The translations under genes were made by a program, and so were the position numbers. Shown piece by piece: positions 1-64,000 of a stretch of DNA of 64,000 nucleotides. The notes under the pieces are model-generated. The model saw only the letters and a program-made list of their open reading frames with translations. It was not told the DNA's origin and searched no databases. Origin of the DNA: Candidatus Thorarchaeota archaeon (lineage in GTDB: Archaea; Asgardarchaeota; Thorarchaeia; Thorarchaeales; Thorarchaeaceae); the NCBI GenBank assembly GCA_046758445.1, contig JBHIAE010000010.1, forward strand, positions 4,052 to 68,051, in the 5' to 3' direction. Every line of letters begins with the position of its first letter. Positions within the stretch are counted from its first letter, which is position 1.

Positions 1-307
1 CTGATGGTAGGCTGATGAAGTGGGGATCCTCTACGGAAGCTTTTGCCAGCTTCACAGATTTCTCTGCGGCTTCTATCAGGTCACTCTCCTGGACCGTCGT
101 GACGTAGGCAAATCCAACCTTCTTGCCCACCACTGAGCGAATTCCGCAACCTGCATCGCGTTTGTCGGACGCACTCTTGATAGCATTGTTCTCGACATCG
201 ATGGAGAATGATCGTGTTGAACCTATGTACACCTCTGCCTGATCTGCTCCAAAGCCTTCAGCCTTTTGAGCCGCCTTGTGCGCAATGTCAAGAAGACGGT
301 CTTTCAT
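1..307 (-). CDS. TldD/PmbA-family metalloprotease, N-terminal part (gene continues off the left edge)
   Basis: Not in the ORF track. My minus-strand translation from the ATG at 305-307 reads MKDRLLDIAHKAAQKAEGFGADQAEVYIGSTRSFSIDVENNAIKSASDKRDAGCGIRSVVGKKVGFAY..., a typical PmbA/TldD N-terminus. The start lies 1 nt after the stop of the upstream tldD-like gene, so the two look like an operon pair. Confidence 0.6.
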   Translation of the reverse strand, partial: MKDRLLDIAHKAAQKAEGFGADQAEVYIGSTRSFSIDVENNAIKSASDKRDAGCGIRSVVGKKVGFAYVTTVQESDLIEAAEKSVKLAKASVEDPHFISLPS

Positions 308-308
308 T

Positions 309-1703
309 TCACATTCCCCCCACCGGAATGCTTCTGATACGAGCATGTGGCCCTCCAGACATGTCCGGGACCATCTGTCCGTTCTTTCCGCATGTGCCAG
401 CATCCATCTTGAAGTCCTTACCAACAGCATCGATCTTGGGAAGCACCTCAAGTATCTGTCCCGCAAGAGAAACATCTCTCACCATCTGTCCAATCTCACC
501 CTTCTCAATGATGTAGCCATGACTGGCCTGAAACATGAATTGGCCTTTCGATGGTTCGGTGTAACCATAGTTGAAACTGCACAGCAGGATTCCCTCTCCG
601 GTATCAGCAATCAGTTCATCAACATCCCAGTCGCCGGGCTCCATCAGAGTATTGGACATTCTGGGCAAAGGTGAGTGCATGAAGGACTGTGCTCTTCCGG
701 CCCCGTTTGGCTGCATCCTCAACCGGACAGAAGTCTCTAGTGTGTGAAGAAGTTCTGTCAGTATTCCATCCTTGACCAAATGTCTCTTACTCGTTTTGGT
801 ACCTTCCCAGTCGTAGTCGAAGCTGCCACGCTCGCCAGGCATTGTTGGGTCGTCACTGAGGTTCAGGTGCTCAGGACCCACGCGCTTCCCGACCTTATCC
901 TCGAGGACTGTCGTGTGTGCAGGCCAATTGTCTGCCTCACATGCATGTCCAAAGGCCTCATGTACCATCACACCATTCAGCACCGGGTCCATGACAACGT
1001 CATAGTTCCCACCCTTCGCTGCAACAGAAGATAGCAAGTCAATTGCCATCGTTGCAGACTCCTCGCCAATGTTCTGCGGCCTTTCTCTTTCAAGCTCTTC
1101 GAAGCCGCCCTTGACCCCATGCGACTTGAAAGCACGTTGTCTGCTTGTGCCGTCCCTGGCAGTTGACATGGAGATGATTCGTGGTAGCGTGTTCGTGGTC
1201 CGGACGTCTGTACCCAGAGAGTTGGCAATGTAGAGCTCAGTCCAAAGGTCACCATACACTGTTCGCGTGTTTATGATTCGATTGTCGAAAGACCTAGCTT
1301 GGTCATCAATCATCTTGACGTAGATCATCTTGTCCTCAAATGTCACGTCGTCAAATGGTTTTGGCACCCGGTAATCAATGCGGTCCTTGAACGTAGGACC
1401 GTCTATGTCGAACTGCTCCGCCACTCTGGACTTTGTTGCAAGAGCCAGTTTGGCTACAGACCTTCCGGTTTCTCGCATTCCTTCATTGGTCAAATCAGTG
1501 GTTTGACCAAAAGCCCAGGCCCCATCGATGAAGGCTCGTATTCCAGCGCCCCTGAGACGAGAGGCCAAGAACCTCTTGGTAACACCGTCGGTCATCTCGA
1601 TAATCGTAGTGACCGTGTTCTCGATCCGCACATCCGCGAAGGATGCGCCTTCATTCAGAGCTGCTTCGATTGCGGCTTGTGCAAGATTCTCCATTGGCAT
1701 CAC
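309..1703 (-). CDS. tldD: TldD-family zinc metalloprotease
   Basis: 464 aa with the TldD metal motif HEAFGHACEADN and family-typical length and N-terminus (AAIEAALNEGASFADVRIE). The likely start is the ATG at 1698-1700; the track start is GTG. Confidence 0.85.
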   Translation of the reverse strand: MMPMENLAQAAIEAALNEGASFADVRIENTVTTIIEMTDGVTKRFLASRLRGAGIRAFIDGAWAFGQTTDLTNEGMRETGRSVAKLALATKSRVAEQFDIDGPTFKDRIDYRVPKPFDDVTFEDKMIYVKMIDDQARSFDNRIINTRTVYGDLWTELYIANSLGTDVRTTNTLPRIISMSTARDGTSRQRAFKSHGVKGGFEELERERPQNIGEESATMAIDLLSSVAAKGGNYDVVMDPVLNGVMVHEAFGHACEADNWPAHTTVLEDKVGKRVGPEHLNLSDDPTMPGERGSFDYDWEGTKTSKRHLVKDGILTELLHTLETSVRLRMQPNGAGRAQSFMHSPLPRMSNTLMEPGDWDVDELIADTGEGILLCSFNYGYTEPSKGQFMFQASHGYIIEKGEIGQMVRDVSLAGQILEVLPKIDAVGKDFKMDAGTCGKNGQMVPDMSGGPHARIRSIPVGGM

Positions 1704-1818
1704 GGTGATGTCAGTGATGCCGACTGAAACCGTGTGAATCCATTATAACTGATGTGGACTGGCAGCTTTCTGTAGTACTGAGTGTGTCCTCATACTCAGA
1801 GGACCTACTAATACGAGC

Positions 1819-3435
1819 GTGATACACGGGTTATTCTTAGCTTGCATTGGTACAGTACAGGACATAGGAGCTATACACTTGACCCTAGATTCTTCGTCCA
1901 AACGTTGTCCCTCATGTCAGCGTAACAATGCCAGTCACATGTGTGAGGACTGTGGCACTGTGCTATGCTCTGAGTGCTTGGAACCTAGATCAAGTGAATA
2001 CCAAGTATGCAAAGACTGTCACAACTCAGTATCCAGTTCGTACGAAGAGGACAAGATAGAAGTCTGTCCTGAGTGTGAGTCTGAGAACATAAGCACCGGT
2101 CGACGCACCGAGGACATGTGCCCCCGATGCCACTCAGGCCGCATCGTCCTTCTTGAAGAGAAACGAAGAAGCCTTGCGCAGGACCTTCGCCATGCAATAA
2201 TGAACATTCAATATGGCCATACTAGACTTCGCGAGTTCGCGAATCGATTGGACTCAGCTAAGAGGATACTTGTTTCGTTGAGGATGGCGAACTTCCTACA
2301 TTATCATTGGCTTGAGGACAAGATTGAAACAATCCAAGAGGAGCTTCCTGCAATCAAGAACAGGGTTGGTAACCAAGCTGAGATAGTATCCCGAAGAATG
2401 GCAGCGGAAACAAGCGGACTAATAGACTACAATCGGTGGACTCCAGGACAATTTCCATTCATCGAAGGGGTCACAAACAGGGTTTCAGAGATTAGCAACC
2501 ACTACAAGCAGAACGTAGACGATGCTCTGGATGAAGTGAAGCCCTTACTGAATGACGTGAGTACGCAGCTTGATGGACTGAGCTATCACCGGACCGAGTT
2601 CAAAGAGTTCTATGAACATGGCGAGTTATCCGTGAATGAACTGCCTGTCTGTGCTCTGCCAGATATCAAGATGGTGGGGAGCAACTTCCTGAAGAATGAC
2701 AAGGCCGAGGGGACCATGTATATCACCAACAAGAGGTTGATCTTCGTCGCTGAAACTGGCAGGCTTCGTAAGAAGACAGAGATTGTGTTTGACTTCCCAC
2801 TCGTCTACCTGAAGGAGATAGAAGAGGACGGTCGCCTGAGGAAGAAGCTTGTCCTAAAGATGAAACAAGGAAACCTGCGGATTAGCTGCAATGAAGAAAC
2901 GAAGAAGGTCCTTCCCGACTACATTGAGATTGCCAGACGATTTGAGAGGTACATGCAGACTGACCTTCAAAGAGTAAGGAAGATTGAGCAGAAGTCAGTG
3001 AGCATCAGCGATGTCCGACTCAAAATCGAAGGTTTGGTCTACTCCCTCCTTTCAGGTGGAAACATAGAGCTTCAAGACGGGTTGCCTACAAGACGGTGGC
3101 TGGACACTAGGGCAAAACCCACCCCAATGAGGATGCGCGATAATGCGTCAAGATATGACTACTATGACAGCTCAAAGAGGTTCAGAGACCACTTGGAAGA
3201 CACCATAGGTCGGGCTGACTATGGTACAAGAGGCCAGGACACACAATTGGAAACACTGCGACGAAACGCAATGGAAATCGATGGGGCAATTGACGAAACA
3301 ATTCGATTGATGCGTAGCGGCCATTTGGTCACTGAGGACTTCATCAGAAGGTATCGTGGACTCATGCGTGACTCATACTACACGAGAAGAGAGATTGAAC
3401 GTGTTGCCAGGGAAATGGGCAGATACAGATGGTAG
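1819..3435 (+). CDS. Uncharacterised zinc-finger / coiled-coil / GLUE(GRAM)-like PH-domain protein adjacent to ESCRT genes
   Basis: 538-aa ORF. The track start is GTG 1819; I prefer TTG 1879, which has AGGAG 8 nt upstream. Residues ~30-106 carry CPSC..CEDC..CSEC..CKDCH (cross-brace B-box/FYVE-like spacing) and then CPEC..CPRCH (zinc ribbon). Residues ~110-280 are long helical/heptad sequence. Residues ~290-370 read KAEGTMYITNKRLIFVAETG...VFDFPLVYLKEIE...LVLKMKQGNLRISC, which resembles the GRAM/GLUE split-PH signature (compare Vps36 G.LLLTTHRLIW). No TM segment or signal peptide. Confidence 0.6.
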   Translation: MIHGLFLACIGTVQDIGAIHLTLDSSSKRCPSCQRNNASHMCEDCGTVLCSECLEPRSSEYQVCKDCHNSVSSSYEEDKIEVCPECESENISTGRRTEDMCPRCHSGRIVLLEEKRRSLAQDLRHAIMNIQYGHTRLREFANRLDSAKRILVSLRMANFLHYHWLEDKIETIQEELPAIKNRVGNQAEIVSRRMAAETSGLIDYNRWTPGQFPFIEGVTNRVSEISNHYKQNVDDALDEVKPLLNDVSTQLDGLSYHRTEFKEFYEHGELSVNELPVCALPDIKMVGSNFLKNDKAEGTMYITNKRLIFVAETGRLRKKTEIVFDFPLVYLKEIEEDGRLRKKLVLKMKQGNLRISCNEETKKVLPDYIEIARRFERYMQTDLQRVRKIEQKSVSISDVRLKIEGLVYSLLSGGNIELQDGLPTRRWLDTRAKPTPMRMRDNASRYDYYDSSKRFRDHLEDTIGRADYGTRGQDTQLETLRRNAMEIDGAIDETIRLMRSGHLVTEDFIRRYRGLMRDSYYTRREIERVAREMGRYRW

Positions 3436-4044
3436 TTAGATTCCAAGTTCGCGCTCCAGCTCTTTGATGTCTTCTTCTAGAGACTCGGTTTCTGAAACAG
3501 GCTTAGCCACAGCAGAGGCGTCCAAAAGGCCTGCTTCTACATCAAGTTCCTGCATTGCACTTGATAGATCTTCAGAACTCACATCCATGGTCATGTCAAG
3601 TGCTTCACCGGAAATGCTGGCCTCAATCTCGAAATCATCAAGTCTTCGTGCGATTTCATCGACGTTCTCAACTAGCTTCTTCGCATCTGAAGTATTCCCG
3701 AGCATTCCGAGTATCTTACCGACTTCTTCTAGCGCGCGGCTCGTCTTCGCAGACGTCTGTGCTCGATTCAAATGAGCAAGTATCTTCAGTATTTGAAGAC
3801 GCGACTTGTCTACGGAAAGAGCGAACCTACGAAAGCGAACCATCTCCGTCGCATAGGTTCGGAATGCCTCAACTTGCCCGGTCTTCCTGGCTTTGACAGC
3901 CCTGGCCTTTGTGTCCCGTTCCTCTTTCTCTAACTTGTTTCTCTGTCGCTCCAGCTGTTTGGCCAGGATTCTTAGCTGACTGGATACCTCGCCAGCATCA
4001 GGCCTCTTGCGACCCCATGAGAACGCCTTCCTTAGTGAATCCAA
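3436..4044 (-). CDS. ESCRT-III subunit, Vps2/24/46 (CHMP2)-like, Snf7 family
   Basis: 202 aa with a TTG start and GGTGA 6 nt upstream. It has a basic helical N-half and an acidic C-half. LERQRNKLEKEERDTKARAVKARKTGQVEAFRTYATEMVRFRR aligns by eye to the CHMP2A core (LDRERQKLE...AKQGQMDAVRIMAKDLVRTRR). The C-terminal amphipathic EEDIKELERELGI looks like a MIM1 element. Confidence 0.8.
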   Translation of the reverse strand: MDSLRKAFSWGRKRPDAGEVSSQLRILAKQLERQRNKLEKEERDTKARAVKARKTGQVEAFRTYATEMVRFRRFALSVDKSRLQILKILAHLNRAQTSAKTSRALEEVGKILGMLGNTSDAKKLVENVDEIARRLDDFEIEASISGEALDMTMDVSSEDLSSAMQELDVEAGLLDASAVAKPVSETESLEEDIKELERELGI

Positions 4045-4101
4045 GAAAACTCACCACGTCTACGGGACATATTCCCTGAAGTCTAGCTTGGAAGTTCCGC
4101 G

Positions 4102-4107
4102 TTTAAA
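4102..4107. promoter_or_regulatory. Candidate TATA box (TTTAAA, palindromic) in the divergent ESCRT-III / vps4 intergenic region
   Basis: TTTAAA lies 58 nt upstream of the ESCRT-III TTG start. That placement fits a ~30-nt leader containing the GGTGA Shine-Dalgarno. The same hexamer occurs at -26 of tRNA-Arg(CCG) and about 35 nt upstream of the ADH gene ATG. Confidence 0.35.
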
Positions 4108-4180
4108 CCTTCGCAGGACAGGCCAATCTGAAGGTCATCTCATCAGGAGTATACCACGTATGGTAACAGTCACACAGAAG

Positions 4181-4187
4181 TTATTAA
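4181..4187 (+). promoter_or_regulatory. Candidate TATA box for vps4 (TTATTAA)
   Basis: It ends 32 nt upstream of the vps4 ATG and no SD motif intervenes. This implies a near-leaderless mRNA, the same spacing I see at the ADH, HIT and GT-C genes. Confidence 0.4.
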
Positions 4188-4218
4188 CGTCAGAAGGCCC
4201 CAATAGACCTGAACTCGG

Positions 4219-5436
4219 ATGTCTGATAGGTTAGACCTGGGCTTGAAGAAACTTCTCGACAAGGCCATAGAACTGGACCAAAGGGGAATGAAGAAGGAAG
4301 CATCGCAGTACTATCTCAAGGCAAGCAAGGTCTTGATCAAGCTGTCTAACGCATCATCTCTTCCTTCTGTCAAGAAGCACTATGTGGATAGGGCTCAGGA
4401 ATGTGTGGACAGGGTCAGATACATCTCCGGTATCAAGAAGAAAGCCAGGGGGCCTCCCGACGGTCTAACGACTCCGCTCTCACCAAGTCCTGTCAGAGAT
4501 GCAGAGGCCATCAGCGAAACGGAACCAGAAGCCGAAGTGGAAATGGATGAGGACACTCGAAGACTGCAGGAGATGATCGCGGACACGATTATCTCAGAGA
4601 AACCCAGCACAAAGATGTCAGAGGTGGCTGGCCTCGAAGCAGCAAAGCAGGCCATCAACGATGCGATTGTCGCACCAATGAAACATCCCGAGCTATTCAT
4701 GGCGAAGGCTAGACAACCATGGAGGGGAATTCTCTTCTATGGTCCAGCAGGCTGCGGAAAGACACTGATCGCGAAAGCAGTGGCTGCAGAGGTCAATGCC
4801 ACATTCTTCAATGTTTCAGCAGGAAACATAGTCAGCAAGTGGCTGGGAGAGTCGGAGAGACTTGTCATGACCCTATTTCAACTGGCCAGAAAGAGCCAGC
4901 CAGCGATAATATTCATGGATGAGCTTGACTCAATTGGGGTTTCCAGATCCGGCGACGACGTTGGCGGAGAGAGACGTCTAAAGACCCAACTATTGACAGA
5001 ACTTCAGGGACTAGCTAGTGAGGCTCAGGATAGAATAACTGTGATTGGCGCGACCAACTTGCCGTGGGAGCTGGATTTCGCACTCAGATCTCGGTTTGAG
5101 AAGAAGATTCACGTTCCACTTCCTGACAAGACTGCACGAAAGAACATCTTTCAGATTCACATGGAGGACATTGAGGTTTCATCGGAGATTGACTACGATG
5201 AGCTTGCGGACCTCAGTGAAGGATACAGCGGCCGAGACATTAGCGTTGTGTGCAGAGAGGCAGCAATGGAGCCGATTAGAGACCTCCAACACTCAGGTCG
5301 AATGGATGAGGAAGAAGAGATTCTAGATATTCGTCCTGTTTCCAGAGAGGACTTTCTCCAAGCGATTGAGAACATAAGACCGGCCACTTCTCCTGAGGAT
5401 GTCAAGAGATACATCGACTGGGCGGAGGGTTCGTAG
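4219..5436 (+). CDS. vps4: Vps4 / CdvC AAA+ ATPase (MIT domain + AAA)
   Basis: 405 aa. It has an N-terminal MIT-like three-helix region (LLDKAIELDQRGMKKEASQYYLKASKVLIKL...YVDRAQECVDRVRYI), Walker A GPAGCGKT, Walker B IIFMDELD, the SRH region VIGATNLPWELDFALRSRF, and a Vps4-type C-terminal helix (VKRYIDWAEG). Confidence 0.92.
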   Translation: MSDRLDLGLKKLLDKAIELDQRGMKKEASQYYLKASKVLIKLSNASSLPSVKKHYVDRAQECVDRVRYISGIKKKARGPPDGLTTPLSPSPVRDAEAISETEPEAEVEMDEDTRRLQEMIADTIISEKPSTKMSEVAGLEAAKQAINDAIVAPMKHPELFMAKARQPWRGILFYGPAGCGKTLIAKAVAAEVNATFFNVSAGNIVSKWLGESERLVMTLFQLARKSQPAIIFMDELDSIGVSRSGDDVGGERRLKTQLLTELQGLASEAQDRITVIGATNLPWELDFALRSRFEKKIHVPLPDKTARKNIFQIHMEDIEVSSEIDYDELADLSEGYSGRDISVVCREAAMEPIRDLQHSGRMDEEEEILDIRPVSREDFLQAIENIRPATSPEDVKRYIDWAEGS

Positions 5437-5439
5437 GTT

Positions 5440-6171
5440 TTGGGAGTCAAGGAAAGGCGCAAAGAGAAGGAGAAGGCAGAAGCTGCGTCAAAGACTGCAG
5501 AAGAAGAAGTCGAACCTGTCAAGGAGATTCGACCTCAGAGCATTGAAGAAACCCACAGACCTGTTGTTGAGATCGTAGAAGAGGCATCGGAGATTGTTCC
5601 GGAGGCTACCAATGAGGGGGTTGTCGAAGCAGTTGCAGATGACGTCACAACCTCACCTGTGGAAACCATTCTCCTCCCTTCGTGGGGCAATCAGAACGAA
5701 ACTGAATGGATGTACAGCATACCCCCTAGGGAGGAAGACAAGAAGATGTGGGCGGAGGAGTGGGCAGACTTCGTTCTAGGGTGGGCTGAAGCAAGTGGAA
5801 TTCACGTGCTCTCCGTCACTACATTCATCAAGGAGCCTCCTTTCAGCGATATCTCTGGGAAGGTAGATTCATTCCAACTGATTGGTGAAGTGCTGGTCGA
5901 GAAGAAGATTGCAGAGTGGCTTGACGAGGCGAGAAGACAGCTCCGAGTCTATTGGAGATTCCTCGAGGAATGGGCTGACATCATGTATCAATGGGCAATG
6001 AAGTCCGGAAAGCTAAGACTCGATGTGAAATCCATTGTAATCCAAGAAGAGGAACAGGGTTTCGCGAATCTGCCCGAAAAGGACATCCACATAATCATGA
6101 GAATCATGGTTGAGAAGGGAATGGCGACCTGGGTCGACAAGACGAAGGGTGCCATAAAGGTCAAGGTCTAG
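5440..6171 (+). CDS. vps25: ESCRT-II subunit Vps25-like (tandem winged helix)
   Basis: 243 aa with a TTG start 3 nt after the vps4 stop and GGAGG upstream. The C-terminal ~155 aa align by eye with human VPS25: WMYSIPP vs WQYRFPP, WADFVLGW vs WCSLVLSF, KIAEWLDEARRQLRVYWRFLEEWADIMYQWA vs GNLEWLDKSKSSFLIMWRRPEEWGKLIYQWV, and terminal GAIKVKV vs RGVKFF. The acidic ~90-aa N-terminal extension depends on the non-ATG start. Confidence 0.8.
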   Translation: MGVKERRKEKEKAEAASKTAEEEVEPVKEIRPQSIEETHRPVVEIVEEASEIVPEATNEGVVEAVADDVTTSPVETILLPSWGNQNETEWMYSIPPREEDKKMWAEEWADFVLGWAEASGIHVLSVTTFIKEPPFSDISGKVDSFQLIGEVLVEKKIAEWLDEARRQLRVYWRFLEEWADIMYQWAMKSGKLRLDVKSIVIQEEEQGFANLPEKDIHIIMRIMVEKGMATWVDKTKGAIKVKV

Positions 6172-6174
6172 AGC

Positions 6175-6933
6175 TTAACGGGCAGACCCAAAGGATTGGT
6201 CACTCTTATCCCTGGCCCTAAGGCCGGGAAAGTAATAGCGGCCTCCAGTGGAGAAACGAATGTCAGCCACGGCCATTCCAGCATCGACGAGGCTCGCGAG
6301 GACTTGACGTGCATGGTCTTCTGACCATTTGAACTGCATCATTACCTCCTCAACCGATACATGACCTTTTGAAGCTGCTAGGTTGACAACGTCAGCCTGG
6401 TCTCTTCTTAGCTCTAAGGGGCGAAGCTCAACTACTTTCACACCGCCTCTAAGAGTACGAATCCCAGGGATAAGGCCATGTTCCGCCACTCGATTCACAG
6501 CCTCAATCACATCACTGTAACTCACGGCCTTGAGCTCAGGGAGACGTTTGACAACCTCAACGATCAGCTCTGCCAGCCCCATGAGACCTTTCGAAGCGTT
6601 TGCAGTGGCAACGTCAAGTATGGCGAGCCCAATGTAGTCATAGTACTCCTCTTGGGACATTCCGTCTGCTCTTGGATGAGTTTCAGACCTTTGAAGATTC
6701 AGCAGCTGAATAGCATCAGCAAATCGTTCTGTTAGCCTCTCCATCTCCATGAAAGAACTGATGTCAAGCCCAATCCGACTGAAGTCATCGATATTGTGTT
6801 TGACCTCTCTTGTAAGTGCTTCAGACTCTCTTTGATATGACCTGATATCGACCACTCCCAAATCGAACATCTTCTTCAGTTGGTCCAGCGTGGCTATGGA
6901 CGCGTAGAGTTCTGACTGAAGTCGCTCCTGCAT
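6175..6933 (-). CDS. vps22: ESCRT-II subunit Vps22 / SNF8 (EAP30 domain)-like
   Basis: 252 aa. By-eye alignment to human SNF8/EAP30: EEYYDYIGLAILDV vs DFYYELGVQIIEV, VSYSDVIEAVNRV vs VSQDDLIRAIKKL, GHVSVEEVMMQFKWSEDHARQVLASLVDAGMAVAD vs GYVTVSEIKASLKWETERARQVLEHLLKEGLAWLD, and RYYFPGL vs HYWLPAL. Confidence 0.85.
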   Translation of the reverse strand: MQERLQSELYASIATLDQLKKMFDLGVVDIRSYQRESEALTREVKHNIDDFSRIGLDISSFMEMERLTERFADAIQLLNLQRSETHPRADGMSQEEYYDYIGLAILDVATANASKGLMGLAELIVEVVKRLPELKAVSYSDVIEAVNRVAEHGLIPGIRTLRGGVKVVELRPLELRRDQADVVNLAASKGHVSVEEVMMQFKWSEDHARQVLASLVDAGMAVADIRFSTGGRYYFPGLRARDKSDQSFGSAR

Positions 6934-7029
6934 AGAGGTCTACCTTCATCCAACTACAAGACCCAGACCGGGCTGTGAGATGAGATTGGGGGGATGCTAC
7001 TATAAGAGAGAGTATTATTCGCTGACGCT

Positions 7030-8388
7030 CTAAGGAGTGATTCTATCTCTATCTCTAGGAAGTAGTGTTGCTTCTCTGATGTTTTCAATCCCAAGCATCT
7101 GCATTGTCAGCCGCTCCACGCCCAATCCGAGACCTCCATGGGGTGGTGCCCCGAATTTGAAGGGATCAAGGTAGAAGGCGAAATCATCTGGATTGAAACC
7201 CTTCGCTTTGAATCTCTCTATGAGGAGGTCATAGAGATGAATGCGCTGGCTGCCGGTTGTGATCTCCATGCCTTTGTAGGTAAGATCGAAACTCTCAGTC
7301 ATGCCCTCATCTGTGAGACTAGGCATTGTATATGCAGGACGCAATTCCATAGGATAGTGCGTTATGAAGACCATATCAGTACCGTACTTCCTTGGAAAGA
7401 TCTCTCCAAGGAGGCGCTCCCCCTCTGGATCGATATCTTCAGTGATTGAGATCTCCTTCCCTTCTTGGTTCAACAGATCGATAGCCGTTTCGAACTTGAT
7501 TCTCTTGAATGGAACCTTGGGTATCTCCAGATCTATCCCCAGAAGCTCAAGTTCTGCTGCTGATGCCTTTGCAGTTTCTTTGAATGAATGGTGTAGCATC
7601 TTCTCCTCCATCTTCATTACATCATCGACGTCACTGATCCAGGCCATCTCATAGTCAAAAGATGTGTATTCGTTAATGTGGCGGCGTGTGTTATGCTTCT
7701 CAGCTCTAAACACCGGGGCAATCTCAAAGACTCGACCAAAGCCCGCAAGCAACATCAATTGCTTGTAGAACTGTGGACTCTGTGCTAGGTACGCTTTCTT
7801 GTCAAAGTACTTTATCTCGAAGAGGTTGGCTCCACCCTCAGTCGCCTCAGCAACTATCTTGGGTGTGTGAATCTCTACGAAGTCATTGGCTTCGAGAAAC
7901 TCTCGGGCGAATCTCACAAGGGAGTGTTGGATGTGGAATATTGCATTGACCGTGGGCTTCCTTAGATCAAGTATTCTGTGATTTAGGCGAGTGTCGAGTT
8001 CGACGTCTACCTTACCTTCCACGACATCAATGGGTAGACGTTCCGCTCTATTGATAATACGAATCTCTTCAGGGATAACTTCTACACCTGATGCGACCTG
8101 TTTCGCAGATACTACTGTGCCTTTCACAGCAACAGCATATTCGGGCTTCAGCTGTCTCGCCACTTCGAAGACAGCCTCTGAAACCTTCTTCTGGGGAATG
8201 GTGATTTGAACTGTGCCGTGTTCATCTCGTAGAATCAGGAACTTGATCTTGCCCTTGTCACGCAGAATGTGAACCCATCCCAGCAGTGCTACTTCAGTAT
8301 CAATGGCGTCTGCTGTGATCGCGTCACTGAAGTGAGTGCGTCTTCCTTCGCCAATTGGTTCAACACCTGCTTCACTGTAGAAGTCCAT
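7030..8388 (-). CDS. aspS: Aspartyl-tRNA synthetase, archaeal/eukaryal type
   Basis: 452 aa with an N-terminal OB anticodon-binding fold and class II motifs (FRAEKHNTRRHINEYTSFDYEMAW; GGLGLGVERL). Confidence 0.93.
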   Translation of the reverse strand: MDFYSEAGVEPIGEGRRTHFSDAITADAIDTEVALLGWVHILRDKGKIKFLILRDEHGTVQITIPQKKVSEAVFEVARQLKPEYAVAVKGTVVSAKQVASGVEVIPEEIRIINRAERLPIDVVEGKVDVELDTRLNHRILDLRKPTVNAIFHIQHSLVRFAREFLEANDFVEIHTPKIVAEATEGGANLFEIKYFDKKAYLAQSPQFYKQLMLLAGFGRVFEIAPVFRAEKHNTRRHINEYTSFDYEMAWISDVDDVMKMEEKMLHHSFKETAKASAAELELLGIDLEIPKVPFKRIKFETAIDLLNQEGKEISITEDIDPEGERLLGEIFPRKYGTDMVFITHYPMELRPAYTMPSLTDEGMTESFDLTYKGMEITTGSQRIHLYDLLIERFKAKGFNPDDFAFYLDPFKFGAPPHGGLGLGVERLTMQMLGIENIREATLLPRDRDRITP

Positions 8389-8497
8389 TCAGTTTCGCCT
8401 CGCTAATACGACAAACACTCCTTCAAGATTGCATTATGAGGCTTTTGGGCCGACTGTAATGCGGTGCCGGAACGCATTTGGAAGAAAGGGAAGAGAT

Positions 8498-8517
8498 CCC
8501 TGGGACTGTCCCCAGGG
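8498..8517 (-). terminator. Hairpin (CCCTGGG-6 nt-CCCAGGG) downstream of the wHTH gene
   Basis: A perfect 7-bp inverted repeat 26 nt past the stop at 8543. On the minus strand it is followed by a pyrimidine-rich run (TCTCTTCCCTTTCTTCC). Confidence 0.3.
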
Positions 8518-8542
8518 AAATCGTTCATGTTGCCATCCCAGA

Positions 8543-8776
8543 CTACATGGGCGCCGAAACCAGCTCATAGACCGTCCGTCGCTTGTCCTCGCCATCTTCA
8601 GACTCCCGGATTAGGCCCAAGTCCTTCAATCGACTGAGGCCGTAGTTTACCGTTCGTGGAGGCAGAAAGGTTCTACTGATCAGGTCCTGCCGGGACATCC
8701 GGCGCCTGTTCTTAAGAAGAACGTAAAGGAACTTCGCAGACGGAGGAAGAGCTAAGAATGAGCGTTGGGCAAACAT
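8543..8776 (-). CDS. Small winged-helix (MarR/ArsR-like) DNA-binding protein
   Basis: 77 aa. LYVLLKNRRRMSRQDLISRTFLPPRTVNYGLSRLKDLGLI...RRTVYEL matches a wHTH pattern. Confidence 0.55.
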   Translation of the reverse strand: MFAQRSFLALPPSAKFLYVLLKNRRRMSRQDLISRTFLPPRTVNYGLSRLKDLGLIRESEDGEDKRRTVYELVSAPM

Positions 8777-8922
8777 GATCCCACCTTAGAGTTGATACCA
8801 TGTTTCGTCTTACCTCCGTTATGTTTGCCGTGTCTGTACCTCATCTGCAAATAAGGATTCGCGTTTCAACATTCACAGGACCTGACGTAGGTCTTATCTC
8901 TGTTAAGACAGGTTGTTAGGTC

Positions 8923-9597
8923 ATGTACTCCTTTGATGCCCTCGAGATTATTGGTCATCGCAGCCTACCAGTTCCCAACACCTTCTATAGACTGGAAAGG
9001 AGGTCTAATAGACTTGCTTTGGTTTTCCCAGGACGAGGGTATACCTCACAAGCTCCACTGCTCCATTACACAATAAGCACACTGATTGCTGCAGGGTTCA
9101 ATGTGCTAAGTGTGAACTATTCGTATCTTCACAACAATGACTTTGAGTCACTCCGGAGAGAGGAGCAAATGAGATGGTTGTATGATGATGTGGAAGCCGC
9201 GTATCATGTAGCCACCAAGAAGCTAGATGCAGAAGTGGATGTTCTCATTGGCAAATCCTTGGGTACTATTGCAATAGGCCATTTGCTTGACAAACATCCA
9301 AGACTGTCACAGTGTAGGGTGGTATGGCACACGCCATTGATACTCTTGCCTGAACTCCAGCAGCAGATCAAGAACCATCACCCACAATCGCTCTTCGTGA
9401 TTGGCACGGCAGATCCACACTATGATCAAGATACGTTGGCGGAGTTGGTGGAATCGACCAATGGCGAGGCAGTGGTTGTTGAGGACGCGAACCATGCAAT
9501 GGAAGTGCCTGGAGAGGTCAATGACTCGTTGTGGATCATTGGTAAGATCATTGACAGCGTCGGGGAGTTTCTGGGGGTCACTGCTTCTGAAGGATGA
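8923..9597 (+). CDS. Alpha/beta hydrolase
   Basis: 224 aa with the nucleophile elbow GKSLG, then GTADP and DANHAM (Ser-Asp-His triad spacing). Confidence 0.65.
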   Translation: MYSFDALEIIGHRSLPVPNTFYRLERRSNRLALVFPGRGYTSQAPLLHYTISTLIAAGFNVLSVNYSYLHNNDFESLRREEQMRWLYDDVEAAYHVATKKLDAEVDVLIGKSLGTIAIGHLLDKHPRLSQCRVVWHTPLILLPELQQQIKNHHPQSLFVIGTADPHYDQDTLAELVESTNGEAVVVEDANHAMEVPGEVNDSLWIIGKIIDSVGEFLGVTASEG

Positions 9598-10936
9598 GAA
9601 TCCACTCACCGTGCATTCGTTCCCTCCGCGGGATACGGATGAAATGTCTGATGAGCGCAGAGAAGAAGACCTTATCAAGACTGAAACCAACATCTTCAGC
9701 TGTGGCAATCTCTGAGAGGATTTCGTGAGAGGGGACCTCAACATTGCGAATCAAGTTGTTGCCTATCGCCACACAATAATGCCCACCTGGTTTCAGCACC
9801 CTAGCCATCTCCTGAAACTGGAGCTTCATGTCCTCGAAGAACTTGTAGGTGATGAATGACCGTCGTGGGTCCTGGTCGAATATCTCCTCAAGAATCGGGT
9901 CCAGAGTTTCAACGCCAGAGATTTTGAGTCGTTCATATTCCCTCTTGTAGACCGTTTCGGTTCCGATGTACTTTCGCTTCATATTTGAGAGAGGACCCTC
10001 CTCCACGAGCCCGAGCCAATACATCTCGAGCTGATGGGTTCGTGGATAGTCGACTGCGTTTATATATGGAGGAGAGCTCACGGCGAGGTCAATAGCAGAA
10101 GTTCTCAGTCCAGTTTCCATAGCATTTCCATCAGGAAGTCGAACCTCTCCAACTCCCGAAGTCTGATATAATGTATGTAAACGCTTCATGCCATCAAGCT
10201 GTCTAGAGAGAGCTGAGTAGAATCTAGCAATAGTGTCTCCAGCACTGATCTTCTTCACGAGGTTCTTTCGTATGACGGTCCTGGTACAGTGTGGATCGGC
10301 ATTGGAAGCATCTCTGATTATCGATGAGAACACGACCTGCATGAAGTCAACGACATCACTATGATGCGAGCTGGTTCGGGTCACCCCTAGGTCGGTGAGG
10401 TCAAGATCGCATATACTCTCTAGAATGATGCCAAGCTCCCTGAGAACGAACGGACGAAACCACGTATCTCTATAATTGAAGTCAGGGATATGTGGTTCGG
10501 AATCACGAGCTCTTTCTTTCTTCTTGATGGCTTCCATCAGTTTCTCGCACGCGGATTCGAGCAGAAACTCCTCTATTGGAGTCGTTTTGACCTTCGTTAT
10601 CAGGCGTGCCATTGGGTCGATGTCAATTCCAACTGCATTTCTTCCTGATAGCATCGCCTCAAGAACCACTGTACCACTGCCGCACATTGGGTCCAGAACC
10701 TGATGATTCCTCTCAGAGTATCTTCGGATCAGATAGCGTGGCAGCTCGGGGAAGAACTTGGCTGGGAATTTGTGGATTCCATGTGTTAGGTAGGACTGGT
10801 CCCGGCTAATTATCAGTATTTTTGCATGATTGGGTATGGAGGTGTCTGGGTCGATGTCCCCATGAATCTCTAGAAGCTCTTCATCGCTGTCACTGGAACT
10901 ATCCAAAGGTCGACTGCGACTAGAAGGGGTTCCCAT
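9578..10936 (-). CDS. N4-C/N6-A type methyltransferase with SPPY motif (orphan; DNA target assumed)
   Basis: 452 aa. The AdoMet motif VLDPMCGSGTVVLEA is preceded by HKFPAKFFPELP (like HPAxFP of N6_N4 MTases). The catalytic motif DLAVSSPPYINAVDY lies ~200 aa downstream, so motif I comes before motif IV. No nuclease gene is adjacent. The 3' end overlaps the convergent hydrolase gene by 20 nt. Confidence 0.75.
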   Translation of the reverse strand: MGTPSSRSRPLDSSSDSDEELLEIHGDIDPDTSIPNHAKILIISRDQSYLTHGIHKFPAKFFPELPRYLIRRYSERNHQVLDPMCGSGTVVLEAMLSGRNAVGIDIDPMARLITKVKTTPIEEFLLESACEKLMEAIKKKERARDSEPHIPDFNYRDTWFRPFVLRELGIILESICDLDLTDLGVTRTSSHHSDVVDFMQVVFSSIIRDASNADPHCTRTVIRKNLVKKISAGDTIARFYSALSRQLDGMKRLHTLYQTSGVGEVRLPDGNAMETGLRTSAIDLAVSSPPYINAVDYPRTHQLEMYWLGLVEEGPLSNMKRKYIGTETVYKREYERLKISGVETLDPILEEIFDQDPRRSFITYKFFEDMKLQFQEMARVLKPGGHYCVAIGNNLIRNVEVPSHEILSEIATAEDVGFSLDKVFFSALIRHFIRIPRRERMHGEWILILQKQ

Positions 10937-11088
10937 TCAGATTCTTCTCCCAAGTGGACTGCGCACTGCTCTCTGTCTGCTGCTGCCCTTCACATAATAA
11001 GGTCGCCGCTCTCTTGTATGTCATTCGCGCGGAAAGCTCTCTCACCCTGATGGAATTGGGTTGAGAGTGAGGGCGTCCAAGGCATTCT

Positions 11089-12480
11089 TCAAACGCTGTC
11101 TGATATGGCCTTGTCGAGTCGATCTGCGACGTTGTCGATGTCTTCCTTAGTCATGATGTAGCTTGGAGTGAACCTTAGCACATTCTGACCAGCACCGAGA
11201 ATCCATAGTCTATGTTTCTGGACTGCATTCTTGAGAATCCTGTTCCGCAGCTTCGGAGCCTTCTCTTTTGACTTCTTGTCTTTCACAAGTTCGACGCCAG
11301 TCATCAGGCCGATTCCTCGAACGTCGCCGACGACCTCATGTTTGTCCTTCAGTTCATCGAGTCTCTTTCTGAGGTAGACCCCGCTCTCTGCATTCTTCTT
11401 GAGGAAATCGCCATCCTCGATGTTCTTCAGAATCCAGAGAGAAAGAAGAGACATCTTTGGCTCCGCGGAGAAGGTTTCAGAATGACGCGCACCTGAAGTG
11501 TACATTGGCGCTGGACCAATGGACGCACCCATCGGATAACCACCTCCAAGCGCCTTGGCCATCGAGATATAGTCTGGAACGACATCATGATTCTCAACCG
11601 CGAACCACCTGCCAGTGCGTCCCATTCCGGCTTGTACCTCATCAGACATGAAGAACCCACCGGCCTCTTTCGTGACCTCATACATGCCCTTGACGGCCTT
11701 GGCCGGAGGCACAATCAGTCCACCTTCGCCACAGATTGGTTCCATTACTGTGGCGGCGATATCATCACCTTCAACCTGTAGCGCGTACCTCAGTGCCTCA
11801 ACGCATTCCAAGTTGCAGTCCTCAACATTCTGACCGTACGGACAACGGTAACAGTAGGGATAGAAGACACGAATCACATCTACACCTTGTGGAAATCCAT
11901 ACTTGTGCTTCGAGTTCGTGGATGTAAGTGCAAGAGCATATCCTGTTCTCCCATGAAAGGCGGGTCTAAAAGTGACGAATCTGCGCCTACCTGAGATGTC
12001 CATCGCAGATTTCATACATCCCTCTACAGCGCGACTCCCAGACGTGGTGAAAACGACACGTTTCTTATGACTGCCGGGACTAATCTTGGCCAGCTTCTCA
12101 GCGAGCAACGTCTGAGGAATTGCATCGAAGTCCATGCCAGGGAACTCGCGAATGACATCATTGATTCTAATCTCAAAGTCAAGATACGGCTTATGCTGCA
12201 GTCCGAACGCTCGGACGGCCACTCCGCCCGTGACGTCAAGATACTCCGTTCCCTCAACGTCGTAGATCTTGACTCCTTTGCCCCTAGTATGGTCAAGACA
12301 GCCATAGACATCTCTGTCTTGAGTCGTGATGGCCAAAGCCTCAGCAGCTCTCTTCTTCCAATAGTCATTCGTCATCTCTGCGGAACCTATGTCTTCAAAC
12401 CCAAGCTCCTTGAGAATCTGAATATGCTTGTCATCCATTATGCTCACTTCACAAAGCGGTTGGGTCGCTCGAGGGTCCAC
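11089..12480 (-). CDS. Class III PLP-dependent aminotransferase (ArgD/GabT/LysJ family)
   Basis: 463 aa with DEVQAGMGRTGRWFA and the PLP-lysine context SMAKALGGGYP. The start may be an internal ATG (MDDKHIQ). Confidence 0.88.
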   Translation of the reverse strand: MDPRATQPLCEVSIMDDKHIQILKELGFEDIGSAEMTNDYWKKRAAEALAITTQDRDVYGCLDHTRGKGVKIYDVEGTEYLDVTGGVAVRAFGLQHKPYLDFEIRINDVIREFPGMDFDAIPQTLLAEKLAKISPGSHKKRVVFTTSGSRAVEGCMKSAMDISGRRRFVTFRPAFHGRTGYALALTSTNSKHKYGFPQGVDVIRVFYPYCYRCPYGQNVEDCNLECVEALRYALQVEGDDIAATVMEPICGEGGLIVPPAKAVKGMYEVTKEAGGFFMSDEVQAGMGRTGRWFAVENHDVVPDYISMAKALGGGYPMGASIGPAPMYTSGARHSETFSAEPKMSLLSLWILKNIEDGDFLKKNAESGVYLRKRLDELKDKHEVVGDVRGIGLMTGVELVKDKKSKEKAPKLRNRILKNAVQKHRLWILGAGQNVLRFTPSYIMTKEDIDNVADRLDKAISDSV

Positions 12481-12605
12481 TCCATTATCTAATTTCCGGA
12501 TACGGCGTAATCACTTCGTATTGAGATGACACCACAGAAAAAGATAGGAAAGAGCGGGCGGGAGTTCCCATACCTGCTCAATTCGATCGTATTCTAGTCA
12601 CGTGC

Positions 12606-12935
12606 CTACTTGACTACGTAGAGCAGGGCTCCAGTGATAACGAGTATGGCAGCAATGCCGCCACTCACAATCAGCATCAGTACTCCGAGAATCAGAAGAA
12701 CAACCCAGTTGTTGTCGAACTTCAGTGCAGGAATGTTGATCACACCGCTGGTGGCCAGCACAATCAGGGAAAGGAGAACTAGGATTATCCCCTCAACCAA
12801 AGCCTCAAGGATACCAAGACCCCACAAAGAGAGACCATAGGTTCCGATTCCGGCGGCGATTAGAATCCCGAATAGGAGACCGATAAGTCCCCCAAGGACT
12901 ACGAGTAGCTCGCCGATTTTCTTCAAGTTTGCCAT
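12606..12935 (-). CDS. Small polytopic membrane protein
   Basis: 109 aa with about 4 hydrophobic helices. It has a tandem neighbour of similar architecture. Confidence 0.5.
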   Translation of the reverse strand: MANLKKIGELLVVLGGLIGLLFGILIAAGIGTYGLSLWGLGILEALVEGIILVLLSLIVLATSGVINIPALKFDNNWVVLLILGVLMLIVSGGIAAILVITGALLYVVK

Positions 12936-12954
12936 TTCATGACATCCCCTTGTT

Positions 12955-13323
12955 CTAACTCTTAGTGATTACCAAGATTCCGGCGATGAGAATCATCAAG
13001 CCAGCAAGTGTTCCCGCGTTCATTAGCCAGCCGATGACATCAAAGCTGACATTGCGAAGAACAATGACGATAGCTATGAACCCGAATACCGCCAGAAGAA
13101 TACCGTTTCTCGCTACCCTCCAGTATACATACCCGGACGCATCGACGGAGAGAACGGCAATCAAGATGAGCGTAATCGCCAAGACCGTTTCTATGACGCC
13201 TTCGAAGTCCCCACCTAGAGCCTGGTTGATTCCGCCGATGAGCATTTGAAGAGCATACACCAGCAGAACCAGAGCGCCTAGGAGAGTGAAGCCTTGAGCG
13301 GCGCCTTCAGCTTTACATCCCAC
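12955..13323 (-). CDS. Small polytopic membrane protein (likely paralog of 12606..12935)
   Basis: 122 aa with about 4 hydrophobic helices and similar G/L/I/V-rich composition. Confidence 0.5.
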   Translation of the reverse strand: MGCKAEGAAQGFTLLGALVLLVYALQMLIGGINQALGGDFEGVIETVLAITLILIAVLSVDASGYVYWRVARNGILLAVFGFIAIVIVLRNVSFDVIGWLMNAGTLAGLMILIAGILVITKS

Positions 13324-13529
13324 GTTATCTTGTCCCCAAACAATGTTCTATGACACGGATATGTATTGGCACAAACGCCCACATCGTCTGACCCCGAGCA
13401 GAGGTAGAACAATGATAAAAGTATCGCTTCGCAACGACCAACCTTGAACGGTTTTGGACAGCCACGGGCGTAATACATAGGATTGTATTCGATGGCAGAC
13501 CACCTCTTCATGTACGAAAGAAGACTGGG

Positions 13530-14408
13530 GTGACCACAACGCGATATCCCACATATGAAGGGAGCAAGTCCTCAGAGCGCTCAGTAAGACTGGATCGCAC
13601 TGAAGGGCACATTGTCATTGAGGGGAGAGCATATCCCGCTAGAGAACTTGTAGAAGCGCTTGCGCAATCTGGATACACTGAACTGAAGGCAGTTGGTGAC
13701 TCACTCATGCTTGGCAGGAAACGTATAACTCCCATTTTCAAGTCTAGACAGGATCGAGCAATGGCCAGTGTCTGCCACGGAAGTCTGGCTTTCTGTTGTC
13801 CTCTATCGAAGAGATGTGCAGAGCGAGATCGTGCACTGGAGATGTTGGGCCTAACTCCCGATGAATATGGTCGAATGAAGAATGATGCACACCTGAGGTT
13901 CGTCGAGTCCGCAAGAGGGTTGTCCACTGTGGATGATTCTCCTACATATGACGAACGACGACACAGACTAGCAAACGAGCCCGCAGTAGACCGGGGTTAT
14001 GGCTCTGACGACTATCGCAGGGACTTTGATTCACTTGAACGCACTGTTCAGCCATATGGCCGACCATCTGAGAGAGTGACTGATCCATGGATGCGAGGTC
14101 GTGACACGTCGCATCCGCGGGACCATCCTTCCCTCTACACAGACAGTGACCAAGCAGACTCGTATGCGGACCTAAGCAATCTCTTCGTAGATGAACACAA
14201 GTCACAGGGTGGCTTTTCATCCGCACCAGCCTGTGATATTCGTACTGGTGAGAATGTTGAAGGCCTCGGTGCATTGTTTGCACAAGGCGAGCTAAGTCCA
14301 TTTAGTTCGGAATCTGATGGGAGAGAGAGTAGGACATTCTGTTTCTCCTGTGGTAGAACATTCAGGGCCGGGACAAAGGTATGTCCATGGTGTGGAGTGC
14401 CACAATAG
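13530..14408 (+). CDS. Hypothetical protein: Cys-rich N-domain, disordered D/R/Y/S-rich middle, C-terminal zinc ribbon
   Basis: 292 aa with a GTG track start. It contains CHGSLAFCCPLSKRCAERD and the terminal FCFSCGRTFRAGTKVCPWCGVPQ. I recognise no family. Confidence 0.45.
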   Translation: MTTTRYPTYEGSKSSERSVRLDRTEGHIVIEGRAYPARELVEALAQSGYTELKAVGDSLMLGRKRITPIFKSRQDRAMASVCHGSLAFCCPLSKRCAERDRALEMLGLTPDEYGRMKNDAHLRFVESARGLSTVDDSPTYDERRHRLANEPAVDRGYGSDDYRRDFDSLERTVQPYGRPSERVTDPWMRGRDTSHPRDHPSLYTDSDQADSYADLSNLFVDEHKSQGGFSSAPACDIRTGENVEGLGALFAQGELSPFSSESDGRESRTFCFSCGRTFRAGTKVCPWCGVPQ

Positions 14409-14415
14409 GACTGAA

Positions 14416-15447
14416 CTAGTAGCTACCTATCGCACTCTCGCGTCGGGTGGAATAGTCGCTTGGATAACTGAAAGTAGTGGCTATGCGATTGACACCAGCG
14501 TCTTTGGCCAACGCCTTTAGCTCCAGGAGCTGCTCGATTGACGTGACCCCCCATCGGAAGAGTGTGGCCATTCCACCACGGCGCTGAAACTCATTGGTGA
14601 AGTATAGAGATTCAATCAGCTCATCATACTCACCAGAACCTTCACTAGGCAGAATGGGACTCCATGGATAGAGATTGATGAGGACATTCCCAGTGATATC
14701 TAGGATGCTATTGTAGTCGTAGCCGTATTGACACTTGGCACCCTCGGAGAATCCTGTTTCAGGATCTAGAAGTACTTCAACCGAGATGCGCAGAGGATTC
14801 TCCCTGCCAACCTTCTCATCGGCATCACGTGCGGCCTCTTGCAGATGCTTGAGCCCCTGATTCACCTTGCCTGTCCGCCACTCGTGCCATTTGTCATGGT
14901 GCTCTGGTTCCTCAGTTATGTATTCATACGTCAAACGATTTGGCTCTTGACCGACCATGGGTGCAAACTCGTTCCTGCACCTCTCACAGAAACAGAAGTG
15001 ATCACGTATGAAGCCTGCACCGAAAAGCAGTATCTCATCAATGGGATAGGAGGCTAGCTCGCTGACAATCTCTGCGCCATATGCCCAAAACTCCTCTCTG
15101 TTCGGACATATCTGGTGAGGCATCACCTCGCCCCGCGGCGCGATCGTGAAGTACTTGGGGTCCTTTGCGAACCATGCATCCGTATAGAAGTCCATACCGG
15201 CAACAGTATGAATGTCCAGAGTGTTGGAGAGACTGATGAGTTCCTCAAAGAGTTGAGTGTGCTCCTCGTTCACAGGGGCTGTGCGGCTTGGATACATGGC
15301 ATGTCCTGTGGGTGCCTTTCCGACAATTCCAATCGATTCCATGTAAGACGCAAAGTTCGATATGAATTCCTTCGCAGACATTTCGATTTCAGTAGGTCTC
15401 AAGAGAATGAGGGGTTTGTGTAGGAAGAATTCCCTGAAATTAGGCAT
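14416..15447 (-). CDS. Hypothetical protein, possibly a TIM-barrel glycoside-hydrolase-like fold
   Basis: 343 aa. The CFCERCRNEF (CxCxxC) motif followed by aromatic residues recalls the zinc site of GH42-like and GHL families. This is a weak assignment. Confidence 0.45.
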   Translation of the reverse strand: MPNFREFFLHKPLILLRPTEIEMSAKEFISNFASYMESIGIVGKAPTGHAMYPSRTAPVNEEHTQLFEELISLSNTLDIHTVAGMDFYTDAWFAKDPKYFTIAPRGEVMPHQICPNREEFWAYGAEIVSELASYPIDEILLFGAGFIRDHFCFCERCRNEFAPMVGQEPNRLTYEYITEEPEHHDKWHEWRTGKVNQGLKHLQEAARDADEKVGRENPLRISVEVLLDPETGFSEGAKCQYGYDYNSILDITGNVLINLYPWSPILPSEGSGEYDELIESLYFTNEFQRRGGMATLFRWGVTSIEQLLELKALAKDAGVNRIATTFSYPSDYSTRRESAIGSY

Positions 15448-15576
15448 TTTGTCAACTCCGCCGGCAGTGAAATGTCTGCGGCTGTCCTTTAGCGTTTGAC
15501 CTGTTGTATGCTATAAGAATTTCTTCGACACTCCTAGTCGGGCTGGATTTGACTTAAGTCATAGCTGGTCTCAGGA

Positions 15577-18381
15577 TTAGAAGAACTTGTCAAGAGTAGT
15601 GAAGCCTAAGAGCTCCTCAAAGTCAATTCCAACGGAATCCAAGACCTGCTCGAACACTGAACGTAGTGTATCAAGATACTTCTCTTTGTCAATCCAATAG
15701 GCTCGATCCTGAGCAAGTTGAATCGGTAGCACTCCTCCGTCACCTTTCGTCTTCATGTATTCCACGATGGTCCCAGGGGGAACCTCATAGCCCGCATCTC
15801 TGAGCATCTCTGCAGCCCTTACATGCTGCGGCTTTGATAGACCATAATCTCCCACGCGTTTGGTCATCTGGACTCGGAAGGCGAGCTCCTCGGGCGTGTA
15901 GGATTCGGTCTTCTCTTCCAGGCGGTCAATGACAGAGTTCACTATCTCCTTGATATCTTTCTTGGCAGTTTCAAACCCTTCCTCGCTCTCGACTCGGCTG
16001 AGAACGTCGAGCATCTTCTTGAATGCACCCTGTACGAAATCGGGAGTATTACGTTTCTTCCCGCTCAAACCCTTGACTTCTACCCATCCGGACTCAAGGA
16101 CGCCGATGTAGTTCTTCTTTCTCTCAGAGAGGGCCACATACTTGTAGGTCTTCTCAACCTCAAGATCAATTCCGAGCTCCTCTTGGGACCAGCGAACCAG
16201 CTCCGACTGCTGTTCCTCTGTTGGATTGTCTAGAAAGACAGAGTCTGTGTCACCGTAGAGGACCTTGACTCCCATGGATTCAGCCTTCTCCTGCGTCTTG
16301 ACAATGGCATTGCGTCCATAGGCAGTGACACTTTCAGCTGCAGGCATGCAGAACAGCTCGAAGTGCTGCGCTCCTGTCACGCCATAGGATGCGTTCAGGA
16401 ACACCTTCAGTGCTTTCTCAACGACGCCGTACCAGTTCATCGTTTCTTCGCCGAGAGACTTGTCCTTACTCTTGGGCTTGAACCAGTTCACGCGAGTATC
16501 TCTGAAAAAGCCAATCGTCTGACTGATCATCCCCTTGCGTTCACTACACACCCAATGGTCTGTTTCGGGAACACGATTATTCGGATCTAGTTTGCAGGAT
16601 TCGTGAGGACAGTCGATTGTTTCATAGCTGATGTTGTGATGCTTCATGATTGTCGGGTACAGACTGGCAAAATCGAGAACTGTCGCTTTGAAGTGCACTC
16701 CCGCAACAGGTTCTATCACAATCGCACCCTTGAAGCTCTTATCCTTGATGATCGCCTCCGTCTGCGCTTCCGCTGACTTCACACTATCGATATCGACACG
16801 CCGAGGAATCAAGTATCCCTGTGACCTATGCTCCTGCCGAAACAATGATTGAATCCATGAGGAGATGTACAGTCTCGTCACGTCTTCCATTGAAAGGCGT
16901 GAGATTCGCATCAGAAGAACAATCAGACGTAGGAGAAGATTGTTGTCGAAAGTAGTGAGTTGTAGAGTCAGATTAGTATCACGCCAGCAATAGTGAGCAA
17001 GTTCGTGATATGGCAGTGAGGAGATGTCAGTGCTGAGCTCGAGCTTCCCGATACCGAGCAGACCCTTGGTGATTGATTCCAGATTGAATTGCTCGTAGGC
17101 GCCCGACAGCGCGTAAAGGCGAATTGAGGGATTCTTCAAGAACCGATACAAGTCGACGTGCACACCTCTCTGAAGCAGTGCAACATCTCTCCCTAGGTAT
17201 ATAGGACACTGCTTCGTCATGTCAATCCCAAGCCTCTCTGCACGGTGATACAAGTAGCTTAGATCGAATGCGTCCCCCACAAACGTCAAGACGATTGGAT
17301 AGCTATCGATTGTTTTGAACGCATCGACAAGCATCTCCTTCTCATCATCATAGAAAACAATCTCCATCTCTGGCGGGTAATCTTTGCTCTTCGGGCCCTC
17401 TGATATCCCCGCCCTTTTCAGAAGGAAGCACTTGTCGCAGCCTTCATTGTCAGAGAGTCCAATAGCAATCACTTCATACGGTGCAGTCCTCGCATCTGGA
17501 ATCCTGTTCTTCACAGGTGTATAGACCTCAATGTCAATTGCAATACGGCGAATGTCGGGTACTTCGGTGAACAACATAGGAGCATACTCAGAGATCAATC
17601 TCTCAGTGCCCTCTTCGGCACCAATTGCGCTCCTAAACTCCCTGAGCAGTTTCTTGTCAAGTTCGGGTGAGCTCGGAACGAGGCTTCCTTTCTCAATTCT
17701 GTAAGGAAGACCTGATACTATGTTAGTGTCATATGTGTAACAATTGCGATAGCGGATTGCGGCCTCCCATGCGTGACTAACGGTTTGGTCTCCAGAAGCA
17801 TCTACCAGACGGTCTCTGATTGCTCCAGCGGATCCTCCAATAGAGAGTGGGTCACTAGCAATCACCTTGGTCATCTTCACAGGTTCATCCCGGAGTAGGT
17901 CGGTCAGCTCTACCTCCTCTGAATGTACAAACCCACCGTGACGACCAATCTTCTGTTCCGCAATCTGCACTGGATAGTCGGTGTAGCAGTAGGGCTGATG
18001 GCCAGTGTTGTCAAACCAGAAGTAGATTCTCTTGTCATCAGGGTTGTAGAGCCTTGCGAACGCCTTTCTCTGAGCGCCTGCATAGTCAACAGAGAGGAGA
18101 TAGGAGGGTGCTAGGTCTTCTGGAGTTTCCCGTTCACCTACACGCAGCTCTGAAACAGTTTCCTCTGTTTCATCAATCATAACTTTGTCTTCGATTTCTT
18201 CTTCCTCGGAGAGAGCATTGTGGGATTCAGATGCTTGTTCAATCTGATTCTCCTTCGCTGGAATGGCTCCTTCTTTCGGAGGCTCCTCTGCCGGCTCTTC
18301 TGACTCATCGACCTCGGATGAGTCGAAAAAATCCTCAAGACTCGACTGGGAGTCGTCTTCGGGCCTCTTATCTTTCGCCAA
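15577..18381 (-). CDS. polB: Family B DNA polymerase
   Basis: 934 aa with Exo I (IAIDIEV), Pol motif A (DFASLYPTIM) and motif C (YGDTDS). The track start is TTG and gives a 67-aa acidic extension. The first ATG is at 18178-18180. Confidence 0.93.
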   Translation of the reverse strand: MAKDKRPEDDSQSSLEDFFDSSEVDESEEPAEEPPKEGAIPAKENQIEQASESHNALSEEEEIEDKVMIDETEETVSELRVGERETPEDLAPSYLLSVDYAGAQRKAFARLYNPDDKRIYFWFDNTGHQPYCYTDYPVQIAEQKIGRHGGFVHSEEVELTDLLRDEPVKMTKVIASDPLSIGGSAGAIRDRLVDASGDQTVSHAWEAAIRYRNCYTYDTNIVSGLPYRIEKGSLVPSSPELDKKLLREFRSAIGAEEGTERLISEYAPMLFTEVPDIRRIAIDIEVYTPVKNRIPDARTAPYEVIAIGLSDNEGCDKCFLLKRAGISEGPKSKDYPPEMEIVFYDDEKEMLVDAFKTIDSYPIVLTFVGDAFDLSYLYHRAERLGIDMTKQCPIYLGRDVALLQRGVHVDLYRFLKNPSIRLYALSGAYEQFNLESITKGLLGIGKLELSTDISSLPYHELAHYCWRDTNLTLQLTTFDNNLLLRLIVLLMRISRLSMEDVTRLYISSWIQSLFRQEHRSQGYLIPRRVDIDSVKSAEAQTEAIIKDKSFKGAIVIEPVAGVHFKATVLDFASLYPTIMKHHNISYETIDCPHESCKLDPNNRVPETDHWVCSERKGMISQTIGFFRDTRVNWFKPKSKDKSLGEETMNWYGVVEKALKVFLNASYGVTGAQHFELFCMPAAESVTAYGRNAIVKTQEKAESMGVKVLYGDTDSVFLDNPTEEQQSELVRWSQEELGIDLEVEKTYKYVALSERKKNYIGVLESGWVEVKGLSGKKRNTPDFVQGAFKKMLDVLSRVESEEGFETAKKDIKEIVNSVIDRLEEKTESYTPEELAFRVQMTKRVGDYGLSKPQHVRAAEMLRDAGYEVPPGTIVEYMKTKGDGGVLPIQLAQDRAYWIDKEKYLDTLRSVFEQVLDSVGIDFEELLGFTTLDKFF

Positions 18382-18479
18382 ATCCTCTCACTGATATTGT
18401 GAAATGACTAGCCCTGATAAGCACTTCCAATTGTGAGAATGGCGAACCCTTCATTAATCAGGAAGGTTCTGCTGCCTTC

Positions 18480-18914
18480 ATGGTTCGTACAAAACTCACA
18501 GCTGTCAAGGGTGCCATAATCTCACGAATGGAGCCCGGAGAAGACATTCTCAATACAATTGAGACCGTGGCCGCAAATCATGGTATCAAATCAGGCCAAC
18601 TCTCACTAATAGGAGCGGTTTCAAGGGCCAAACTTGGTTATTTTGACCGAGCTTCCGGAGAGTACAAGGATTTCGTGGTCGACAGAGATCTCGAAGTTGT
18701 TTCTTGCGTGGGAAACATCTCACACACAAGAGATGGCAGACTAGTTGTTCATGCTCACATAGTGGTTGCTGACGAAAACGGCAAATGCTACGGAGGTCAC
18801 CTATTGGCCGGTTGCGAGGTTTCAGTCACCATCGAGCTAGTGATTCTTGAAATGGAATCCGAGATCTTCCGAGCGAAGGACGAGCTGACTGGCCTAAACC
18901 TCATGGACATCTAG
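18480..18914 (+). CDS. PPC (DUF296) domain protein
   Basis: 144 aa. EPGEDILNTIETVAANHGIKSGQLSLIGAVS...VVHAHIVVADENGKCYGGHL fits the PPC/DUF296 pattern. Confidence 0.7.
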   Translation: MVRTKLTAVKGAIISRMEPGEDILNTIETVAANHGIKSGQLSLIGAVSRAKLGYFDRASGEYKDFVVDRDLEVVSCVGNISHTRDGRLVVHAHIVVADENGKCYGGHLLAGCEVSVTIELVILEMESEIFRAKDELTGLNLMDI

Positions 18915-18927
18915 CCGTTGGTGCATT

Positions 18928-19365
18928 TCAGACACTTGGACTGGCCTCTCCGATAAGCTTGGCGAGATTGTCAAGTTCATCCCTTGGTGCTATTTCATCC
19001 CGGTATCCAGGGGGAAACTTGAAACCAAATGCGTCACCACTGTTTCGAGGAATTATGTGAAAATGGAGATGAGAGACCTCTTGACCAGCACCAGGACCGT
19101 TGGCTGCCACGTTCAGGACGCCTTGTGGACCAAGTACGGTATTGACCTTACGTGTGAGCTTGGCCAGACGCTTACTCAGATGAGCGAGAAGTTCGAGGTC
19201 AATGTCGAATAGGTTGACGTAGTGCTCCTTTGGAATCAGAAGACAATGGCCTTTGGTTACCGGAAAGATGTCCATGAATGCCATTGAGAGGTCGTCTTCA
19301 AAGATGACAGAAGCGGGCATCTCTCGGTTGACGATTTTGCAGAACACACAATCATTCATAGTCAC
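18928..19365 (-). CDS. HIT-family nucleotide hydrolase/transferase
   Basis: 145 aa with the histidine triad HLHFHIIP and an N-terminal CVFCKI. The likely start is the ATG at 19357-19359. Confidence 0.88.
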   Translation of the reverse strand: MTMNDCVFCKIVNREMPASVIFEDDLSMAFMDIFPVTKGHCLLIPKEHYVNLFDIDLELLAHLSKRLAKLTRKVNTVLGPQGVLNVAANGPGAGQEVSHLHFHIIPRNSGDAFGFKFPPGYRDEIAPRDELDNLAKLIGEASPSV

Positions 19366-19384
19366 AGGCGAAGCAGAATAGCGT

Positions 19385-19391
19385 GATAAAA
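19385..19391 (-). promoter_or_regulatory. Candidate TATA box (TTTTATC on minus strand) for the HIT gene
   Basis: It is centred ~29 nt upstream of the ATG at 19359, which fits a leaderless transcript. Confidence 0.35.
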
Positions 19392-19477
19392 CATTTGAAC
19401 CCTAGAGGATACCTGCGCAAGTCTCATTAGTTGTCCCTCATGCACTCTAATCATACAGGACAGTAGGTGCCCCAGCC

Positions 19478-20644
19478 TTGAGCGGAAGAAGGAAACTAGT
19501 CTTCTTTGACCAGACACAAAATGAGCGCGGCAGAATAGACACCACATATTCGGAGCTTGCCAAACTCCTAAGAAACAATGATTTCGATGTTGAACCATAC
19601 ACCGAGTTCATGATTCTTGCAAAGAACATTGAGAATGCTGATGTCATCGTCTTCGGTTGTCCGAATAGCTCGAAGCTTAGACCTGCTGAAATCGATGTCC
19701 TAAAACGATACGTGCAGAAGGGTGGAGGCCTATTATTGCTCTCTCTATCCGGAGGGGACAGAGGCCTCATGAACAACATGAGCCAAATCTCGAGAGGTTT
19801 TGGAATAAGCTTCGAGAACACCGCGTTCCGTGATGAACGTAGTAATGCGGGAATCCCCACAATGCCCATCATCACAGACCTAATATCGCATCCTGTCAAT
19901 GAAGGGATAGAGGACTTGCTTGTGCCATCAAGTTGTACATTGAAGGTCACTGCGAAGGGGACGGTTCTTGCCTCATCTTCAAACACAGGAGACCCTCCTA
20001 ACAAACCGATTGTGGCCATTGCAGAACCCAAAAAGGGGCGGATGATCTGCGTAGGAAGTTATGAGGTATTCAGAAGAGGAGGCGGAATGAAACATCCAGG
20101 AAACAAGCAGTTTGCAGTTAATACGTTCAAGTGGCTGAGTGGAGAAGTCAGTCTTGTCAAACCTAGCGAAGTGGATGACGCAAAGAAGGTAACGGCAGCC
20201 AAGGCTAGGGTTTCCAAGAGAGAAGCTGCAGAGATGGAGAAGACTATGCGGAGACTCGTAAACGCAGTCTTCGACCTACAAAAGGACATAGGAAAGGTCG
20301 CCAAACAAGTGACGAATGTGGAGAGGAATGTCGAGCTGTTGCGAGATCAGTTTCAAGATTTCGCTGAAAAGACGCAGACCCAACTGGGCGTGATGATTCC
20401 AGCGGGGCAATTCAGGACTGAGGAGGAGAATCAGGCCGCAGAGATTGAGGCTGACATTAAAGCGCTGGAGAAAGAAGTTAGGTCAGTTCGCCAGCTTAGA
20501 GATCACGTTGAAGGGAAACATTCCTCCGGGGCTATGCCCAAGGAAACTTACATGGAGCAGGCAGAGAAACTAGATGGAAGACTGAGGAGTCTTGAGAAGA
20601 GACTCAAGGGTCGGAAGAAGGAATTAGAGAAGATTCTCAGTTAG
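19478..20644 (+). CDS. GIFT / GldG / DUF4350-like (IFT52 N-terminal-like) domain protein with C-terminal coiled coil
   Basis: 388 aa with a TTG start and AGGTG 8 nt upstream. The N-terminal ~230 aa include ADVIVFGCPNSSKLRPAEIDVLKRYVQKGGGLLLLSLSGGD...ISRGFGISFENTAF...RMICVGSYEVF...NKQFAVNTFKWLSG. As I recall the families, this follows the GIFT-domain pattern shared by GldG and IFT52. The C-terminal ~150 aa are heptad-rich. Confidence 0.6.
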   Translation: MSGRRKLVFFDQTQNERGRIDTTYSELAKLLRNNDFDVEPYTEFMILAKNIENADVIVFGCPNSSKLRPAEIDVLKRYVQKGGGLLLLSLSGGDRGLMNNMSQISRGFGISFENTAFRDERSNAGIPTMPIITDLISHPVNEGIEDLLVPSSCTLKVTAKGTVLASSSNTGDPPNKPIVAIAEPKKGRMICVGSYEVFRRGGGMKHPGNKQFAVNTFKWLSGEVSLVKPSEVDDAKKVTAAKARVSKREAAEMEKTMRRLVNAVFDLQKDIGKVAKQVTNVERNVELLRDQFQDFAEKTQTQLGVMIPAGQFRTEEENQAAEIEADIKALEKEVRSVRQLRDHVEGKHSSGAMPKETYMEQAEKLDGRLRSLEKRLKGRKKELEKILS

Positions 20645-20651
20645 TCGGCTC

Positions 20652-22142
20652 CTACTCTCGATTCCTAGCTGCGGCCCGATTCCGGATTTGTGTGTCGAGT
20701 CTTCTGATTGGGGAAGTGACCCTTTGATATACTTCTGAGAAGGGCTTATGAAGGACGTAACCGAGAATGATTAGAAAGAGGAACAGCAGGTAGAAGTTGC
20801 GATCAGGCACCAACACAAGGAAACTGATCAATAGTGGGACGGCAATCATAGGCAGGGAAATCCTTGCGGAATATGGCTCCCGCCGGCAAATTGCGGATGT
20901 TGACATGATGCTAAAGAATGGAACAAGCGCAACCATGTAGTACTTGTAGATGCCCCGAGGCGAGAAGAAATGTGCCCAGAACAGCAGGACTAGGGTCAGG
21001 AAGAGCATTCTTCTCCAGTAGCCCTCAAGGTTGCGATCATCCTTCACCTCAAGAAGCATCATAGCTAAGAGCGGCAGTATACCCAAAGTCAATGCGACCG
21101 AATAGTAGGTGATTAGATTCACTGCTTGGATAAGCCATTCGGGAGCACCAAGGATAATCAGTACAACTGCGGGCGTTATTGGGTTGTTTATGGGAGGCGG
21201 AGTTGTGAGGTCTCTTAGCAAGGTAGCACCAACGCGCTGAAAGATATAGAAGAAGTAGTTGGAGAAATCAATGAGGTATGGCATAGAGAGAGCGCCTGCA
21301 AAGAGCAATACAATGATGGCAATCTTGGCGAATCCTTTGAGGTCGAAATCATCACTTGTAGGTTTCTTTGTAGTCGACTCTGTGTCCTCTGAATCATCAC
21401 CCATTTCTAGTGGTCCTGGAGGTTTCTTTAGTAGCACTGCAACGAGTGGCAAAGCCAGAAAGAATGCCGTTTGTTTGAAGAATGCAGCTGTGGTCAACGC
21501 GAGAGCTCCAGAAACGCGTCTGTTCTTAATGACGAGGTAGAATGAGAGTACCGCAAAGAAGACAAAAGGTGCGGGATTCAGCCATTCGAAAGCAGTATGG
21601 TAAAGGACTATGGGGTTTAGCAGATACATAGCGGCTGATACTGCTCCCACATCTCGGTTCTGTGAGAGGTATGTCGCAATCCCGTAGACAGGGAACGACG
21701 TGAGAAATCCAAACCCTGAGATCAGCAGGCCGATACCGATGTCTGGGTGGATTATCTCACCAAGAGCGCACATGTAGACGTACAGCGGCGGAAAGAAGTA
21801 GATAACATTGTACTCTGTGCTACCTCGAAACAGCCGATTGAAATCATCTGTATAGGGCATGCGACCGCTCAGAAACTGATCTGCCCAGCTATGGTAGAAG
21901 TAGTCATGGTCTGCCCAGCCCTCAAAATGCACTGCAAGTGTATAGCCGAAGATGTCGATGCTACCCTCGCCATTCCAGACAGCTCTTGGCCAGTTCGGGT
22001 TTGCGACAAACTCAGTAGCGGCTCGGATGAACATCATCGTCCATACAAATGAGGCTGTGACAATAACAATCAGAAAGAGCCAGTGTCTACGTATTAGGAC
22101 CAATAAGCGGTCCGATGTTCCACTTGATTGTTTGCTCATCAA
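20652..22142 (-). CDS. GT-C fold integral-membrane glycosyltransferase (PIG-M/PimE/DUF2029-like), paralog 1
   Basis: 496 aa with more than 10 TM helices. The first-loop motif is GWADHDYFYHSWADQFLSGRMPYTD. It shares FKQTAFFLALPLV and SPRGIYKYYMVALVPFFSI with 23768..25441. The probable start is the ATG at 22137-22139. Confidence 0.7.
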   Translation of the reverse strand: MMSKQSSGTSDRLLVLIRRHWLFLIVIVTASFVWTMMFIRAATEFVANPNWPRAVWNGEGSIDIFGYTLAVHFEGWADHDYFYHSWADQFLSGRMPYTDDFNRLFRGSTEYNVIYFFPPLYVYMCALGEIIHPDIGIGLLISGFGFLTSFPVYGIATYLSQNRDVGAVSAAMYLLNPIVLYHTAFEWLNPAPFVFFAVLSFYLVIKNRRVSGALALTTAAFFKQTAFFLALPLVAVLLKKPPGPLEMGDDSEDTESTTKKPTSDDFDLKGFAKIAIIVLLFAGALSMPYLIDFSNYFFYIFQRVGATLLRDLTTPPPINNPITPAVVLIILGAPEWLIQAVNLITYYSVALTLGILPLLAMMLLEVKDDRNLEGYWRRMLFLTLVLLFWAHFFSPRGIYKYYMVALVPFFSIMSTSAICRREPYSARISLPMIAVPLLISFLVLVPDRNFYLLFLFLIILGYVLHKPFSEVYQRVTSPIRRLDTQIRNRAAARNRE

Positions 22143-22236
22143 TCTAGCTCCTCGTCAGGGTGTAGCCATCGACATCTTGATTCTCGGAGTGAGTGTTCAG
22201 ACTACCATTGGGGTATGCATATGAATGCATTCTCTC
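22097..22236 (-). repeat. Copy A of a 140-bp diverged direct repeat (GT-C gene junction)
   Basis: It aligns without gaps to 23721..23860 at an offset of 1624 nt. My hand count gives about 25 mismatches in 140 positions. It spans the first 14 codons of GT-C paralog 1, the junction CAT-CAAT-CTA, and a remnant C-terminal coding end. Confidence 0.85.
22144..22236 (-). pseudogene. Remnant 3' end of a lost GT-C paralog
   Basis: The minus-strand translation ERMHSYAYPNGSLNTHSENQDVDGYTLTRS* matches the C-terminus of 23768..25441 (ERMHSYAYPDESLNTQSKEQDVEGDTATRG*). No matching upstream coding sequence remains. Confidence 0.7.
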
Positions 22237-22342
22237 TTCGCCTCTGACATTGCCTTCCAATGAACACCGAAATCATCATGTGTTGTAGCGTCAGGGAGTA
22301 ACTGGACTCAAAAAGGTCCCGTCGGAGAGTCACTCGAGTGAG

Positions 22343-23683
22343 GTGACTGCAATCCCAAAGAAAAAGGACATAGATAGCCTCCTTGGAAACGCTAGGAGCA
22401 TGTTGGCACAGGGAAGACTCGGTGACGCTCATGATCATGCAAAACGTGCCCTCAGCATTGCGACTGATATACTGCAGATCGCGGAAATACAGATGTTGTT
22501 GGGAGAGGTCTTCCGAAGTAGGGAAGAATGGAGTACGGCTGTGGCCCATTTCAGAAAGGCCACAGAGATTGACACTGAGAACAAAGAGGCATGGCTCGGT
22601 CTTGCAGAGTCCTTGGAGAGTTCCGGGAAGGGAGATGATTGGAAGACTGCAGCCGAGAAGACAGTCCAACTGGGAGGAGGCGATTCAAGCCTCCGTTCTA
22701 AACTAGCTGATTACATTGCAGTCGACGAGGGGACCGACCGGGCCAAGGTCCAAATCGCCCTCAACCAGAACGAGGAAGCGGAGAAGACTCTCAAGGAGCT
22801 GATTCCCTTGCTTCCTAGTGATCCGAAAGGCAACGATGAATTGCGATGGACAACCGTTCTCCTTCAGCTGGGCCAAGTTAAGAGAAGATTGGGCAAGTAT
22901 GAGGAGTTGGAAGCTTGTTCTAAGAAACTCCTGAGCTTCAAGAAAGTCCATGATGTACTTCTATTTCGAGGCATTATGAACATCAAAGTTGACCTCGCTG
23001 TGGCTCTCAAGGGACAGAACAAGATGGAGGAGCTAGATACTCTCGTGAAAGAGGTCCTAGCCGTTACACCAGATGATTCAGAAACGCTGTTTCAGAAGGG
23101 TCTTCTTCTCGGCTCAATAGAGCATCATTATGAGGCGGTCAAATACCTTCGTCAAAGTCTGAAGATGGACCGATTTGATGCAAGAGCCATGCATAGGCTC
23201 AAGTTTGAACTCGAAACAATTGGCGATGCAAGAACGCAGTTCTGGTGTCCACACTGCCAGGAGAAATACACTATCCCAGTCTATCCAACAGACCCAGCTG
23301 GAATCCCGACCATGGTGTTCTATATCAAGACAGAGGACGTAATCCCAGACAGTGTTAGACATGTATCGTGCCGGTCATGTGGCAGAATGACTGCTCTCAT
23401 ACTCTGGGTGTGTAGAAACTGCCTAGAGGGTTATGCTGGGTCACTCCAAGTTAGAGTCGATCCAGCCTCTCCAATAGTCCGAGGACAAGGGCGCGAAACA
23501 TACTATCATCGCGTGGGTAGGGCCTGTGACTCGTGCGAAGAGAATGAACCACGTGTGCACATCAGAAATAAGGATCCTAGAGAGAAACGTTTCTTCGAAG
23601 GTATGTTGACACTTAGGCCAGACCTGGTCGAACAGATTCGCGTCTTTGACCAAGTAGAGAGTGAAATGAATCAATTCGAATAA
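22343..23683 (+). CDS. TPR-repeat protein with C-terminal multi-CxxC zinc-ribbon region
   Basis: 446 aa (track start GTG; an alternative ATG is at 22400). It has TPR-like helices (AWLGLAESLESSGKGDDWKTAAEKTV) and the motifs CPHC, CRSCG, CRNC and CDSC in the last 130 aa. Confidence 0.6.
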   Translation: MTAIPKKKDIDSLLGNARSMLAQGRLGDAHDHAKRALSIATDILQIAEIQMLLGEVFRSREEWSTAVAHFRKATEIDTENKEAWLGLAESLESSGKGDDWKTAAEKTVQLGGGDSSLRSKLADYIAVDEGTDRAKVQIALNQNEEAEKTLKELIPLLPSDPKGNDELRWTTVLLQLGQVKRRLGKYEELEACSKKLLSFKKVHDVLLFRGIMNIKVDLAVALKGQNKMEELDTLVKEVLAVTPDDSETLFQKGLLLGSIEHHYEAVKYLRQSLKMDRFDARAMHRLKFELETIGDARTQFWCPHCQEKYTIPVYPTDPAGIPTMVFYIKTEDVIPDSVRHVSCRSCGRMTALILWVCRNCLEGYAGSLQVRVDPASPIVRGQGRETYYHRVGRACDSCEENEPRVHIRNKDPREKRFFEGMLTLRPDLVEQIRVFDQVESEMNQFE

Positions 23684-23720
23684 TCCGCTACCCTTCCAAC
23701 GGCAGCATCCGTTCGCATCA

Positions 23721-23763
23721 GGACCAGTAAGCGGTCTGTTCTTCCACTTGATTGGCTGCTCAT
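23721..23763 (-). pseudogene. Remnant 5' end of a lost GT-C paralog
   Basis: The minus-strand translation MSSQSSGRTDRLLV matches the N-terminus of 20652..22142 (MSKQSSGTSDRLLV). The reading then diverges and runs into the 3' end of the opposite-strand TPR gene. Confidence 0.65.
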
Positions 23764-23860
23764 CAATCTAGCCCCTTGTTGCAGTATCGCCTTCGACATC
23801 TTGTTCTTTGGACTGAGTGTTTAGACTCTCATCGGGGTACGCATATGAATGCATTCTCTC
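23721..23860 (-). repeat. Copy B of the 140-bp diverged direct repeat (GT-C gene junction)
   Basis: See copy A. It spans the last 30 codons of GT-C paralog 2, the same CAT-CAAT-CTA junction, and a remnant N-terminal coding start. Confidence 0.85.
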
Positions 23861-25441
23861 CCTGAACTTGGAAATCCGAATCGAGAACGGATTAAGAGCG
23901 GAGCTGATGCGCCTGTTTACCTTTCTGAATGGAGTCTTAGCATAGTACCAGGTCTCACCAAGCTTCTTTGATGCGATGTAGCCGCCAAAAATGACGATGA
24001 CATACACGAGGTAGATGTTCCTGTGCGGAATCAGAATCATTGCACTCAGAAGAAACGGCACCCAAATCATGGAGAATGAGAAAGGAACTCTCTGTTCCAT
24101 GCTTGTCGCGATGGTTGAGGACGAGAAGATTGAGAAGAACGGGGCAAACAAGGTGAAGTAGTACTTGTACACGCCTCTAGGTCCTGCAATGTTCACCCAG
24201 AGCATCATCAGAAGAGTGAGGAAGAGCAGGCGACGAAGGTATACTTTGGATTGACCCTCGAGTTTCGGCTCCACCAGCATCAGAGCGGCGAATACAATGA
24301 CGCCGAAATACAAGAGCCCACCAGAGTACACGATGAAATTCATGATCCTAGCAAGCTCCGGAAGTCCTGCAATCACGGGAAGAACCTGTAGTCGCATGGG
24401 ACTTCCATATCCAGGCGGTTCGGTGAAGGATTCTAGCCTGAAGCCTCCTGCCGCTAAACGCATGTAGGACCAGAAGTTGGGTTGAGCCACCACGAACGGG
24501 AACATAACGGCGGCAACGAAGACTAGGACAACAAGTACACTGACGATGAACTTGCGGAGATCTAGGTATTCTGTCATGAGATTTGTGAGATTCTGGAGGC
24601 GTCCAAGTTTGCCCTCTTGGTCAGACACTTTGACAGACTCCTGATCTGAATCTACCTCCGTGCTGACATCTTGGGATGTGTCCTCGGCACTAGTAGTAGG
24701 TTCTGGTGTACGTGATTTCATTAGAAGGTACACAACGAGAGGAATTCCAAGGAACCAAGCGGTCTGCTTGAACAACGCTGCAGTGACTATTAGCAAGGTG
24801 CCTGTGTGGCGTTTCCCCCGAACAAGCATATAGTAGCCCGAAAAGAAGAAGAATATCATCGGGGAGGGGTTTAGCCAGAGATAGTCGATGTGGAAGAGTA
24901 CATTTGGTGCAAGTAGATAGGTAAAGGCAGCGACCTCGCCCACGTGTCTATTGCCTGAGAACTCCTTTCCTAGACCGTATACAGGGAGCGCGGTCAGGAA
25001 CCCTAGTGCTGCTATGAGGAATCCGATACCCCAGTTGTCTGGTAGGATCCATGTGCCCAGTCCGTAGAAGACAGCTGTCAGCGGGGGAAAGATATAGAGA
25101 CCATTGTTGTTCTCGTATCCGTCAAGGACTATGTGTCCAAACTCGTCGCTGTAGGGCATCAATCCACTGAGCATGTTGTTGCCCCAATGAACGTAGAAGT
25201 ACGGGTAATCAGTATAGCCCTCAAACTGATAGTTGATTGTGTAGCCGAATATCTCAAAGTGGCCTGGGTCATTTCCCAGCCAGACGTCCCAATTTATCCA
25301 CAGGTCTTCGCTGAGATATCCCTCCAAAGAGAGATTGAAGATTGGAACCCATATGGCCAGACCTACAGCGAGTATCACCAGAAGTATTCCATACTCGATT
25401 ATGAAGCGTGCGACACGTTTCTTAATCTGTTCCAAGTCCAT
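23768..25441 (-). CDS. GT-C fold integral-membrane glycosyltransferase (PIG-M/PimE/DUF2029-like), paralog 2
   Basis: 557 aa and polytopic, with the loop motif GYTDYPYFYVHWGNNMLSGLMPYSDEF. It shares FKQTAWFLGIPLV and GPRGVYKYYFTLFAPFFSI with paralog 1. Confidence 0.7.
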   Translation of the reverse strand: MDLEQIKKRVARFIIEYGILLVILAVGLAIWVPIFNLSLEGYLSEDLWINWDVWLGNDPGHFEIFGYTINYQFEGYTDYPYFYVHWGNNMLSGLMPYSDEFGHIVLDGYENNNGLYIFPPLTAVFYGLGTWILPDNWGIGFLIAALGFLTALPVYGLGKEFSGNRHVGEVAAFTYLLAPNVLFHIDYLWLNPSPMIFFFFSGYYMLVRGKRHTGTLLIVTAALFKQTAWFLGIPLVVYLLMKSRTPEPTTSAEDTSQDVSTEVDSDQESVKVSDQEGKLGRLQNLTNLMTEYLDLRKFIVSVLVVLVFVAAVMFPFVVAQPNFWSYMRLAAGGFRLESFTEPPGYGSPMRLQVLPVIAGLPELARIMNFIVYSGGLLYFGVIVFAALMLVEPKLEGQSKVYLRRLLFLTLLMMLWVNIAGPRGVYKYYFTLFAPFFSIFSSSTIATSMEQRVPFSFSMIWVPFLLSAMILIPHRNIYLVYVIVIFGGYIASKKLGETWYYAKTPFRKVNRRISSALNPFSIRISKFRERMHSYAYPDESLNTQSKEQDVEGDTATRG

Positions 25442-25466
25442 GACGAGTGGCTTTCAGAAACACTCC

Positions 25467-25474
25467 CTAATATT
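25467..25474 (-). promoter_or_regulatory. Candidate TATA box (AAATATTA on minus strand) for GT-C paralog 2
   Basis: It is centred ~30 nt upstream of the ATG at 25439-25441 with no SD motif, which fits a leaderless transcript. Confidence 0.35.
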
Positions 25475-25525
25475 TCTCCTCATCGGAATCCAAGGGCCTA
25501 ATGGTGGCTGTTTGAGAGCATGGGT

Positions 25526-27625
25526 CTATGTGTCCGACGATAGTGATAGAACTGCAGTACTTGCTGGGCCGCTCTTGCTCACTTCCACCACCGGAACACC
25601 CTCCCATCCTTGTACATCTGTGTGCGTAATCAAGAATATCTGTTCAAAACTCTCGTCGTTTACCAGATTCCTTACGACTGACTCTCTGCGTGCCCTGTCA
25701 AGCCCTCCAAGCGGTTCATCCAGAAGAACACAACGAACTCGTGGAGCTATCGATGGACTGTCTTTGAAGGGCCGTATACTGCTCATCGTCCTGCTGATTC
25801 CAAGTCGTAGACCGAGACTTACGGCTGTCCTGTCACCGAAGCTTAGCTGAGATGACTTCTTCTTCGCCTTGTCTCGTTCATCCCAGATCTTGAGAAGTAG
25901 ACCCGAACCAGACCTGCCCTTCGCCTGGGTCGGTTCAAGGTCTACAGAGGTGTACTGTCCATTTGTGAATGAACTCACATATTGATTGGTTGCCTTCCGT
26001 ACTATTCCGATCAGGCGTTTCTGAAAGACATAGTCTGCTATGAAACCACTCACAAGCTTCCTCCGCACGTACGTGGCATGCGCTTTCAGCTCCTCAAGGT
26101 TCTTGATCTCAGCGCCGAGCTCCTTCATCTTTACCTCTTTGCCCTCGAGCTCTTTGATTGCTAGTCTTTCTTTCTCAATCCTTCTCATTGCAGATTCGTA
26201 CTGTGTCTGAAGTGAGCTAAGAGTTGTCTGCAGCTTCACTATCTTATTTCGAAGGTCATCTAAGCTACCAACATCATGCTTTGCTAGCAGTTTCTCCACA
26301 GTGTCTGCATCCATTCCCTTGAGCAATGTGCCAAGCATACCCGCCATCTTCTCGATGTCCTTTGTTGTGCGATCCACATCCTTGTGTTGTTTTGCCACTC
26401 GTCGTACTGCTTCTATGGCCTGTGGAATGGTTCTGAGTCTTTCCTCAGTTTCCTCCATCTCTCTCAGTATTGTCTTGCGTTCCCTCTCAAGGTGCGACAC
26501 CTGTGATTTGAGCTTCTTGATTGACCCGTTGTACTTCTTTACGAGCTTCTCGCGTTCCGCGGCTGTCAACAGTTTCTCGCATGTAGGACATGGAGCATCA
26601 GCAAGTTCGCCGGACTCTTCGTGGATTGTAAGGTGGTCCGCCTTCTCCTCAATGTCGCGGATGATACCCTCGTGAGTTCCAATTTCACGGTTGATTTCGT
26701 CAGACTTCTCAAGAGATGCCTTTCGCTCTTTCTCCAGTCGCCGATTCTCTTTTCTCAATGATTCCAGACGGGTCTTCGTGATTTGGGGACTGGAGTCGAC
26801 AAGTCCAGCCTCCTTGAGTTCCCTCTTTACTTCGTCCATGCTTCGATTGAGTTCATCTTCCGATCTCTCAAGTTTCATGAATAACTCATGGATGGCTTTC
26901 AATCCCTTTGGCGATGGCAGTTGTTTTAACAGCTTCTCGGACTTGGCCTTCTCTTCGGCAACAGACTTCAGTTCTTCCTCTTCGAGTTTGATTCTTGACT
27001 CGGCCTCCGTCATTTGTTCACGAATCATCTCTGGGGGCCTGTACTCCTCATTCAGCACTCGAATCTCAGTAGTGAAACTCGCCTCCAAGTTCTCCAACTG
27101 CTTCTTCATCTGGTCCAGAAGCTCAATGTTGTACACCTTCTCTAGAAGTCCTCTAAGAACAGTAGGAGTCGCGCTAGCAATCAAGGCCACCTCGCCCTGT
27201 CTCACGAGAAGTGTCTGCAACGCCTGATTCAGCTCAAGATTCAGAATGTCCTCAACCTTCCTGTTGACTGTCTGACTCTTGTCAGCAATGCGTTTCCAGG
27301 TGTCCTCCGTCCTCTGTGAAAGAATGACGGCCATCTTGTTCGCAGAATCATACGTGCGTTTAATCAAGTAACGAATACCAGCGACTTCAAAGACAAGCTC
27401 TACCCGAGTGAATGAAGAAGAGAAATTGATGAGCTCATCATTCGTGAGACCGACAGCTGTCGGACCCCATAGAGCCCACAGAATGGCCTCGAAGAGCGAT
27501 GATTTCCCTGTAGAATTGGCCCCTCTGACTAGTATCAGACCCCTAGGCAACTCATCGTCATCCTGGGGAATTCTGAGATTTCGAAAGGGCTTGAAATTCT
27601 GAACATCAATGCTGACGAGCCTCAT
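25526..27625 (-). CDS. rad50: Rad50 SMC-like ATPase
   Basis: 699 aa with Walker A GANSTGKSS, long coiled coils around the zinc hook CPTC, the signature LSFGDRTAVSLGLRL, and Walker B CVLLDEPLGGLD. It overlaps mre11 by 4 nt. Confidence 0.9.
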   Translation of the reverse strand: MRLVSIDVQNFKPFRNLRIPQDDDELPRGLILVRGANSTGKSSLFEAILWALWGPTAVGLTNDELINFSSSFTRVELVFEVAGIRYLIKRTYDSANKMAVILSQRTEDTWKRIADKSQTVNRKVEDILNLELNQALQTLLVRQGEVALIASATPTVLRGLLEKVYNIELLDQMKKQLENLEASFTTEIRVLNEEYRPPEMIREQMTEAESRIKLEEEELKSVAEEKAKSEKLLKQLPSPKGLKAIHELFMKLERSEDELNRSMDEVKRELKEAGLVDSSPQITKTRLESLRKENRRLEKERKASLEKSDEINREIGTHEGIIRDIEEKADHLTIHEESGELADAPCPTCEKLLTAAEREKLVKKYNGSIKKLKSQVSHLERERKTILREMEETEERLRTIPQAIEAVRRVAKQHKDVDRTTKDIEKMAGMLGTLLKGMDADTVEKLLAKHDVGSLDDLRNKIVKLQTTLSSLQTQYESAMRRIEKERLAIKELEGKEVKMKELGAEIKNLEELKAHATYVRRKLVSGFIADYVFQKRLIGIVRKATNQYVSSFTNGQYTSVDLEPTQAKGRSGSGLLLKIWDERDKAKKKSSQLSFGDRTAVSLGLRLGISRTMSSIRPFKDSPSIAPRVRCVLLDEPLGGLDRARRESVVRNLVNDESFEQIFLITHTDVQGWEGVPVVEVSKSGPASTAVLSLSSDT

Positions 27626-28929
27626 TCTTCGCCCTCCGATAGCGTTTCAAGAGTGAGTCGCTCATCAGTCCGGGATACTGATAGCTTGAGCGCCTTCACT
27701 GCGATCTTCGTTAAGGTTCCCTCATCAAACCTCTCATCAACATCCAGTGTTTCCAGATAGGCTCTGAAGTCACTCTCAGGATTCTCAATTAGATACTCTG
27801 ATTCAATCTCAGGATATGCAGGTGTGACATACTCGGCATCTGGTTGTCGAATGGTCCACACAAGCTGCGCGATGTTGTACTCACTGTCCGGGGAGTGAAT
27901 CTTCGATCGGAGTGTTTCCATGGCTACAGTCAGTCCAAAAGCGCTCAGTCTTGTTGCCTGCCCCTCAATCATCAGCCGGACTCGTGCAGCTGAAACCGAA
28001 TCCCAGCTGGTGACAAGCCCCTTCTCGTGAAATATTGCTTCCGCCTTTTCAACAACAGTGTCTTCTGTGTCATCGGGATCCACGAGAATCTTCTCATTAT
28101 ACACAGGTCTAGTGAACTCGAGCTTGACTGGTGTGACCTCTGGAGTTTCACCATGTTCAAGCTCCACTATCAAGAAACCTTTGTCATATCGACTTTCATC
28201 GAATCTCCACCGTTCCGGAGACCCTGCATACCACCTGTTACTCGAATGCTTGTGTTGATGATGGTCATGCCCTAGTGCTACATAATCATAGTCCATCTCA
28301 AATATGGTGGTGTGAAGAGACCTGTCAATCTCCATTCCGTGAGCGACCCCAATGGACACTTTCTTTGGCTTGGGGACTTGACACTCAGATATCCAGTCAT
28401 TGAAGTTGGCCACTTGGTTGGTGGATTCGAGTACCTCATAGTCGATGAACGGAAAGCAAAACACGTCAAGCTTATCAAAAGAGTACATGAGAGGCTCATT
28501 GCTTGCCAGAGCTCGTTTTAGATCCACCTGAGTTGCAACATAGAGTCCCGGCACGGCCATCTTTAGAGAATCTAGCAGGGAAACTTCCAATGAGCGGTAC
28601 AAGCCGTGATTGCCCTCGATTATGACTACTGGAATGTCCGTTTCCTCGATGAACTTCTTGAGAACTGATATTGCGGTTTCCTGTGCTACAACTGGCGGCT
28701 GAGAGGGATTGTATTCCCAGGGAGAGTCATAGAGGTCTCCAGAATGGACAACTATGTCGACAGGTGGATCGAGTTCTGCAATCCTGTGGAATAGCTCAAC
28801 GAACCTCTCATAGAAATCATTCTCTAGAAGTCGGCTTCTCATCTCCACTCCCCAGACGTTATGCTTCACCCCTTGGCGAGGCCGAGCTCCGAGATGGGTG
28901 TCGGAGATGTGTGCTATTCGAACGGGCAT
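27622..28929 (-). CDS. mre11: Mre11 nuclease
   Basis: 435 aa with phosphoesterase motifs ISDTHLG, HSGDLYD, GNHG and GHDHH. Confidence 0.9.
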   Translation of the reverse strand: MPVRIAHISDTHLGARPRQGVKHNVWGVEMRSRLLENDFYERFVELFHRIAELDPPVDIVVHSGDLYDSPWEYNPSQPPVVAQETAISVLKKFIEETDIPVVIIEGNHGLYRSLEVSLLDSLKMAVPGLYVATQVDLKRALASNEPLMYSFDKLDVFCFPFIDYEVLESTNQVANFNDWISECQVPKPKKVSIGVAHGMEIDRSLHTTIFEMDYDYVALGHDHHQHKHSSNRWYAGSPERWRFDESRYDKGFLIVELEHGETPEVTPVKLEFTRPVYNEKILVDPDDTEDTVVEKAEAIFHEKGLVTSWDSVSAARVRLMIEGQATRLSAFGLTVAMETLRSKIHSPDSEYNIAQLVWTIRQPDAEYVTPAYPEIESEYLIENPESDFRAYLETLDVDERFDEGTLTKIAVKALKLSVSRTDERLTLETLSEGEE

Positions 28930-28939
28930 TCCTTATTCC

Positions 28940-30697
28940 TCAGAGAACGTGCTTCTCACTCTTCTTCGATTGTTTCCCTTTGTACCTATGCTTGTCACGC
29001 TCAAAGACCGTGTCAAAGAGAGGTATCCGCACTGGTACTGGCATCTCGCGATAGGAAGCGGTCAAGAGGCCTTCACCCCTAGACATCACTCTGAATTCGT
29101 TCTCAAAGCCAGAGATGTTGACACTTGCATTCTCGATGCACGATCTGATCTCGCGTTCGTTACCTAGACGCAAGTTGATTTCGGTGTTCATTTGGCTCAA
29201 GATGACATTGTCAAGAACACTGACCTGTTGACTTACGACTAGAAGCCCCATGTTGAACTTGCGACCCTGACGAGAGATGTCCTTGAAGACGGACCTTCCG
29301 CGCATAAGTTCAGGATTGAGAATTGAGGGCGCCTCTTCTACAGTGACCAAGATTACTGGGAGTTCTCTAGGGTCTTGTACAGGGTTGCTGTCTTCAATCC
29401 CACCCTCCCCATAGAAGGCCTTTGCCTGCTCCTTGACTGTTTTGAAAAAGGGTGTAGGAAGACGCATTTCTCCCTGACGTTCGAAATCACCCAAGTTTCC
29501 ACTGCTTTTGAGGGCGCGCCTCAAGCCGGAAAGCGTCCTAGTTACTATTGTCGTAAGGAGGAACTGCTCCATGTCACGCATTAGGCTAGTGTTAACGACA
29601 AGAATTCGACCAGTTTCCATTGCTACGAAGACATCTTTGAGAATGGAAGTACCTTTCTCCACAAAGATTTGCGAGCGTCGTAGGAAGCCGAGTCGACGTT
29701 GCACTGCATGAAGCGTTCCGGACGGTGTGCCATCTGGATCTTTTTCCATGTCAAGAATGGCCTTAATCCACCCATCCCGGTGAAGATTGAACTGAGCATC
29801 TATGAATGCAGACATTTGGGGAGTGAAATCGGTAATAGAGTAGAGGTCCTGAGGGCGAATCTCCTCCCACAACACACGAATCTCCTTAGCGTACCTCCGT
29901 ATCTCCCTGGGCGTTGCCCTCTTGTGCGTTGTGAGGTAGTAGAAGTCCCCAACAACATCCTTTCGCGTCTTCTGATCCATGGCCTCGACCACATTTTGAA
30001 TCCCATAGGTGTCAACGCCTCTCGCAAACTCATCGTGGGGATCTATGCAGAACGCGGAAACTACCTTCTTCTCGCTGCTTGCGTCACGATAGACCTTCAG
30101 GTTCGAATCGATAATCGATTTGATCAACACCATCATCAGGTTGCTCTTCCCAGCACCTGTTGACCCGAAGATGCCCACATGCATCGGAAGGAACTCAGAT
30201 GGTACCATCACTGGAACATCTAGAGTTGCCTCTCCAACTTGGAGGTCGCCGATGTATACGTCACCATCAGTTTGAGAGCTGAGCATTTCTCTGACAGGGT
30301 CATCTGATTTGCTCGGAACTGGTCGATACACATCGGCCAGATGGTCCGGTAGGCGACGTGGTGACATGAATCTCCACTTACCAGCTCTATCCTCCGCATA
30401 GCCAAGCATTCTACCATCAACAAACAGTAGCATGTTACGCTCAATACCAGAAAGGTATGCATCACCCTCAACCATCAATGTGCCCGCCACTTGGGTCATG
30501 TCATCAACTTGTCTGAGGTAGTTCTCAAGGCCTAGGACTCTGAAGAAGAAGACTCTCTCATGGCCATCCCGCTGAGAGTATATCATGAATATCTCACCAA
30601 CACTCACATCACGGTTGTTCCCCATGATTCCAAGCATAGTCTGGTTCCCAACACCAACTTTGCCATAGAGCTCCCCAAGTTTGTCTTTATCAAGCAT
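28940..30697 (-). CDS. herA: HerA FtsK-like hexameric DNA helicase/translocase
   Basis: 585 aa with Walker A GIFGSTGAGKSN and an N-terminal HAS-barrel-like region. It sits in an operon with nurA, mre11 and rad50. Confidence 0.88.
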   Translation of the reverse strand: MLDKDKLGELYGKVGVGNQTMLGIMGNNRDVSVGEIFMIYSQRDGHERVFFFRVLGLENYLRQVDDMTQVAGTLMVEGDAYLSGIERNMLLFVDGRMLGYAEDRAGKWRFMSPRRLPDHLADVYRPVPSKSDDPVREMLSSQTDGDVYIGDLQVGEATLDVPVMVPSEFLPMHVGIFGSTGAGKSNLMMVLIKSIIDSNLKVYRDASSEKKVVSAFCIDPHDEFARGVDTYGIQNVVEAMDQKTRKDVVGDFYYLTTHKRATPREIRRYAKEIRVLWEEIRPQDLYSITDFTPQMSAFIDAQFNLHRDGWIKAILDMEKDPDGTPSGTLHAVQRRLGFLRRSQIFVEKGTSILKDVFVAMETGRILVVNTSLMRDMEQFLLTTIVTRTLSGLRRALKSSGNLGDFERQGEMRLPTPFFKTVKEQAKAFYGEGGIEDSNPVQDPRELPVILVTVEEAPSILNPELMRGRSVFKDISRQGRKFNMGLLVVSQQVSVLDNVILSQMNTEINLRLGNEREIRSCIENASVNISGFENEFRVMSRGEGLLTASYREMPVPVRIPLFDTVFERDKHRYKGKQSKKSEKHVL

Positions 30698-30716
30698 TGT
30701 CCATCACATCACTCTA

Positions 30717-32024
30717 TCATAGATTATAATCCGCTCTCATCGGGTCAGTCGTTCGTTGTTCTAGACCCATCTCCATCCGCACATCTCTGCATATCTCGCG
30801 TGCAAGACGCAAGTCTTCATAGCTTAGCTTGCAGGACTCATGTGCCAATGCCAGTGCCACTGGATAGCCGTACCATCTTGCGTCACGCGACATGAACTCC
30901 AAGTCACAGAAGAGAGATTTCTCGTTCTGCCTGGTTGCAACAGGATCATTTGGAACAAACACGTTCTCAAGCCACCAGATTCTATCAAAGTCGATACGTG
31001 AAGGCCTATTGTCACGAGAGAAGCTGAACAAGTAGGGAACCGCAAGAACGGGAGGAATGTAGGTCCTGTCCTCTGTTATGTGGAGTCCTCCCCCAAGGTC
31101 TTCTTTTGATGGGAGAAGACAGAACCATTTCGCACCCTCTCCAAATATGTCCTGAGCCATCTTTGCGATGCGATGTGCAAAGGGAATGGTGTGATTCTTG
31201 CTTACCCCACACAATATGACACCCTCTTTGCGTGCCAGTGTGCATAGCTCTCTGAGCATGAAGCCACTCGGCAATGAAGGATACTTGCGTATGAAATGCA
31301 TAAAGACTGACAGTCCACCGTCTAGAAGCAGGTACCTTGGATTCAGGTCGCTACTCAGCAATTGTCGAGCGGCTGCATATTCCGACGCTTTGCGTAGCTC
31401 ATCATGGACTATAGGATTCGTCAGAATCTGCGCTCTGGAAATGAGCGATTCCATCTCTCTGAGCTCAGGGAGATGCTTCTCATAATCAGTGCCTGCGAAG
31501 TCAGAGATGGATGAAATCTCCTCTCCTGTAAAGTCGTTGAAGAATGGTAGAAGCAGATTCACGATGTCCTTCAGCGGATAGATGTGCTCCAGCGTTTCAG
31601 CCATCTTCTTTTGAGCATCGTTTCTCACACCGGAATGCCAGTGGACATCGAGATGGGGTTGACTTCCAAGCCTGGCTTCGAGCGCCTCTCTGCTGATTGG
31701 ACTGAATAAGTTCTCTGCACGAGTGTTAGTGTCCAACACAACAGTGGTTGTACTCAGGAGATGAACCCTGATATCATCAAGCAACATCAGACCATCTGTC
31801 CCCGACCCGTCTACAGCGGCCACTAAGAAGTCCTCTTCAAGCAATACATCAGCAGGATGCGGCTCAATCGTATCGAGTAGTTTCTCCTTGATCCTTGCTT
31901 CGTCCTTCGAGAACTCCTCAGCATCACGTCGGTCTTGTTGATTGTCTATGTCTCTGAAGACGAGCCTCAGTATGTCCCTGAATCTGCCAGTCAGGATCTT
32001 TTCGAGCATACAACCCTCTCTCAA
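30717..32024 (-). CDS. nurA: NurA 5'-3' nuclease
   Basis: 435 aa with the motif VAAVDGSG. Position directly upstream of herA supports the call. Confidence 0.8.
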   Translation of the reverse strand: MREGCMLEKILTGRFRDILRLVFRDIDNQQDRRDAEEFSKDEARIKEKLLDTIEPHPADVLLEEDFLVAAVDGSGTDGLMLLDDIRVHLLSTTTVVLDTNTRAENLFSPISREALEARLGSQPHLDVHWHSGVRNDAQKKMAETLEHIYPLKDIVNLLLPFFNDFTGEEISSISDFAGTDYEKHLPELREMESLISRAQILTNPIVHDELRKASEYAAARQLLSSDLNPRYLLLDGGLSVFMHFIRKYPSLPSGFMLRELCTLARKEGVILCGVSKNHTIPFAHRIAKMAQDIFGEGAKWFCLLPSKEDLGGGLHITEDRTYIPPVLAVPYLFSFSRDNRPSRIDFDRIWWLENVFVPNDPVATRQNEKSLFCDLEFMSRDARWYGYPVALALAHESCKLSYEDLRLAREICRDVRMEMGLEQRTTDPMRADYNL

Positions 32025-32203
32025 TCAGCGTCGTGAAACAGCTGGGTCAACCTCATCAATCTCTCTTGGCACGGAGATAAAAACATAGCACTCGGATTGG
32101 TCGAGTAGTGCCTAGAAATGGAGCTGCAGGGAATAGAACGGTCGTTGGCTCATTCACGACTGTTGACCCTGTGAGGGAGAACCGCTGTCTATTGAGATCT
32201 TGT

Positions 32204-32404
32204 CTACATCCTGGCGCCGAGGTACATCAGAATGACACCAATGATCAGAGCGGATGCTATGATGGCCAACTCAACCATACCGAGAATCAGTCCGGTAGTT
32301 ATCACCCAATAGCCGTACCAAGAGAGCGGCGTCACCGGAATCATGAAACCCACTATGGCAATTCCTGCTCCCATCAGATGGTTTCGTCTTATGAGGCCCT
32401 CCAT
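32204..32404 (-). CDS. Small membrane protein (2 TM)
   Basis: 66 aa and hydrophobic. A 28-aa single-TM micro-ORF (32411..32497, MQETMFAVSIPSLLALSFLIGIVLIVLG) lies 6 nt upstream on the same strand. Confidence 0.35.
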   Translation of the reverse strand: MEGLIRRNHLMGAGIAIVGFMIPVTPLSWYGYWVITTGLILGMVELAIIASALIIGVILMYLGARM

Positions 32405-32617
32405 TTCTCTTTAGCCTAGTACGATAAGCACAATCCCAATCAAGAAGCTGAGAGCCAGCAGAGAAGGTATGGATACTGCAAACATCGTTTCCTGCATCTT
32501 CTTGAAAACCCCTTTCAGTAACTTCAGAAGCTCAGGAGGGCATGAAATGAGCTGGAAATTAAGGATTTCCTTCGTTCCTCTGAGATTTTCTTAAAAGGAA
32601 CGAGTTCATCGATTTCT

Positions 32618-33394
32618 TTGACCGCAAGGATTCTGGCATACTGGCGACTATGCGGAATGACGGGAAGTGGTCCATTGCTTAGAATTACGTACTTTGGGAA
32701 GACATCGTTCGCATTGGAGTCCAAAGACACTTCTGTGCTTCTCAATCCAGGAGTGTGGGACAACGAACCCATGGTATCTGACGACTTTGACTGCAGAGTG
32801 ATAATCGCGACCAATCACGAAGATGATGCTCTCGGGAACGCATCCACAATTGCAGTCAACTCCAAAGCATGGATTCTTGGCAATGAAGCCACGATTGAGA
32901 GAGCACGTGAACAGGGCGCTAAGGCATGGCTCCTGCATGTTCTGAAGATTGAAGAACCCTATGAGATTCCCGGTCTGAGAGTAGTACCGTTTGCACTGCA
33001 GAAGGGCGGTACAGAAACAGGCCAAGCAATCGAGAATCTTGGACTGCAGATTGACATCGGATCTATGAAGGTTTCTTACCTTGGCGACACTAGGGTTCGA
33101 GGACCCTTCGGGGATCTTGAAACCAATGTGATGATTGTGCCAGTCAGTGGAGAAGGCGTCTTTGAAGTGAAAGACGCAGTGAGTCTATGCATTGATGCTA
33201 GACCACAGATCGGCATCCCGGTGAGATGGACTTCCCAAGACCAACCTCAGAAGTTCATCAGGTACATCGACCAATTCGGCAAAGGAACAACTCCGTTCAA
33301 GATGGACTCAGGGCAAACTCTTGAGGTCCAGTGGGCGGCTGGTCAAGAGTTCCAGCACAAGGTCGTGAGTTCTGATGAGCCAGAGCCAGAATAG
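32618..33394 (+). CDS. Metallo-beta-lactamase-fold (UlaG/UPF0173-like) protein with a degenerate His motif
   Basis: 258 aa. LRITYFGKTSFALESKDTSVLLNPG...VIIATNHEDDALG fits the Lactamase_B_3 pattern, but the HxHxDH motif is not intact. The likely start is the ATG at 32657. Confidence 0.5.
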   Translation: MTARILAYWRLCGMTGSGPLLRITYFGKTSFALESKDTSVLLNPGVWDNEPMVSDDFDCRVIIATNHEDDALGNASTIAVNSKAWILGNEATIERAREQGAKAWLLHVLKIEEPYEIPGLRVVPFALQKGGTETGQAIENLGLQIDIGSMKVSYLGDTRVRGPFGDLETNVMIVPVSGEGVFEVKDAVSLCIDARPQIGIPVRWTSQDQPQKFIRYIDQFGKGTTPFKMDSGQTLEVQWAAGQEFQHKVVSSDEPEPE

Positions 33395-33437
33395 TCACCC
33401 GGGAGGGTGAACAATCGCAGAAGTGGGTGAAAGCTAA

Positions 33438-35237
33438 TTGGCTGAGAATAATGAACACAAAACGGTCATCGTTGACTTGGAGGAAGCCGAAAGGGCCGAA
33501 GTAGGCGGGCTCAGCAAACTTGAGCGCGCTGAGGCTAGTGGCGTCCTGAGCGTCAACAATGTTTCAGAAAGATCCCGCATTTGGAATGTCCGAGTACTAT
33601 TGCCTGGAGGCTCCAAAGGTACTAGCATAACCGAGGATAGTTTCGCTGCAGGAGAGATTGATGCGGGCGCCAAATGGGAAACCGAGTATGATATTGAAGT
33701 AAAGAAACCGATTCTGACTCTTACTGAAACGTATGACACGTGCGGAACTGTCGATACCACAGAGCCACACTGGGCCTATGTGTATGGCAAGGAGAATCCT
33801 GTGAGGATAACTATCAAGGTCAAGAACGAAACAAATGGAGAGATTGACAACATCGTCATCAACAAGATAATACCCCCGGAACTCGAGATGTTGAACATCG
33901 AGAATGCCAGTTCTGGCTCGGCAGAGATTGATGAGGATACAAAGACAGTCATCTGGAGGGACTTCGTTGTCTATCCAAAGGAAGAGGCGACGATTCTCAT
34001 ATCTGCCATTGGGACCGTTGAAGACACAGACATCAAGAGTGCCGGTCAGATTGTCGCTACATATCGGGGCGAGGGACAGCAAATATCCGTCCTTAAACCT
34101 GATATGACGGCTCTGTCTGAGTTCTTGACAGGAATAGAAACTGCTGAAACCGAACCGAATCAGTGGGAATGTACCCTAGAGTGCTCCAATGAGAGCGATC
34201 TGATGGTTCGACTTGACAAGGCGGAAGTCTATTTGATTCCCGAGGACGGCAGCGACAAACAAAAGATGATTGATGAAACTCCAAAGCTGGAGATGTCACC
34301 GAGCCAGGAGTGGAGCTCGACTTTCGAGATTGAGAGCAAGTCACCTCCAAAATGCACTCAGGAGGTAGTCTACACTCCCATGAGGACCATCAACAAGAGA
34401 GTGCTCGGCACGATAGAGAAGACTCCTCAAGAGGTTCCAGTGATTCAAATTGACTATAGGAAGGAGTTCGATCCGCCGGAGGTAAACAGCTTCGACAAGA
34501 CTCCTGTTGAAGTGACAATTGAGGTAAAGAACACTGGCACCGCTCGAATTAACGAATTCATCATTGAAGACAACCTTCCTGACGATGTGATGCCACCACA
34601 GGCCGAACATGTCAAAGTCTGGGTCAGAGGCAAGGAGTACGCTGAAGAACTTGAGGTGAAAATCGATCCTGATGATCAGAATCCCGAAGTGCCGCACAAG
34701 ATTACCTTCAGAATCCCAAATCTAAAGGACTCTGGAGATGAGCTCGAGCCAGGAGACAGCGTGATGGTCAACTATGCCATCATGGCTTGGAGGAGTCGAC
34801 CTGAGAAGGAATATCCTTCCCCCATACGTTGCTTAGCGAACACCTATCCTCCTGGACTACCTGTCGAGAGCGCCAGTGCTGAGGATGGACACAAGCTTGG
34901 CATTCTCTACAAGAAGAGAAGCATATCCGCCAAGAAGGCCATAAACAAGGGCGCAGACCCTGGTGAGTACATAGTCGTGCTGGTCATCGAGAACAAAGGA
35001 GAGGTCACTGTCGAGAATGTCGAAGTGACCGATTGGATACCCACAGGCTTCGATTATGTTTCTACTGACCCTGATGAGGAATCACCGATCGTGAGTCCTA
35101 CGGCAGATGGCACGAATCTGGTCTGGAAATGGACCAGGATGAATCCTGGTGACAAGAGAAGGGTCAACGTTACCGTCCAAGCTGGCGAAGAAGCTGGTGA
35201 GTACGAGCGACGAGAGCCTCAGACCACTTCAGACTAG
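33438..35237 (+). CDS. Signal-less protein built from ~5 DUF11/CARDB-like beta-sandwich repeats
   Basis: 599 aa with a TTG start and GGGTGA 7 nt upstream. It has recurrent modules such as VRITIKVKNETNGEIDNIVINKIIPPELE, VEVTIEVKNTGTARINEFIIEDNLPDDV and YIVVLVIENKGEVTVENVEVTDWIPTGFDYV. The N-terminus is acidic, and there is no signal peptide or TM segment. Confidence 0.6.
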   Translation: MAENNEHKTVIVDLEEAERAEVGGLSKLERAEASGVLSVNNVSERSRIWNVRVLLPGGSKGTSITEDSFAAGEIDAGAKWETEYDIEVKKPILTLTETYDTCGTVDTTEPHWAYVYGKENPVRITIKVKNETNGEIDNIVINKIIPPELEMLNIENASSGSAEIDEDTKTVIWRDFVVYPKEEATILISAIGTVEDTDIKSAGQIVATYRGEGQQISVLKPDMTALSEFLTGIETAETEPNQWECTLECSNESDLMVRLDKAEVYLIPEDGSDKQKMIDETPKLEMSPSQEWSSTFEIESKSPPKCTQEVVYTPMRTINKRVLGTIEKTPQEVPVIQIDYRKEFDPPEVNSFDKTPVEVTIEVKNTGTARINEFIIEDNLPDDVMPPQAEHVKVWVRGKEYAEELEVKIDPDDQNPEVPHKITFRIPNLKDSGDELEPGDSVMVNYAIMAWRSRPEKEYPSPIRCLANTYPPGLPVESASAEDGHKLGILYKKRSISAKKAINKGADPGEYIVVLVIENKGEVTVENVEVTDWIPTGFDYVSTDPDEESPIVSPTADGTNLVWKWTRMNPGDKRRVNVTVQAGEEAGEYERREPQTTSD

Positions 35238-35315
35238 AAACCGCCCACCCTCCCGCTAGGCAGGGGGCCCTCCCCTTGCCTGGTTGGTCACTTTTCTGTT
35301 CTCTTTCTCCGCAGA

Positions 35316-36419
35316 TCATCTATCTTTTGGGACTCTATATCTGTGAACTAGAAGTGTGAAGTCCTCGTGTTCCAGAGTATGACGCCACAGCTGCTTACAC
35401 CCACACTCCAACCCTTCAATTGCGGCTTCCTTCTGGTCCAAGGAGAAAGAACGTATCGCATTGGTGATTACTTCGTCACAACTTCCGCAGTTGTGAGTAC
35501 CACGTGGCTTTCCAGCCCCAACTGGATCGCACACAATGTTGATTGACCGGTCAATCTCGTTCCTAGAGCTGTGAAGTACGTCAATGAGTGACCAGAGCCA
35601 TGGAGGACGGTAGAGTCCTCTTGACCACATTCTCTCAACTAGTGTATGCTTCTGCACATTGACTGGATTTACAGAGATTGTTGTGACTTCCATCTTCGCT
35701 GCGTCTTCAATCGTGCCTTTCGCGTCCAACAGAGCGTCACGTTCTGTCAGGAAAGGCGGCTTGAGAAGCACATACGCTCTGACACCAATTCCATGCGACC
35801 CAGCAATCTTCACGGCACTCTCGAAGTCCTTGGTTTCAAAACCTTTGTTCACGCATAGAGTTCTGATTGCGTCGTTACTACTCTCAAGACCGATGCCAAT
35901 CTCAACTTGGCACTCTCCCAGCATACTTCGTATATTTGCCATTTGGTCATCTGTTACGAATTGTGGGCGGGATTCCAGCACTACTTCGCTGACTCGATCA
36001 TCGCCACCAATTACCCGCAGAATCTCATCACGTGCAGGAGTCGGGACCTCTTCTGGATCGAGGAAACTACCACTTGTATACACCTTTACGGAGAGTGGAC
36101 CTGTTTCTGAGTCTAGGCTCTTCGCGGCTTCATCAAACTGCTGGATGAGCTTGTCTGCTGGAACCGCTTCGTGTGATCCATCCAGAATGTAACTGCACAT
36201 AGTGCAGCCTCCACTATCACCACGTGCATGGCTACATCCAGAAGTTGCCAAGACCACAGAGAGAGTCGTGCCAATACTTGAGCCAACCCTGCTTTTGGAC
36301 ACCCAGCTGGCTGCTGGTCTTGACAGGTTACGTCTACGGATCCTGTCCAACGAACTGCCTCGTGCACTTAGGTTGGCGTCCGCTATTGTGCTGTGCAAAG
36401 ACTCAGGGATGTGGGACAT
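35316..36419 (-). CDS. Radical-SAM enzyme, RaSEA-like (archaeosine formation partner of ArcS; TIGR01210-type)
   Basis: 367 aa with the Cys cluster SGCSHARGDSGGCTMCSY and an Elp3-like TIM-barrel pattern. Its ATG directly follows the arcS stop codon. Confidence 0.7.
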   Translation of the reverse strand: MSHIPESLHSTIADANLSARGSSLDRIRRRNLSRPAASWVSKSRVGSSIGTTLSVVLATSGCSHARGDSGGCTMCSYILDGSHEAVPADKLIQQFDEAAKSLDSETGPLSVKVYTSGSFLDPEEVPTPARDEILRVIGGDDRVSEVVLESRPQFVTDDQMANIRSMLGECQVEIGIGLESSNDAIRTLCVNKGFETKDFESAVKIAGSHGIGVRAYVLLKPPFLTERDALLDAKGTIEDAAKMEVTTISVNPVNVQKHTLVERMWSRGLYRPPWLWSLIDVLHSSRNEIDRSINIVCDPVGAGKPRGTHNCGSCDEVITNAIRSFSLDQKEAAIEGLECGCKQLWRHTLEHEDFTLLVHRYRVPKDR

Positions 36420-38363
36420 CTACTTTCCACGCTCCACCTTGTGCCGTAGAGTCACCGCTCGGCCTTTGTCAAGTTCACACATCTCTAGGCCCGACATCTC
36501 ACTTCTGCCAACGGCGGCAACTTGACCGCTCGAGTCAAGGACAATGACTTCGTCCCCAGGACGGATTCCAGGATCGGCTTCACGAACACCGACAGCAAAG
36601 ATGGACCCTCCTACAATCTCCTTCCCCTCAAAAAGAACCCAACCTTGTTTCAACGGTTCTAGCAGACGGCCCCCAGCAAGCGTGAGCGACACTGTGCCAG
36701 ATTTTGACACATAGGTGCAGACCTGGTAACCGCCTACTCGGCAAGTGACTGTGTGATACAGCTTTCCGCGTAGACTTGCCCCCTGAGGAATCAGGAGATC
36801 TCCGGCTCCACGGCCAAACTGAAAGTCGGAAGAAGCACGTAGAGTGTCCTCTAGGTCAGTTCGTTGTTTGTTTGTGATGTCCAGAACCTTGGCCATGTCC
36901 TTTAGAGTGTCCTGAAGCTCTTCAAGCGAGGCTCTGCTTGTAGCTGACTCATCAGGAGTTGTGTAGATGATGCTCTGTGGTATTCCTTCCTCTGCTTTCT
37001 TGACAATGTTCATGTACCCTCCCGATACGTGCGCGACAACTACGGTTGATTCGCTGAACTTCTGCAGGTGTTCTTCAAGTGCGTGTACCGCAATCTCTGT
37101 TTCTTCTGCATCCCAATCACCAGTGACTGGTATATCATATTGAGCAGCCGGAGGCATTCTCTCAAGCTCTCGAGGGACCACACCTAGTGGTGAAGTCAGA
37201 ATTGTTTCAGCAACTCTGAAGCGCAGAGACCCAAGTGCAGACTCCACAGCCCGGAGAAAACGTTTGTGCGACTTTGAGTCCGAGTAGGGCTTTCTGGCTG
37301 AGCATGGTAGGAGCAGTACAATCTTCTTGTGTTCCGGAGGGCGATAGCGCTTGACCACTCTCTCTCGAAATCGCCTAATCATAGGCGAGTTGTATGACTC
37401 AGGACCGATCAGTGGGATGGCCCCCCTACCGGTTGTAGGAGTAAACTCTTCCAAGTAGGAGTAGAGTTCGGCATCGATTCTCCTTAGAAACGCAGCCATG
37501 GATGGACTGGCATGAGTCATGGATTCAACAAGCCATCGCAGTTTCCCAGAGTGCATCGCTTGAGTACACTCCGACATCAGCATCTCATAGACCGCAAGAT
37601 TGTGTTCAGTAAGGATCTTTGTCATTTGGCAATCAGAATCCAAGTCTGTTTCAGCAAGAGATACACATGCAGGACACGAGCACAAGCGCAGACTCTTCCA
37701 TGATCCGATAATCTCGGAGTCCATGCGCCATAGTCTCATCCTTCTCGCTGCAGCCTCAAAAGCATGTCCGACGTCCAGAATATCAAAACCTAGGTAGTAT
37801 AGAACAGGCATAGTGTATGGTTCTACCCTTCCGATTGATAGCGCAAGCCAGTTGCGAGGAAGTTTCCGTCGGAGTAGTACCGATCTGAAGTCGGAAGGCC
37901 CAAGGTCGCAATTGAGTTGGAAAGCCGCTGCCTTGAGGCCGAGCTGGTCGAATCTCCTGAACGCCCTTTCAGCTGCATCAAGATCGAGAGATGATGGTAC
38001 TCTAAGAATCGTCTGTGAGGGAACAACCTCTGATTCAATCTTCTTGAGAGTCTTCTCCTGGTACTCAAGCAACTTTTCTCCGGTCTCAATCCCGAGTGAT
38101 TCGCCTGCAATCATTGAGGGAAGAATCAACATGTCTTCACTGACGAGTGCTATTTCATTCTCAAATGAGAAGGGTAGAGAAAACACAACTGGATGACCGT
38201 CTGTAGCCTTGTCTCGGTTCAGAGTAGAATAACGGATTGAGAGCCTTCCGGCATGTGTCGGGCCAATGAGCGAGGGAGTAGCAATCGCCGTTTCTCCCAA
38301 CCTCACAGACCCTACTCTCGCAGGGCCATCGTGACCGCGGTCAATCAAGAACACACTCAACAA
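36420..38363 (-). CDS. arcS: Archaeosine synthase ArcS-like (TGT-like domain + DUF5591 + PUA)
   Basis: 647 aa with the TGT zinc motif CSCPAC, the motif LLLPCSARKPYSDSKSH, and a C-terminal PUA domain (IRPGDEVIVLDSSGQVAAVGRSEMSG). Confidence 0.8.
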   Translation of the reverse strand: MLSVFLIDRGHDGPARVGSVRLGETAIATPSLIGPTHAGRLSIRYSTLNRDKATDGHPVVFSLPFSFENEIALVSEDMLILPSMIAGESLGIETGEKLLEYQEKTLKKIESEVVPSQTILRVPSSLDLDAAERAFRRFDQLGLKAAAFQLNCDLGPSDFRSVLLRRKLPRNWLALSIGRVEPYTMPVLYYLGFDILDVGHAFEAAARRMRLWRMDSEIIGSWKSLRLCSCPACVSLAETDLDSDCQMTKILTEHNLAVYEMLMSECTQAMHSGKLRWLVESMTHASPSMAAFLRRIDAELYSYLEEFTPTTGRGAIPLIGPESYNSPMIRRFRERVVKRYRPPEHKKIVLLLPCSARKPYSDSKSHKRFLRAVESALGSLRFRVAETILTSPLGVVPRELERMPPAAQYDIPVTGDWDAEETEIAVHALEEHLQKFSESTVVVAHVSGGYMNIVKKAEEGIPQSIIYTTPDESATSRASLEELQDTLKDMAKVLDITNKQRTDLEDTLRASSDFQFGRGAGDLLIPQGASLRGKLYHTVTCRVGGYQVCTYVSKSGTVSLTLAGGRLLEPLKQGWVLFEGKEIVGGSIFAVGVREADPGIRPGDEVIVLDSSGQVAAVGRSEMSGLEMCELDKGRAVTLRHKVERGK

Positions 38364-38378
38364 GAGTCACCTTATTTC

Positions 38379-41051
38379 CTAGACAAGAGGCTCGTATCCC
38401 GCATATCCCTTCGTATCCACGTCCGTTTCAACCTTCCCCAGAATCTGCTTGACACTGTCAAGCGCACCGAGCTTGAAGAGGGGTCTGTTATTGTTTCCAC
38501 ACTGATACGAATAGGTGCACAGTGGACAGCCATCAACTGTATTGCAGTCACATTTCCCAAGGATTGTTTCTGTTCTTCTGAAAGCCTCATCAAGTCTTGT
38601 GAAGAGAAGCTTGGACGCACCGTTTCCCCCTGGACTGCCATCATATACGAAAATGATCCCAGAGTCCCCCATCGAAACACCACCAATTTCCCTTGTGCTT
38701 CCACCCGTAAGCATATCGCTGGACTCTATCACGACATGTTCCAGAGCGTGGAATGCACCTCCATACAGGTCAGCAGGACCCAATCTAGGGCCCTTGGCGT
38801 CAGTCAGCTTTCCACCTAAGTAGTCGTTAACAACATTTGTAGGTCCGGGGGCTGTGAAGGCAAAGCCTCGAGTGACATACTTGTAGACCAGGGGTTCAGA
38901 CAGATCAGATCTGCCGACGACTTTCCCTGTTCTGGTTTCCTTCTTCACGTATCCATACACAGTCTGTGTCATCTCTAGTGCACAGTAGACTACGTTGAGA
39001 CCCAGGACCTTTCGTTCTTCGATCACCTCCAGTAATCGAGGCATGGTAGAGTAGAGAGGGCGAGTGTGGACGCTTCGATCCTGGAAGGGGACTATGGTCG
39101 CCCTCCCAAATCCAGGTGCATAGCGGAAGTCCACAGACATGTAGTTCTTTCCACCGTGAAGATAAATCGCCCCTGGATGGAGTTCCTGTGAGGCCATTGG
39201 CATGCACCTCTGACCAAGAGTTCGCTCTCCTGACCTTATCTGAACTGTATCGCCAATACCACGAATGCTGTAGCCTCTCCATTTCTTCCGAGCTTGATCT
39301 GAGTCGGTGACACGAACGCTCCCATCCTCCAAGACGGCGATTATTCCGTCCTCAGCGAGAGTGTCTAGAATTCGCCTTTGACGGGGAAACATAGAAGCAT
39401 TCAGTCTTCCAGTCATGGCGGCTGCGATCAGCTGGTAGTATCCGACAACTTCATTCTCGGGCTCCATGTATGCTGAATCAATGTCAGTGAAGTACTTCTC
39501 AGGCTCGTATCTGTAGAAGGAGGATATCGGGTCTTTTTCGCGAAGAGCAAGAATGGCTACGCTCTCTTGACCCTTCCTTCCCGCCCGACCCGTCCGCTGA
39601 GTAAGGCGTGTAATTGACACAATCATGCTCACGACGCTGTCCAAGTCGCCGATATCAATACCCAATTCAAGTGTCGGAGTTGAAACGAGAACTTGCAGTG
39701 AGCCTGACTTGAATTGTGACTCCACTTGACTTCTGTACTTCTTCGAAAGCCCGGCACGGTGCACCATCGACTTCAATCCGGCATCACCGAGAAGCATATT
39801 GAGGACTTCGGCCTCTGAGTGAGTGTTTCCAAAGACTAAGGTCTTGAACCCTCCCTCTCGGAGCCTCCTCACAAGGTCAACAATCATAGTATACTTGCTC
39901 CGATCACCGGGATAGAACATCATGAAGTGAATCGGACCTCTCTTGGCACTTGTCGACTCGACAAGTTGTACTTTGCTGTCAAAGAGCTGGTCAGCAAACT
40001 CCTTGGGATTAGCTATAGTGGCTGATGCGCCTATTTTCTGAAAATGCCCCGCCTCCATCTCTAGTCGCTTCAGAATGTAGTAGACATTAGAGCCCATTGA
40101 TCCAGTGTAGAGATGAATCTCATCAAGGACTACGTATTTCACGGTACGCAGTAGAGGAACAAGACGGGAACCGACCCATCCTAGATGATAGTGTAGGACA
40201 TCGGGATTTGTCACAAGTATGTCGGGAGGTTTCGAGTAGATCTTCGTCCTTTGGCTTTGTGACACATCTCCATCGAAGATGGCAACGCTCAGTCCAGAAG
40301 CTTCACACATCTCTACGACCTTGTCATACTGGTCGCGGGCAAGCGCCTTTGTCGGATAGATCAGTAGTGCACGGACTCCAGACTCCATGAAGGAATCCTT
40401 AATGGTAACGAGAAGTTTCCTGATTATCGGGAGGATAAATGCCTCAGTCTTGCCCTGAGCAGTCGGAGCTGCCATGACGACATCTTCTCCCGCGAATATC
40501 AGATCGGCAGCTTGATCTTGAAACCTGTAGAGTCGTTCTATGCCCTTTCCTACGAGAAGCTCTTTCAAACGCGTCGGTATCTTGACTTCATCCATGTTTC
40601 TTCCGTATTCGGCATCGGTAGCTGGCATGTATTGATACTTCACAAGGTAATCACGCCCGCCATCAAGGAGTGCCCGAACAGAATCACTCAGGTCTTCCAG
40701 GGCCATTCCGCCTCTGCTCGCCAGTCTGGAAACCTGTTCATTCGACTGAACTCTAGATCCGCGCGGGCGCCTTGTCCTGGAAGAAGTCCTCTGAGAGGCG
40801 GCCACAGAACTTCTGGATCTTCTTCCTCTACGGACACTAGACGCCGAGGGTACTTGGTCTTTCAGGATGGCCTCACTGAAAGCCTCATAGGCATCAAACA
40901 GATCCTTGCCGCGGCCAGCCACCTGTAGCTCTGCGTCGCAATGAGAGCAAACCACTGTCCAGATATGGCTCCCTCTCGGACGGTTGATATGGAGTTTGGA
41001 GCCGCATTTGGGGCAGTGAAGAACAGGCATTGATTCAACCCTTCTTGCCAC
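38379..41051 (-). CDS. DEXH-box helicase with DUF1998/MrfA zinc domain (MrfA/YprA/Hrq1-like)
   Basis: 890 aa. It has an N-terminal zinc ribbon (CPKCGS...CSHCDAEL), an Arg/Ser-rich linker, motif I APTAQGKTEAF, motif II VLDEIH, motif III SAT, and a C-terminal CDCNTVDGCPLCTYSYQCGNNNRPL. Confidence 0.85.
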   Translation of the reverse strand: MARRVESMPVLHCPKCGSKLHINRPRGSHIWTVVCSHCDAELQVAGRGKDLFDAYEAFSEAILKDQVPSASSVRRGRRSRSSVAASQRTSSRTRRPRGSRVQSNEQVSRLASRGGMALEDLSDSVRALLDGGRDYLVKYQYMPATDAEYGRNMDEVKIPTRLKELLVGKGIERLYRFQDQAADLIFAGEDVVMAAPTAQGKTEAFILPIIRKLLVTIKDSFMESGVRALLIYPTKALARDQYDKVVEMCEASGLSVAIFDGDVSQSQRTKIYSKPPDILVTNPDVLHYHLGWVGSRLVPLLRTVKYVVLDEIHLYTGSMGSNVYYILKRLEMEAGHFQKIGASATIANPKEFADQLFDSKVQLVESTSAKRGPIHFMMFYPGDRSKYTMIVDLVRRLREGGFKTLVFGNTHSEAEVLNMLLGDAGLKSMVHRAGLSKKYRSQVESQFKSGSLQVLVSTPTLELGIDIGDLDSVVSMIVSITRLTQRTGRAGRKGQESVAILALREKDPISSFYRYEPEKYFTDIDSAYMEPENEVVGYYQLIAAAMTGRLNASMFPRQRRILDTLAEDGIIAVLEDGSVRVTDSDQARKKWRGYSIRGIGDTVQIRSGERTLGQRCMPMASQELHPGAIYLHGGKNYMSVDFRYAPGFGRATIVPFQDRSVHTRPLYSTMPRLLEVIEERKVLGLNVVYCALEMTQTVYGYVKKETRTGKVVGRSDLSEPLVYKYVTRGFAFTAPGPTNVVNDYLGGKLTDAKGPRLGPADLYGGAFHALEHVVIESSDMLTGGSTREIGGVSMGDSGIIFVYDGSPGGNGASKLLFTRLDEAFRRTETILGKCDCNTVDGCPLCTYSYQCGNNNRPLFKLGALDSVKQILGKVETDVDTKGYAGYEPLV

Positions 41052-41076
41052 CTCTCAAAGGTCAACTTATCAAAGT

Positions 41077-41535
41077 TTGGCAGAAGGGAAAGTAGTTTCA
41101 CCGCGCCATAGCAAGCTTTTTAACGATTGTGCAAGATGCTTGCACAGTCGCTCTCAATCGCAGGGAGATGAAAGTTACATGGTTGAAGAGATTAGTGCCG
41201 ACCGGATAGATCAGGTCGTAAATGAGAACAAGCTCGTTTTCGTGGATTGTCATGCCGTTTGGTGTGGACCGTGCCGCACTCTATCGCCTCTTCTTGAGGA
41301 ACTAGACGGCAAGTATGGAGAGAAGGGCTTCAAAGTCGTGAAGCTAGACGTCGACCAGAACAGAGACTTCAGTATGGAGAACAGAATCACTGGAGTTCCA
41401 AGTGTCTTCGTCTACAGCGAGGGCAAGCGCGTCGTTTTCGATGATGGCCGTGGAAGTAAATCAGATAGACTGATTGGAGTGATGCCTCCAGAGGTATACA
41501 CTCAGATCATAGAAGAGCTCCTAGTAGAAGCATAA
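41077..41535 (+). CDS. trxA: Thioredoxin
   Basis: It carries the WCGPC active site. The probable start is the internal ATG (MVEEISADRI) near 41179. Confidence 0.85.
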   Translation: MAEGKVVSPRHSKLFNDCARCLHSRSQSQGDESYMVEEISADRIDQVVNENKLVFVDCHAVWCGPCRTLSPLLEELDGKYGEKGFKVVKLDVDQNRDFSMENRITGVPSVFVYSEGKRVVFDDGRGSKSDRLIGVMPPEVYTQIIEELLVEA

Positions 41536-41667
41536 TTAGTCAAGTGTTACACCGTACAGATTCTTCATCTGTATCATGGGAACTCGACTTCTTCTGGATT
41601 CAGGGATCTTTGCAGCAAGATTCATAGCCTCCTTCTTGACTGACGCTTCGTCTGGGAAGAGATTGCC

Positions 41668-42036
41668 TTGGTCAGAGATGTCGGCATAGACAATGTTGAA
41701 CATGCAGTAATGCAGGCAAAAGTGACGCTCGTCGATTGTTGGGCCCCGTGGTGCAGACCGTGTCTAAAACTATCGCCCATCCTAGAGGAGCTGGAAGAGA
41801 AGTATGCTGACAATCCAGATGTCGCCTTTCTGAAGATCAACGTTGAGCAACATCAAGAGTATGGTACTCGGAACAGAATCTATGCGATACCCTGTGTATT
41901 GGTGTTTTTCAATGGGGAGCCTGCGCAGTTTGAGGACCCAAACAGTAAGCAGAGTGGTAGTTTGACGGATCGGCTTGTTGGACTTAGATCGATTGAGCAC
42001 TATGAATCCGTCATAGAGCAACTATTGGGCAATTGA
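41668..42036 (+). CDS. Thioredoxin paralog with variant WCRPC active site
   Basis: 122 aa with VDCWAPWCRPCLKLSP and a TTG track start. Confidence 0.75.
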   Translation: MVRDVGIDNVEHAVMQAKVTLVDCWAPWCRPCLKLSPILEELEEKYADNPDVAFLKINVEQHQEYGTRNRIYAIPCVLVFFNGEPAQFEDPNSKQSGSLTDRLVGLRSIEHYESVIEQLLGN

Positions 42037-42118
42037 ACCCCCCGCCCCATTTCACCTGATGTTTTATATTCCTCTTCGCAACAACGGACTAGGACCAGAG
42101 TAAGTTGAGGTAGCAAGA

Positions 42119-42643
42119 ATGCCGATTCTGCCTTTTGGAGACAAGAACCCAAAGATTGACGAGAAGGCCTACATAAGCCCTCAAGCAACTATCGTTGGCG
42201 ATGTCGAGATAGGCGCAGGGGTGAGTGTTTGGCCAGGCGCCGTGATAAGAGGCGACCAAGCCGCAGTTAGAATAGGTGAAAACACCTGTATTCAGGACAG
42301 TGTTGTGGTCCACGCCCACAACGAGGACAACCCAGCCATCATAGGGAATCTAAGTGTCATGGGCAGCACCTCCGTTATCCACGGCGTGTACGTTGGTGAC
42401 TCCGCAAACATTGGTGAGGGATGTGTTGTCTTTGATGGAGCAACACTTGGAGAAGGTATAATGCTTGCACCAGGAAGCATAGTCCCACCGAATATCGTCA
42501 TACCTCCAAGGAGTCTGAACTCCGGAGTCCCTGCATCTCAGATACGTGAGCTCTCTAGAGAGGAGGTTGAGAAACAGTCTGCCAGAGCGGAAACAATCGC
42601 TCAGGTGTTTCAGAAACTGAAGAGATGGCAAGGAATACCCTAG
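42119..42643 (+). CDS. Gamma-carbonic-anhydrase-like left-handed beta-helix protein
   Basis: 174 aa with hexapeptide repeats. The N-terminus PKIDEKAYISPQATIVGDVEIGAGVSVWPGAVIRGD is typical of the YrdA/PaaY family. Confidence 0.85.
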   Translation: MPILPFGDKNPKIDEKAYISPQATIVGDVEIGAGVSVWPGAVIRGDQAAVRIGENTCIQDSVVVHAHNEDNPAIIGNLSVMGSTSVIHGVYVGDSANIGEGCVVFDGATLGEGIMLAPGSIVPPNIVIPPRSLNSGVPASQIRELSREEVEKQSARAETIAQVFQKLKRWQGIP

Positions 42644-43779
42644 ACAAGAGTTTCCCTTGCAACCGCGGAGAGACTCTCCACACCACTTGCTGTAACTAGA
42701 AGCACATCTGCAATCTTGATGGCACCAATCTCCGGCAAGTAGCATGAGGGATGAATCGAAAGAACCATTCCCTGCCTGAGCGAAGCGTCACACTCAGAGT
42801 ATATGAGTGGAGGTTCCTGAAGATCAAGCCCTATTGAATTGCCAATAGGCTGGAGAAGACTGTCCGTAGGAACCCTCTTGCGTATCTTCTTCATTATCTT
42901 GCCATAGACATCTGTTACAGGGACACCTGGCTTCATGGTTCCCTCCGCGGTCTTATAGACCTGAAGCATTCCTTCGAACAGCTTCTGTTGGGCCTTGCTA
43001 GGCTTCCCGGTATGAAGAGTCCGTGCCACTTCGGCGAAGTATCCTGCCTGGCTGACTGTGATGTCTATTGTAACGAGTGCATCACTACCTATTCGACTTG
43101 CGCTAGAGGGAACAAAGGGGAATTTCGCGTGGTTTCCAGAAAGTACTGCGGCCCTGATACCCCTAAGCTGACCACCAGCGGCCCTCATAGCGGCCTCGAT
43201 CTCAATTGATGCTTCATCTTCTGGCTTTCCGGGAACTACAATCTCCAGAGCCGTCCTGATTCCAATGTCTGCAATCTTCGCAGCTTGTCTAATGGCCTCT
43301 ATCTCTGCTTCGTCCTTGACCTGTCTGAGTTTCCACAACGCGGATGAGAAGTCCTTGAACCCAGCTCCTGGGAGCACGGTCTTCAGGTAGTCGAATTCCT
43401 TGACAGAGATTCGATCCTGTTGGAGTCCAATCATCCCAGAATCCACTCCCAGTTCCTCAAGGACCTGGACTACAGAGTTCCAGAATGATGACCTGCGGTA
43501 ATGTCCCCACTCGTTGTCATACTGGTCATCTATGTGCTGCACAGCGGCCATGACTGAATCTTGACCTAGCGCCTCTTCCTGCAATCTTGACAATACTAGT
43601 TGAGATTGACGCCCCTCAACTACGACACAGCCTACAGGTAAAGCACTTAGCGGACTCTCGTATCCTGTGAAGTAATGAACATCTTGTCTTCTCGTAACTA
43701 CCAAGGCCTCAATCTGCTCACTCCTCATTGAGCGATAAGCTCTCTCAAGTCGTTGCGGTGTGAACTGCATTCTTGGCAT
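42640..43779 (-). CDS. M24 family Xaa-Pro peptidase
   Basis: 379 aa with a creatinase-like N-domain and a pita-bread domain (IDITVSQAGYFAEVART...LSIHPSCY). Confidence 0.85.
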   Translation of the reverse strand: MPRMQFTPQRLERAYRSMRSEQIEALVVTRRQDVHYFTGYESPLSALPVGCVVVEGRQSQLVLSRLQEEALGQDSVMAAVQHIDDQYDNEWGHYRRSSFWNSVVQVLEELGVDSGMIGLQQDRISVKEFDYLKTVLPGAGFKDFSSALWKLRQVKDEAEIEAIRQAAKIADIGIRTALEIVVPGKPEDEASIEIEAAMRAAGGQLRGIRAAVLSGNHAKFPFVPSSASRIGSDALVTIDITVSQAGYFAEVARTLHTGKPSKAQQKLFEGMLQVYKTAEGTMKPGVPVTDVYGKIMKKIRKRVPTDSLLQPIGNSIGLDLQEPPLIYSECDASLRQGMVLSIHPSCYLPEIGAIKIADVLLVTASGVESLSAVARETLV

Positions 43780-43885
43780 CTCTCTTGGGAGTCACTCGGC
43801 TAACTTGGGTCACAGGGATTTGACGTAATCTGTCGAATTCAACGCTCATTTAAGCGTAATGTCGATTCGGCGCGAAGAGAAACAG

Positions 43886-43963
43886 TGGCGGGACCGCCCG
43901 GATTCGAACCGGGGATTTCCAACTCCGCAGGCTGGCGCCTTATCCATGCTAGACTACGGCCCC
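43886..43963 (-). tRNA. tRNA-Arg (anticodon GCG), CCA encoded
   Basis: I folded it by hand: acceptor GGGGCCG/CGGTCCC, D stem GTCT/AGGC, anticodon stem CCAGC/GTTGG with loop CTGCGGA, and T arm CCCGG-TTCGAAT-CCGGG. It is 78 nt with no intron. Confidence 0.92.
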
Positions 43964-43985
43964 ATCAAGGCGGGACCAATACGGC

Positions 43986-43991
43986 TTATAG
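43986..43991 (-). promoter_or_regulatory. TATA box (CTATAA on minus strand) about 25 nt upstream of tRNA-Arg(GCG)
   Basis: The position matches the canonical archaeal -26 TATA relative to the mature 5' end. Confidence 0.55.
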
Positions 43992-44043
43992 ACCCTTCGC
44001 TGGGTTGCTGTTAGAAGAAGGACTCTGGCTATTTCTACTTGCT

Positions 44044-44262
44044 TCAAGGACTTGTCCTAGGCACCGGCACTTGGAGTATCTCAACGACTGCCCTGCCTTT
44101 GTGCTTTGTCACCCTGAATGTGTGCTCTGCGGTTTGCAGTATGAAACTCTCGCCCTCATCTAGGGCGTCCAGTACAGTACGTCCCATTGGACCATTCAGG
44201 TACCGGGTAAACCTCTCGATAATTCGATCCGTGGGGGAACTGAACCGATTCAGCATACTCAT
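44044..44262 (-). CDS. Small hypothetical protein between the two tRNA-Arg genes
   Basis: 72 aa from the internal ATG (MSMLNRFSSPTDRIIERF...ESFILQTAEHTFRVTKHKGRAVVEILQ). The longer 131-aa track ORF runs through the tRNA and is not credible upstream of this ATG. Confidence 0.3.
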   Translation of the reverse strand: MSMLNRFSSPTDRIIERFTRYLNGPMGRTVLDALDEGESFILQTAEHTFRVTKHKGRAVVEILQVPVPRTSP

Positions 44263-44351
44263 GGTTCTTCGCCTCACATCAGAAGCGTGTGTCCTCTTGA
44301 CGCTTTTAAACTCAGATTGAAACAAGTAGCGGGTGTGAGAAGGTGAATTGA

Positions 44352-44429
44352 TGGCGGGACCGGCCGGATTCGAACCGGCGATACCCAACTCCGGAGGCTG
44401 GTGCCTTATCCATGCTAGACTACGGCCCC
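44352..44429 (-). tRNA. tRNA-Arg (anticodon CCG), CCA encoded
   Basis: It has the same cloverleaf as the GCG gene, with anticodon loop CTCCGGA and T stem GCCGG/CCGGC (a compensatory swap relative to the other copy). It is 78 nt. Confidence 0.92.
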
Positions 44430-44451
44430 AAGCATCCACTTTGGGCGGTTC

Positions 44452-44457
44452 TTTAAA
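44452..44457 (-). promoter_or_regulatory. TATA box (TTTAAA) about 26 nt upstream of tRNA-Arg(CCG)
   Basis: The position is canonical, and the same hexamer is used upstream of other genes in this window. Confidence 0.55.
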
Positions 44458-44506
44458 GATTTGCTCTAGATCATCTACATCCTAGCGTCCTAGGACTTCC
44501 ACAATA

Positions 44507-45028
44507 TTAATCTGCAATCAAAGCTCCATCGGTCAGCCACCAAGCGCCGCGCTTGCCTCTCACCTCTCCCTTCTCAAACGAAAGTACTGACTTGCCAAGA
44601 GCCTCCTTTGCACGCTCGTTCAACTTGGTGATTCGCACGTGAATGGTCTTCCGCTTGCTTGAATCTTTGAGTAAGCGTTCTGCAAGCTCAGGGGTGGAGG
44701 CACCCTCATACTGGAGAAGATACGCCAGGATTCTCCTATCCAGATCATCTCGACATACCTGAGTCTTTGTTACTTCATTCAGCCCACCCAGGAACACACT
44801 TGTTGACTGCATTCCTTCAAGATGCTCTACTCGAGTCTTGAGCTGGTTGACTTCTTCGGCAAGCTCATGAACCAGTGGAGGAATCTCCTTGTTAAGTCGC
44901 CATAGGACTGCTTCCTCAATGAACTTCTGCCTGCCCCTTTCTCCTGCCATTCTGTCAAGCCGCTTCAGAGTATCCCTGCTCAGTCGAACACGAATACTCA
45001 CAACTTGCTGTCGCCTTGATTTGCTCAT
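44507..45028 (-). CDS. Putative transcription regulator (N-terminal ribbon-helix-helix + C-terminal winged helix)
   Basis: 173 aa. VVSIRVRLSRDTLKRLDRMAGERGRQKFIEEAVLWRL is RHH-like. RRILAYLLQYEGASTPELAERL is wHTH-like. Confidence 0.55.
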   Translation of the reverse strand: MSKSRRQQVVSIRVRLSRDTLKRLDRMAGERGRQKFIEEAVLWRLNKEIPPLVHELAEEVNQLKTRVEHLEGMQSTSVFLGGLNEVTKTQVCRDDLDRRILAYLLQYEGASTPELAERLLKDSSKRKTIHVRITKLNERAKEALGKSVLSFEKGEVRGKRGAWWLTDGALIAD

Positions 45029-45184
45029 CCTGACCTACACTCCATTCAGCAGGCTCCAAGTATCTCCGCGTCTGAGAACCATCTTGAAAGGAAAAGCCTT
45101 CCTCTTTCATTCGGCGTCGCTTCTCCGACACAGTTATAACAAGTACATCGGGGGGCTCGCTGAAGAAGGCGAAGGTGATGGTCC

Positions 45185-45619
45185 ATGGTTAACAAAGAGA
45201 AAGCTGTGAAACGTGAGATAACCAGACTTAGGAAGAGACAGAACCCACAGCAAGTGGACTTTAGGAGAATGCGAAAGCTTCGCAAGGCTCGGGCCGATCT
45301 TTGGTCATCAAGGAAGCCTGTCGTCGTTAGGCCAACGATTGTCAAAGAGGAGAAGAAAGAGAAGGCTAAGAAGCCAAGGAAGAAGAAAGAACCCGAGTTA
45401 GAGATCATCGAAGATGAACCAGAACTCGAAGTCATCGAGGATGTCGCTGAGCCTATAGTCGTTGAAGAGAAGAAGAAGGCCAAGAAACCAAAGAAGGAAG
45501 AGAAGCCAAAGAAGAAGGAACCCGAGTTAGAGGTCATCGAGGAGGATGTAGAAATCGAGGAAATTGACCCGGAACTTGCGGACCTCTACACCTACGATGA
45601 AGAGATTGAAGACGAGTAG
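45185..45619 (+). CDS. Lys/Glu-rich low-complexity protein with internal repeat
   Basis: 144 aa with an ATG start and GGTGA 6 nt upstream. It has a basic N-terminus, repeated KKKEPELE(I/V)IE(D/E) units (nt ~45379-45414 and ~45510-45545), and an acidic tail. Confidence 0.45.
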   Translation: MVNKEKAVKREITRLRKRQNPQQVDFRRMRKLRKARADLWSSRKPVVVRPTIVKEEKKEKAKKPRKKKEPELEIIEDEPELEVIEDVAEPIVVEEKKKAKKPKKEEKPKKKEPELEVIEEDVEIEEIDPELADLYTYDEEIEDE

Positions 45620-45739
45620 GAATATCGCATATCCCTCTACTACCAAGTCAATCTCATGACAAAGAATAAGACTTGGGTGGTCCAGTACGCCTTACAAAGC
45701 AAACAGCAAGTAGGACGCAGATCGCATTAGTGGCCCTGC

Positions 45740-46597
45740 TTGCCCAATTGTCGGCACAAGGTGATTCAGGTGACAACTCTCCTTGATATTGTGAAGTATT
45801 TCGACGCCATAGCGCCACTGCGTCTAGTCTTCAAAGGACTAGAGAACAGAGTGGAAATCGGCCCTCAGTCTGAGAGCGAACAGGAGAAGACGACCATAAA
45901 CAGGATTGTCATTGCGACATATCCATCAGGCCGAGTTGTAACGAAAGCATCACAGGACAAGGCTAACCTGTTGATCACACATAGACCTCTCTTTCCATTC
46001 GCCATTGACAGAATCTCAGGTCAAGACTTGATTAGGATAAGACTGCTCACCAAGAACTACATCTCAAGCTACACACTAGGTGGTCCATGGATATGCGCAA
46101 GAGATGGGATTGGGGATGCACTGGTTGAAACTCTTGGTCTTGACAGAACTGGTGACTTCGTAATCCTGGGCGATCTAGATGAGATGGTCCCTGCCGGCAG
46201 ATTATGCATTCCTCCTAGCGTCATGAATCACTCGCGCTTTGCAAACTACTTGGTTGAGAAGCTAGGAATCGACGCAGTTACTTTCTCGGGCGACCTAGAT
46301 GACGAAGTAGGGCAGGTTCTAGTGTTCCCTGGCAGCCATGTTGACGTGCCTGAGATAATCCAGGCAAGGAAACTCAATGTCAAAACTCTAGTCACTGGAG
46401 AGGTTTCCCCGGATGTCAGACTCCTTGGAGTCGAAGAGGGTCTACACATCTTTGAGGTGGGAGCGTTTGTGACTGAGGAGCCCGGCATGAGAAGACTGAG
46501 GCATCAGTTCAGCCTTGAGTTTCCTGACCTCAAGGTAGAGTTTGTCGAATCGCCTCCACTGACCAAGTCGCTCTCACAGAAGAAGAACAAGTTGTGA
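45740..46597 (+). CDS. NIF3-family (dinuclear metal centre) protein, motif partly degenerate
   Basis: 285 aa. ANLLITHRPLFPF corresponds to the NIF3 HHP motif with one His replaced. The start is non-ATG and uncertain. Confidence 0.65.
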   Translation: MPNCRHKVIQVTTLLDIVKYFDAIAPLRLVFKGLENRVEIGPQSESEQEKTTINRIVIATYPSGRVVTKASQDKANLLITHRPLFPFAIDRISGQDLIRIRLLTKNYISSYTLGGPWICARDGIGDALVETLGLDRTGDFVILGDLDEMVPAGRLCIPPSVMNHSRFANYLVEKLGIDAVTFSGDLDDEVGQVLVFPGSHVDVPEIIQARKLNVKTLVTGEVSPDVRLLGVEEGLHIFEVGAFVTEEPGMRRLRHQFSLEFPDLKVEFVESPPLTKSLSQKKNKL

Positions 46598-46601
46598 GCC
46601 T

Positions 46602-47558
46602 CTAGTCTACGTCTGGATATCGAATCAGAATCACATTCTTGTTGCGCTCACAATCGAGATGCTGTGCTACAGGTAGGCACTTAGTTCTGAGAATGTGAAC
46701 AGTGGGGCAAAGCGCCGTGAATTCGGTCATAGACTCGTAGTTACCCATTCCTTTTGCTATAACCAGCTCGGCAGAGCGAAGGACTTCTTTGAATGCTTCA
46801 GAGTTTCTTTCAAGGTTCACTCCAATGGCTGCTGCTCCTGTATCCATCACATCATCTGCACGTTCGGAGAGACCCACTTCCATGGCGTCTGTCATAGTGG
46901 CGTCGTTCAAAACGGGTCCACCCTTGACAACGGCGAGTACCTTTGGTCCTAATCGCTTGATCTCAGAGATCAAAATCATGTCAAGTACCACCTCACCAGC
47001 ATTGTCTGTCAGATAGACAACTTCATTGGCATTCAAGCAGAGATCCATGAATTCGTCAATCTGATCTAGCGCAAGATCTGATTCGATTTTTCCGATGATG
47101 TGTCTTAGCTCCTCAAGGCTGAAATCGCGACCTGATACATCGAACTCTATCGCATTTGATGCTGCGGCGATGAGCGTTGCCCTTCGAAATCGCATCTTTG
47201 AATCGGTTGCTTCCTCTACCAGTTTCTCTAGTTCGGGAAGGATACTCAGAGCCATATTATTCGACTGACGTTTGAGCTCTTCATAGGGGTCTCTTCCTGT
47301 CATCCTCTGAACCAATAGATCTCTGTCAGTGCCTATGTGACTCGGCACTGAATCAGCATCGAATCTCTTGCCCAAGAAATCGAGCATGGCTGAAACTACG
47401 TCCATCTGAAGTTCGAGATCGTCAGTCGCCAATCTTGCTTGATTGACAGCCCGCTCAAGTAGACAGTGGGCACAGTCGAGGGTGACCTTCACATTGAATC
47501 GCCGAATCCCGGAGGCTTCTGAATCAGTGAAAAATGAACCGGAATAGGAACCAGTCAC
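46602..47558 (-). CDS. DUF89 / ARMT1-like damage-control phosphatase
   Basis: 318 aa with an N-terminal CAHC, the metal motif LTDNAGEVVLD, and KGMGNYE. It overlaps tpiA by 4 nt. Confidence 0.75.
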   Translation of the reverse strand: MTGSYSGSFFTDSEASGIRRFNVKVTLDCAHCLLERAVNQARLATDDLELQMDVVSAMLDFLGKRFDADSVPSHIGTDRDLLVQRMTGRDPYEELKRQSNNMALSILPELEKLVEEATDSKMRFRRATLIAAASNAIEFDVSGRDFSLEELRHIIGKIESDLALDQIDEFMDLCLNANEVVYLTDNAGEVVLDMILISEIKRLGPKVLAVVKGGPVLNDATMTDAMEVGLSERADDVMDTGAAAIGVNLERNSEAFKEVLRSAELVIAKGMGNYESMTEFTALCPTVHILRTKCLPVAQHLDCERNKNVILIRYPDVD

Positions 47559-48238
47559 TTCCTCAATGGTTCTATCAATCCCTTTAGCACCTGTTCTGGC
47601 TTGTCGGACTTGGCTACAGCAGAGGCAAGAAGCACGCCCTGCGATCCAAGTTTGATGGCGGCTTCAACATCTTGGCCAGTGCTGATACCAGCCCCGCAGA
47701 GTATGGTGACATCTCGATTTACTGCTCGAATGATGTCGACAGTGCCCGATATGACCTCTGGCTGAGACTGAGATACGGATATGCCTGTGCCGATGAGTTC
47801 TGGTGGCTCCACTGCGATTGCGTCTGGTTTCAGAGAGGCCGCTGCTGCGCTCACTAGAGGATTGTTTGTGCATACTAAGCTGTACAGCTGCAGCTTCTCC
47901 GCTCTTCTTACTGAGGCTTCAATGTCAGCGAGCTGCATTCTGTGTTCTGAGTGGTTCAATAGAGTTCCAGAGCATCCTGCCTCAACTAATGTCTCTCCAA
48001 TTGCGTGACCTGTGAAGCGACCGGGTTCGCCGGAATCCATGTGCTGTGAGAAGACAGGAATCTCCACGGCCTTGCTGACTCTGTACAGGTCGGGAACTTG
48101 GGGACAGACGACAACTGATACACTATGCTCATTCGAAACCTTCTCACAAGTCTGCGCGAGGAGTACAGCCTTTTCGCCTGTGGCTTGAGGATAGGTCTTG
48201 AAATTGACTGCAATGATTGGAAGTTCAACCTTTGCCAT
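47555..48238 (-). CDS. tpiA: Triosephosphate isomerase, archaeal type
   Basis: 227 aa with IIAVNFKTY, LLNHSEHR and EPPELIGTG. Confidence 0.9.
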   Translation of the reverse strand: MAKVELPIIAVNFKTYPQATGEKAVLLAQTCEKVSNEHSVSVVVCPQVPDLYRVSKAVEIPVFSQHMDSGEPGRFTGHAIGETLVEAGCSGTLLNHSEHRMQLADIEASVRRAEKLQLYSLVCTNNPLVSAAAASLKPDAIAVEPPELIGTGISVSQSQPEVISGTVDIIRAVNRDVTILCGAGISTGQDVEAAIKLGSQGVLLASAVAKSDKPEQVLKGLIEPLRK

Positions 48239-48333
48239 TGTGCTCTTTCCTGCCTAGCCGCATCTTTCTCCGACTCAGGCAGAGGATTCCGTACTGCGCC
48301 TGCTAATAAGTTGCTACGTTGAGAACATCAAGT

Positions 48334-48954
48334 TCAGCGCATCTGACCAACGAGGAGCTTCAATATAGGTATCCTGGCGTAGCCTCTTCGGTTCATACTA
48401 CTGATGTCCTTACGAATCTCAATCTTGACAAACTTGCCGGCATCTGGTTTCCTGTAGTGATGTATGTATACCTTTGAGAAATCTGCAAAGGTGGGTGCAC
48501 TAAGCAACTCAGCAACAGTGCTATTGGAGATTCTCACAAAGACATCTTCCTCTGGCACTGTGCCGGTCCCAAAACTCACCTCTCCATGGGCTTGCTTCTT
48601 CACATTGAATCTCTCGCCCATCGCCATGAACTCGAGGGCGAACTCGTCAGGACCCTCCATTCCAGCAGCGGCCGTTGGATCCGCAAACAGGTACTTCAGG
48701 CGCTCAGTGAACTCTGAATGGTAGGGGATGGTGTCTCCCGGTCTGGCGGGCGTAGGCATCTCAGCTCTAGCTTCTGGCTCGGCTTCTTCAACCTCCGGTT
48801 CTGGCTCAGGTTCCGGCTGGCGTTCAGGTGCCTTGACCTCGGGCTCTGCTATCACTTCTGCAGGAGGGGCTTCAGCAGAAGGCTCTTCTTCTACAGCAGC
48901 CTTCTCGTCTTCCTTCTCTTCTTCGCGTCCAAGGAATTTCCTTATCCTTTCCAT
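48334..48954 (-). CDS. Hypothetical protein: acidic/Pro-rich N-terminus, possible SCP2-like C-domain
   Basis: 206 aa. The EPEP low-complexity region is followed by a ~110-aa globular part. The domain guess is weak. Confidence 0.4.
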   Translation of the reverse strand: MERIRKFLGREEEKEDEKAAVEEEPSAEAPPAEVIAEPEVKAPERQPEPEPEPEVEEAEPEARAEMPTPARPGDTIPYHSEFTERLKYLFADPTAAAGMEGPDEFALEFMAMGERFNVKKQAHGEVSFGTGTVPEEDVFVRISNSTVAELLSAPTFADFSKVYIHHYRKPDAGKFVKIEIRKDISSMNRRGYARIPILKLLVGQMR

Positions 48955-49084
48955 CTTTCACACAGTCTCCTAGGATGAGTTGAACAAACAGGTTATGAAG
49001 CCTGCTTCTTACGGTGTGTTATTGGTCGACCTTGACCGACCGATAATGGCTTCAGTCATAGAAAAAGGTAATCTGAATGTACAG

Positions 49085-49315
49085 CTACGGTGGGGTCTCC
49101 GCCGAGCTTGTCTTGAGAGCGGCAGCCAACTCCTGTAGCTGAGCAACAAGAGGGATTGACCTCGATTGGGTTCTGTCACCCCAGAGCTCCTCCACAAGTA
49201 AGTCACGAATTGCAATCCTAATGACCTCAGAGCGGTTGGGGTACTTGCTCTGCCCGATGAGGTTGTCTAGCCCTTCAACATAGGACTCGGGCAGACATAT
49301 CGTTACGACCTTCAT
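49085..49315 (-). CDS. Ribbon-helix-helix (CopG/NikR-type) DNA-binding protein
   Basis: 76 aa. MKVVTICLPESYVEGLDNLIGQSKYPNRSEVIRIAIRDLL is a typical RHH sequence. Confidence 0.65.
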   Translation of the reverse strand: MKVVTICLPESYVEGLDNLIGQSKYPNRSEVIRIAIRDLLVEELWGDRTQSRSIPLVAQLQELAAALKTSSAETPP

Positions 49316-49340
49316 TGTTCACCAACCAACTTGGAGCCAA

Positions 49341-49360
49341 ACACGCTAAAGAAAGCGTGT
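49341..49360. promoter_or_regulatory. Perfect palindrome ACACGCT-N6-AGCGTGT, candidate operator of the RHH gene
   Basis: It lies 26-45 nt upstream of the RHH ATG. An AATAATA TATA-like box (49383..49389, minus strand) sits ~25 nt further upstream, so the predicted TSS falls within the palindrome. Confidence 0.4.
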
Positions 49361-49484
49361 CATTTCCAGATTGACATCTAGGTATTATTCACTCTCTATC
49401 CCACTTCATGCCTAGTTGCACCACTTCCTGGGGCAGGTTTAAGAACGCGCATGTTGTTTCGCTGATTCATCAGCTGTCACGGTC

Positions 49485-49787
49485 ATGGTGAACCTTATGG
49501 GAAGAGGTAAGTCAGGAAAGATACGAGCCAGCCACGTTCTGGTCGACAAACATAGCAAAGCTCTTGAGATAATCAGCAGGATTCGCGAAGGAGAAGACTT
49601 TGGAGCCATTGCGAAGCAGTACAGCGACTGCTCATCAAGGAAGAAGAGCGGAGACTTGGGCTGGTTTGGAAGAGGCAAAATGGTCAAGGAGTTCGAGAGG
49701 GCTGCTTTTGCTCTCAGTGTTGGAGCGATGACCACAGATCCTGTGAAGACAGAGTATGGATATCACATCATAAAGCGCACTGGCTAG
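49485..49787 (+). CDS. Parvulin-type peptidyl-prolyl isomerase
   Basis: 100 aa with ASHVLV...FGAIAKQYSDC...GDLGWFGRGKMVKEFE...YGYHIIKR. Confidence 0.85.
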   Translation: MVNLMGRGKSGKIRASHVLVDKHSKALEIISRIREGEDFGAIAKQYSDCSSRKKSGDLGWFGRGKMVKEFERAAFALSVGAMTTDPVKTEYGYHIIKRTG

Positions 49788-49820
49788 ATCAAGTAGAGTG
49801 CTTCCTCAGATAGAGTAACA

Positions 49821-49853
49821 GCTGGACCTGAGAGCCGAGTTTCTCAGGTCAGC
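49821..49853. terminator. Hairpin between convergent parvulin and fbp genes
   Basis: ACCTGAGA (49826-49833) pairs with TCTCAGGT (49842-49849), and flanking GCTG/CAGC extends the stem. It lies in a 75-nt convergent intergenic spacer. Confidence 0.4.
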
Positions 49854-49862
49854 TTTCATCAC

Positions 49863-51026
49863 TCACTCTGCTGAGTCGGATGTGTCCTTTTCTTTGCCCT
49901 TTGGAACTATCTCATAGTCCATGAAGCGATTCTCACACTTGCTGAGAACCTTGGGCAGTGTGCTGTATTCCATCCGATCTGACGATAGCCTGTGAAACTC
50001 GAATGGACCATGTTGGCGCAGGTAGTCTGCAATCTCCATCCCACGCTGGCGTGATATATCAAAGGCGATATCATCGAAGAGATCAACTGGACCTACCAGC
50101 TCACCATTGGAAATTTGGAAGCCTAATCCGATGACCCGCGGAGGACCATCAAATCTCGTGCATCTTGAGTCTTTCAATGCAACAGGCAGAAGGGGACCAG
50201 CATGAGACCCACGCATCCAACCAGCCACCAAGTGAGGAATGGTGAAAGCCTCAAGCACTTCTCCCATGGCTGGTAGGCCTGAGTGCGCTCTGATGATGGC
50301 AACGGGGTCATCCTTTCCTACATACTTGCCAGCTATTGCATGGAGTTTGTCCGTGCTGACAGAAGCACAGACCATTCCGTCTGCGCGATAGACTTTCTTT
50401 ATTGTGAACGTTCCAGTGCTACCGAGAAGAGCAAGCACGTCGTACATCTCTTCTGGGCACTTCATGTCCACAAAGCATGGGACATCTTTCATGATGTCTT
50501 GAATCACGAAGGTGAATCCATCATGCAGGTTTGGATCAATGATAAGCCCTGCGGTGTTGAACGGGTCAGCAAATATCTTGAACATAGGCAGATTGAATGC
50601 GCCCGGCTCGGTCTTGTCTGCCATGAAGATGGCAAAGGGCTCTGACCTTCGCTCCTGGATTGTAATCTCTGCAGAACCGGGACCCATGCCCTTCACGTTT
50701 CCGCTGAATGTGTCAGCAAGCATATCTTGTCCGGCTGCGTAGATCTTCTTCTCCCGAGCCTTCTCGGTGCCTTTGATGAATGTGTCCCAGGCAAGTCGGT
50801 GAACCTCTTCATTGTTCTCTCCCTTGTCATGGGTCATAATCAGCTCCAGATCATCACCCGCGTGGGTGACATAGAAATCTTTGATGATCTTCTTGTCAAC
50901 TGCTGCCTTCATCTCTTTCCTGGCAAGCTCGAGAAGGAAATCAGGCACAACTACATGACCGGCAAGTGAACCAATGTCGGCCTTGATCACGCTAATGGTC
51001 GTTTCAACCAATACATTCCGCTCCAT
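49863..51026 (-). CDS. fbp: Fructose-1,6-bisphosphate aldolase/phosphatase (class V FBPase)
   Basis: 387 aa with the N-terminal TTISVIKADIGSLAGH and family-typical length. Confidence 0.92.
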   Translation of the reverse strand: MERNVLVETTISVIKADIGSLAGHVVVPDFLLELARKEMKAAVDKKIIKDFYVTHAGDDLELIMTHDKGENNEEVHRLAWDTFIKGTEKAREKKIYAAGQDMLADTFSGNVKGMGPGSAEITIQERRSEPFAIFMADKTEPGAFNLPMFKIFADPFNTAGLIIDPNLHDGFTFVIQDIMKDVPCFVDMKCPEEMYDVLALLGSTGTFTIKKVYRADGMVCASVSTDKLHAIAGKYVGKDDPVAIIRAHSGLPAMGEVLEAFTIPHLVAGWMRGSHAGPLLPVALKDSRCTRFDGPPRVIGLGFQISNGELVGPVDLFDDIAFDISRQRGMEIADYLRQHGPFEFHRLSSDRMEYSTLPKVLSKCENRFMDYEIVPKGKEKDTSDSAE

Positions 51027-51227
51027 TTACTGAATGCTATGAGAGCAGCATGACGCCCTCGTACGGGACAGCAGGCCTAAAAGTTTGGGTTTTAGGTGTT
51101 TCGGAGACCCTGTCCCGAGCAGACTGCGATTATTCTATGAATGTATAATAGTCTGTTGGTCCTGGTGTCTTGGAAGCGGCCCGAAACTGAAATAGCCTAG
51201 TTATGATGAGAAGAGAGGGGGACAAAG

Positions 51228-52061
51228 ATGCCCAAAGACAAGGTTTTTGCAGAACGACCTGAAACTCCCGACCACAAGCAATACCACATTGAGGTAAAGA
51301 CTGAAGACGTAGCCGAGTCGGTGCTTCTCCCGGGAGACCCTCAACGAGTAGCCAAAATCAGCGCTGGTTGGGACTCCTTCAAAGAGACCGCCTCACACAG
51401 GCAGTATGTTACGCACACCGGTCTGTACAAGGGAACTCCAATCTCTGCATGTTCTACTGGGATTGGAGGGCCTGGTACTGCTATAGCTGTCGAAGAACTG
51501 GCGAGCGTAGGAGTGAGGAATTTCATCCGAGTGGGGTCCTGCGCAACTCTAAAGGAAGACATCGTGATTGGTGATCTGATTATTACTACAGGTGCAGTTA
51601 GACTTGAGGGAACCAGTAAGCAGTATGTGCGGCCTGAATACCCTGCAAGTGCGTCCTACGAGATTGTAATGGCCCTGGTTGAAGCTGCTGACTCATTGGG
51701 TTTGAAATATCACCTAGGAATATCCGCCTCTACAGACTCGTTCTATCTTGGCCAATCAAGGCCAGGCTTCAATGACTACACGCAGAGCTTTAGCGAAACT
51801 CTGATTGAAGATCTGCAGAAAGCTAACGTTGCGAACTTTGAGATGGAGGCAGCCACCATCTTCACCCTTGCAAACATCTATGGGTTCAGGGCAGGTGCTG
51901 TTTGTGCAGTCTATGCCAACAGAGTTCATGATGAGTTTGCTGTCAAGGGAGAAGATGACGTTATTGCCTGTGGGAACGAATCCGTAAAGATTCTGGCAGA
52001 GATGGATGAGGAGAAGGCAATCGCGGGCAAGGATTTCTGGACACGAGGCTTGAGGAAGTAG
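51228..52061 (+). CDS. Nucleoside phosphorylase (PNP/UDP family 1; uridine phosphorylase-like)
   Basis: 277 aa with GDPQRV, STGIGGP, RVGSCATL and EMEAATIF. Confidence 0.85.
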   Translation: MPKDKVFAERPETPDHKQYHIEVKTEDVAESVLLPGDPQRVAKISAGWDSFKETASHRQYVTHTGLYKGTPISACSTGIGGPGTAIAVEELASVGVRNFIRVGSCATLKEDIVIGDLIITTGAVRLEGTSKQYVRPEYPASASYEIVMALVEAADSLGLKYHLGISASTDSFYLGQSRPGFNDYTQSFSETLIEDLQKANVANFEMEAATIFTLANIYGFRAGAVCAVYANRVHDEFAVKGEDDVIACGNESVKILAEMDEEKAIAGKDFWTRGLRK

Positions 52062-52143
52062 AACTTTGCGTAGATGGCACTGGTTCCTGAGAAGCAATGT
52101 GTCTAACACGAAACGCAGAGATTCTCATCCCAGAATGACACGA

Positions 52144-53955
52144 CTATTCCACGTAATAGTACTCTCCAGATGCCTTCTGCTGAGTATCCAATCTCGAGCC
52201 GTCCTTGTTCACCCTTGGTCTGCCTGTCTGAGAGTCTCTCCTGAATGTGACGCCCATCTGTTTAAGAAACGCGTTCATCCCGCTGCGCAGAGTCGTTACA
52301 GAAGATGCGATCCCCTTCTTGCCAGGAACTCCTCCAAAAACCACCATGCTGTCACTCAGGTAGTCAGCCATCAAGATCGAGTGCTCAACCACAAAGGCAG
52401 TTCTCATCGAAGTTTGGATTGATCTTCTTATGGCTCTGGAGCTTGCCAGGCGCTGCTCAATGTCAAGGAAAGCAGATGGCTCGTCAAACAGATAGATGTC
52501 GGCATCTTGGGCAAGACATCGGGCAATCGCAGCTCTCTGGAGCTCGCCCCCGGACAACTCTGAAACAAGATGATCCATGAGATATTCGAGCTCCAGTTTT
52601 CGGATCACTGAGGACTTGAAGTCAGCACTATCGACAGTACTTCCACCTGCTTCCCGGAGATACATCCGAACATTCCCATCGTAGTCAGCGTCAATATACT
52701 GAGGTTTGTAGGCAACCTTGAGATCGAATCCAGAAACAGTCTTCTTGGGGGCCTCACCCTCATCAGGCTCCAAAGCACCTGCAAGCATCCTTACAAAGGT
52801 CGTCTTCCCAATACCGTTAGGACCAAGGACACCCACGATTTGCCCGCGAGTCACACGTCCTCCGTTCACATCTAGCGTGAAGTCTTCAAACTCCTTCTTC
52901 ATATTGCCGTATTCAACCAGAGTTTCAGCTCCGATGAATTCCTCGTCCTCTCCTGTCATTCCTTTGAATGAAATCGCGGTATCGCGGAAACGCATGTTCT
53001 CGTCAGGGATGTATCCATCAAGGAAGATGTTTACTCCTACCCTAGTACCGTGGGGATGTGATACGATACCGTAGGTGCCGGGGCCCCCATACAGGATGCA
53101 GACAAGATCCGAAACATAGTCCAGGATCGAAAGGTCATGTTCCACTACAACAACCGTCTTTCCAAGAGCAGAGAGCTGACGAACAGATCGAGCCACGCGT
53201 AGTCTCTCTCGCACGTCGAGATAGGCCGTTGGTTCGTCAAAGAAATAGAAGTCACCCTCACGCACTATTGCTGCGGTCATCGCGACTCTCTGAAGCTCGC
53301 CTCCACTCAGATACTGAATCGGTCGGTCCCAGATCTCACTAAGACCCATGTCCTCCTTGAGCCCCTTCAACCTACCTGTAGTATCAGCCGCCTCTAGAAG
53401 ATCGCTGATGGACTTTTCAGCGACTGTCTTGACTTCTGGTAGGTCGGTGATATTTTGAGGCTTGTGAACGGGCGTGATCTTGCCTTCCTGAATCTTCTCG
53501 AAGAAGGGCTGTAGCTCAGAACCGCGATACTGTCGGATAATCTCATCCCAGCCGGGCGGATTCTCCAGATTCCCCAGGTTAGGCTGAAGCTCTCCGGCAA
53601 GAATTCTCAAAGCAGTGGTCTTTCCCACGCCGTTCGGGCCTATGACTCCCAATACCTTGCCCTCCTTGGGTATTGGAAGCCGGAACAGTTTGAATCCGTT
53701 GACGCTGTACCGATGACTTGTGTCAGTTTCAAGCTCCTCAGGAAGGTTCACTATGCTGATCACATGGTAGGGACATTTCTTGACACAGATAGCTTCACCG
53801 GAGCACAGAGCCTCCACTATCGTTGGAGGCTTGTTTGGGCCATCGAGGAACACTACTGTCTCGTCCCCGGTTCTGACACGTGGACAGAATCTCTGACACT
53901 CATGTGTGCAGTCTTTTGGTCTGCATCGAGATCTGTCGATTACTGCAATGCGCAT
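52144..53955 (-). CDS. abcE1: ABCE1 / RNase L inhibitor-type ribosome recycling ATPase
   Basis: 603 aa with N-terminal 4Fe-4S motifs (CRPKDCTHECQRFCP; CSGEAICVKKCP) and two ABC cassettes (GPNGVGKT, GPNGIGKT, 2x LSGGELQR). Confidence 0.93.
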   Translation of the reverse strand: MRIAVIDRSRCRPKDCTHECQRFCPRVRTGDETVVFLDGPNKPPTIVEALCSGEAICVKKCPYHVISIVNLPEELETDTSHRYSVNGFKLFRLPIPKEGKVLGVIGPNGVGKTTALRILAGELQPNLGNLENPPGWDEIIRQYRGSELQPFFEKIQEGKITPVHKPQNITDLPEVKTVAEKSISDLLEAADTTGRLKGLKEDMGLSEIWDRPIQYLSGGELQRVAMTAAIVREGDFYFFDEPTAYLDVRERLRVARSVRQLSALGKTVVVVEHDLSILDYVSDLVCILYGGPGTYGIVSHPHGTRVGVNIFLDGYIPDENMRFRDTAISFKGMTGEDEEFIGAETLVEYGNMKKEFEDFTLDVNGGRVTRGQIVGVLGPNGIGKTTFVRMLAGALEPDEGEAPKKTVSGFDLKVAYKPQYIDADYDGNVRMYLREAGGSTVDSADFKSSVIRKLELEYLMDHLVSELSGGELQRAAIARCLAQDADIYLFDEPSAFLDIEQRLASSRAIRRSIQTSMRTAFVVEHSILMADYLSDSMVVFGGVPGKKGIASSVTTLRSGMNAFLKQMGVTFRRDSQTGRPRVNKDGSRLDTQQKASGEYYYVE

Positions 53956-54310
53956 GTGATCACCCTAGTCCTTGAGGGGGATGAGGTCCAGTCTTCTAGA
54001 CAGTATTTAGCGCTTTCTGACCCGTTTCCTAGAGATCGAGTGAACTTCGACTGAAGGAAACTTCCATGTTCCACCCTTCCCTTGCCCGGTGTCGCCACCT
54101 CATAAACTCGAACGAGTCTGCAATCAGTAGGGGCTTTGTCTGTCATCATTGGAATGAGATTCCTCCTCCAGACCCTGATGACGTACGTGAGTTCTTGGAT
54201 CAAAAAATGAGGCAGCTGCTAGACTAGTACTCGATGACTCTAGACAGGAAGCTAAGGGCTGTAATCCGAAACGAGATGGAGGTCACGCTTGACATGCGGA
54301 ATCTCTGAGG

Positions 54311-54709
54311 ATGATGCCCCACTATCGCTGTTTGGGGTCGGTGTTAAGACTGACGGCGTCGGCGGGAAACGCCTCCTATGTAGAACTTGAGAATGCGGAT
54401 GGAAAGAGATATTCAATCCCTGTCACACAACACCTGTATGACCTGAAAGAGGTTGGACCCATTAGTCCCGAAGTGATCGAGGAAGATGTAAGGAGCGAAC
54501 TGGACGATTATACCCTAGGTGAAGAAGACATCCATACAGTACTCGATGATTGCTCTTCGTCACCGAGGTATCATCAATATCAAGTCCTCGGAGGCGGAAG
54601 ACTAATTCGAGTTTCGAAGAAACAAGGGAAATTGGAAGAGATTCTGGAAATCCGGAAACGGTGGGGGTACCCACAAACCTTTAGAGCCCAAGCCGAATGT
54701 TTTGGGTGA
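54311..54709 (+). CDS. Hypothetical protein
   Basis: A 132-aa ORF with no recognisable motif. Its stop overlaps a GGGTGA SD-like motif of the next ORF. Confidence 0.3.
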   Translation: MMPHYRCLGSVLRLTASAGNASYVELENADGKRYSIPVTQHLYDLKEVGPISPEVIEEDVRSELDDYTLGEEDIHTVLDDCSSSPRYHQYQVLGGGRLIRVSKKQGKLEEILEIRKRWGYPQTFRAQAECFG

Positions 54710-54711
54710 AT

Positions 54712-54954
54712 ATGAAGTTACTAGACCGCCTCCTGGGCATCTTCAGCAGACAGCGCCGGACAATCTTGGGAGCTGTCGAACAACCTGATGACCTCGCAAA
54801 TGCAGTGCGCCGCATTAGAGCCCAAGTGTATCTGAGAATAACGGGCAAGAGCTATTATGAGCCATCCGCTCAAGCCAGCAAGTCAAAGAGTTCTCCAAGT
54901 GACATGTCTGAGAGGGTTTCCAGGGTACGCAGAATCACGCGTAGAGATGCATGA
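54712..54954 (+). CDS. Hypothetical 80-aa protein with amphipathic N-terminus (MKLLDRLLGIFSRQ)
   Basis: This is the internal ATG of track ORF 54697..54954. Coding status is uncertain. Confidence 0.25.
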   Translation: MKLLDRLLGIFSRQRRTILGAVEQPDDLANAVRRIRAQVYLRITGKSYYEPSAQASKSKSSPSDMSERVSRVRRITRRDA

Positions 54955-55164
54955 TAGCATTGATATGACATTCTTGGGCCATTCTTACAGGGATGATGAT
55001 GAAGTAGGGATGGCGAGCGCCTCATCAGCGTGATGAACCTATAAACCGCAATCTGACCACATTTGTGCATGTCAACATTACCGGATTCACCAACCATCCA
55101 ATGACCATAGAACCGAGTATAGGTGCGATACTGAACAGCCCCCTTTGACGGAGACTCGCTTACA

Positions 55165-55575
55165 TTGATGTCAATTGACTGTGCCCGATTCTGCACCGAA
55201 GTCAGAGTCTGTTGTACAGAAACCGAGATGACCCTAACGAGGGCGGATGTGGAGAGAATCAGCCTGCTCGGTCATTCAGCCAAGGATTACTTGGTACGGG
55301 TCACAGCAGGTTTCTGTGAACTGAAGAATGTTGACGGCTACTGCTACTTCTACGATCGGGACAGCAAGACGTGTCAAATCTATTATGCACGACCAGAAGG
55401 TTGTCGGTGGTATCCCATCATCTATGATGCTCGCAGCCGCAAATGTACTGCTGACAGGGACTGTCCTGCGGCTGATACGGTGACTCGAAATGAGATCAGG
55501 AAGGTGAGTAAGAGGGTGAGAACTCTTGTAGAAACTCTGAGACGGGAGGCCGCTAGTGGTGAGAGCCCGTGCTGA
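55165..55575 (+). CDS. YkgJ/UPF0153-type Cys-cluster (zinc/iron-chelating) protein
   Basis: 136 aa with CARFCTEVRVCC at the N-terminus, then CYFYD...CQIYYARPEGCRWYP. Confidence 0.6.
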   Translation: MMSIDCARFCTEVRVCCTETEMTLTRADVERISLLGHSAKDYLVRVTAGFCELKNVDGYCYFYDRDSKTCQIYYARPEGCRWYPIIYDARSRKCTADRDCPAADTVTRNEIRKVSKRVRTLVETLRREAASGESPC

Positions 55576-56416
55576 CCTGCACACTCATTCCATACTCTCA
55601 GACGGAAGTGATACACCGACCACGCTTCTGAGGATGGCCGACGAGCTGCAACTCGGAGGCATTGCCCTCACCGACCATGATACTGTGAAGGGTCTGAGAG
55701 AGTTCATGGATGCAGATGCTTCCCCAGATCTGCAGAGAGTCCCGGGTGTAGAAATGAGTGCAGACTACAATGGAAAGGAAGTCCACATCTTGGGGTACTT
55801 CGTTCCTCTCGACTCAGATGAGCTAAATGATAGACTTGAGAACCTCAGGACCCGCAGAGAAACCAAGTTCTCAAGGATGGTACAAAGACTTAGAGACCTC
55901 GGCATCGACGTTAAGCAGAACGAATTAGATGAGGTTCTCCAGGGAGTTGAAAGTCAGGCACGTCCTCATCTTGCAAGAGTCCTCGTCCAGAAGGGGATTG
56001 TCAGCAGTACAACTGAAGCTTTCGAGGTCTTTCTAGGAGAAGGCAAGCCGGCCTACGTGAAGAAAGAAAGGCCATCAGCAAGCGAGGTGATTGCTTTTCT
56101 TAGATCAATTGGGGCAGTTCCAGTTGTGGCTCATCCTCTGACGATTGGGGTAGCCAATCTTCGAGCCTTTCTCAAGTTGCTCAAACAGTGGGGTATTGAA
56201 GGTGTCGAGGCGGAGTATGACTATGGCCCAGTCGGCATCGTTGGAGGTCCCAAAGACGTCCAGGCTGCGGCATACGGGCTTGGTTTGATCGAAACGGGAG
56301 GAAGCGACTATCACGGCACTAGCGTGGTGATGGCCGACCTCGGAACCCACACCGTGTCAGTGGAAGTAATCGAGAAACTGAGGAAAGCGGCAAAGGTCAT
56401 CCTTTCGGAAGGCTAA
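55556..56416 (+). CDS. PHP-domain phosphoesterase (TrpH/YciV-like)
   Basis: 286 aa with ADLHTHSILSDG, ALTDHDT, VVAHP and GGSDYHG. The start is GTG and overlaps the upstream gene. Confidence 0.85.
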   Translation: MVRARADLHTHSILSDGSDTPTTLLRMADELQLGGIALTDHDTVKGLREFMDADASPDLQRVPGVEMSADYNGKEVHILGYFVPLDSDELNDRLENLRTRRETKFSRMVQRLRDLGIDVKQNELDEVLQGVESQARPHLARVLVQKGIVSSTTEAFEVFLGEGKPAYVKKERPSASEVIAFLRSIGAVPVVAHPLTIGVANLRAFLKLLKQWGIEGVEAEYDYGPVGIVGGPKDVQAAAYGLGLIETGGSDYHGTSVVMADLGTHTVSVEVIEKLRKAAKVILSEG

Positions 56417-56434
56417 TCTTACACCGACCCTCAG

Positions 56435-57361
56435 TTGCGTCTGAGTGATGCGCTGTTGCGAATCATAGATTCCCATGTGCATACATGGACCAAAGAGATA
56501 ATCAGCGACAAGGACCTTGAGGCACGGCGGATAGCGGCTGAGAGAGAGGGGATCAAGCCACAGCTCGATTCCCCCATTGAGAGCCTAAGGATGGCCATGC
56601 AAAAGGCGGGCATAGAGAAAGCCGTAGTGCTGCCTATAGACAGTGGTCTTAATCAAGAGATGCCTCTGACTCTCACAGAGAAGACTGACTGGCACGCCGA
56701 CGAAGTGAGTGGTGATGCCAATATAGCAACTTTTGTAGGATTGGACCCCCGGCGGGGTGACGTGGGTCTCGCGGAACTTGAGAGGGCTGTGAAGGAGAAG
56801 GGCTGTTGCGGATGGAAGATGTATCCTCCGAATGGGTTCTACCCCGATGAACTGGAGTTCTACCCCTACTACGAGTTGTGTACGAAATTGGGAGTCCCCG
56901 TAACGATACATTCGGGGTTCACATCAAGGTTCAAGCACATGAAATACGCCCAGCCAGTTTACATAGACAAGGTTGCGGCTGACTTTCCAGGCCTCAAGAT
57001 TGTAATCGCACATGCTGGTGTGCCATGGGTCGATGAAGCTCTAGCAGTGGCCGCAAAGAACCCAAACGTTTCAATCGATGTTTCAGGTTGGCAGGCATTT
57101 GCGTCGAGAGTGCCAATCAAAGTATACAGGATGATTGGAGATGCGAAACTCATGAAGGTGTTTCCCAACCGCGTGCTATGGGGAAGCGACTTTCCGCTCT
57201 TTGAGCATTTCATGCCAATCGAGAAATGGACAGAATTCTTTCTCAAGTTTAAAGTTCCAAAGTCCCTTCTTGATACTGGATACCCGCCGATCACAGAGGA
57301 TGAGATTGATTCAATGATGTGGAAGAATGCTGCGCGCCTGTTCTTTGGTGAGAAAGCATGA
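56435..57361 (+). CDS. Amidohydrolase-2 family metal-dependent TIM-barrel hydrolase
   Basis: 308 aa with IIDSHVHTW, VIAHAGVPW and WGSDFP. Confidence 0.8.
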   Translation: MRLSDALLRIIDSHVHTWTKEIISDKDLEARRIAAEREGIKPQLDSPIESLRMAMQKAGIEKAVVLPIDSGLNQEMPLTLTEKTDWHADEVSGDANIATFVGLDPRRGDVGLAELERAVKEKGCCGWKMYPPNGFYPDELEFYPYYELCTKLGVPVTIHSGFTSRFKHMKYAQPVYIDKVAADFPGLKIVIAHAGVPWVDEALAVAAKNPNVSIDVSGWQAFASRVPIKVYRMIGDAKLMKVFPNRVLWGSDFPLFEHFMPIEKWTEFFLKFKVPKSLLDTGYPPITEDEIDSMMWKNAARLFFGEKA

Positions 57362-57840
57362 TCAAGTTCGTTGTCGATGCCATGTTGGGGAAGCTCTCAC
57401 TTTGGCTCAGATTGGTCGGTTATGACACCCTATACTCGACTGATATCCATGACGATGATCTCTTGACGATTGCCGAGAGAGAGGGTCGCTACTTGCTCAC
57501 AGCGGACGCGAGCCTACACCAGAGAGCCAGGGAGAGAGCTATCGATTCAATGCTTCTTAGAGGAAGCGTGGATGAGAGAGTTACCAGAGTCTTCCAAGAG
57601 TTTGGAATCCCTCCGCAAATTGATCCTTCGAAGTCGAGATGTTCCAAATGCAATGGAGAACTGACAGAGATTGGTGCAAGTGAGAAAGAGAGAGTGAAGG
57701 ACCTGGTCTTTGACGACACTTACAACCATTACGAGAAGTTCTGGCTCTGCAATGATTGCCAAAGCGTCTTCTTTCAGGGTGGTCAGTGGGAAAACATGCA
57801 GAAGTATATGTTGAGAATTGAGAAACTCATGAGTACTTGA
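57358..57840 (+). CDS. Mut7-C (DUF82) PIN-like RNase domain protein with zinc ribbon
   Basis: 160 aa with FVVDAMLGKLSLWLRLVGYDTLY and CSKCNG...CNDC. It overlaps the upstream gene by 4 nt. Confidence 0.8.
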   Translation: MIKFVVDAMLGKLSLWLRLVGYDTLYSTDIHDDDLLTIAEREGRYLLTADASLHQRARERAIDSMLLRGSVDERVTRVFQEFGIPPQIDPSKSRCSKCNGELTEIGASEKERVKDLVFDDTYNHYEKFWLCNDCQSVFFQGGQWENMQKYMLRIEKLMST

Positions 57841-57860
57841 GAATCATGAGAACGGACGTG

Positions 57861-58316
57861 TCACGCTGCTTCTTCAACAGAGATGTCATATTCAATGGGG
57901 ATGCAATCAGCAATGGAGCGACTCAGATGGCAATATTCCTTCATCAATTCTGAACAACGTTCTCCAACACTCTGCTCGCCCTGAGATACGACAATGCTTC
58001 CTGCAACCTTCACTCCAACTATTTTGTACCCGGACCCATCAAACTCAGCAGTCGCATGACCCTCCAAATCAAGTGAGAGCAGCGTCATCTCGAAGCGACG
58101 CTGGAAGTCGAGGAAAGTGTTATTCAGACATCCAAGAAGTGCGGACACGAACAACTCATCAGGACAGATGCCCTCGCCCTTCCCCCCGAAAGTACTAGGC
58201 GTATCTATGACGACCTTCTGATTGTCTGTGACATAGCTCGTACATCCTGTTTTTCCATCCCAGGAGCTTCTCGCGCGGTACTCAACTTCCTCCGGGTATA
58301 TTGGCTTCGGCTTCAT
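57861..58316 (-). CDS. OsmC/Ohr-family peroxiredoxin-like protein
   Basis: 151 aa with GGKGEGICPDELFVSALLGC and a second conserved Cys near the C-terminus. Confidence 0.85.
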   Translation of the reverse strand: MKPKPIYPEEVEYRARSSWDGKTGCTSYVTDNQKVVIDTPSTFGGKGEGICPDELFVSALLGCLNNTFLDFQRRFEMTLLSLDLEGHATAEFDGSGYKIVGVKVAGSIVVSQGEQSVGERCSELMKEYCHLSRSIADCIPIEYDISVEEAA

Positions 58317-58425
58317 CTTTCTTTCTCTCCGTCGTCGGGCCTTGTGGCCAGATGGTTAAGGATTCCGGTCACAAGCGATTCTCAGTTGAAGCGGATTGTA
58401 CGGATCGTTGCTAGTCAGCAAGTCA

Positions 58426-58431
58426 TTTAAA
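58426..58431 (+). promoter_or_regulatory. Candidate TATA box (TTTAAA) for the alcohol dehydrogenase gene
   Basis: It ends 35 nt upstream of the ATG at 58466 with no SD motif, which fits a near-leaderless transcript. Confidence 0.4.
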
Positions 58432-58465
58432 CCGACCAGCTATTGACACCGCGGAGTCTGGACCT

Positions 58466-59509
58466 ATGGCACGACGAATGAATGCTGCTATGTTTCACGG
58501 CATCGGTGATGTAAGATATGAAGAAACCGATGTCCCGACGATAGGACCCGGTGAGCTCCTGATCAGAGTGGGAACGGCTCTGACTTGTGGGACTGACGTG
58601 AAGACCTTCAAGAGGGGGCACCCCATCTTACTCAGACACACACCAGCGCTCTTCGGACACGAATACGCGGGAACCATCGAGAAAGTGGGAGAGGGCGTGG
58701 AGGGCTTTGAGATGGACATGCGAGTCGTAGCCACAAACTCAGCACCCTGCGGTTCCTGCTTCTTCTGTAAACGGGGTAGTCCCAATCTCTGTGATGAGCT
58801 GAAATCATCATTTGTTAACGGCGCCTTCGCAGAGTATGTTCGCGTGCCTGAGCCAGTCGTTAGATGGAACACACATCGAATACCTGATTCGCTATCATTT
58901 CGTGATGCCGCTTTGACTGAACCCTTGGCCTGTGTCGTGCACGGTATCGAAGAAGCGAACATTCAGTTGGGGGACACAGTGGCCGTCATCGGAGCAGGCC
59001 CGATAGGTCAGATGATGATAATGCTTGCAAAGAAGCGGGGTGCTTCAGTGGTGATCGCATCTGACTTGGCCAAGCTACGACGGGCCACTGCAAAACAAGC
59101 TGGCGCTGACGTCGTGATAGACCCAGCGAAGGAAGATCCAATCCAACGGGTGAAGGAGGAAACTTCTGGATACGGAGCGGATGTGGTGATTGAAGCTGTT
59201 GGCCTTCCTGCGACGTGGGTACAGGCCGTGGACATGACACGTGAGGCAGGAATGACAGTTCTTTTTGGTGGAGCAGCGTCTGGTACGAAGTTCGAGCTTG
59301 ACACGGTCCGATTCCATTATGGTCAGCTCACCATAAAGGGTGTCTTTCATCTTGCACCCAGACATGTTGAACAGGCTCTCAAGCTAATCATCGCCGGAAA
59401 CGTGGATAGTGATTTGCTCGTTTCTCATGAGATGCCTCTGGAGAAGATTGTTGACGCTCTCAAGATGATGAGTGCCGGAGAGAGTATGAAGATAGCCATC
59501 AAACCCTGA
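58466..59509 (+). CDS. Zinc-dependent medium-chain dehydrogenase (threonine/sorbitol dehydrogenase-like)
   Basis: 347 aa with GHEYAGTIEKVGEGV, the structural-zinc loop CGSCFFCKRGSPNLC, and the Rossmann motif GAGPIGQ. Confidence 0.88.
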   Translation: MARRMNAAMFHGIGDVRYEETDVPTIGPGELLIRVGTALTCGTDVKTFKRGHPILLRHTPALFGHEYAGTIEKVGEGVEGFEMDMRVVATNSAPCGSCFFCKRGSPNLCDELKSSFVNGAFAEYVRVPEPVVRWNTHRIPDSLSFRDAALTEPLACVVHGIEEANIQLGDTVAVIGAGPIGQMMIMLAKKRGASVVIASDLAKLRRATAKQAGADVVIDPAKEDPIQRVKEETSGYGADVVIEAVGLPATWVQAVDMTREAGMTVLFGGAASGTKFELDTVRFHYGQLTIKGVFHLAPRHVEQALKLIIAGNVDSDLLVSHEMPLEKIVDALKMMSAGESMKIAIKP

Positions 59510-59546
59510 ACCCGCATCAATAACAGAACTACAAGGTGATTTCAAC

Positions 59547-60032
59547 TTGAGCCGCGAGAACAAAGAAACACTGCGGGACAAGGTCGCCATCTACAGGGCC
59601 AGGCACAAGCAGCGTGCCGGCACTAGAAGACTCAGGGACAACGAGAAGGCTCTGATTGAAATCATCCAGGGTCTGGACAATGACTACGAGGGCCTTCTTG
59701 TGGTTGTGGAGGGAAAGCGGGACGAGTCTGTGCTCAGAAGTCTTGGTTTGAGAGCCCCTATAGTCAAGACCCAGAGTGGAGTTCCTAGGCCGAGATTCAT
59801 CGACAAGCTGGCCTCCCAAGCAGGTAAGAAAGGGCAAGTGCTCATCCTGACCGATTTTGATCAGAAAGGAAATGAGATTTCCAGTCACATTGGACGGGAA
59901 TTGGATATCCGGGGTGTGAAAGTTCTTAGAAGGATACGGCGAGAAATCAGGAAGGGGATGGGCAATTGGCGATGTATAGAGGAGCTTACAGCCTTGTTCA
60001 AGAGAAAGGACTCACCAGAACCGGCAGCCTAG
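59547..60032 (+). CDS. Small Toprim-domain protein (RNase M5-like / UPF0292-type)
   Basis: 161 aa with the Toprim Glu (VVVEGKRDE) and DxD (LTDFDQKGNE). The start is TTG. Confidence 0.7.
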   Translation: MSRENKETLRDKVAIYRARHKQRAGTRRLRDNEKALIEIIQGLDNDYEGLLVVVEGKRDESVLRSLGLRAPIVKTQSGVPRPRFIDKLASQAGKKGQVLILTDFDQKGNEISSHIGRELDIRGVKVLRRIRREIRKGMGNWRCIEELTALFKRKDSPEPAA

Positions 60033-60098
60033 CAATGACGTCACGCAGCTAGCGAAAACACAATATGCCTCCTATACTCCTCAAGATATCGACAAGCA

Positions 60099-60596
60099 TT
60101 GCGAGTCTTTGCAGTTTCAGGGTATTCCGGCACAGGTAAGACGTCACTAATTGAAACGCTCATAGAGCGACTGGTAGCTAGAGGTGCCTCTGTATCGACG
60201 GTGAAGAGCAGCATGGAGGATGTCATGCCACCAGAGAACTCTGACACTTGGAAACACCTAAGGGCTGGAGCTGAAACGACTATCCTCCAAGGCCCAGGAT
60301 CGACCACAATCAGATTCAAGGAAAGAGCAGACTTGGAGGCAATCCTCAAACAACTCGATTCGGACTTCATTCTAATTGAGGGTATGAAGGGGATAGCCAT
60401 TCCACGCTTTTGGTGCCTGGGAGAGAAGTCCACTGCTGACGACGTTCCTGAGGGAACGGTGGCCGTCGTCATTTGGAATGCGTCCCGAGAGATTCCGGCC
60501 AAGGTAGATGTTCCGGTGATACCCTCCAATGATATTGAGAACCTAGTCGATATCGTGGTGAAAGAGGCCGTGGATGTGTCGGACCTTAGTCTCTAG
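60099..60596 (+). CDS. mobB: Molybdopterin-guanine dinucleotide biosynthesis adapter MobB
   Basis: 165 aa with the P-loop VSGYSGTGKTSLIE and LIEGMK. The start is TTG. Confidence 0.8.
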   Translation: MRVFAVSGYSGTGKTSLIETLIERLVARGASVSTVKSSMEDVMPPENSDTWKHLRAGAETTILQGPGSTTIRFKERADLEAILKQLDSDFILIEGMKGIAIPRFWCLGEKSTADDVPEGTVAVVIWNASREIPAKVDVPVIPSNDIENLVDIVVKEAVDVSDLSL

Positions 60597-60650
60597 TCCT
60601 ACGTACGCTATCACAATACTCTTCTTGATGCTTGACCTCGAGCGACTCTA

Positions 60651-61496
60651 ATGAGAGAGCTGGATTCGGGGCAGTTCGACCTTGTCGATACTCTGGAATG
60701 TGGTCAAACATTCTGTTGGACTAGAGAGGGCCAGGGATATGTCAATGCGGACATCGGACAGGTCGTTTACGTGGAGCAAAGAGGAAACACCATATACTAC
60801 GAAACCTCAGACGACGACGTCAACTTGGAGAAGATGTTCAGGCTTCGAGACCCGCTTCCAGAGATTCAGAAGCAGATAATGCGAGATGGAATCGTTAGAG
60901 AGAGCATACAATTCGCACCAGGTCTTCGTGTTATATCTGACGACTTCTTTCCGTGTCTAATCTCATTTCTGTGTTCAATCCGCAACAACATCCCGAATAT
61001 CAGAAGACTTACTCAGTCAATCAGAAGGAAATTCGGACCTGTCTACACCTTTCGAGACTCGACCTATCATGGTTTTCCTTCTCCAGAGGAGCTATCCAGA
61101 GCAACAGAAGATCAGCTGCAAGCTTTGGGCCTGGATTGGCGGGCGAGCTTTGTTCTTCGTTCAACAGAATCCATCGTTGACGGGGATTTAGATCCAGACA
61201 ACTTGGTGAAGCTAGGCTACGAGGATGCCCACACGGAGCTGAAGTCACTGCACGGAGTTGGTGATAAAGTGGCGGATTGTTTATGTCTGTTCTCACTGGG
61301 GTTCCTAGAGGCCTTCCCGATTGACGTATGGATTGAACGTGTCATTCAGGAACACTACGGAATACTCACCGCGACTGGAAAGTCATATTCCAAGAAGTCT
61401 GAGGCGGCAAGAGCGTATTTTGGCAAGTACGCTGGTTATGCTCAAGAGTACCTATATTACTTCACTCGTACAAAGGGAAAGAAACCGAAAAGGTGA
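60651..61496 (+). CDS. ogg: 8-oxoguanine DNA glycosylase, Ogg1-type (OGG_N + HhH-GPD)
   Basis: 281 aa with DTLECGQTFCW (OGG_N) and LHGVGDKVADCLCLFSLG...FPIDVW (HhH-GPD with a catalytic Lys/Asp context). Confidence 0.85.
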   Translation: MRELDSGQFDLVDTLECGQTFCWTREGQGYVNADIGQVVYVEQRGNTIYYETSDDDVNLEKMFRLRDPLPEIQKQIMRDGIVRESIQFAPGLRVISDDFFPCLISFLCSIRNNIPNIRRLTQSIRRKFGPVYTFRDSTYHGFPSPEELSRATEDQLQALGLDWRASFVLRSTESIVDGDLDPDNLVKLGYEDAHTELKSLHGVGDKVADCLCLFSLGFLEAFPIDVWIERVIQEHYGILTATGKSYSKKSEAARAYFGKYAGYAQEYLYYFTRTKGKKPKR

Positions 61497-61501
61497 TCAG
61501 T

Positions 61502-62656
61502 CTAGAAGCTCTGGCGTTTCCTCTTCTTTCTGGCGTACCAGCTATGATCTTCAATACCTTTGGAAATCTCCCAGAGTCGGGTTTCATAGAAAGCAAGTGG
61601 ATGGAGAATATACTCGCACAGGGGGTCGAATACTGTGCCTAGATATACTGGGCAGAGGCTATTGCCCTGCATCTTCTTGCATCCCGGCGGTGTGTAGCCC
61701 TCTCCAGCCGACTTTGAAGAGATGTGACGTACCTGATACTCAGCTAGATTTCTAACAAAGTCAGGCGCTGCTTTGAAGACTCCCATGACCTCTTCTTCTG
61801 TCATTCCAATCTTGAGTAGGAATGCGGCCAGGGCAAAACGAGCCTCATGAGAGAGGTTCTTTCCTTGGATGGAGTCTTGATGCAATTGGGCAATGCAGGG
61901 AGGAAATGCCGTGCTTACGTCTGCAGTAATCTTGACTGGCTTCCTGTCTCTGATCCTCGTTGTCATCTCAGATTCTATTCTTTGAACGGCCTCAGTCAAA
62001 CGCATTGGAAGTGTGGGCACATCCATTGTGCTCCGAAGAATCAGCTGCTTGAACCTCCCGGATATCAAGCGATGAAGCTCTGACTTGCGTATAGGCACCC
62101 ACCCCGACTCAAGATGACGATTGATGAGCTTCCACTTCTTACTGTGAAAAGTGGGAGCGACTTCAAGAAAATCTTCAAACCTGATTCGAAAGTTGAAACT
62201 TCTCAACATCAGTGGCAGTTTCGAACGTTGAGTTTCAGATCCTGTGGATTCTATGGTCCAACCAAAAGAGGACTCACACATCTCGATTACATTGCGATCC
62301 TTCTCCTTAGACAGATGTTTGTTCACAGCCTTGGATTCTGCCTCGGCCTGATACTCCTTCAGTCTTGGATGCCCTATCTTCTCTACAATGAGTCGCGCAG
62401 CCGGGTAGACTAACACCGCTTCCTCTGTGTCAATGTTGGGAATCTTGATCTCAGACTGCATTAGTGCCGCATACACACGCTTTTCGGCTTCCTGCACGAC
62501 ATACCCATTCTCAGGGTCCTCTAGAATCTGGATGAGGGTTCGGACGTCCCGAGCCAATTTCTGCGTCGCGGCCCTCGCCTCAGCTGAGAACGGATACTGT
62601 AGCAGTTGCAGATCTAATGCCACAAGCTTCGCACCTATCTGTTTCTCTGACTCCAC
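61502..62656 (-). CDS. priL: DNA primase large subunit PriL
   Basis: 384 aa with FPPCIAQLH and downstream Fe-S cysteines (PPGCKKMQ...LCPV). Confidence 0.88.
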   Translation of the reverse strand: MESEKQIGAKLVALDLQLLQYPFSAEARAATQKLARDVRTLIQILEDPENGYVVQEAEKRVYAALMQSEIKIPNIDTEEAVLVYPAARLIVEKIGHPRLKEYQAEAESKAVNKHLSKEKDRNVIEMCESSFGWTIESTGSETQRSKLPLMLRSFNFRIRFEDFLEVAPTFHSKKWKLINRHLESGWVPIRKSELHRLISGRFKQLILRSTMDVPTLPMRLTEAVQRIESEMTTRIRDRKPVKITADVSTAFPPCIAQLHQDSIQGKNLSHEARFALAAFLLKIGMTEEEVMGVFKAAPDFVRNLAEYQVRHISSKSAGEGYTPPGCKKMQGNSLCPVYLGTVFDPLCEYILHPLAFYETRLWEISKGIEDHSWYARKKRKRQSF

Positions 62657-62714
62657 ACATCAGTAACCAGGACGAGCAAATAAAGTGTCCTCAGAACGCT
62701 GCCTTGGTTTCCTA

Positions 62715-63254
62715 TCAAGTGCGTCCTAGGACCAAATCGGACCTTACAAGCAGGTTCATGAACTCACCGAGACTCTGACGCAGGATCTCCGGGTCACTAT
62801 ATAGCTTCTTCAGAGAGGTCCTACGTCTTTCGATTGATGGCGTACCTGCTTCGTTCACGAGCTTGTATGCAGCGTTAGGCCGCTCAACCCACCTGCAGAG
62901 CTCGTCATTCTGATCGCTGAGGAAGAGGACCACAGGAGTCTTTCGCTTGCCATTCACCTTGAACTGTTGATGCAGATTTGCGTTCTTGTCGCTGTCAAGG
63001 ACTCTCAGCTTGACCTTTGGAGTGAGAGAAGCCATTCGTGCAAGTACTGGAATGTTTCCAGCAGTATCGTTGCAACGGTCTGTACCAATGACAAGTATCC
63101 TGATCTCATTCTGAATGCTGCTCAGAATCTCTTGCTCAGCTTCGTTGAGCATCAGGTCATTGAATCTCGCCTTCATCAGCTCAACATTCTCTCTGGCCTT
63201 CTTCAGGAAGCTTTTGTATTCTACTGCAGAGTCCCAGTCTGCATTCTCACACAT
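62715..63254 (-). CDS. Thioredoxin_9-like protein with degenerate active site
   Basis: 179 aa. ILVIGTDRCNDTAGNIPVLARMA occupies the position where the family has WCGDC, and only one Cys is retained. Confidence 0.55.
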   Translation of the reverse strand: MCENADWDSAVEYKSFLKKARENVELMKARFNDLMLNEAEQEILSSIQNEIRILVIGTDRCNDTAGNIPVLARMASLTPKVKLRVLDSDKNANLHQQFKVNGKRKTPVVLFLSDQNDELCRWVERPNAAYKLVNEAGTPSIERRRTSLKKLYSDPEILRQSLGEFMNLLVRSDLVLGRT

Positions 63255-63403
63255 GCATTACCAACTCAGCGTTCTCTGAGAATTCTACTGGCTCATGGAC
63301 CAGCATTCTCATATCACTGCGACAGAATAAAAGGATTGTCCGCTATGCTTGGGTCAGCTCAAGACTAGGTTACAACTCAATAGGTAATTCCAGAGTGGAG
63401 TAT

Positions 63404-64000
63404 ATGAACCAGAACGTGGTCAAAGATCTAATGCAAGACCTGAAAGAGCAGGCGAATCCTGCCAAAGCAGAGCACGTTGCCAAGTACATGAAGACTTCAC
63501 GTCTTCGTTTTCTCGGAATTCAAATCCCCCAAATTCGAAAGACTGCGCGCACGCATATCCGGTCACTTCCGATTGAGGATCTACCTGAGGTAGTAGGCTT
63601 GCTATGGAGAGAGAGTACCTTCGACTTCAGACTTGCAGCAATTGAGATCATGGGGAAGTACTCTGCAAAGGGGGATGTACAGAAGGCCCTCGACATGATC
63701 TCAGATATGATTGACGACATAGACACATGGTCCCTTTGCGATCCTCTCTGCATTGTATGTCTTGGGACACTTCTCATTCGAGATTGGTCGGTCGGGAGGA
63801 CAATTGCAGGTTGGCGTCATAGCGACAACTTTTGGAGACGTCGTTCCACGATATTGCCATACCTCCACCTGTCAAAGAAGAGTTTCTATCGAAAGGACTA
63901 TGCTGCCAAGGTGCTAGCTGCAATGGAACCCCACGTCACTGACAAAGAGTTCTTCGTGGGTAAGGCCGTCGGTTGGGTGTTGCGGGAATTGAGCAAGCGA
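63404..64000 (+). CDS. DNA alkylation repair protein (AlkD/AlkC-like HEAT repeats), partial, runs off the right edge
   Basis: Not in the ORF track. My translation from the ATG at 63404 reads MNQNVVKDLMQDLKEQANPAKAEHVAKYMKTSRLRFLGIQIPQIRK...FWRRRSTIL...FFVGKAVGWVLRELSKR, a classic family pattern. Confidence 0.8.
   Translation, partial: MNQNVVKDLMQDLKEQANPAKAEHVAKYMKTSRLRFLGIQIPQIRKTARTHIRSLPIEDLPEVVGLLWRESTFDFRLAAIEIMGKYSAKGDVQKALDMISDMIDDIDTWSLCDPLCIVCLGTLLIRDWSVGRTIAGWRHSDNFWRRRSTILPYLHLSKKSFYRKDYAAKVLAAMEPHVTDKEFFVGKAVGWVLRELSKR

Follow-up and report, generated by a model that had tools for sequence, protein, structure and literature searches.

A canonical five-gene ESCRT locus in a Thorarchaeota chromosome

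Five adjacent long open reading frames (ORFs), with almost no spacing between their coordinates, fill positions 1819–6933 of the 64-kb stretch of archaeal DNA analysed here (the window), raising the question of whether they encode a eukaryote-type ESCRT machinery and whether their combination is unusual. The first gene, g1 (1819..3435, + strand), encodes a protein with Zn-ribbon, coiled-coil, GRAM/GLUE-like PH and C-terminal helical-hairpin parts. The others were assigned to A-type ESCRT-III (ESCRT-IIIA, CHMP1/2/3–Vps2/24/46 class; 3436..4044, − strand, 202 aa), the AAA+ ATPase Vps4 (4219..5436, + strand, 405 aa) and the ESCRT-II subunits Vps25 (5440..6171, + strand, 243 aa) and Vps22/EAP30 (6175..6933, − strand, 252 aa). 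Because vps25 starts 3 nt past the vps4 stop, the two are probably co-transcribed; vps22 is convergent with vps25 and runs in the same direction as aspS upstream of it. Four transcription units are probable: g1 (+), ESCRT-IIIA (−), vps4–vps25 (+) and vps22 (−). From its position, the 174-bp divergent intergenic region delimited by the ESCRT-IIIA and vps4 gene coordinates (4045..4218) presumably contains the promoters of both units; TTTAAA and TTATTAA occur within it at ~4103 and ~4182, and a 75-aa ORF overlapping it (4007–4234) is probably spurious.

Profile and structure-database searches bore out the four ESCRT families named in the original prediction, with the Pfam Snf7, Vps4_C, ESCRT-II and EAP30 models above, and MIT below, their curated thresholds. 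The two matches on which the prediction had made its ESCRT-II claim depend were both significant: Vps25 scored 54.6 bits against ESCRT-II/Vps25 (PF05871; threshold 27) and Vps22 scored 53.1 bits against EAP30 (PF04157; threshold 26.8). Among solved structures, Vps25 matched Odinarchaeal Vps25 (7pb9, E 7.3e-29, residues 82–239) and human VPS25 (3cuq_C, 2.5e-9); its N-terminal ~80 residues, which precede tandem winged helices, are acidic, variable, frequently unalignable among Thorarchaeota loci and probably disordered. Human SNF8/Vps22 was the sole match of Vps22 among PDB sequences (E 7e-15), and a Foldseek search with its AF2 model returned Vps22 (3cuq_A, 9.7e-9), followed by Vps36 chains. 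These are matches to the specific ESCRT-II families and not to generic winged-helix proteins. Vps22 begins with a Vps28-like helical hairpin (steadiness box; helices 2–24 and 30–53 in the model, pLDDT ~90) and continues with one helix and a pair of winged helices. Residues 7–79 weakly matched Pfam VPS28 (E 0.062), and the model matched the ESCRT-I headpiece 6vme with TMt 0.64–0.67 and E 0.15. This fusion to Thorarchaeial Vps22 was already described by Makarova et al. 2024, whose Table S3 gives an HHpred probability of 99% to the VPS28 N-terminus for residues 1–70 of KXH75178.1. The accompanying statement that ESCRT-II is confined to Asgard archaea among prokaryotes needs loosening, since winged-helix proteins distantly resembling ESCRT-II are now described from non-Asgard lineages as well, one being haloarchaeal arCOG11740 (HHpred 95% to Vps36).

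The ESCRT-III protein scored 39.3 bits against Pfam Snf7 (threshold 27.3), and in phmmer searches of the PDB its matches to CHMP1B (9.5e-8, the best), CHMP2A (2.2e-6) and CHMP1A (2.5e-6) ranked ahead of those to Heimdall ESCRT-IIIB (2e-4) and CdvB (8e-3), in keeping with the predicted Vps2/24/46 class. This similarity ranking, together with the earlier published placement of the lineage, supports an A-type assignment; the protein is 78% identical to ThorAB25_09000 'ESCRT3A'. The MIM-like tail that had been proposed was recovered in part: its acidic/leucine C-terminal helix, SLEEDIKxLERELG[VMI], has 10 positions invariant among 120 homologues and the hydrophobic spacing of MIM1, but lacks the conserved MIM1 arginine. 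Vps4 matched AAA (134.5 bits), AAA_lid_3 (49.4) and Vps4_C (28.2; threshold 21.3), and its translation contains Walker A GPAGCGKT, Walker B IIFMDELD and the pore loop SKWLGESE in one AAA cassette. Its MIT-like N-terminus reached 25.6 bits (E 1.3e-5; threshold 30), and when searched alone this region found only the calpain-7 MIT domain (E 0.07); human VPS4B nevertheless aligned over residues 12–359 with 283 bits, and yeast Vps4 scored 269 bits. Identity to Vps4 of 26 syntenic Thorarchaeota loci was 77–97% in 24 of them and 68% in L025, and 59% to the outlier L027.

Translation of g1 probably begins with the TTG at 1879, for a product of 518 aa, because AGGAG lies ~9 nt upstream and orthologues start at the equivalent 'MTxDS'; public gene calls put the start at varying internal positions (420–567 aa). 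Residues 30–104 hold six CxxC pairs, five invariant and one conserved in at least 90% of 25 orthologues, and the first four may be arranged as successive ribbons or as a cross-braced B-box/RING-like module. All Pfam matches were below threshold (DZR 1.1e-4, B-box 3.1e-4, GRAM 8e-4, Vps36_ESCRT-II 0.039), and RING/FYVE matches appeared only at E of at least 0.07. The AF2 model (pLDDT 73.9) contains helices at 112–267, a beta-sandwich at 276–356, a helix at 359–391, a disordered stretch at 413–470 and a hairpin at 471–537, and Foldseek matched it to the EAP45 GLUE domain (2hth_B, TMt 0.56), the Vps36 PH domain (2cay, TMt 0.56–0.59) and the MTMR2/Lam6 GRAM-PH domains. This order of N-terminal CxxC Zn modules, long helical region, PH domain and C-terminal helical hairpin matches the Asgard Znr_CC_PH_SB (also Znr_PH_CC_SB) family, described by Makarova et al. 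2024 as a likely ESCRT-I component (asCOG cog.011556). Many of the 123 cluster representatives found by profile search are 600–900 aa long, comparable with the 650-aa Lokiarchaeum member of cog.011556, whereas the Thorarchaeial version is shorter (~520 aa). In Thorarchaeote AB_25 the g1 orthologue is ThorAB25_08990, named 'SB', whose sequence is in the supplementary data of Hatano et al. 2022 (PMC9192718). ESCRT-I had been listed as missing; Vps23 and Vps28 genes are indeed absent from the window, but g1 and Vps22 carry ESCRT-I-type hairpins.

Taken as a whole, the evidence makes it very probable that the five genes are a Thorarchaeote's canonical ESCRT locus on the chromosome, with four probable transcription units. 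The pathway proposed for it extends beyond the observed protein families and domain architectures. The g1 protein would be seated on the membrane by its GRAM/GLUE-like PH domain, its Zn modules may engage cargo, and its C-terminal hairpin would pair with the Vps28-like hairpin of Vps22, giving an ESCRT-I/ESCRT-II hybrid adaptor that would not need ubiquitin. For this pairing, hhalign demonstrated no relationship between the two hairpins (probability 1%), and Hatano et al. 2022 name Vps28 rather than Vps22 as the partner with which the free steadiness-box protein 'may interact'. Vps25, carried by Vps22, would nucleate a B-type ESCRT-III encoded elsewhere in the genome, and the B-type polymer would recruit the A-type protein (naming and order of action are taken from the literature). 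The Vps4 MIT domain would then bind the ESCRT-III C-terminal helices and disassemble the polymer, leading to membrane constriction or scission.

The cellular process served may be vesicle budding, division or repair. ESCRT-III and Vps4 drive cell division in Sulfolobales, and with the families unchanged, we give somewhat below even chances to a main role in cytokinesis, or in the release of viruses or vesicles at the plasma membrane, instead of endosome-like cargo sorting; g1 would then be an adaptor that specifies the site, comparable to CdvA or CHMP7. Within the 64 kb, as the original prediction noted, there is no B-type (Vps20/32/60-class) ESCRT-III, Vps23/Vps28 or ubiquitin/E1/E2 gene, in line with reports that Thorarchaeota lack ubiquitin; that lack makes ubiquitin-directed sorting unlikely. 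Extracellular vesicle formation and virus release are also sketched by Hatano et al. 2022. However, no sequence feature separates these roles from cargo sorting, and the adjacent genes encode TldD and AspRS, not division proteins.

A TACK-type Cdv division system (CdvA/CdvB/CdvC), with winged-helix proteins over-read as ESCRT-II, is highly improbable. The best named NCBIfam matches are CdvC for the ATPase (265 bits) and CdvB for the ESCRT-III (E 0.0075), and the closest non-Thorarchaeota Vps4 proteins in the genome scan are those of an unclassified archaeon (L028, 38%) and then Bathyarchaeota/Thaumarchaeota CdvC (34–35%). However, these matches fall far short of the equivalog cut-offs (CdvC 265 against 650; CdvB 16 against 370), the ESCRT-III scores 35.7 bits to CHMP1B/2A against 19.6 to CdvB, both ESCRT-II proteins exceed curated thresholds with specific Vps25 and Vps22 structure matches, and no ORF of at least 70 aa matched Pfam CdvA. 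Together these points effectively refute the Cdv system. For the ATPase, similarity ranking and its already placed lineage support Vps4 over CdvC.

An Asgard host, as predicted, is supported and can be placed in Thorarchaeota. The order TldD, g1, ESCRT-III, Vps4, Vps25, Vps22, AspRS, MarR was observed in 26 Thorarchaeota genome loci, including SMTZ1-83, and held in all contigs of these best loci that were long enough to be read; 21 of these Thorarchaeota-type MAGs are labelled Thorarchaeota, and five Promethearchaeota, Hermodarchaeota or 'uncultured archaeon'. Elsewhere the window carries housekeeping genes (AspRS, PolB, Rad50/Mre11/HerA/NurA, arcTGT, TIM, FBPase, ABCE1, PriL), so that, with synteny across the lineage, the locus is chromosomal, as had been proposed. 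A DNA methyltransferase gene (9578–10936) lies ~2.6 kb downstream and could hint at an island, mobile or horizontally transferred, that was gained recently, but GC is flat over the window (0.48–0.52) with no integrase or transposase in it, and this minimally probable origin is refuted by the synteny of locus, flanks and methyltransferase in up to 26 Thorarchaeota genomes (50–97% protein identity).

Compared with eukaryotic ESCRT (human 3CUQ, CHMP1B/2A, VPS4B), the locus shares the tandem winged-helix folds of Vps22 and Vps25, the A-type ESCRT-III core and the MIT–AAA–Vps4_C arrangement of Vps4. It differs in lacking Vps36, with the GLUE-like PH domain on the separate g1 protein, in the ESCRT-I-type hairpin of Vps22 and the long acidic N-terminal extension of Vps25, and in a single ESCRT-III, the B-type gene being elsewhere; the window also lacks ubiquitin, UEV/Vps23, Vps37 and Vta1. 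The ubiquitin–ESCRT clusters of Loki-, Heimdall-, Hel- and Odinarchaeota likewise place Vps25 in the same direction as Vps4, with neighbouring Vps22 on the other strand, but add ubiquitin, E1/E2/E3-like genes, UEV-Vps23 and Vps28, and usually hold both ESCRT-III paralogues. TACK Cdv shares ESCRT-III and a Vps4-type ATPase with MIT–tail recognition, whereas the present locus lacks CdvA and the CdvB C-terminal winged helix and has ESCRT-II.

The closest counterparts are the published Thorarchaeota loci of AB_25, SMTZ1-83 and SMTZ1-45, which match this locus in their five genes and in gene order, orientation and protein length (EAP30 252, ESCRT-II 243, Vps4 405 and Snf7 202 aa on SMTZ1-83 contig LRSK02000130.1, in matching order) and share the TldD and AspRS flanks. 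They differ only by species-level sequence divergence: ESCRT-IIIA is 78–90% and Vps22 73% identical (the latter to ThorAB25_09030), and Vps4 of the closest MAG (L001) is 97% identical. For SMTZ1-45, Makarova et al. 2024 list Vps22 as KXH75178 and ESCRT-III as KXH75181. In Thorarchaeote AB_25, Hatano et al. 2022 examined the counterpart 08990–09030 by yeast two-hybrid, listing ThorAB25_08990 as SB, 09000 as ESCRT3A, 09010 as Vps4, 09020 as Vps25 and 09030 as Vps22, with the B-type gene (07240 ESCRT3B) distant from them; the AB_25 Vps22 orthologue is a homodimer. The minimal composition in which the original prediction saw the value of the locus is therefore not special to the window but the published norm of the lineage: the locus is real and was correctly interpreted, and it is already known from genomes published since 2016 and from orthologues tested experimentally.

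Five long ORFs lie nearly without gaps between positions 1819 and 6933: g1 (1819–3435, + strand, 538 aa as a mechanical ORF), the ESCRT-III gene g2 (3436–4044, − strand, 202 aa), the Vps4 gene g3 (4219–5436, + strand, 405 aa), the Vps25 gene g4 (5440–6171, + strand, 243 aa) and the Vps22/EAP30 gene g5 (6175–6933, − strand, 252 aa). The original prediction of a five-gene ESCRT locus here was borne out, with the Pfam models Snf7, Vps4_C, ESCRT-II and EAP30 all matched above their curated thresholds. The genes of ESCRT-IIIA (g2) and Vps4 are divergent with 174 bp between them, vps4 and vps25 are separated by a gap of 3 nt, and vps22 is co-directional with aspS; the locus likely comprises four transcription units, namely g1 alone, ESCRT-IIIA, vps4–vps25 and vps22. 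GC content was flat over the whole window and the other genes are housekeeping genes (AspRS, PolB, Rad50–Mre11–HerA–NurA, arcTGT, TIM, FBPase, ABCE1 and PriL), in agreement with the proposed chromosomal nature of the locus.

Residues 22–170 of g2 matched Snf7 (PF03357) in Pfam at 39.3 bits against a threshold of 27.3. Comparison with PDB sequences by phmmer placed CHMP1B (9.5e-8), CHMP2A (2.2e-6) and CHMP1A (2.5e-6) on top and the Heimdallarchaeal ESCRT-IIIB (B-type; 2e-4) and CdvB (8e-3) lower down, with no match to CHMP4/6. Because CHMP1B, CHMP2A and CHMP1A rank first, and current nomenclature defines A-type as CHMP1/2/3/IST1 and B-type as CHMP4–7, g2 is, as judged by similarity ranking, an ESCRT-IIIA, with greater similarity to CHMP1/2/3/IST1 than to CHMP4/5/6/7 or CdvB; the predicted Vps2/24/46 class (A-type) thus held. 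Identity was 78% to 'ESCRT3A' of Thorarchaeote AB_25 (ThorAB25) and only 24% to its 'ESCRT3B' (E 0.31), the latter being ThorAB25_07240, which was taken from the supplementary data of Hatano et al. 2022 (PMC9192718) as the B-type sequence for comparisons. Among the 120 matches listed in a homologue search with g2, only Thorarchaeial A-type orthologues were present. The C-terminal tail peptide, SLEEDIKELERELGI, contains the motif SLEEDIKxLERELG, which is invariant among the 120 homologues listed and amphipathic, its hydrophobic residues occupying positions i, i+4, i+7 and i+11. The MIM-like tail claimed for this protein resembles MIM1 in its hydrophobic spacing, but the Arg and the terminal basic residue of MIM1 ((D/E)xxLxxRLxxL(K/R), which binds Vps4 MIT) are absent. 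Many ESCRT-IIIA orthologues are named 'DNA-binding transcriptional ArsR family regulator' by JGI, an evident misannotation.

The g3 protein matched AAA (134.5 bits), AAA_lid_3 (49.4) and Vps4_C (28.2; threshold 21.3) in Pfam, and its translation carries Walker A (GPAGCGKT), Walker B (IIFMDELD) and the pore loop SKWLGESE. Human VPS4B aligned to residues 12–359 in a single stretch with 283 bits; Cdc48/p97 outscored it (Cdc48 about 350 bits) only via two stretches. The sequence features expected of Vps4, that is, a single AAA cassette, Walker A/B, a W-(L/M)-G-E pore loop and a Vps4_C helix, are all present in g3. Of the predicted MIT–AAA architecture, the AAA and Vps4_C parts passed their thresholds, but MIT (PF04212; 25.6 bits, E 1.3e-5) stayed below its threshold of 30, and the MIT region alone matched only the calpain-7 MIT among solved structures (E 0.07).

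The assignment of g4 to Vps25 was confirmed by PF05871 ESCRT-II/Vps25 (54.6 bits, threshold 27) and by matches to solved Vps25 structures, namely Odinarchaeal 7pb9 'Tandem WH domains of Vps25' (E 7.3e-29, residues 82–239) and human VPS25 (E 2.5e-9). Residues 1–80 (5440–5680) are acidic, of low complexity and poorly conserved; tblastn alignments often begin only at residue ~78, and overall identity outside the nearest MAG (L001) was 48–64%, in most loci below that of the other four proteins. N-terminal subdomains, some of them steadiness-box-like, have been noted in Asgard Vps25 (Makarova et al. 2024); no steadiness-box-like N-terminal subdomain was detectable in the Vps25 of the window. Yeast two-hybrid analysis of Asgard orthologues is reported to show Vps25–ESCRT-IIIB interactions (Hatano et al. 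2022, PMC9192718).

The g5 protein matched EAP30 (PF04157) at 53.1 bits (threshold 26.8), and its sole match among PDB sequences was human SNF8/Vps22 (E 7e-15). Foldseek with the g5 model ranked human and yeast Vps22 chains first (9.7e-9, 1.3e-8 and 6e-6), followed by Vps36 (1.6e-5 to 7e-3); g5 is an EAP30-domain protein nearer Vps22 than Vps36, as had been proposed. Because g4 passes the ESCRT-II/Vps25 threshold and g5 the EAP30 threshold, these are specific Pfam family matches and not only generic winged-helix ones. The g5 model contains a confident N-terminal hairpin (H2–24/H30–53), after which come one helix and two winged helices. Residues 7–79 gave a weak Pfam VPS28 match (E 0.062), the hairpin resembled the human ESCRT-I headpiece 6vme in Foldseek (TMt 0.64–0.67, but E 0.15), and the SMTZ1-45 Vps22 orthologue has an HHpred match of 99% to the Vps28 N-terminus (Makarova et al. 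2024, Table S3). As judged from the structure models, the locus probably holds two ESCRT-I-type hairpins, one within g1 and one within Vps22. The claim that ESCRT-I is missing is consequently only half true: the window has no Vps23 or Vps28 gene, but g1 and Vps22 carry these candidate ESCRT-I-type hairpins.

The orthologue of the fifth gene, g1, is listed as 'ThorAB25_08990|SB' in Hatano et al. 2022 (PMC9192718), and the architecture of g1 corresponds to Znr_CC_PH_SB (asCOG cog.011556), a proposed Asgard ESCRT-I component (Makarova et al. 2024). Alignment of 25 orthologues revealed six CxxC pairs, five invariant and one conserved at ≥90%, followed by a long helical region, a conserved 'GTLYITNKRL' block, a variable linker and a conserved C-terminal segment. 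The AlphaFold2 model (pLDDT 73.9) divides the protein into a Zn region (residues 27–111), helices (112–267), a beta-sandwich (276–356) with helix 359–391 as a cap, a disordered stretch (413–470) and a conserved helical hairpin (471–537; pLDDT about 90). The Zn region, with sub-threshold Pfam matches to DZR (1.1e-4) and B-box (3.1e-4), contains the three Zn-ribbon-type modules of Znr_CC_PH_SB, and a B-box/RING-like cross-brace could be built from the first four CxxC pairs. RING/CBL/FYVE sequence matches to this region were weak (E ≥0.07) and do not indicate an E3 ligase.

Matches of the g1 PH region in Pfam were all sub-threshold (GRAM 8e-4, bPH_3 0.018, Vps36_ESCRT-II 0.039); in Foldseek, the domain matched the GLUE domain of human EAP45/Vps36 (TMt 0.56), the PH domain of yeast Vps36 (TMt 0.56–0.59) and the GRAM-PH domains of MTMR2 and Lam6, all three with a probability of 1.00 and TMt values no higher than 0.59. 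These GLUE/GRAM-PH matches are in line with the weak Pfam matches to GRAM and Vps36_ESCRT-II, and the modelled fold points to the PH domain of Znr_CC_PH_SB. DH-PH RhoGEFs dominated the whole-model Foldseek search, but with rmsd >18 Å, and are best read as artefacts of a helical bundle beside a PH domain and not as homology. In hhalign of g1 against Vps22, the C-terminal hairpin of g1 and the N-terminal hairpin of Vps22 formed the best local match, with a non-significant probability of only 1%, so that homology of the two hairpins is not established.

A profile search with g1 (1.8 billion representatives) yielded 123 related clusters, many of 600–900 aa, a size similar to that of the Lokiarchaeum member of cog.011556 (650 aa); the spread of g1 relatives beyond Thorarchaeota has been described by the same study (Makarova et al. 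2024). The mechanical ORF of g1 begins at GTG 1819. Judging from the sequence, the real start is probably TTG at 1879, with AGGAG about 9 nt upstream, where orthologues begin ('MTxDS...'). Public gene calls give the g1 orthologues lengths anywhere between 420 and 567 aa, and therefore the first CxxC pair is often missing in databases. Several orthologues are labelled 'transposase-like protein' by JGI and 'hypothetical' or 'B-box zinc finger protein' by NCBI, which are evident misannotations.

Pfam scans of the 65 non-overlapping window ORFs of at least 70 aa detected no second Snf7 and no Vps28, UEV, ubiquitin, E1 or E2 in the 64 kb, as anticipated for the ubiquitin, E1 and E2 genes. The predicted lack of a second-class (B-type) ESCRT-III in the 64 kb was likewise upheld, with no second Snf7 and no match to ThorAB25_07240 in the window (best E 0.30); nor did this sequence match within 10 kb on either side of the locus in 27 related genomes. 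The B-type gene of AB_25 is separated from its ESCRT locus by roughly 175 locus-tag numbers (Hatano et al. 2022, PMC9192718). Comparison of the 65 ORFs with steadiness-box, ESCRT-IIIA and ESCRT-IIIB queries by hhalign gave nothing above 5% probability besides the genes themselves.

With Vps4 as the query against one genome for each prokaryotic species, 27 loci with 59–97% identity were identified, all in Thorarchaeota-type MAGs, a few of them labelled otherwise; the next best were an unclassified archaeon (38%) and TACK CdvC (34–35%). Analysis by tblastn with ten window proteins, from TldD to the methyltransferase, showed the order TldD–g1–ESCRT-IIIA–Vps4–Vps25–Vps22–AspRS–MarR in the 26 closer loci where the contig was long enough, usually followed by a hydrolase and a methylase. 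The minimal composition is thus the Thorarchaeial norm and does not have the special value attributed to it. In the deeper-branching outlier L027 (CAZPUN010000064.1, 10001–12677; Vps4 59% identical), only Vps4–Vps25–Vps22 are kept, neither g1 nor ESCRT-IIIA was found within 10 kb of the locus, and inserted membrane proteins separate Vps22 from AspRS. In L025, a locus from a long-read-style MAG, Vps22 (11987–12720) is split by frameshifts into three frames; either the gene is a pseudogene or the assembly introduced a frameshift.

An N6/N4 DNA methyltransferase (9578–10936, − strand) located downstream of the ESCRT genes keeps its position in about ten of the Thorarchaeota loci examined, at about 61–68% identity; no partner restriction enzyme was seen. 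Five successive ORFs at 12606–15447 (109, 122, 77, 292 and 343 aa) have no significant Pfam family, and the 292-aa ORF ends in a weak zinc-ribbon/Prok-RING-like motif (E 0.03–0.12). A 388-aa protein (19478–20644, + strand) matched IFT52_GIFT at residues 8–116 (58.8 bits, threshold 27.2), with weaker ThuA and ABC_transp_aux matches, and may represent a eukaryote-signature-like GIFT domain in a Thorarchaeote; it adjoins an orphan 496-aa ORF (20652–22142) and a TPR protein (22343–23683). A complete Rad50–Mre11–HerA–NurA double-strand-break-repair operon occupies 25526–32024 (− strand).

From homology and yeast two-hybrid data on orthologues, Vps22 would self-associate and bind Vps25, Vps25 would contact ESCRT-IIIB, ESCRT-IIIB would recruit ESCRT-IIIA, and Vps4 would engage ESCRT-III last. 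The PH domain suggested by the model may anchor g1 to the membrane, and g1 could be coupled to ESCRT-II by hairpin–hairpin pairing, for which the profile comparison of both hairpins was not significant. We tentatively consider, as a rather unlikely reading, that in the ubiquitin-less Thorarchaeota g1 stands in for ESCRT-0/I and Vps36, its PH/Zn modules choosing membrane and cargo and its C-terminal hairpin docking on the Vps28-like hairpin of Vps22. If true, two proteins would form a bridge to ESCRT-III independently of ubiquitin, an arrangement possibly similar to the ancestral condition that preceded ESCRT-I, Vps36 and ubiquitin coupling. The components and the general form of this bridge are already published (Makarova et al. 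2024; Hatano et al. 2022); only the specific hairpin–hairpin pairing and the cargo-selection role would be new.

The finding behind the original prediction is real and its interpretation essentially correct. The literature, however, already covers the locus and its composition, as well as the extra gene, the fusion of the steadiness box and the absence of ubiquitin. The window is one more near-identical copy of a locus that has been published, dissected by yeast two-hybrid and catalogued by domain; in practice it can serve as a clean reference copy with full synteny, and it also illustrates poor public annotation, in which ESCRT-IIIA figures as an 'ArsR family regulator' and g1 as 'transposase-like' or 'hypothetical'. 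Asgard ESCRT systems bear on the origin of eukaryotic membrane trafficking, and Thorarchaeota offer a natural case of an ESCRT-I/II/III/Vps4 set without ubiquitin.

Among known systems, the TACK Cdv system (CdvA, CdvB and CdvC) was rejected: no window ORF of at least 70 aa had a Pfam match to CdvA, and g2 and g3 scored far below the NCBIfam equivalog cut-offs for CdvB (16 bits against 370) and CdvC (265 against 650), respectively. Unlike in the ubiquitin-coupled Asgard ESCRT clusters, no ubiquitin, E1/E2, UEV-Vps23 or Vps28 gene was found among the 65 window ORFs of at least 70 aa, in agreement with the reported absence of ubiquitin from Thorarchaeota. Contig LRSK02000130.1 of the published Thorarchaeote SMTZ1-83 shares the gene order of the window, with EAP30 (252 aa), ESCRT-II (243 aa), Vps4 (405 aa), Snf7 (202 aa), a g1 orthologue and TldD.

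Follow-up and report, generated by a model that had tools for sequence, protein, structure and literature searches.

The ESCRT gene cluster

The window, that is the whole stretch of 64,000 nucleotides that was analysed, contains an open reading frame of 538 aa with a GTG start at 1819..3435 on the forward strand, and this is followed by a series of ESCRT genes. The first of these is an ESCRT-III gene (Pfam Snf7) at 3436..4044 on the reverse strand, which is convergent with the open reading frame such that the two stop codons abut. It is followed by Vps4 (4219..5436, forward strand; Pfam MIT, AAA and Vps4_C), a Vps25-like ESCRT-II subunit (5440..6171, forward strand; Pfam ESCRT-II, E 1.8e-14) and Vps22 (6175..6933, reverse strand; Pfam EAP30, E 4.7e-14). 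These are the neighbours named in the first-pass annotation, made from the sequence alone, which had also remarked on the lack of a second EAP30 protein. Pfam and phmmer searches agree on both points, with no second EAP30, Vps25 or Snf7 paralogue found by phmmer in the 64 kb window. A Vps28 gene was likewise not found in the window.

Vps22 carries a steadiness-box-like segment at its N-terminus. Residues 7-79 match the N-terminal region of Pfam VPS28 (E 0.062), and in a search of the 488 ORFs of the window a steadiness-box profile matched Vps22 with an E of 0.0014. The same fusion of a steadiness box to Vps22 is given for the Thorarchaeota protein KXH75178.1 (Makarova 2024, Table S3). Vps22 is a candidate docking partner for the protein encoded by the open reading frame. 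A further ORF at 19478-20644 gave a weak steadiness-box match, and was rejected as a generic C-terminal coiled coil following an IFT52-GIFT-like domain.

The open reading frame upstream of ESCRT-III is a real gene, as had been claimed; 166 homologues were found at E ≤1e-3 (best E 0), and a chance ORF was thus rejected. However, the gene probably starts not at GTG 1819 but at the in-frame TTG at 1879, because a GGAG lies upstream at 1867-1870 and orthologues begin with M-T-x-D at this very position. The probable CDS is then 1879..3435 on the forward strand, encoding 518 aa; residue numbers below refer to the 538 aa frame. The deposited model of the orthologue ThorAB25_08990, and many other models in the databases, begin 20 aa late and have lost the first invariant CxxC. 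The corrected start of the window gene restores this first pair of zinc ligands.

Membership of the Znr_CC_PH_SB family

The protein is 60% identical over 509 aa (E 0.0) to ThorAB25_08990, the steadiness box protein 'SB' that was used in yeast two-hybrid assays and whose sequence is in the Supplementary Data of that study (Hatano et al. 2022, Nat Commun). The order of genes at the published locus is 08990 SB, 09000 ESCRT3A, 09010 Vps4, 09020 Vps25 and 09030 Vps22 (Hatano 2022). Gene order in the window is the same as that of ThorAB25 08990-09030, and the Snf7 proteins of the two loci (ThorAB25_09000, 'ESCRT3A') are 78% identical.

A link to a second published name comes from a more distant homologue of 671 aa (P0136), which is matched by the window protein with a BLASTP E of 8e-40 over 390 aa. 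The neighbourhood of this homologue (Peptidase C69 ... L35Ae, X, MetE, Snf7) equals that of cog.011556 in Lokiarchaeum GC14_75, as given in Table S2 of Makarova 2024. This asCOG, 'Znr_CC_PH_SB', is a predicted Asgard ESCRT-I component with a membrane-associated PH domain (Makarova et al. 2024, mBio), and is elsewhere listed as a 'Steadiness/Vps23 box' family (bioRxiv 10.1101/2023.07.25.550441). By sequence and gene neighbourhood, the window gene is the Thorarchaeota orthologue of the published Znr_CC_PH_SB (cog.011556) or 'SB' family and not an undescribed ESCRT module. The first-pass annotation was thus mistaken in placing its architecture outside the described ESCRT components, since it is that of ThorAB25_08990 (Hatano 2022) and cog.011556 (Makarova 2024).

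The window protein differs from this family in nothing essential, sharing all four domains and their order. Thorarchaeota orthologues number in the hundreds. The arrangement of zinc module, helical region, PH domain, linker and steadiness box is kept in approximately 119 clusters of 50%-identity representatives, and the same order of domains is found in distant members from other Asgard lineages.

Domain architecture

The N-terminus contains 12 cysteines in six CxxC pairs, none of which varies among 26 family members whose identity to the window protein is only 19-53%. The first four pairs (CPSC 30-33, x8, CEDC 42-45, x4, CSEC 50-53, x10, CKDC(H) 64-68) form a B-box/RING-like zinc finger of eight cysteines at 1906..2022 on the forward strand (residues 30-68). 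The remaining two (CPEC 83-86, x14, CPRC(H) 101-105) form a third zinc site, a four-cysteine ribbon CPEC-x14-CPRCH at 2065..2133, also on the forward strand (residues 83-105). The pattern CPSC-x8-CEDC-x4-CSEC-x10-CKDCH plus a zinc ribbon had been read exactly in the first pass. Cysteine conservation and Pfam together give three N-terminal zinc-binding sites, as in the Znr_CC_PH_SB family. The type of finger, which the first pass had left to be checked, resembles both B-box and RING fingers in sequence. The isolated finger domain passes the Pfam cut-off for zf-B_box (25.4 bits vs 24.1), a profile matched by 21/22 family members, and the isolated domain also scores 30.6 bits against DZR (cut-off 27.3). 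When a family profile of the zinc module was searched against the PDB, the matches included the RINGs of RNF4 (E 4.6e-7) and RING1B and the B-boxes of TRIM2, TIF1-beta and TRIM21. These fingers are termed 'three Zn ribbons' by Makarova 2024, whereas in the present searches a single B-box/RING-like finger accounts for the first two sites.

The zinc module is followed by a helical or coiled-coil region at 2152..2619 on the forward strand (residues 112-267). AlphaFold2 predicts four helices here (112-158, 163-198, 209-238 and 241-267; pLDDT ~85-94), spanning ~156 aa in place of the ~170 aa of coiled coil first estimated. Searches of Pfam and the PDB returned coiled-coil noise and no specific family match for this region, and similarity to the ESCRT-I stalk was not detectable in the same searches. 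The top Foldseek matches of the full-length model were DH-PH RhoGEFs. However, these had TM-scores below 0.25 and an rmsd above 18 Å; they were read as a generic 'helices plus PH' arrangement, and a DH domain was rejected.

The segment GTMYITNKRLIFVAETG...LVLKMKQGNLRISC, in which a likeness to the GRAM/GLUE split-PH domain of Vps36 had been noted, falls inside a PH-like domain of seven strands and a C-terminal helix (residues 276-373; pLDDT 86.6, pTM 0.75). The feature is placed at 2638..2937 on the forward strand (residues 274-373). The likeness holds for the fold, but the domain model is continuous and not split. Conserved basic residues of the domain include K292, K295, R317-K319 and R339-K342. 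The suggested comparison with Vps36 GLUE, GRAM and bacterial PH domains by structure prediction and Foldseek matched all three, and all of the top matches of the isolated domain were PH-like. The best was the GLUE domain of human EAP45 (Vps36; 2hth_B, E 7.8e-5, TM 0.53/0.57), with yeast Vps36 (2cay) at E 5e-4. GRAM and other PH domains lay within tenfold of GLUE in E, and the highest TM-score belonged to the GRAM-PH domain of MTMR2 (TMq 0.59). A sequence profile of the domain searched against the PDB again gave yeast Vps36 2cay as its best match, with an E of 0.033. Among family members, Pfam matches were to bPH_3 (17/22, best E 1.4e-8), Vps36_ESCRT-II (11/22) and GRAM (10/22). The window domain itself matched GRAM with an E of 7.4e-5 and scored 17.7 bits against Vps36_ESCRT-II, for which the cut-off is 24.1. 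As modelled, the domain has a PH fold and belongs with the GRAM, GLUE and bacterial PH domains. A specific GLUE ancestry is not supported, because the scores of GRAM and bacterial PH domains are close to those of GLUE.

A probably disordered and poorly conserved linker follows at 3055..3168 on the forward strand (residues 413-450; pLDDT <50). It is variable in length, and in non-Thorarchaeota members grows into a long P-, Q- and N-rich tract.

The steadiness box is a hallmark of ESCRT-I. In the window protein, the C-terminus is predicted to form a hairpin of two helices (3229..3423, forward strand; residues 471-535; pLDDT ~90), which family profiles assign to the Vps23-type steadiness box. Pfam Vps23_core matched 10/18 Thorarchaeota and 13/18 non-Thorarchaeota members (best E 3.1e-7). 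The non-Thorarchaeota hairpin profile matched the yeast Vps23 core (E 8.8e-7) and TSG101 (E 4e-3) in the PDB, the Vps23/TSG101 structures matched by the hairpin being 2p22, 2f66, 2caz and 6vme. The Thorarchaeota and non-Thorarchaeota profiles in turn aligned to each other with an hhalign probability of 95.6%. The window protein alone scores weakly and below threshold (Mod_r, E 0.24).

This conserved hairpin, overlooked in the first-pass annotation, is the most diagnostic of the four parts.

Conservation of the gene neighbourhood

Four Thorarchaeota loci were fully syntenic. In four non-Thorarchaeota loci the context is otherwise unrelated, yet the family gene is separated from a Snf7 gene by between zero and three others; linkage to ESCRT-III, the conservation of which had been proposed as a check, is thus also found in distantly related lineages. 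The two genes are convergent, and either abutting or overlapping, in Thorarchaeota and in one of the other loci (L007), and are separated by 1-3 genes in the remaining three (L005, L008, L009). No Vps22 or Vps25 gene was called within 8 kb of the Loki-type family members. The neighbour that is conserved across distant lineages is ESCRT-III only, and not ESCRT-II or Vps28.

The adjoining ESCRT-III paralogue differs between lineages. The Snf7 protein beside the family member at L009 is 66% identical to Lokiarch_16760, and its BLASTP comparison with the window Snf7 is insignificant because the two are different ESCRT-III paralogues. The locus tags of Vps22 and Vps25 in Lokiarchaeum (37450, 37460) are far from that of this ESCRT-III gene, 16760 (Hatano 2022).

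Predicted role in the ESCRT pathway

The most likely function, to which we give a probability of roughly 0.55, is that of a ubiquitin-independent, membrane-binding adaptor, ESCRT-I-like and analogous to Vps23, that would dock via its steadiness box. We infer its membrane binding, docking partner and order of action as follows. The PH domain, rich in conserved basic residues in its loops, would anchor the protein at the membrane, while the B-box/RING-like finger, zinc ribbon and helical region may bind cargo or partners or mediate self-assembly. The Vps23-type hairpin would pack on the steadiness box of another subunit. The obvious candidate in the locus is the box at the N-terminal end of Vps22; failing that, a Vps28-like protein from a gene outside the locus could serve. 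Such packing would hand over to ESCRT-II, ESCRT-III and Vps4. The upstream recruiter role put forward in the first pass agrees with the ESCRT-I role predicted in the literature (Makarova 2024).

The protein and Vps23/TSG101 have in common the C-terminal hairpin, at family level in sequence, as well as a helical region, a flexible linker and the predicted upstream position in the pathway. The head is different. Where Vps23 has a ubiquitin-binding UEV domain, Znr_CC_PH_SB has a zinc module and a PH domain, and no UEV/UBC match to the window protein was found in Pfam or PDB searches, the N-terminus being the zinc module. In addition, the stalk of Vps23 directly precedes its steadiness box, whereas the helices of Znr_CC_PH_SB precede the PH domain and are separated from the box by this domain and the linker. 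Thorarchaeota are seemingly without ubiquitin (Hatano 2022), and both Loki- and Thorarchaeia are without a UEV-Vps23 (bioRxiv 10.1101/2023.07.25.550441). In lineages without UEV-Vps23, the missing upstream end of the Asgard ESCRT pathway could plausibly be provided by this family. The family also bears on the pre-eukaryotic origin of ESCRT-I, ESCRT-II and membrane/cargo recognition, a significance already pointed out in publications of 2022 and 2024. To this, the window adds a further orthologue with a corrected start, evidence on the PH fold (GLUE matches best, though not exclusively), Vps23-type profiles of the hairpin and linkage to ESCRT-III as the conserved context.

Several points count against the ESCRT-I-like adaptor: the weak steadiness-box score of the window protein alone, the unstalk-like position of the helices ahead of the PH domain, the lack of a Vps28 gene in the window, and ESCRT-III as the conserved neighbour, which suits a direct link to ESCRT-III equally well. 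By analogy with the recruitment of CdvB by CdvA in Thermoproteota, the PH domain could sit on the membrane and the hairpin recruit the adjacent ESCRT-III directly, bypassing ESCRT-II. We regard this as possible, if tentative. CdvA has a related hairpin, the CdvA hairpin and the steadiness box being treated as homologous in the literature (Makarova 2024; bioRxiv 10.1101/2023.07.25.550441), and its gene also lies beside ESCRT-III; Znr_CC_PH_SB could conceivably act as a recruiter bound to the membrane. Pfam CdvA matched the C-terminus of one member with an E of 2.5e-4. However, Vps23_core matches are stronger and far more common (13/18 members, vs 2/18 for CdvA), and the lineage-dependent choice of ESCRT-III paralogue argues against one fixed partner. 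Moreover, the PRC barrel and the ESCRT-III-binding peptide of CdvA were not identified in the family protein, and CdvA itself lacks both a zinc module and a PH domain.

A rather doubtful proposal is that the protein is the sole ESCRT-I-like subunit and pairs directly with the steadiness box of Vps22, making up a ubiquitin-independent hybrid of ESCRT-I and ESCRT-II. The GLUE-like PH domain would then be an ancestral module that later moved onto Vps36 in eukaryotes.

The first pass had also put forward a detached Vps36 head, in which the GLUE-like PH domain and zinc fingers would serve the Vps22/Vps25 core in trans as a module for binding the membrane and upstream factors. This is unlikely. Both proteins have a PH fold with predicted membrane binding, GLUE domains lead the structural and PDB profile matches, yeast Vps36 also bears zinc fingers on the same polypeptide, and the Thorarchaeota gene lies beside Vps25 and Vps22 in a window with a single EAP30 gene. 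However, the tandem winged-helix core of EAP30 has no Pfam match in the window protein, where the PH domain is followed by the linker and a hairpin of ESCRT-I type. The fingers of yeast Vps36 are of the NZF type and inserted in the PH domain, whereas those of Znr_CC_PH_SB are N-terminal, comprise a B-box and a ribbon, and leave the PH domain continuous. Nor is the match exclusive to GLUE. The GRAM and bacterial PH domains that match in sequence come from unrelated architectures, none of them joined to a steadiness box. The Loki-type loci, with Vps22 and Vps25 outside the 8 kb searched and distant by locus tag in Lokiarchaeum, also argue against a split Vps36, as does the self-interaction of Thorarchaeota Vps22 (Hatano 2022), which would fill the Vps36 position.

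Finally, it is very improbable that the protein acts as a TRIM-like E3-type ligase or self-assembling lattice built from the RING/B-box and coiled coil, in which the PH domain and the steadiness box would be substrate or targeting modules, since matches of Cys-rich fingers are compositionally easy, ubiquitin is reported missing from Thorarchaeota (Hatano 2022) and no E2-like gene was noticed among the scanned ORFs near the gene, even though the zinc-module profile matches RINGs and B-boxes and the layout of finger(s), coiled coil and C-terminal domain recalls the tripartite motif.

Gene model and start codon

The 538 aa open reading frame that the first-pass annotation had placed at 1819-3435 (+) is present in the window, and the cysteine spacing described for its product is exact. 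Chance occurrence was ruled out by 166 homologues at E <= 1e-3, the top ones all from Thorarchaeota-type MAGs and nearly all labelled 'hypothetical'. The annotated neighbours are TldD/PmbA (309-1703, -), Snf7/ESCRT-III (3436-4044, -), Vps4 (4219-5436, +), a Vps25-like gene (5440-6171, +) and EAP30/Vps22 (6175-6933, -), together with a gene (7030-8388, -) assigned to AspRS by synteny with the tRNA-synt_2 gene at the equivalent position in Thorarchaeota loci. An in-frame TTG at 1879 coincides with the M-T-x-D start of most aligned orthologues and has a GGAG upstream (1867-1870); the actual product is therefore probably 518 aa. Many deposited models of the family start at 'MCEDCG' and so miss the first CxxC pair, which is invariant family-wide and is restored in the window by TTG 1879. 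ThorAB25_08990, as listed for yeast two-hybrid work, is among these models (Hatano et al. 2022, Supplementary Data 1), and a construct without the pair would carry an incomplete Zn site.

The gene meets the convergent ESCRT-III gene stop to stop at 3433-3438, with zero intergenic bases. The same junction lies at 7557/7558 and 7569/7571 in two Thorarchaeota loci (L001 and L002) and at 9524-9527 in L007, a locus from another Asgard lineage. With convergent ends that abut or overlap, the transcripts must overlap, or each must terminate within the other gene.

Published identity of the family

The architecture, which the first pass did not recognise among described ESCRT components, had already been published by Makarova et al. 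2024 and Hatano et al. 2022. The former (PMC10936438) describe 'Znr_PH_CC_SB / Znr_CC_PH_SB' (asCOG cog.011556), with three Zn ribbons, a coiled coil, a steadiness box and a PH domain 'expected to be membrane associated', as 'a likely ESCRT-I component'. The Lokiarchaeum GC14_75 rows of their Table S2 place the member between L35Ae and MetE, adjoining an ESCRT-III gene; the order in those rows is also found around P0136, a 671 aa family member (locus L009) that matches the window protein at E 8e-40. Hatano et al. (PMC9192718) include 'ThorAB25_08990|SB' among the proteins listed for yeast two-hybrid assays. This protein shares 60% identity with the window protein along its whole length, and the ThorAB25 locus tags follow the window gene order. 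They describe it as the freestanding steadiness box protein, which 'may interact with Vps28', note possible interactions bypassing Vps25 in Thorarchaeota, and, in the legend of Supplementary Figure 8, give Asgard ESCRT-I-like proteins domains that include RING, CC and PH. A 2023 preprint (10.1101/2023.07.25.550441) terms cog.011556 the 'Steadiness/Vps23 box' family and reports Loki- and Thorarchaeia to be without UEV-Vps23. A literature search found no further published functional test of the SB / Znr_CC_PH_SB protein. The window protein is one more orthologue of a described family; our four small additions are the truncated deposited models, GLUE as the best but not exclusive match, the Vps23_core-type hairpin and the ESCRT-III linkage signature.

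Domain architecture

An HMM search run exhaustively over 1.84 billion representatives placed the family in 119 clusters, with proteins of 480-910 aa and a constant order of Zn module, helical region, PH domain, variable linker and steadiness box. In the AlphaFold2 model of the window protein (29-sequence alignment, mean pLDDT 73.9), the Cys-rich N-terminus contains small beta elements. Four helices (residues 112-158, 163-198, 209-238 and 241-267) lead to a beta domain (276-356), after which come further helices (359-412), a linker of low confidence (415-450) and a helical hairpin modelled with confidence (471-499 and 505-535). The helical region had no specific match in Pfam and PDB searches. 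Outside Thorarchaeota, the linker between PH domain and steadiness box is ~100-350 aa long, of low complexity and P/Q/N-rich (columns ~430-900 of the broad alignment). It is reminiscent of the proline-rich region of Vps23/TSG101 but occupies another position.

All cysteines of the Zn module (12/12) are invariant in an alignment whose members share only 19-53% identity with the window protein. In isolation the module scored 30.6 bits against DZR (Pfam cut-off 27.3) and 25.4 bits against zf-B_box (cut-off 24.1), the latter being matched by 21/22 family members, and PDB matches of the family profile were RING fingers (RNF4, E 4.6e-7) and TRIM B-boxes. From its sequence, the module is read as an eight-Cys B-box/RING-like finger plus a four-Cys ribbon. 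The Pfam ANCHR-like B-box was matched by 17/22 modules (window 1906-2022), a resemblance that may be only compositional. ANCHR/ZFYVE19, a eukaryotic protein of the abscission checkpoint, binds VPS4 and CHMP4C.

Residues 262-400, modelled alone with 40 sequences (pLDDT 86.6, pTM 0.75), form seven strands and then a C-terminal helix. Foldseek against the PDB returned human EAP45/Vps36 GLUE (2hth_B, E 7.8e-5, TM 0.53 / 0.57), MTMR2 GRAM-PH (E 8.7e-5, TMq 0.59), yeast Vps36 PH (2cay, E 5e-4, TM 0.53 / 0.56) and mouse EAP45 GLUE (2dx5, E 5.1e-4, TMt 0.67), with BBS5, Lam6 GRAM and bacterial PH domains ranking next. Pfam matches among family members were to bPH_3 (17/22), Vps36_ESCRT-II (11/22) and GRAM (10/22), and the top PDB match of the profile was yeast Vps36 (E 0.033). 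Given this ranking and these matches, the first-pass GRAM/GLUE-like call was right at the level of fold; the domain is continuous rather than split, and these matches do not tie it specifically to GLUE, which for the modelled domain is the top structural match, not an exclusive one.

The C-terminal hairpin had been overlooked. Thorarchaeota C-termini matched Pfam Vps23_core in 10/18 cases (best E 3.9e-4) and Mod_r, the Vps37 family, in 4/18, and their profile matched core structures of yeast Vps23 at E 0.02-0.1. Non-Thorarchaeota C-termini matched Vps23_core in 13/18 (best E 3.1e-7), yeast Vps23 cores 2p22, 2f66 and 2caz (E 9e-7 to 5e-6) and human TSG101 6vme (E 4e-3). The two hairpin profiles align with an hhalign probability of 95.6%, and the non-Thorarchaeota profile recovers the window protein at E 8.9e-8. 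By these profile matches the hairpin is a steadiness box, specifically of the Vps23_core type. Steadiness boxes are the helical hairpins from which the ESCRT-I headpiece is built.

Genomic context

In four Thorarchaeota loci synteny with the window is complete (TFIIB, ArgRS, TldD x2, the family gene, Snf7, Vps4, Vps25, Vps22, AspRS). The shared order demonstrates conservation but, with the entire region syntenic, counts for little as evidence of linkage. The non-Thorarchaeota loci are more informative: their surroundings are otherwise unrelated, yet a Snf7 gene lies 0-3 intervening genes from the family gene. One gene intervenes in L008 and L009 and three in L005 and L006, while in L007, from a distant lineage, the two genes are convergent with a 4-nt overlap and a second Snf7 gene follows. 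The paralogue varies by lineage. The window Snf7 (3436-4044) is 78% identical to ThorAB25_09000 'ESCRT3A', the neighbours in Loki-type loci resemble Lokiarch_16760, and L007 has one of each type in tandem. By BLAST, Lokiarch_16760, labelled Vps20 family by Makarova, is nearer Heimdall 'ESCRT3B' than Heimdall or Thor 'ESCRT3A'; between Loki and Thor, the literature seems to apply the A/B names inconsistently. The conserved genomic signature of the family is ESCRT-III linkage with a lineage-dependent paralogue.

Inferred function

For the family protein, the best-supported reading is an adaptor that is ESCRT-I-like and analogous to Vps23. In it, the PH domain would lie at the membrane, the Zn module together with the helical region would bind cargo or partners or self-assemble, and the steadiness box would dock onto another subunit bearing one. 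In the window locus Vps22 (6175-6933, -) would be the obvious candidate partner, because its own N-terminus is steadiness-box-like: an extension of ~80 aa there is similar to a steadiness box or to the N-terminus of Vps28 (steadiness-box profile, E 0.0014; Pfam VPS28 N-terminal region, E 0.062). This agrees with the published Asgard steadiness box-Vps22 fusion, the same N-terminus being recorded for a Thor Vps22 (PMC10936438, Table S3).

The main rival to the adaptor is a CdvA-like role, in which the family protein directly recruits the adjoining ESCRT-III; the conserved gene linkage fits it about as well. The split Vps36 head proposed in the first pass is disfavoured: the winged-helix core is missing, the C-terminus is of ESCRT-I type, the type and position of the finger differ, and zero ESCRT-II genes were called near the family gene in Loki-type loci. 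For a TRIM-like ligase, similarity of the finger is the sole basis. The first-pass observation was confirmed with corrections, and its interpretation partly supported.

Other genes in the window

Downstream of the ESCRT cluster lie an N6/N4 DNA methylase-like gene (9578-10936, -) and a family B DNA polymerase (15577-18381, -, 934 aa), both ordinary and with no apparent link to the SB protein gene. The 388 aa product of 19478-20644 (+) has a clear IFT52 GIFT-domain match (PF23355, E 5.7e-16, 58.8 bits, cut-off 27.2) with a coiled coil C-terminal to it; it was rejected as a steadiness-box protein, its weak profile match looking like coiled-coil noise. Its neighbours are 20652-22142 (-), 496 aa with zero Pfam matches, and 22343-23683 (+), a TPR protein whose zinc-ribbon match is weak and below threshold.
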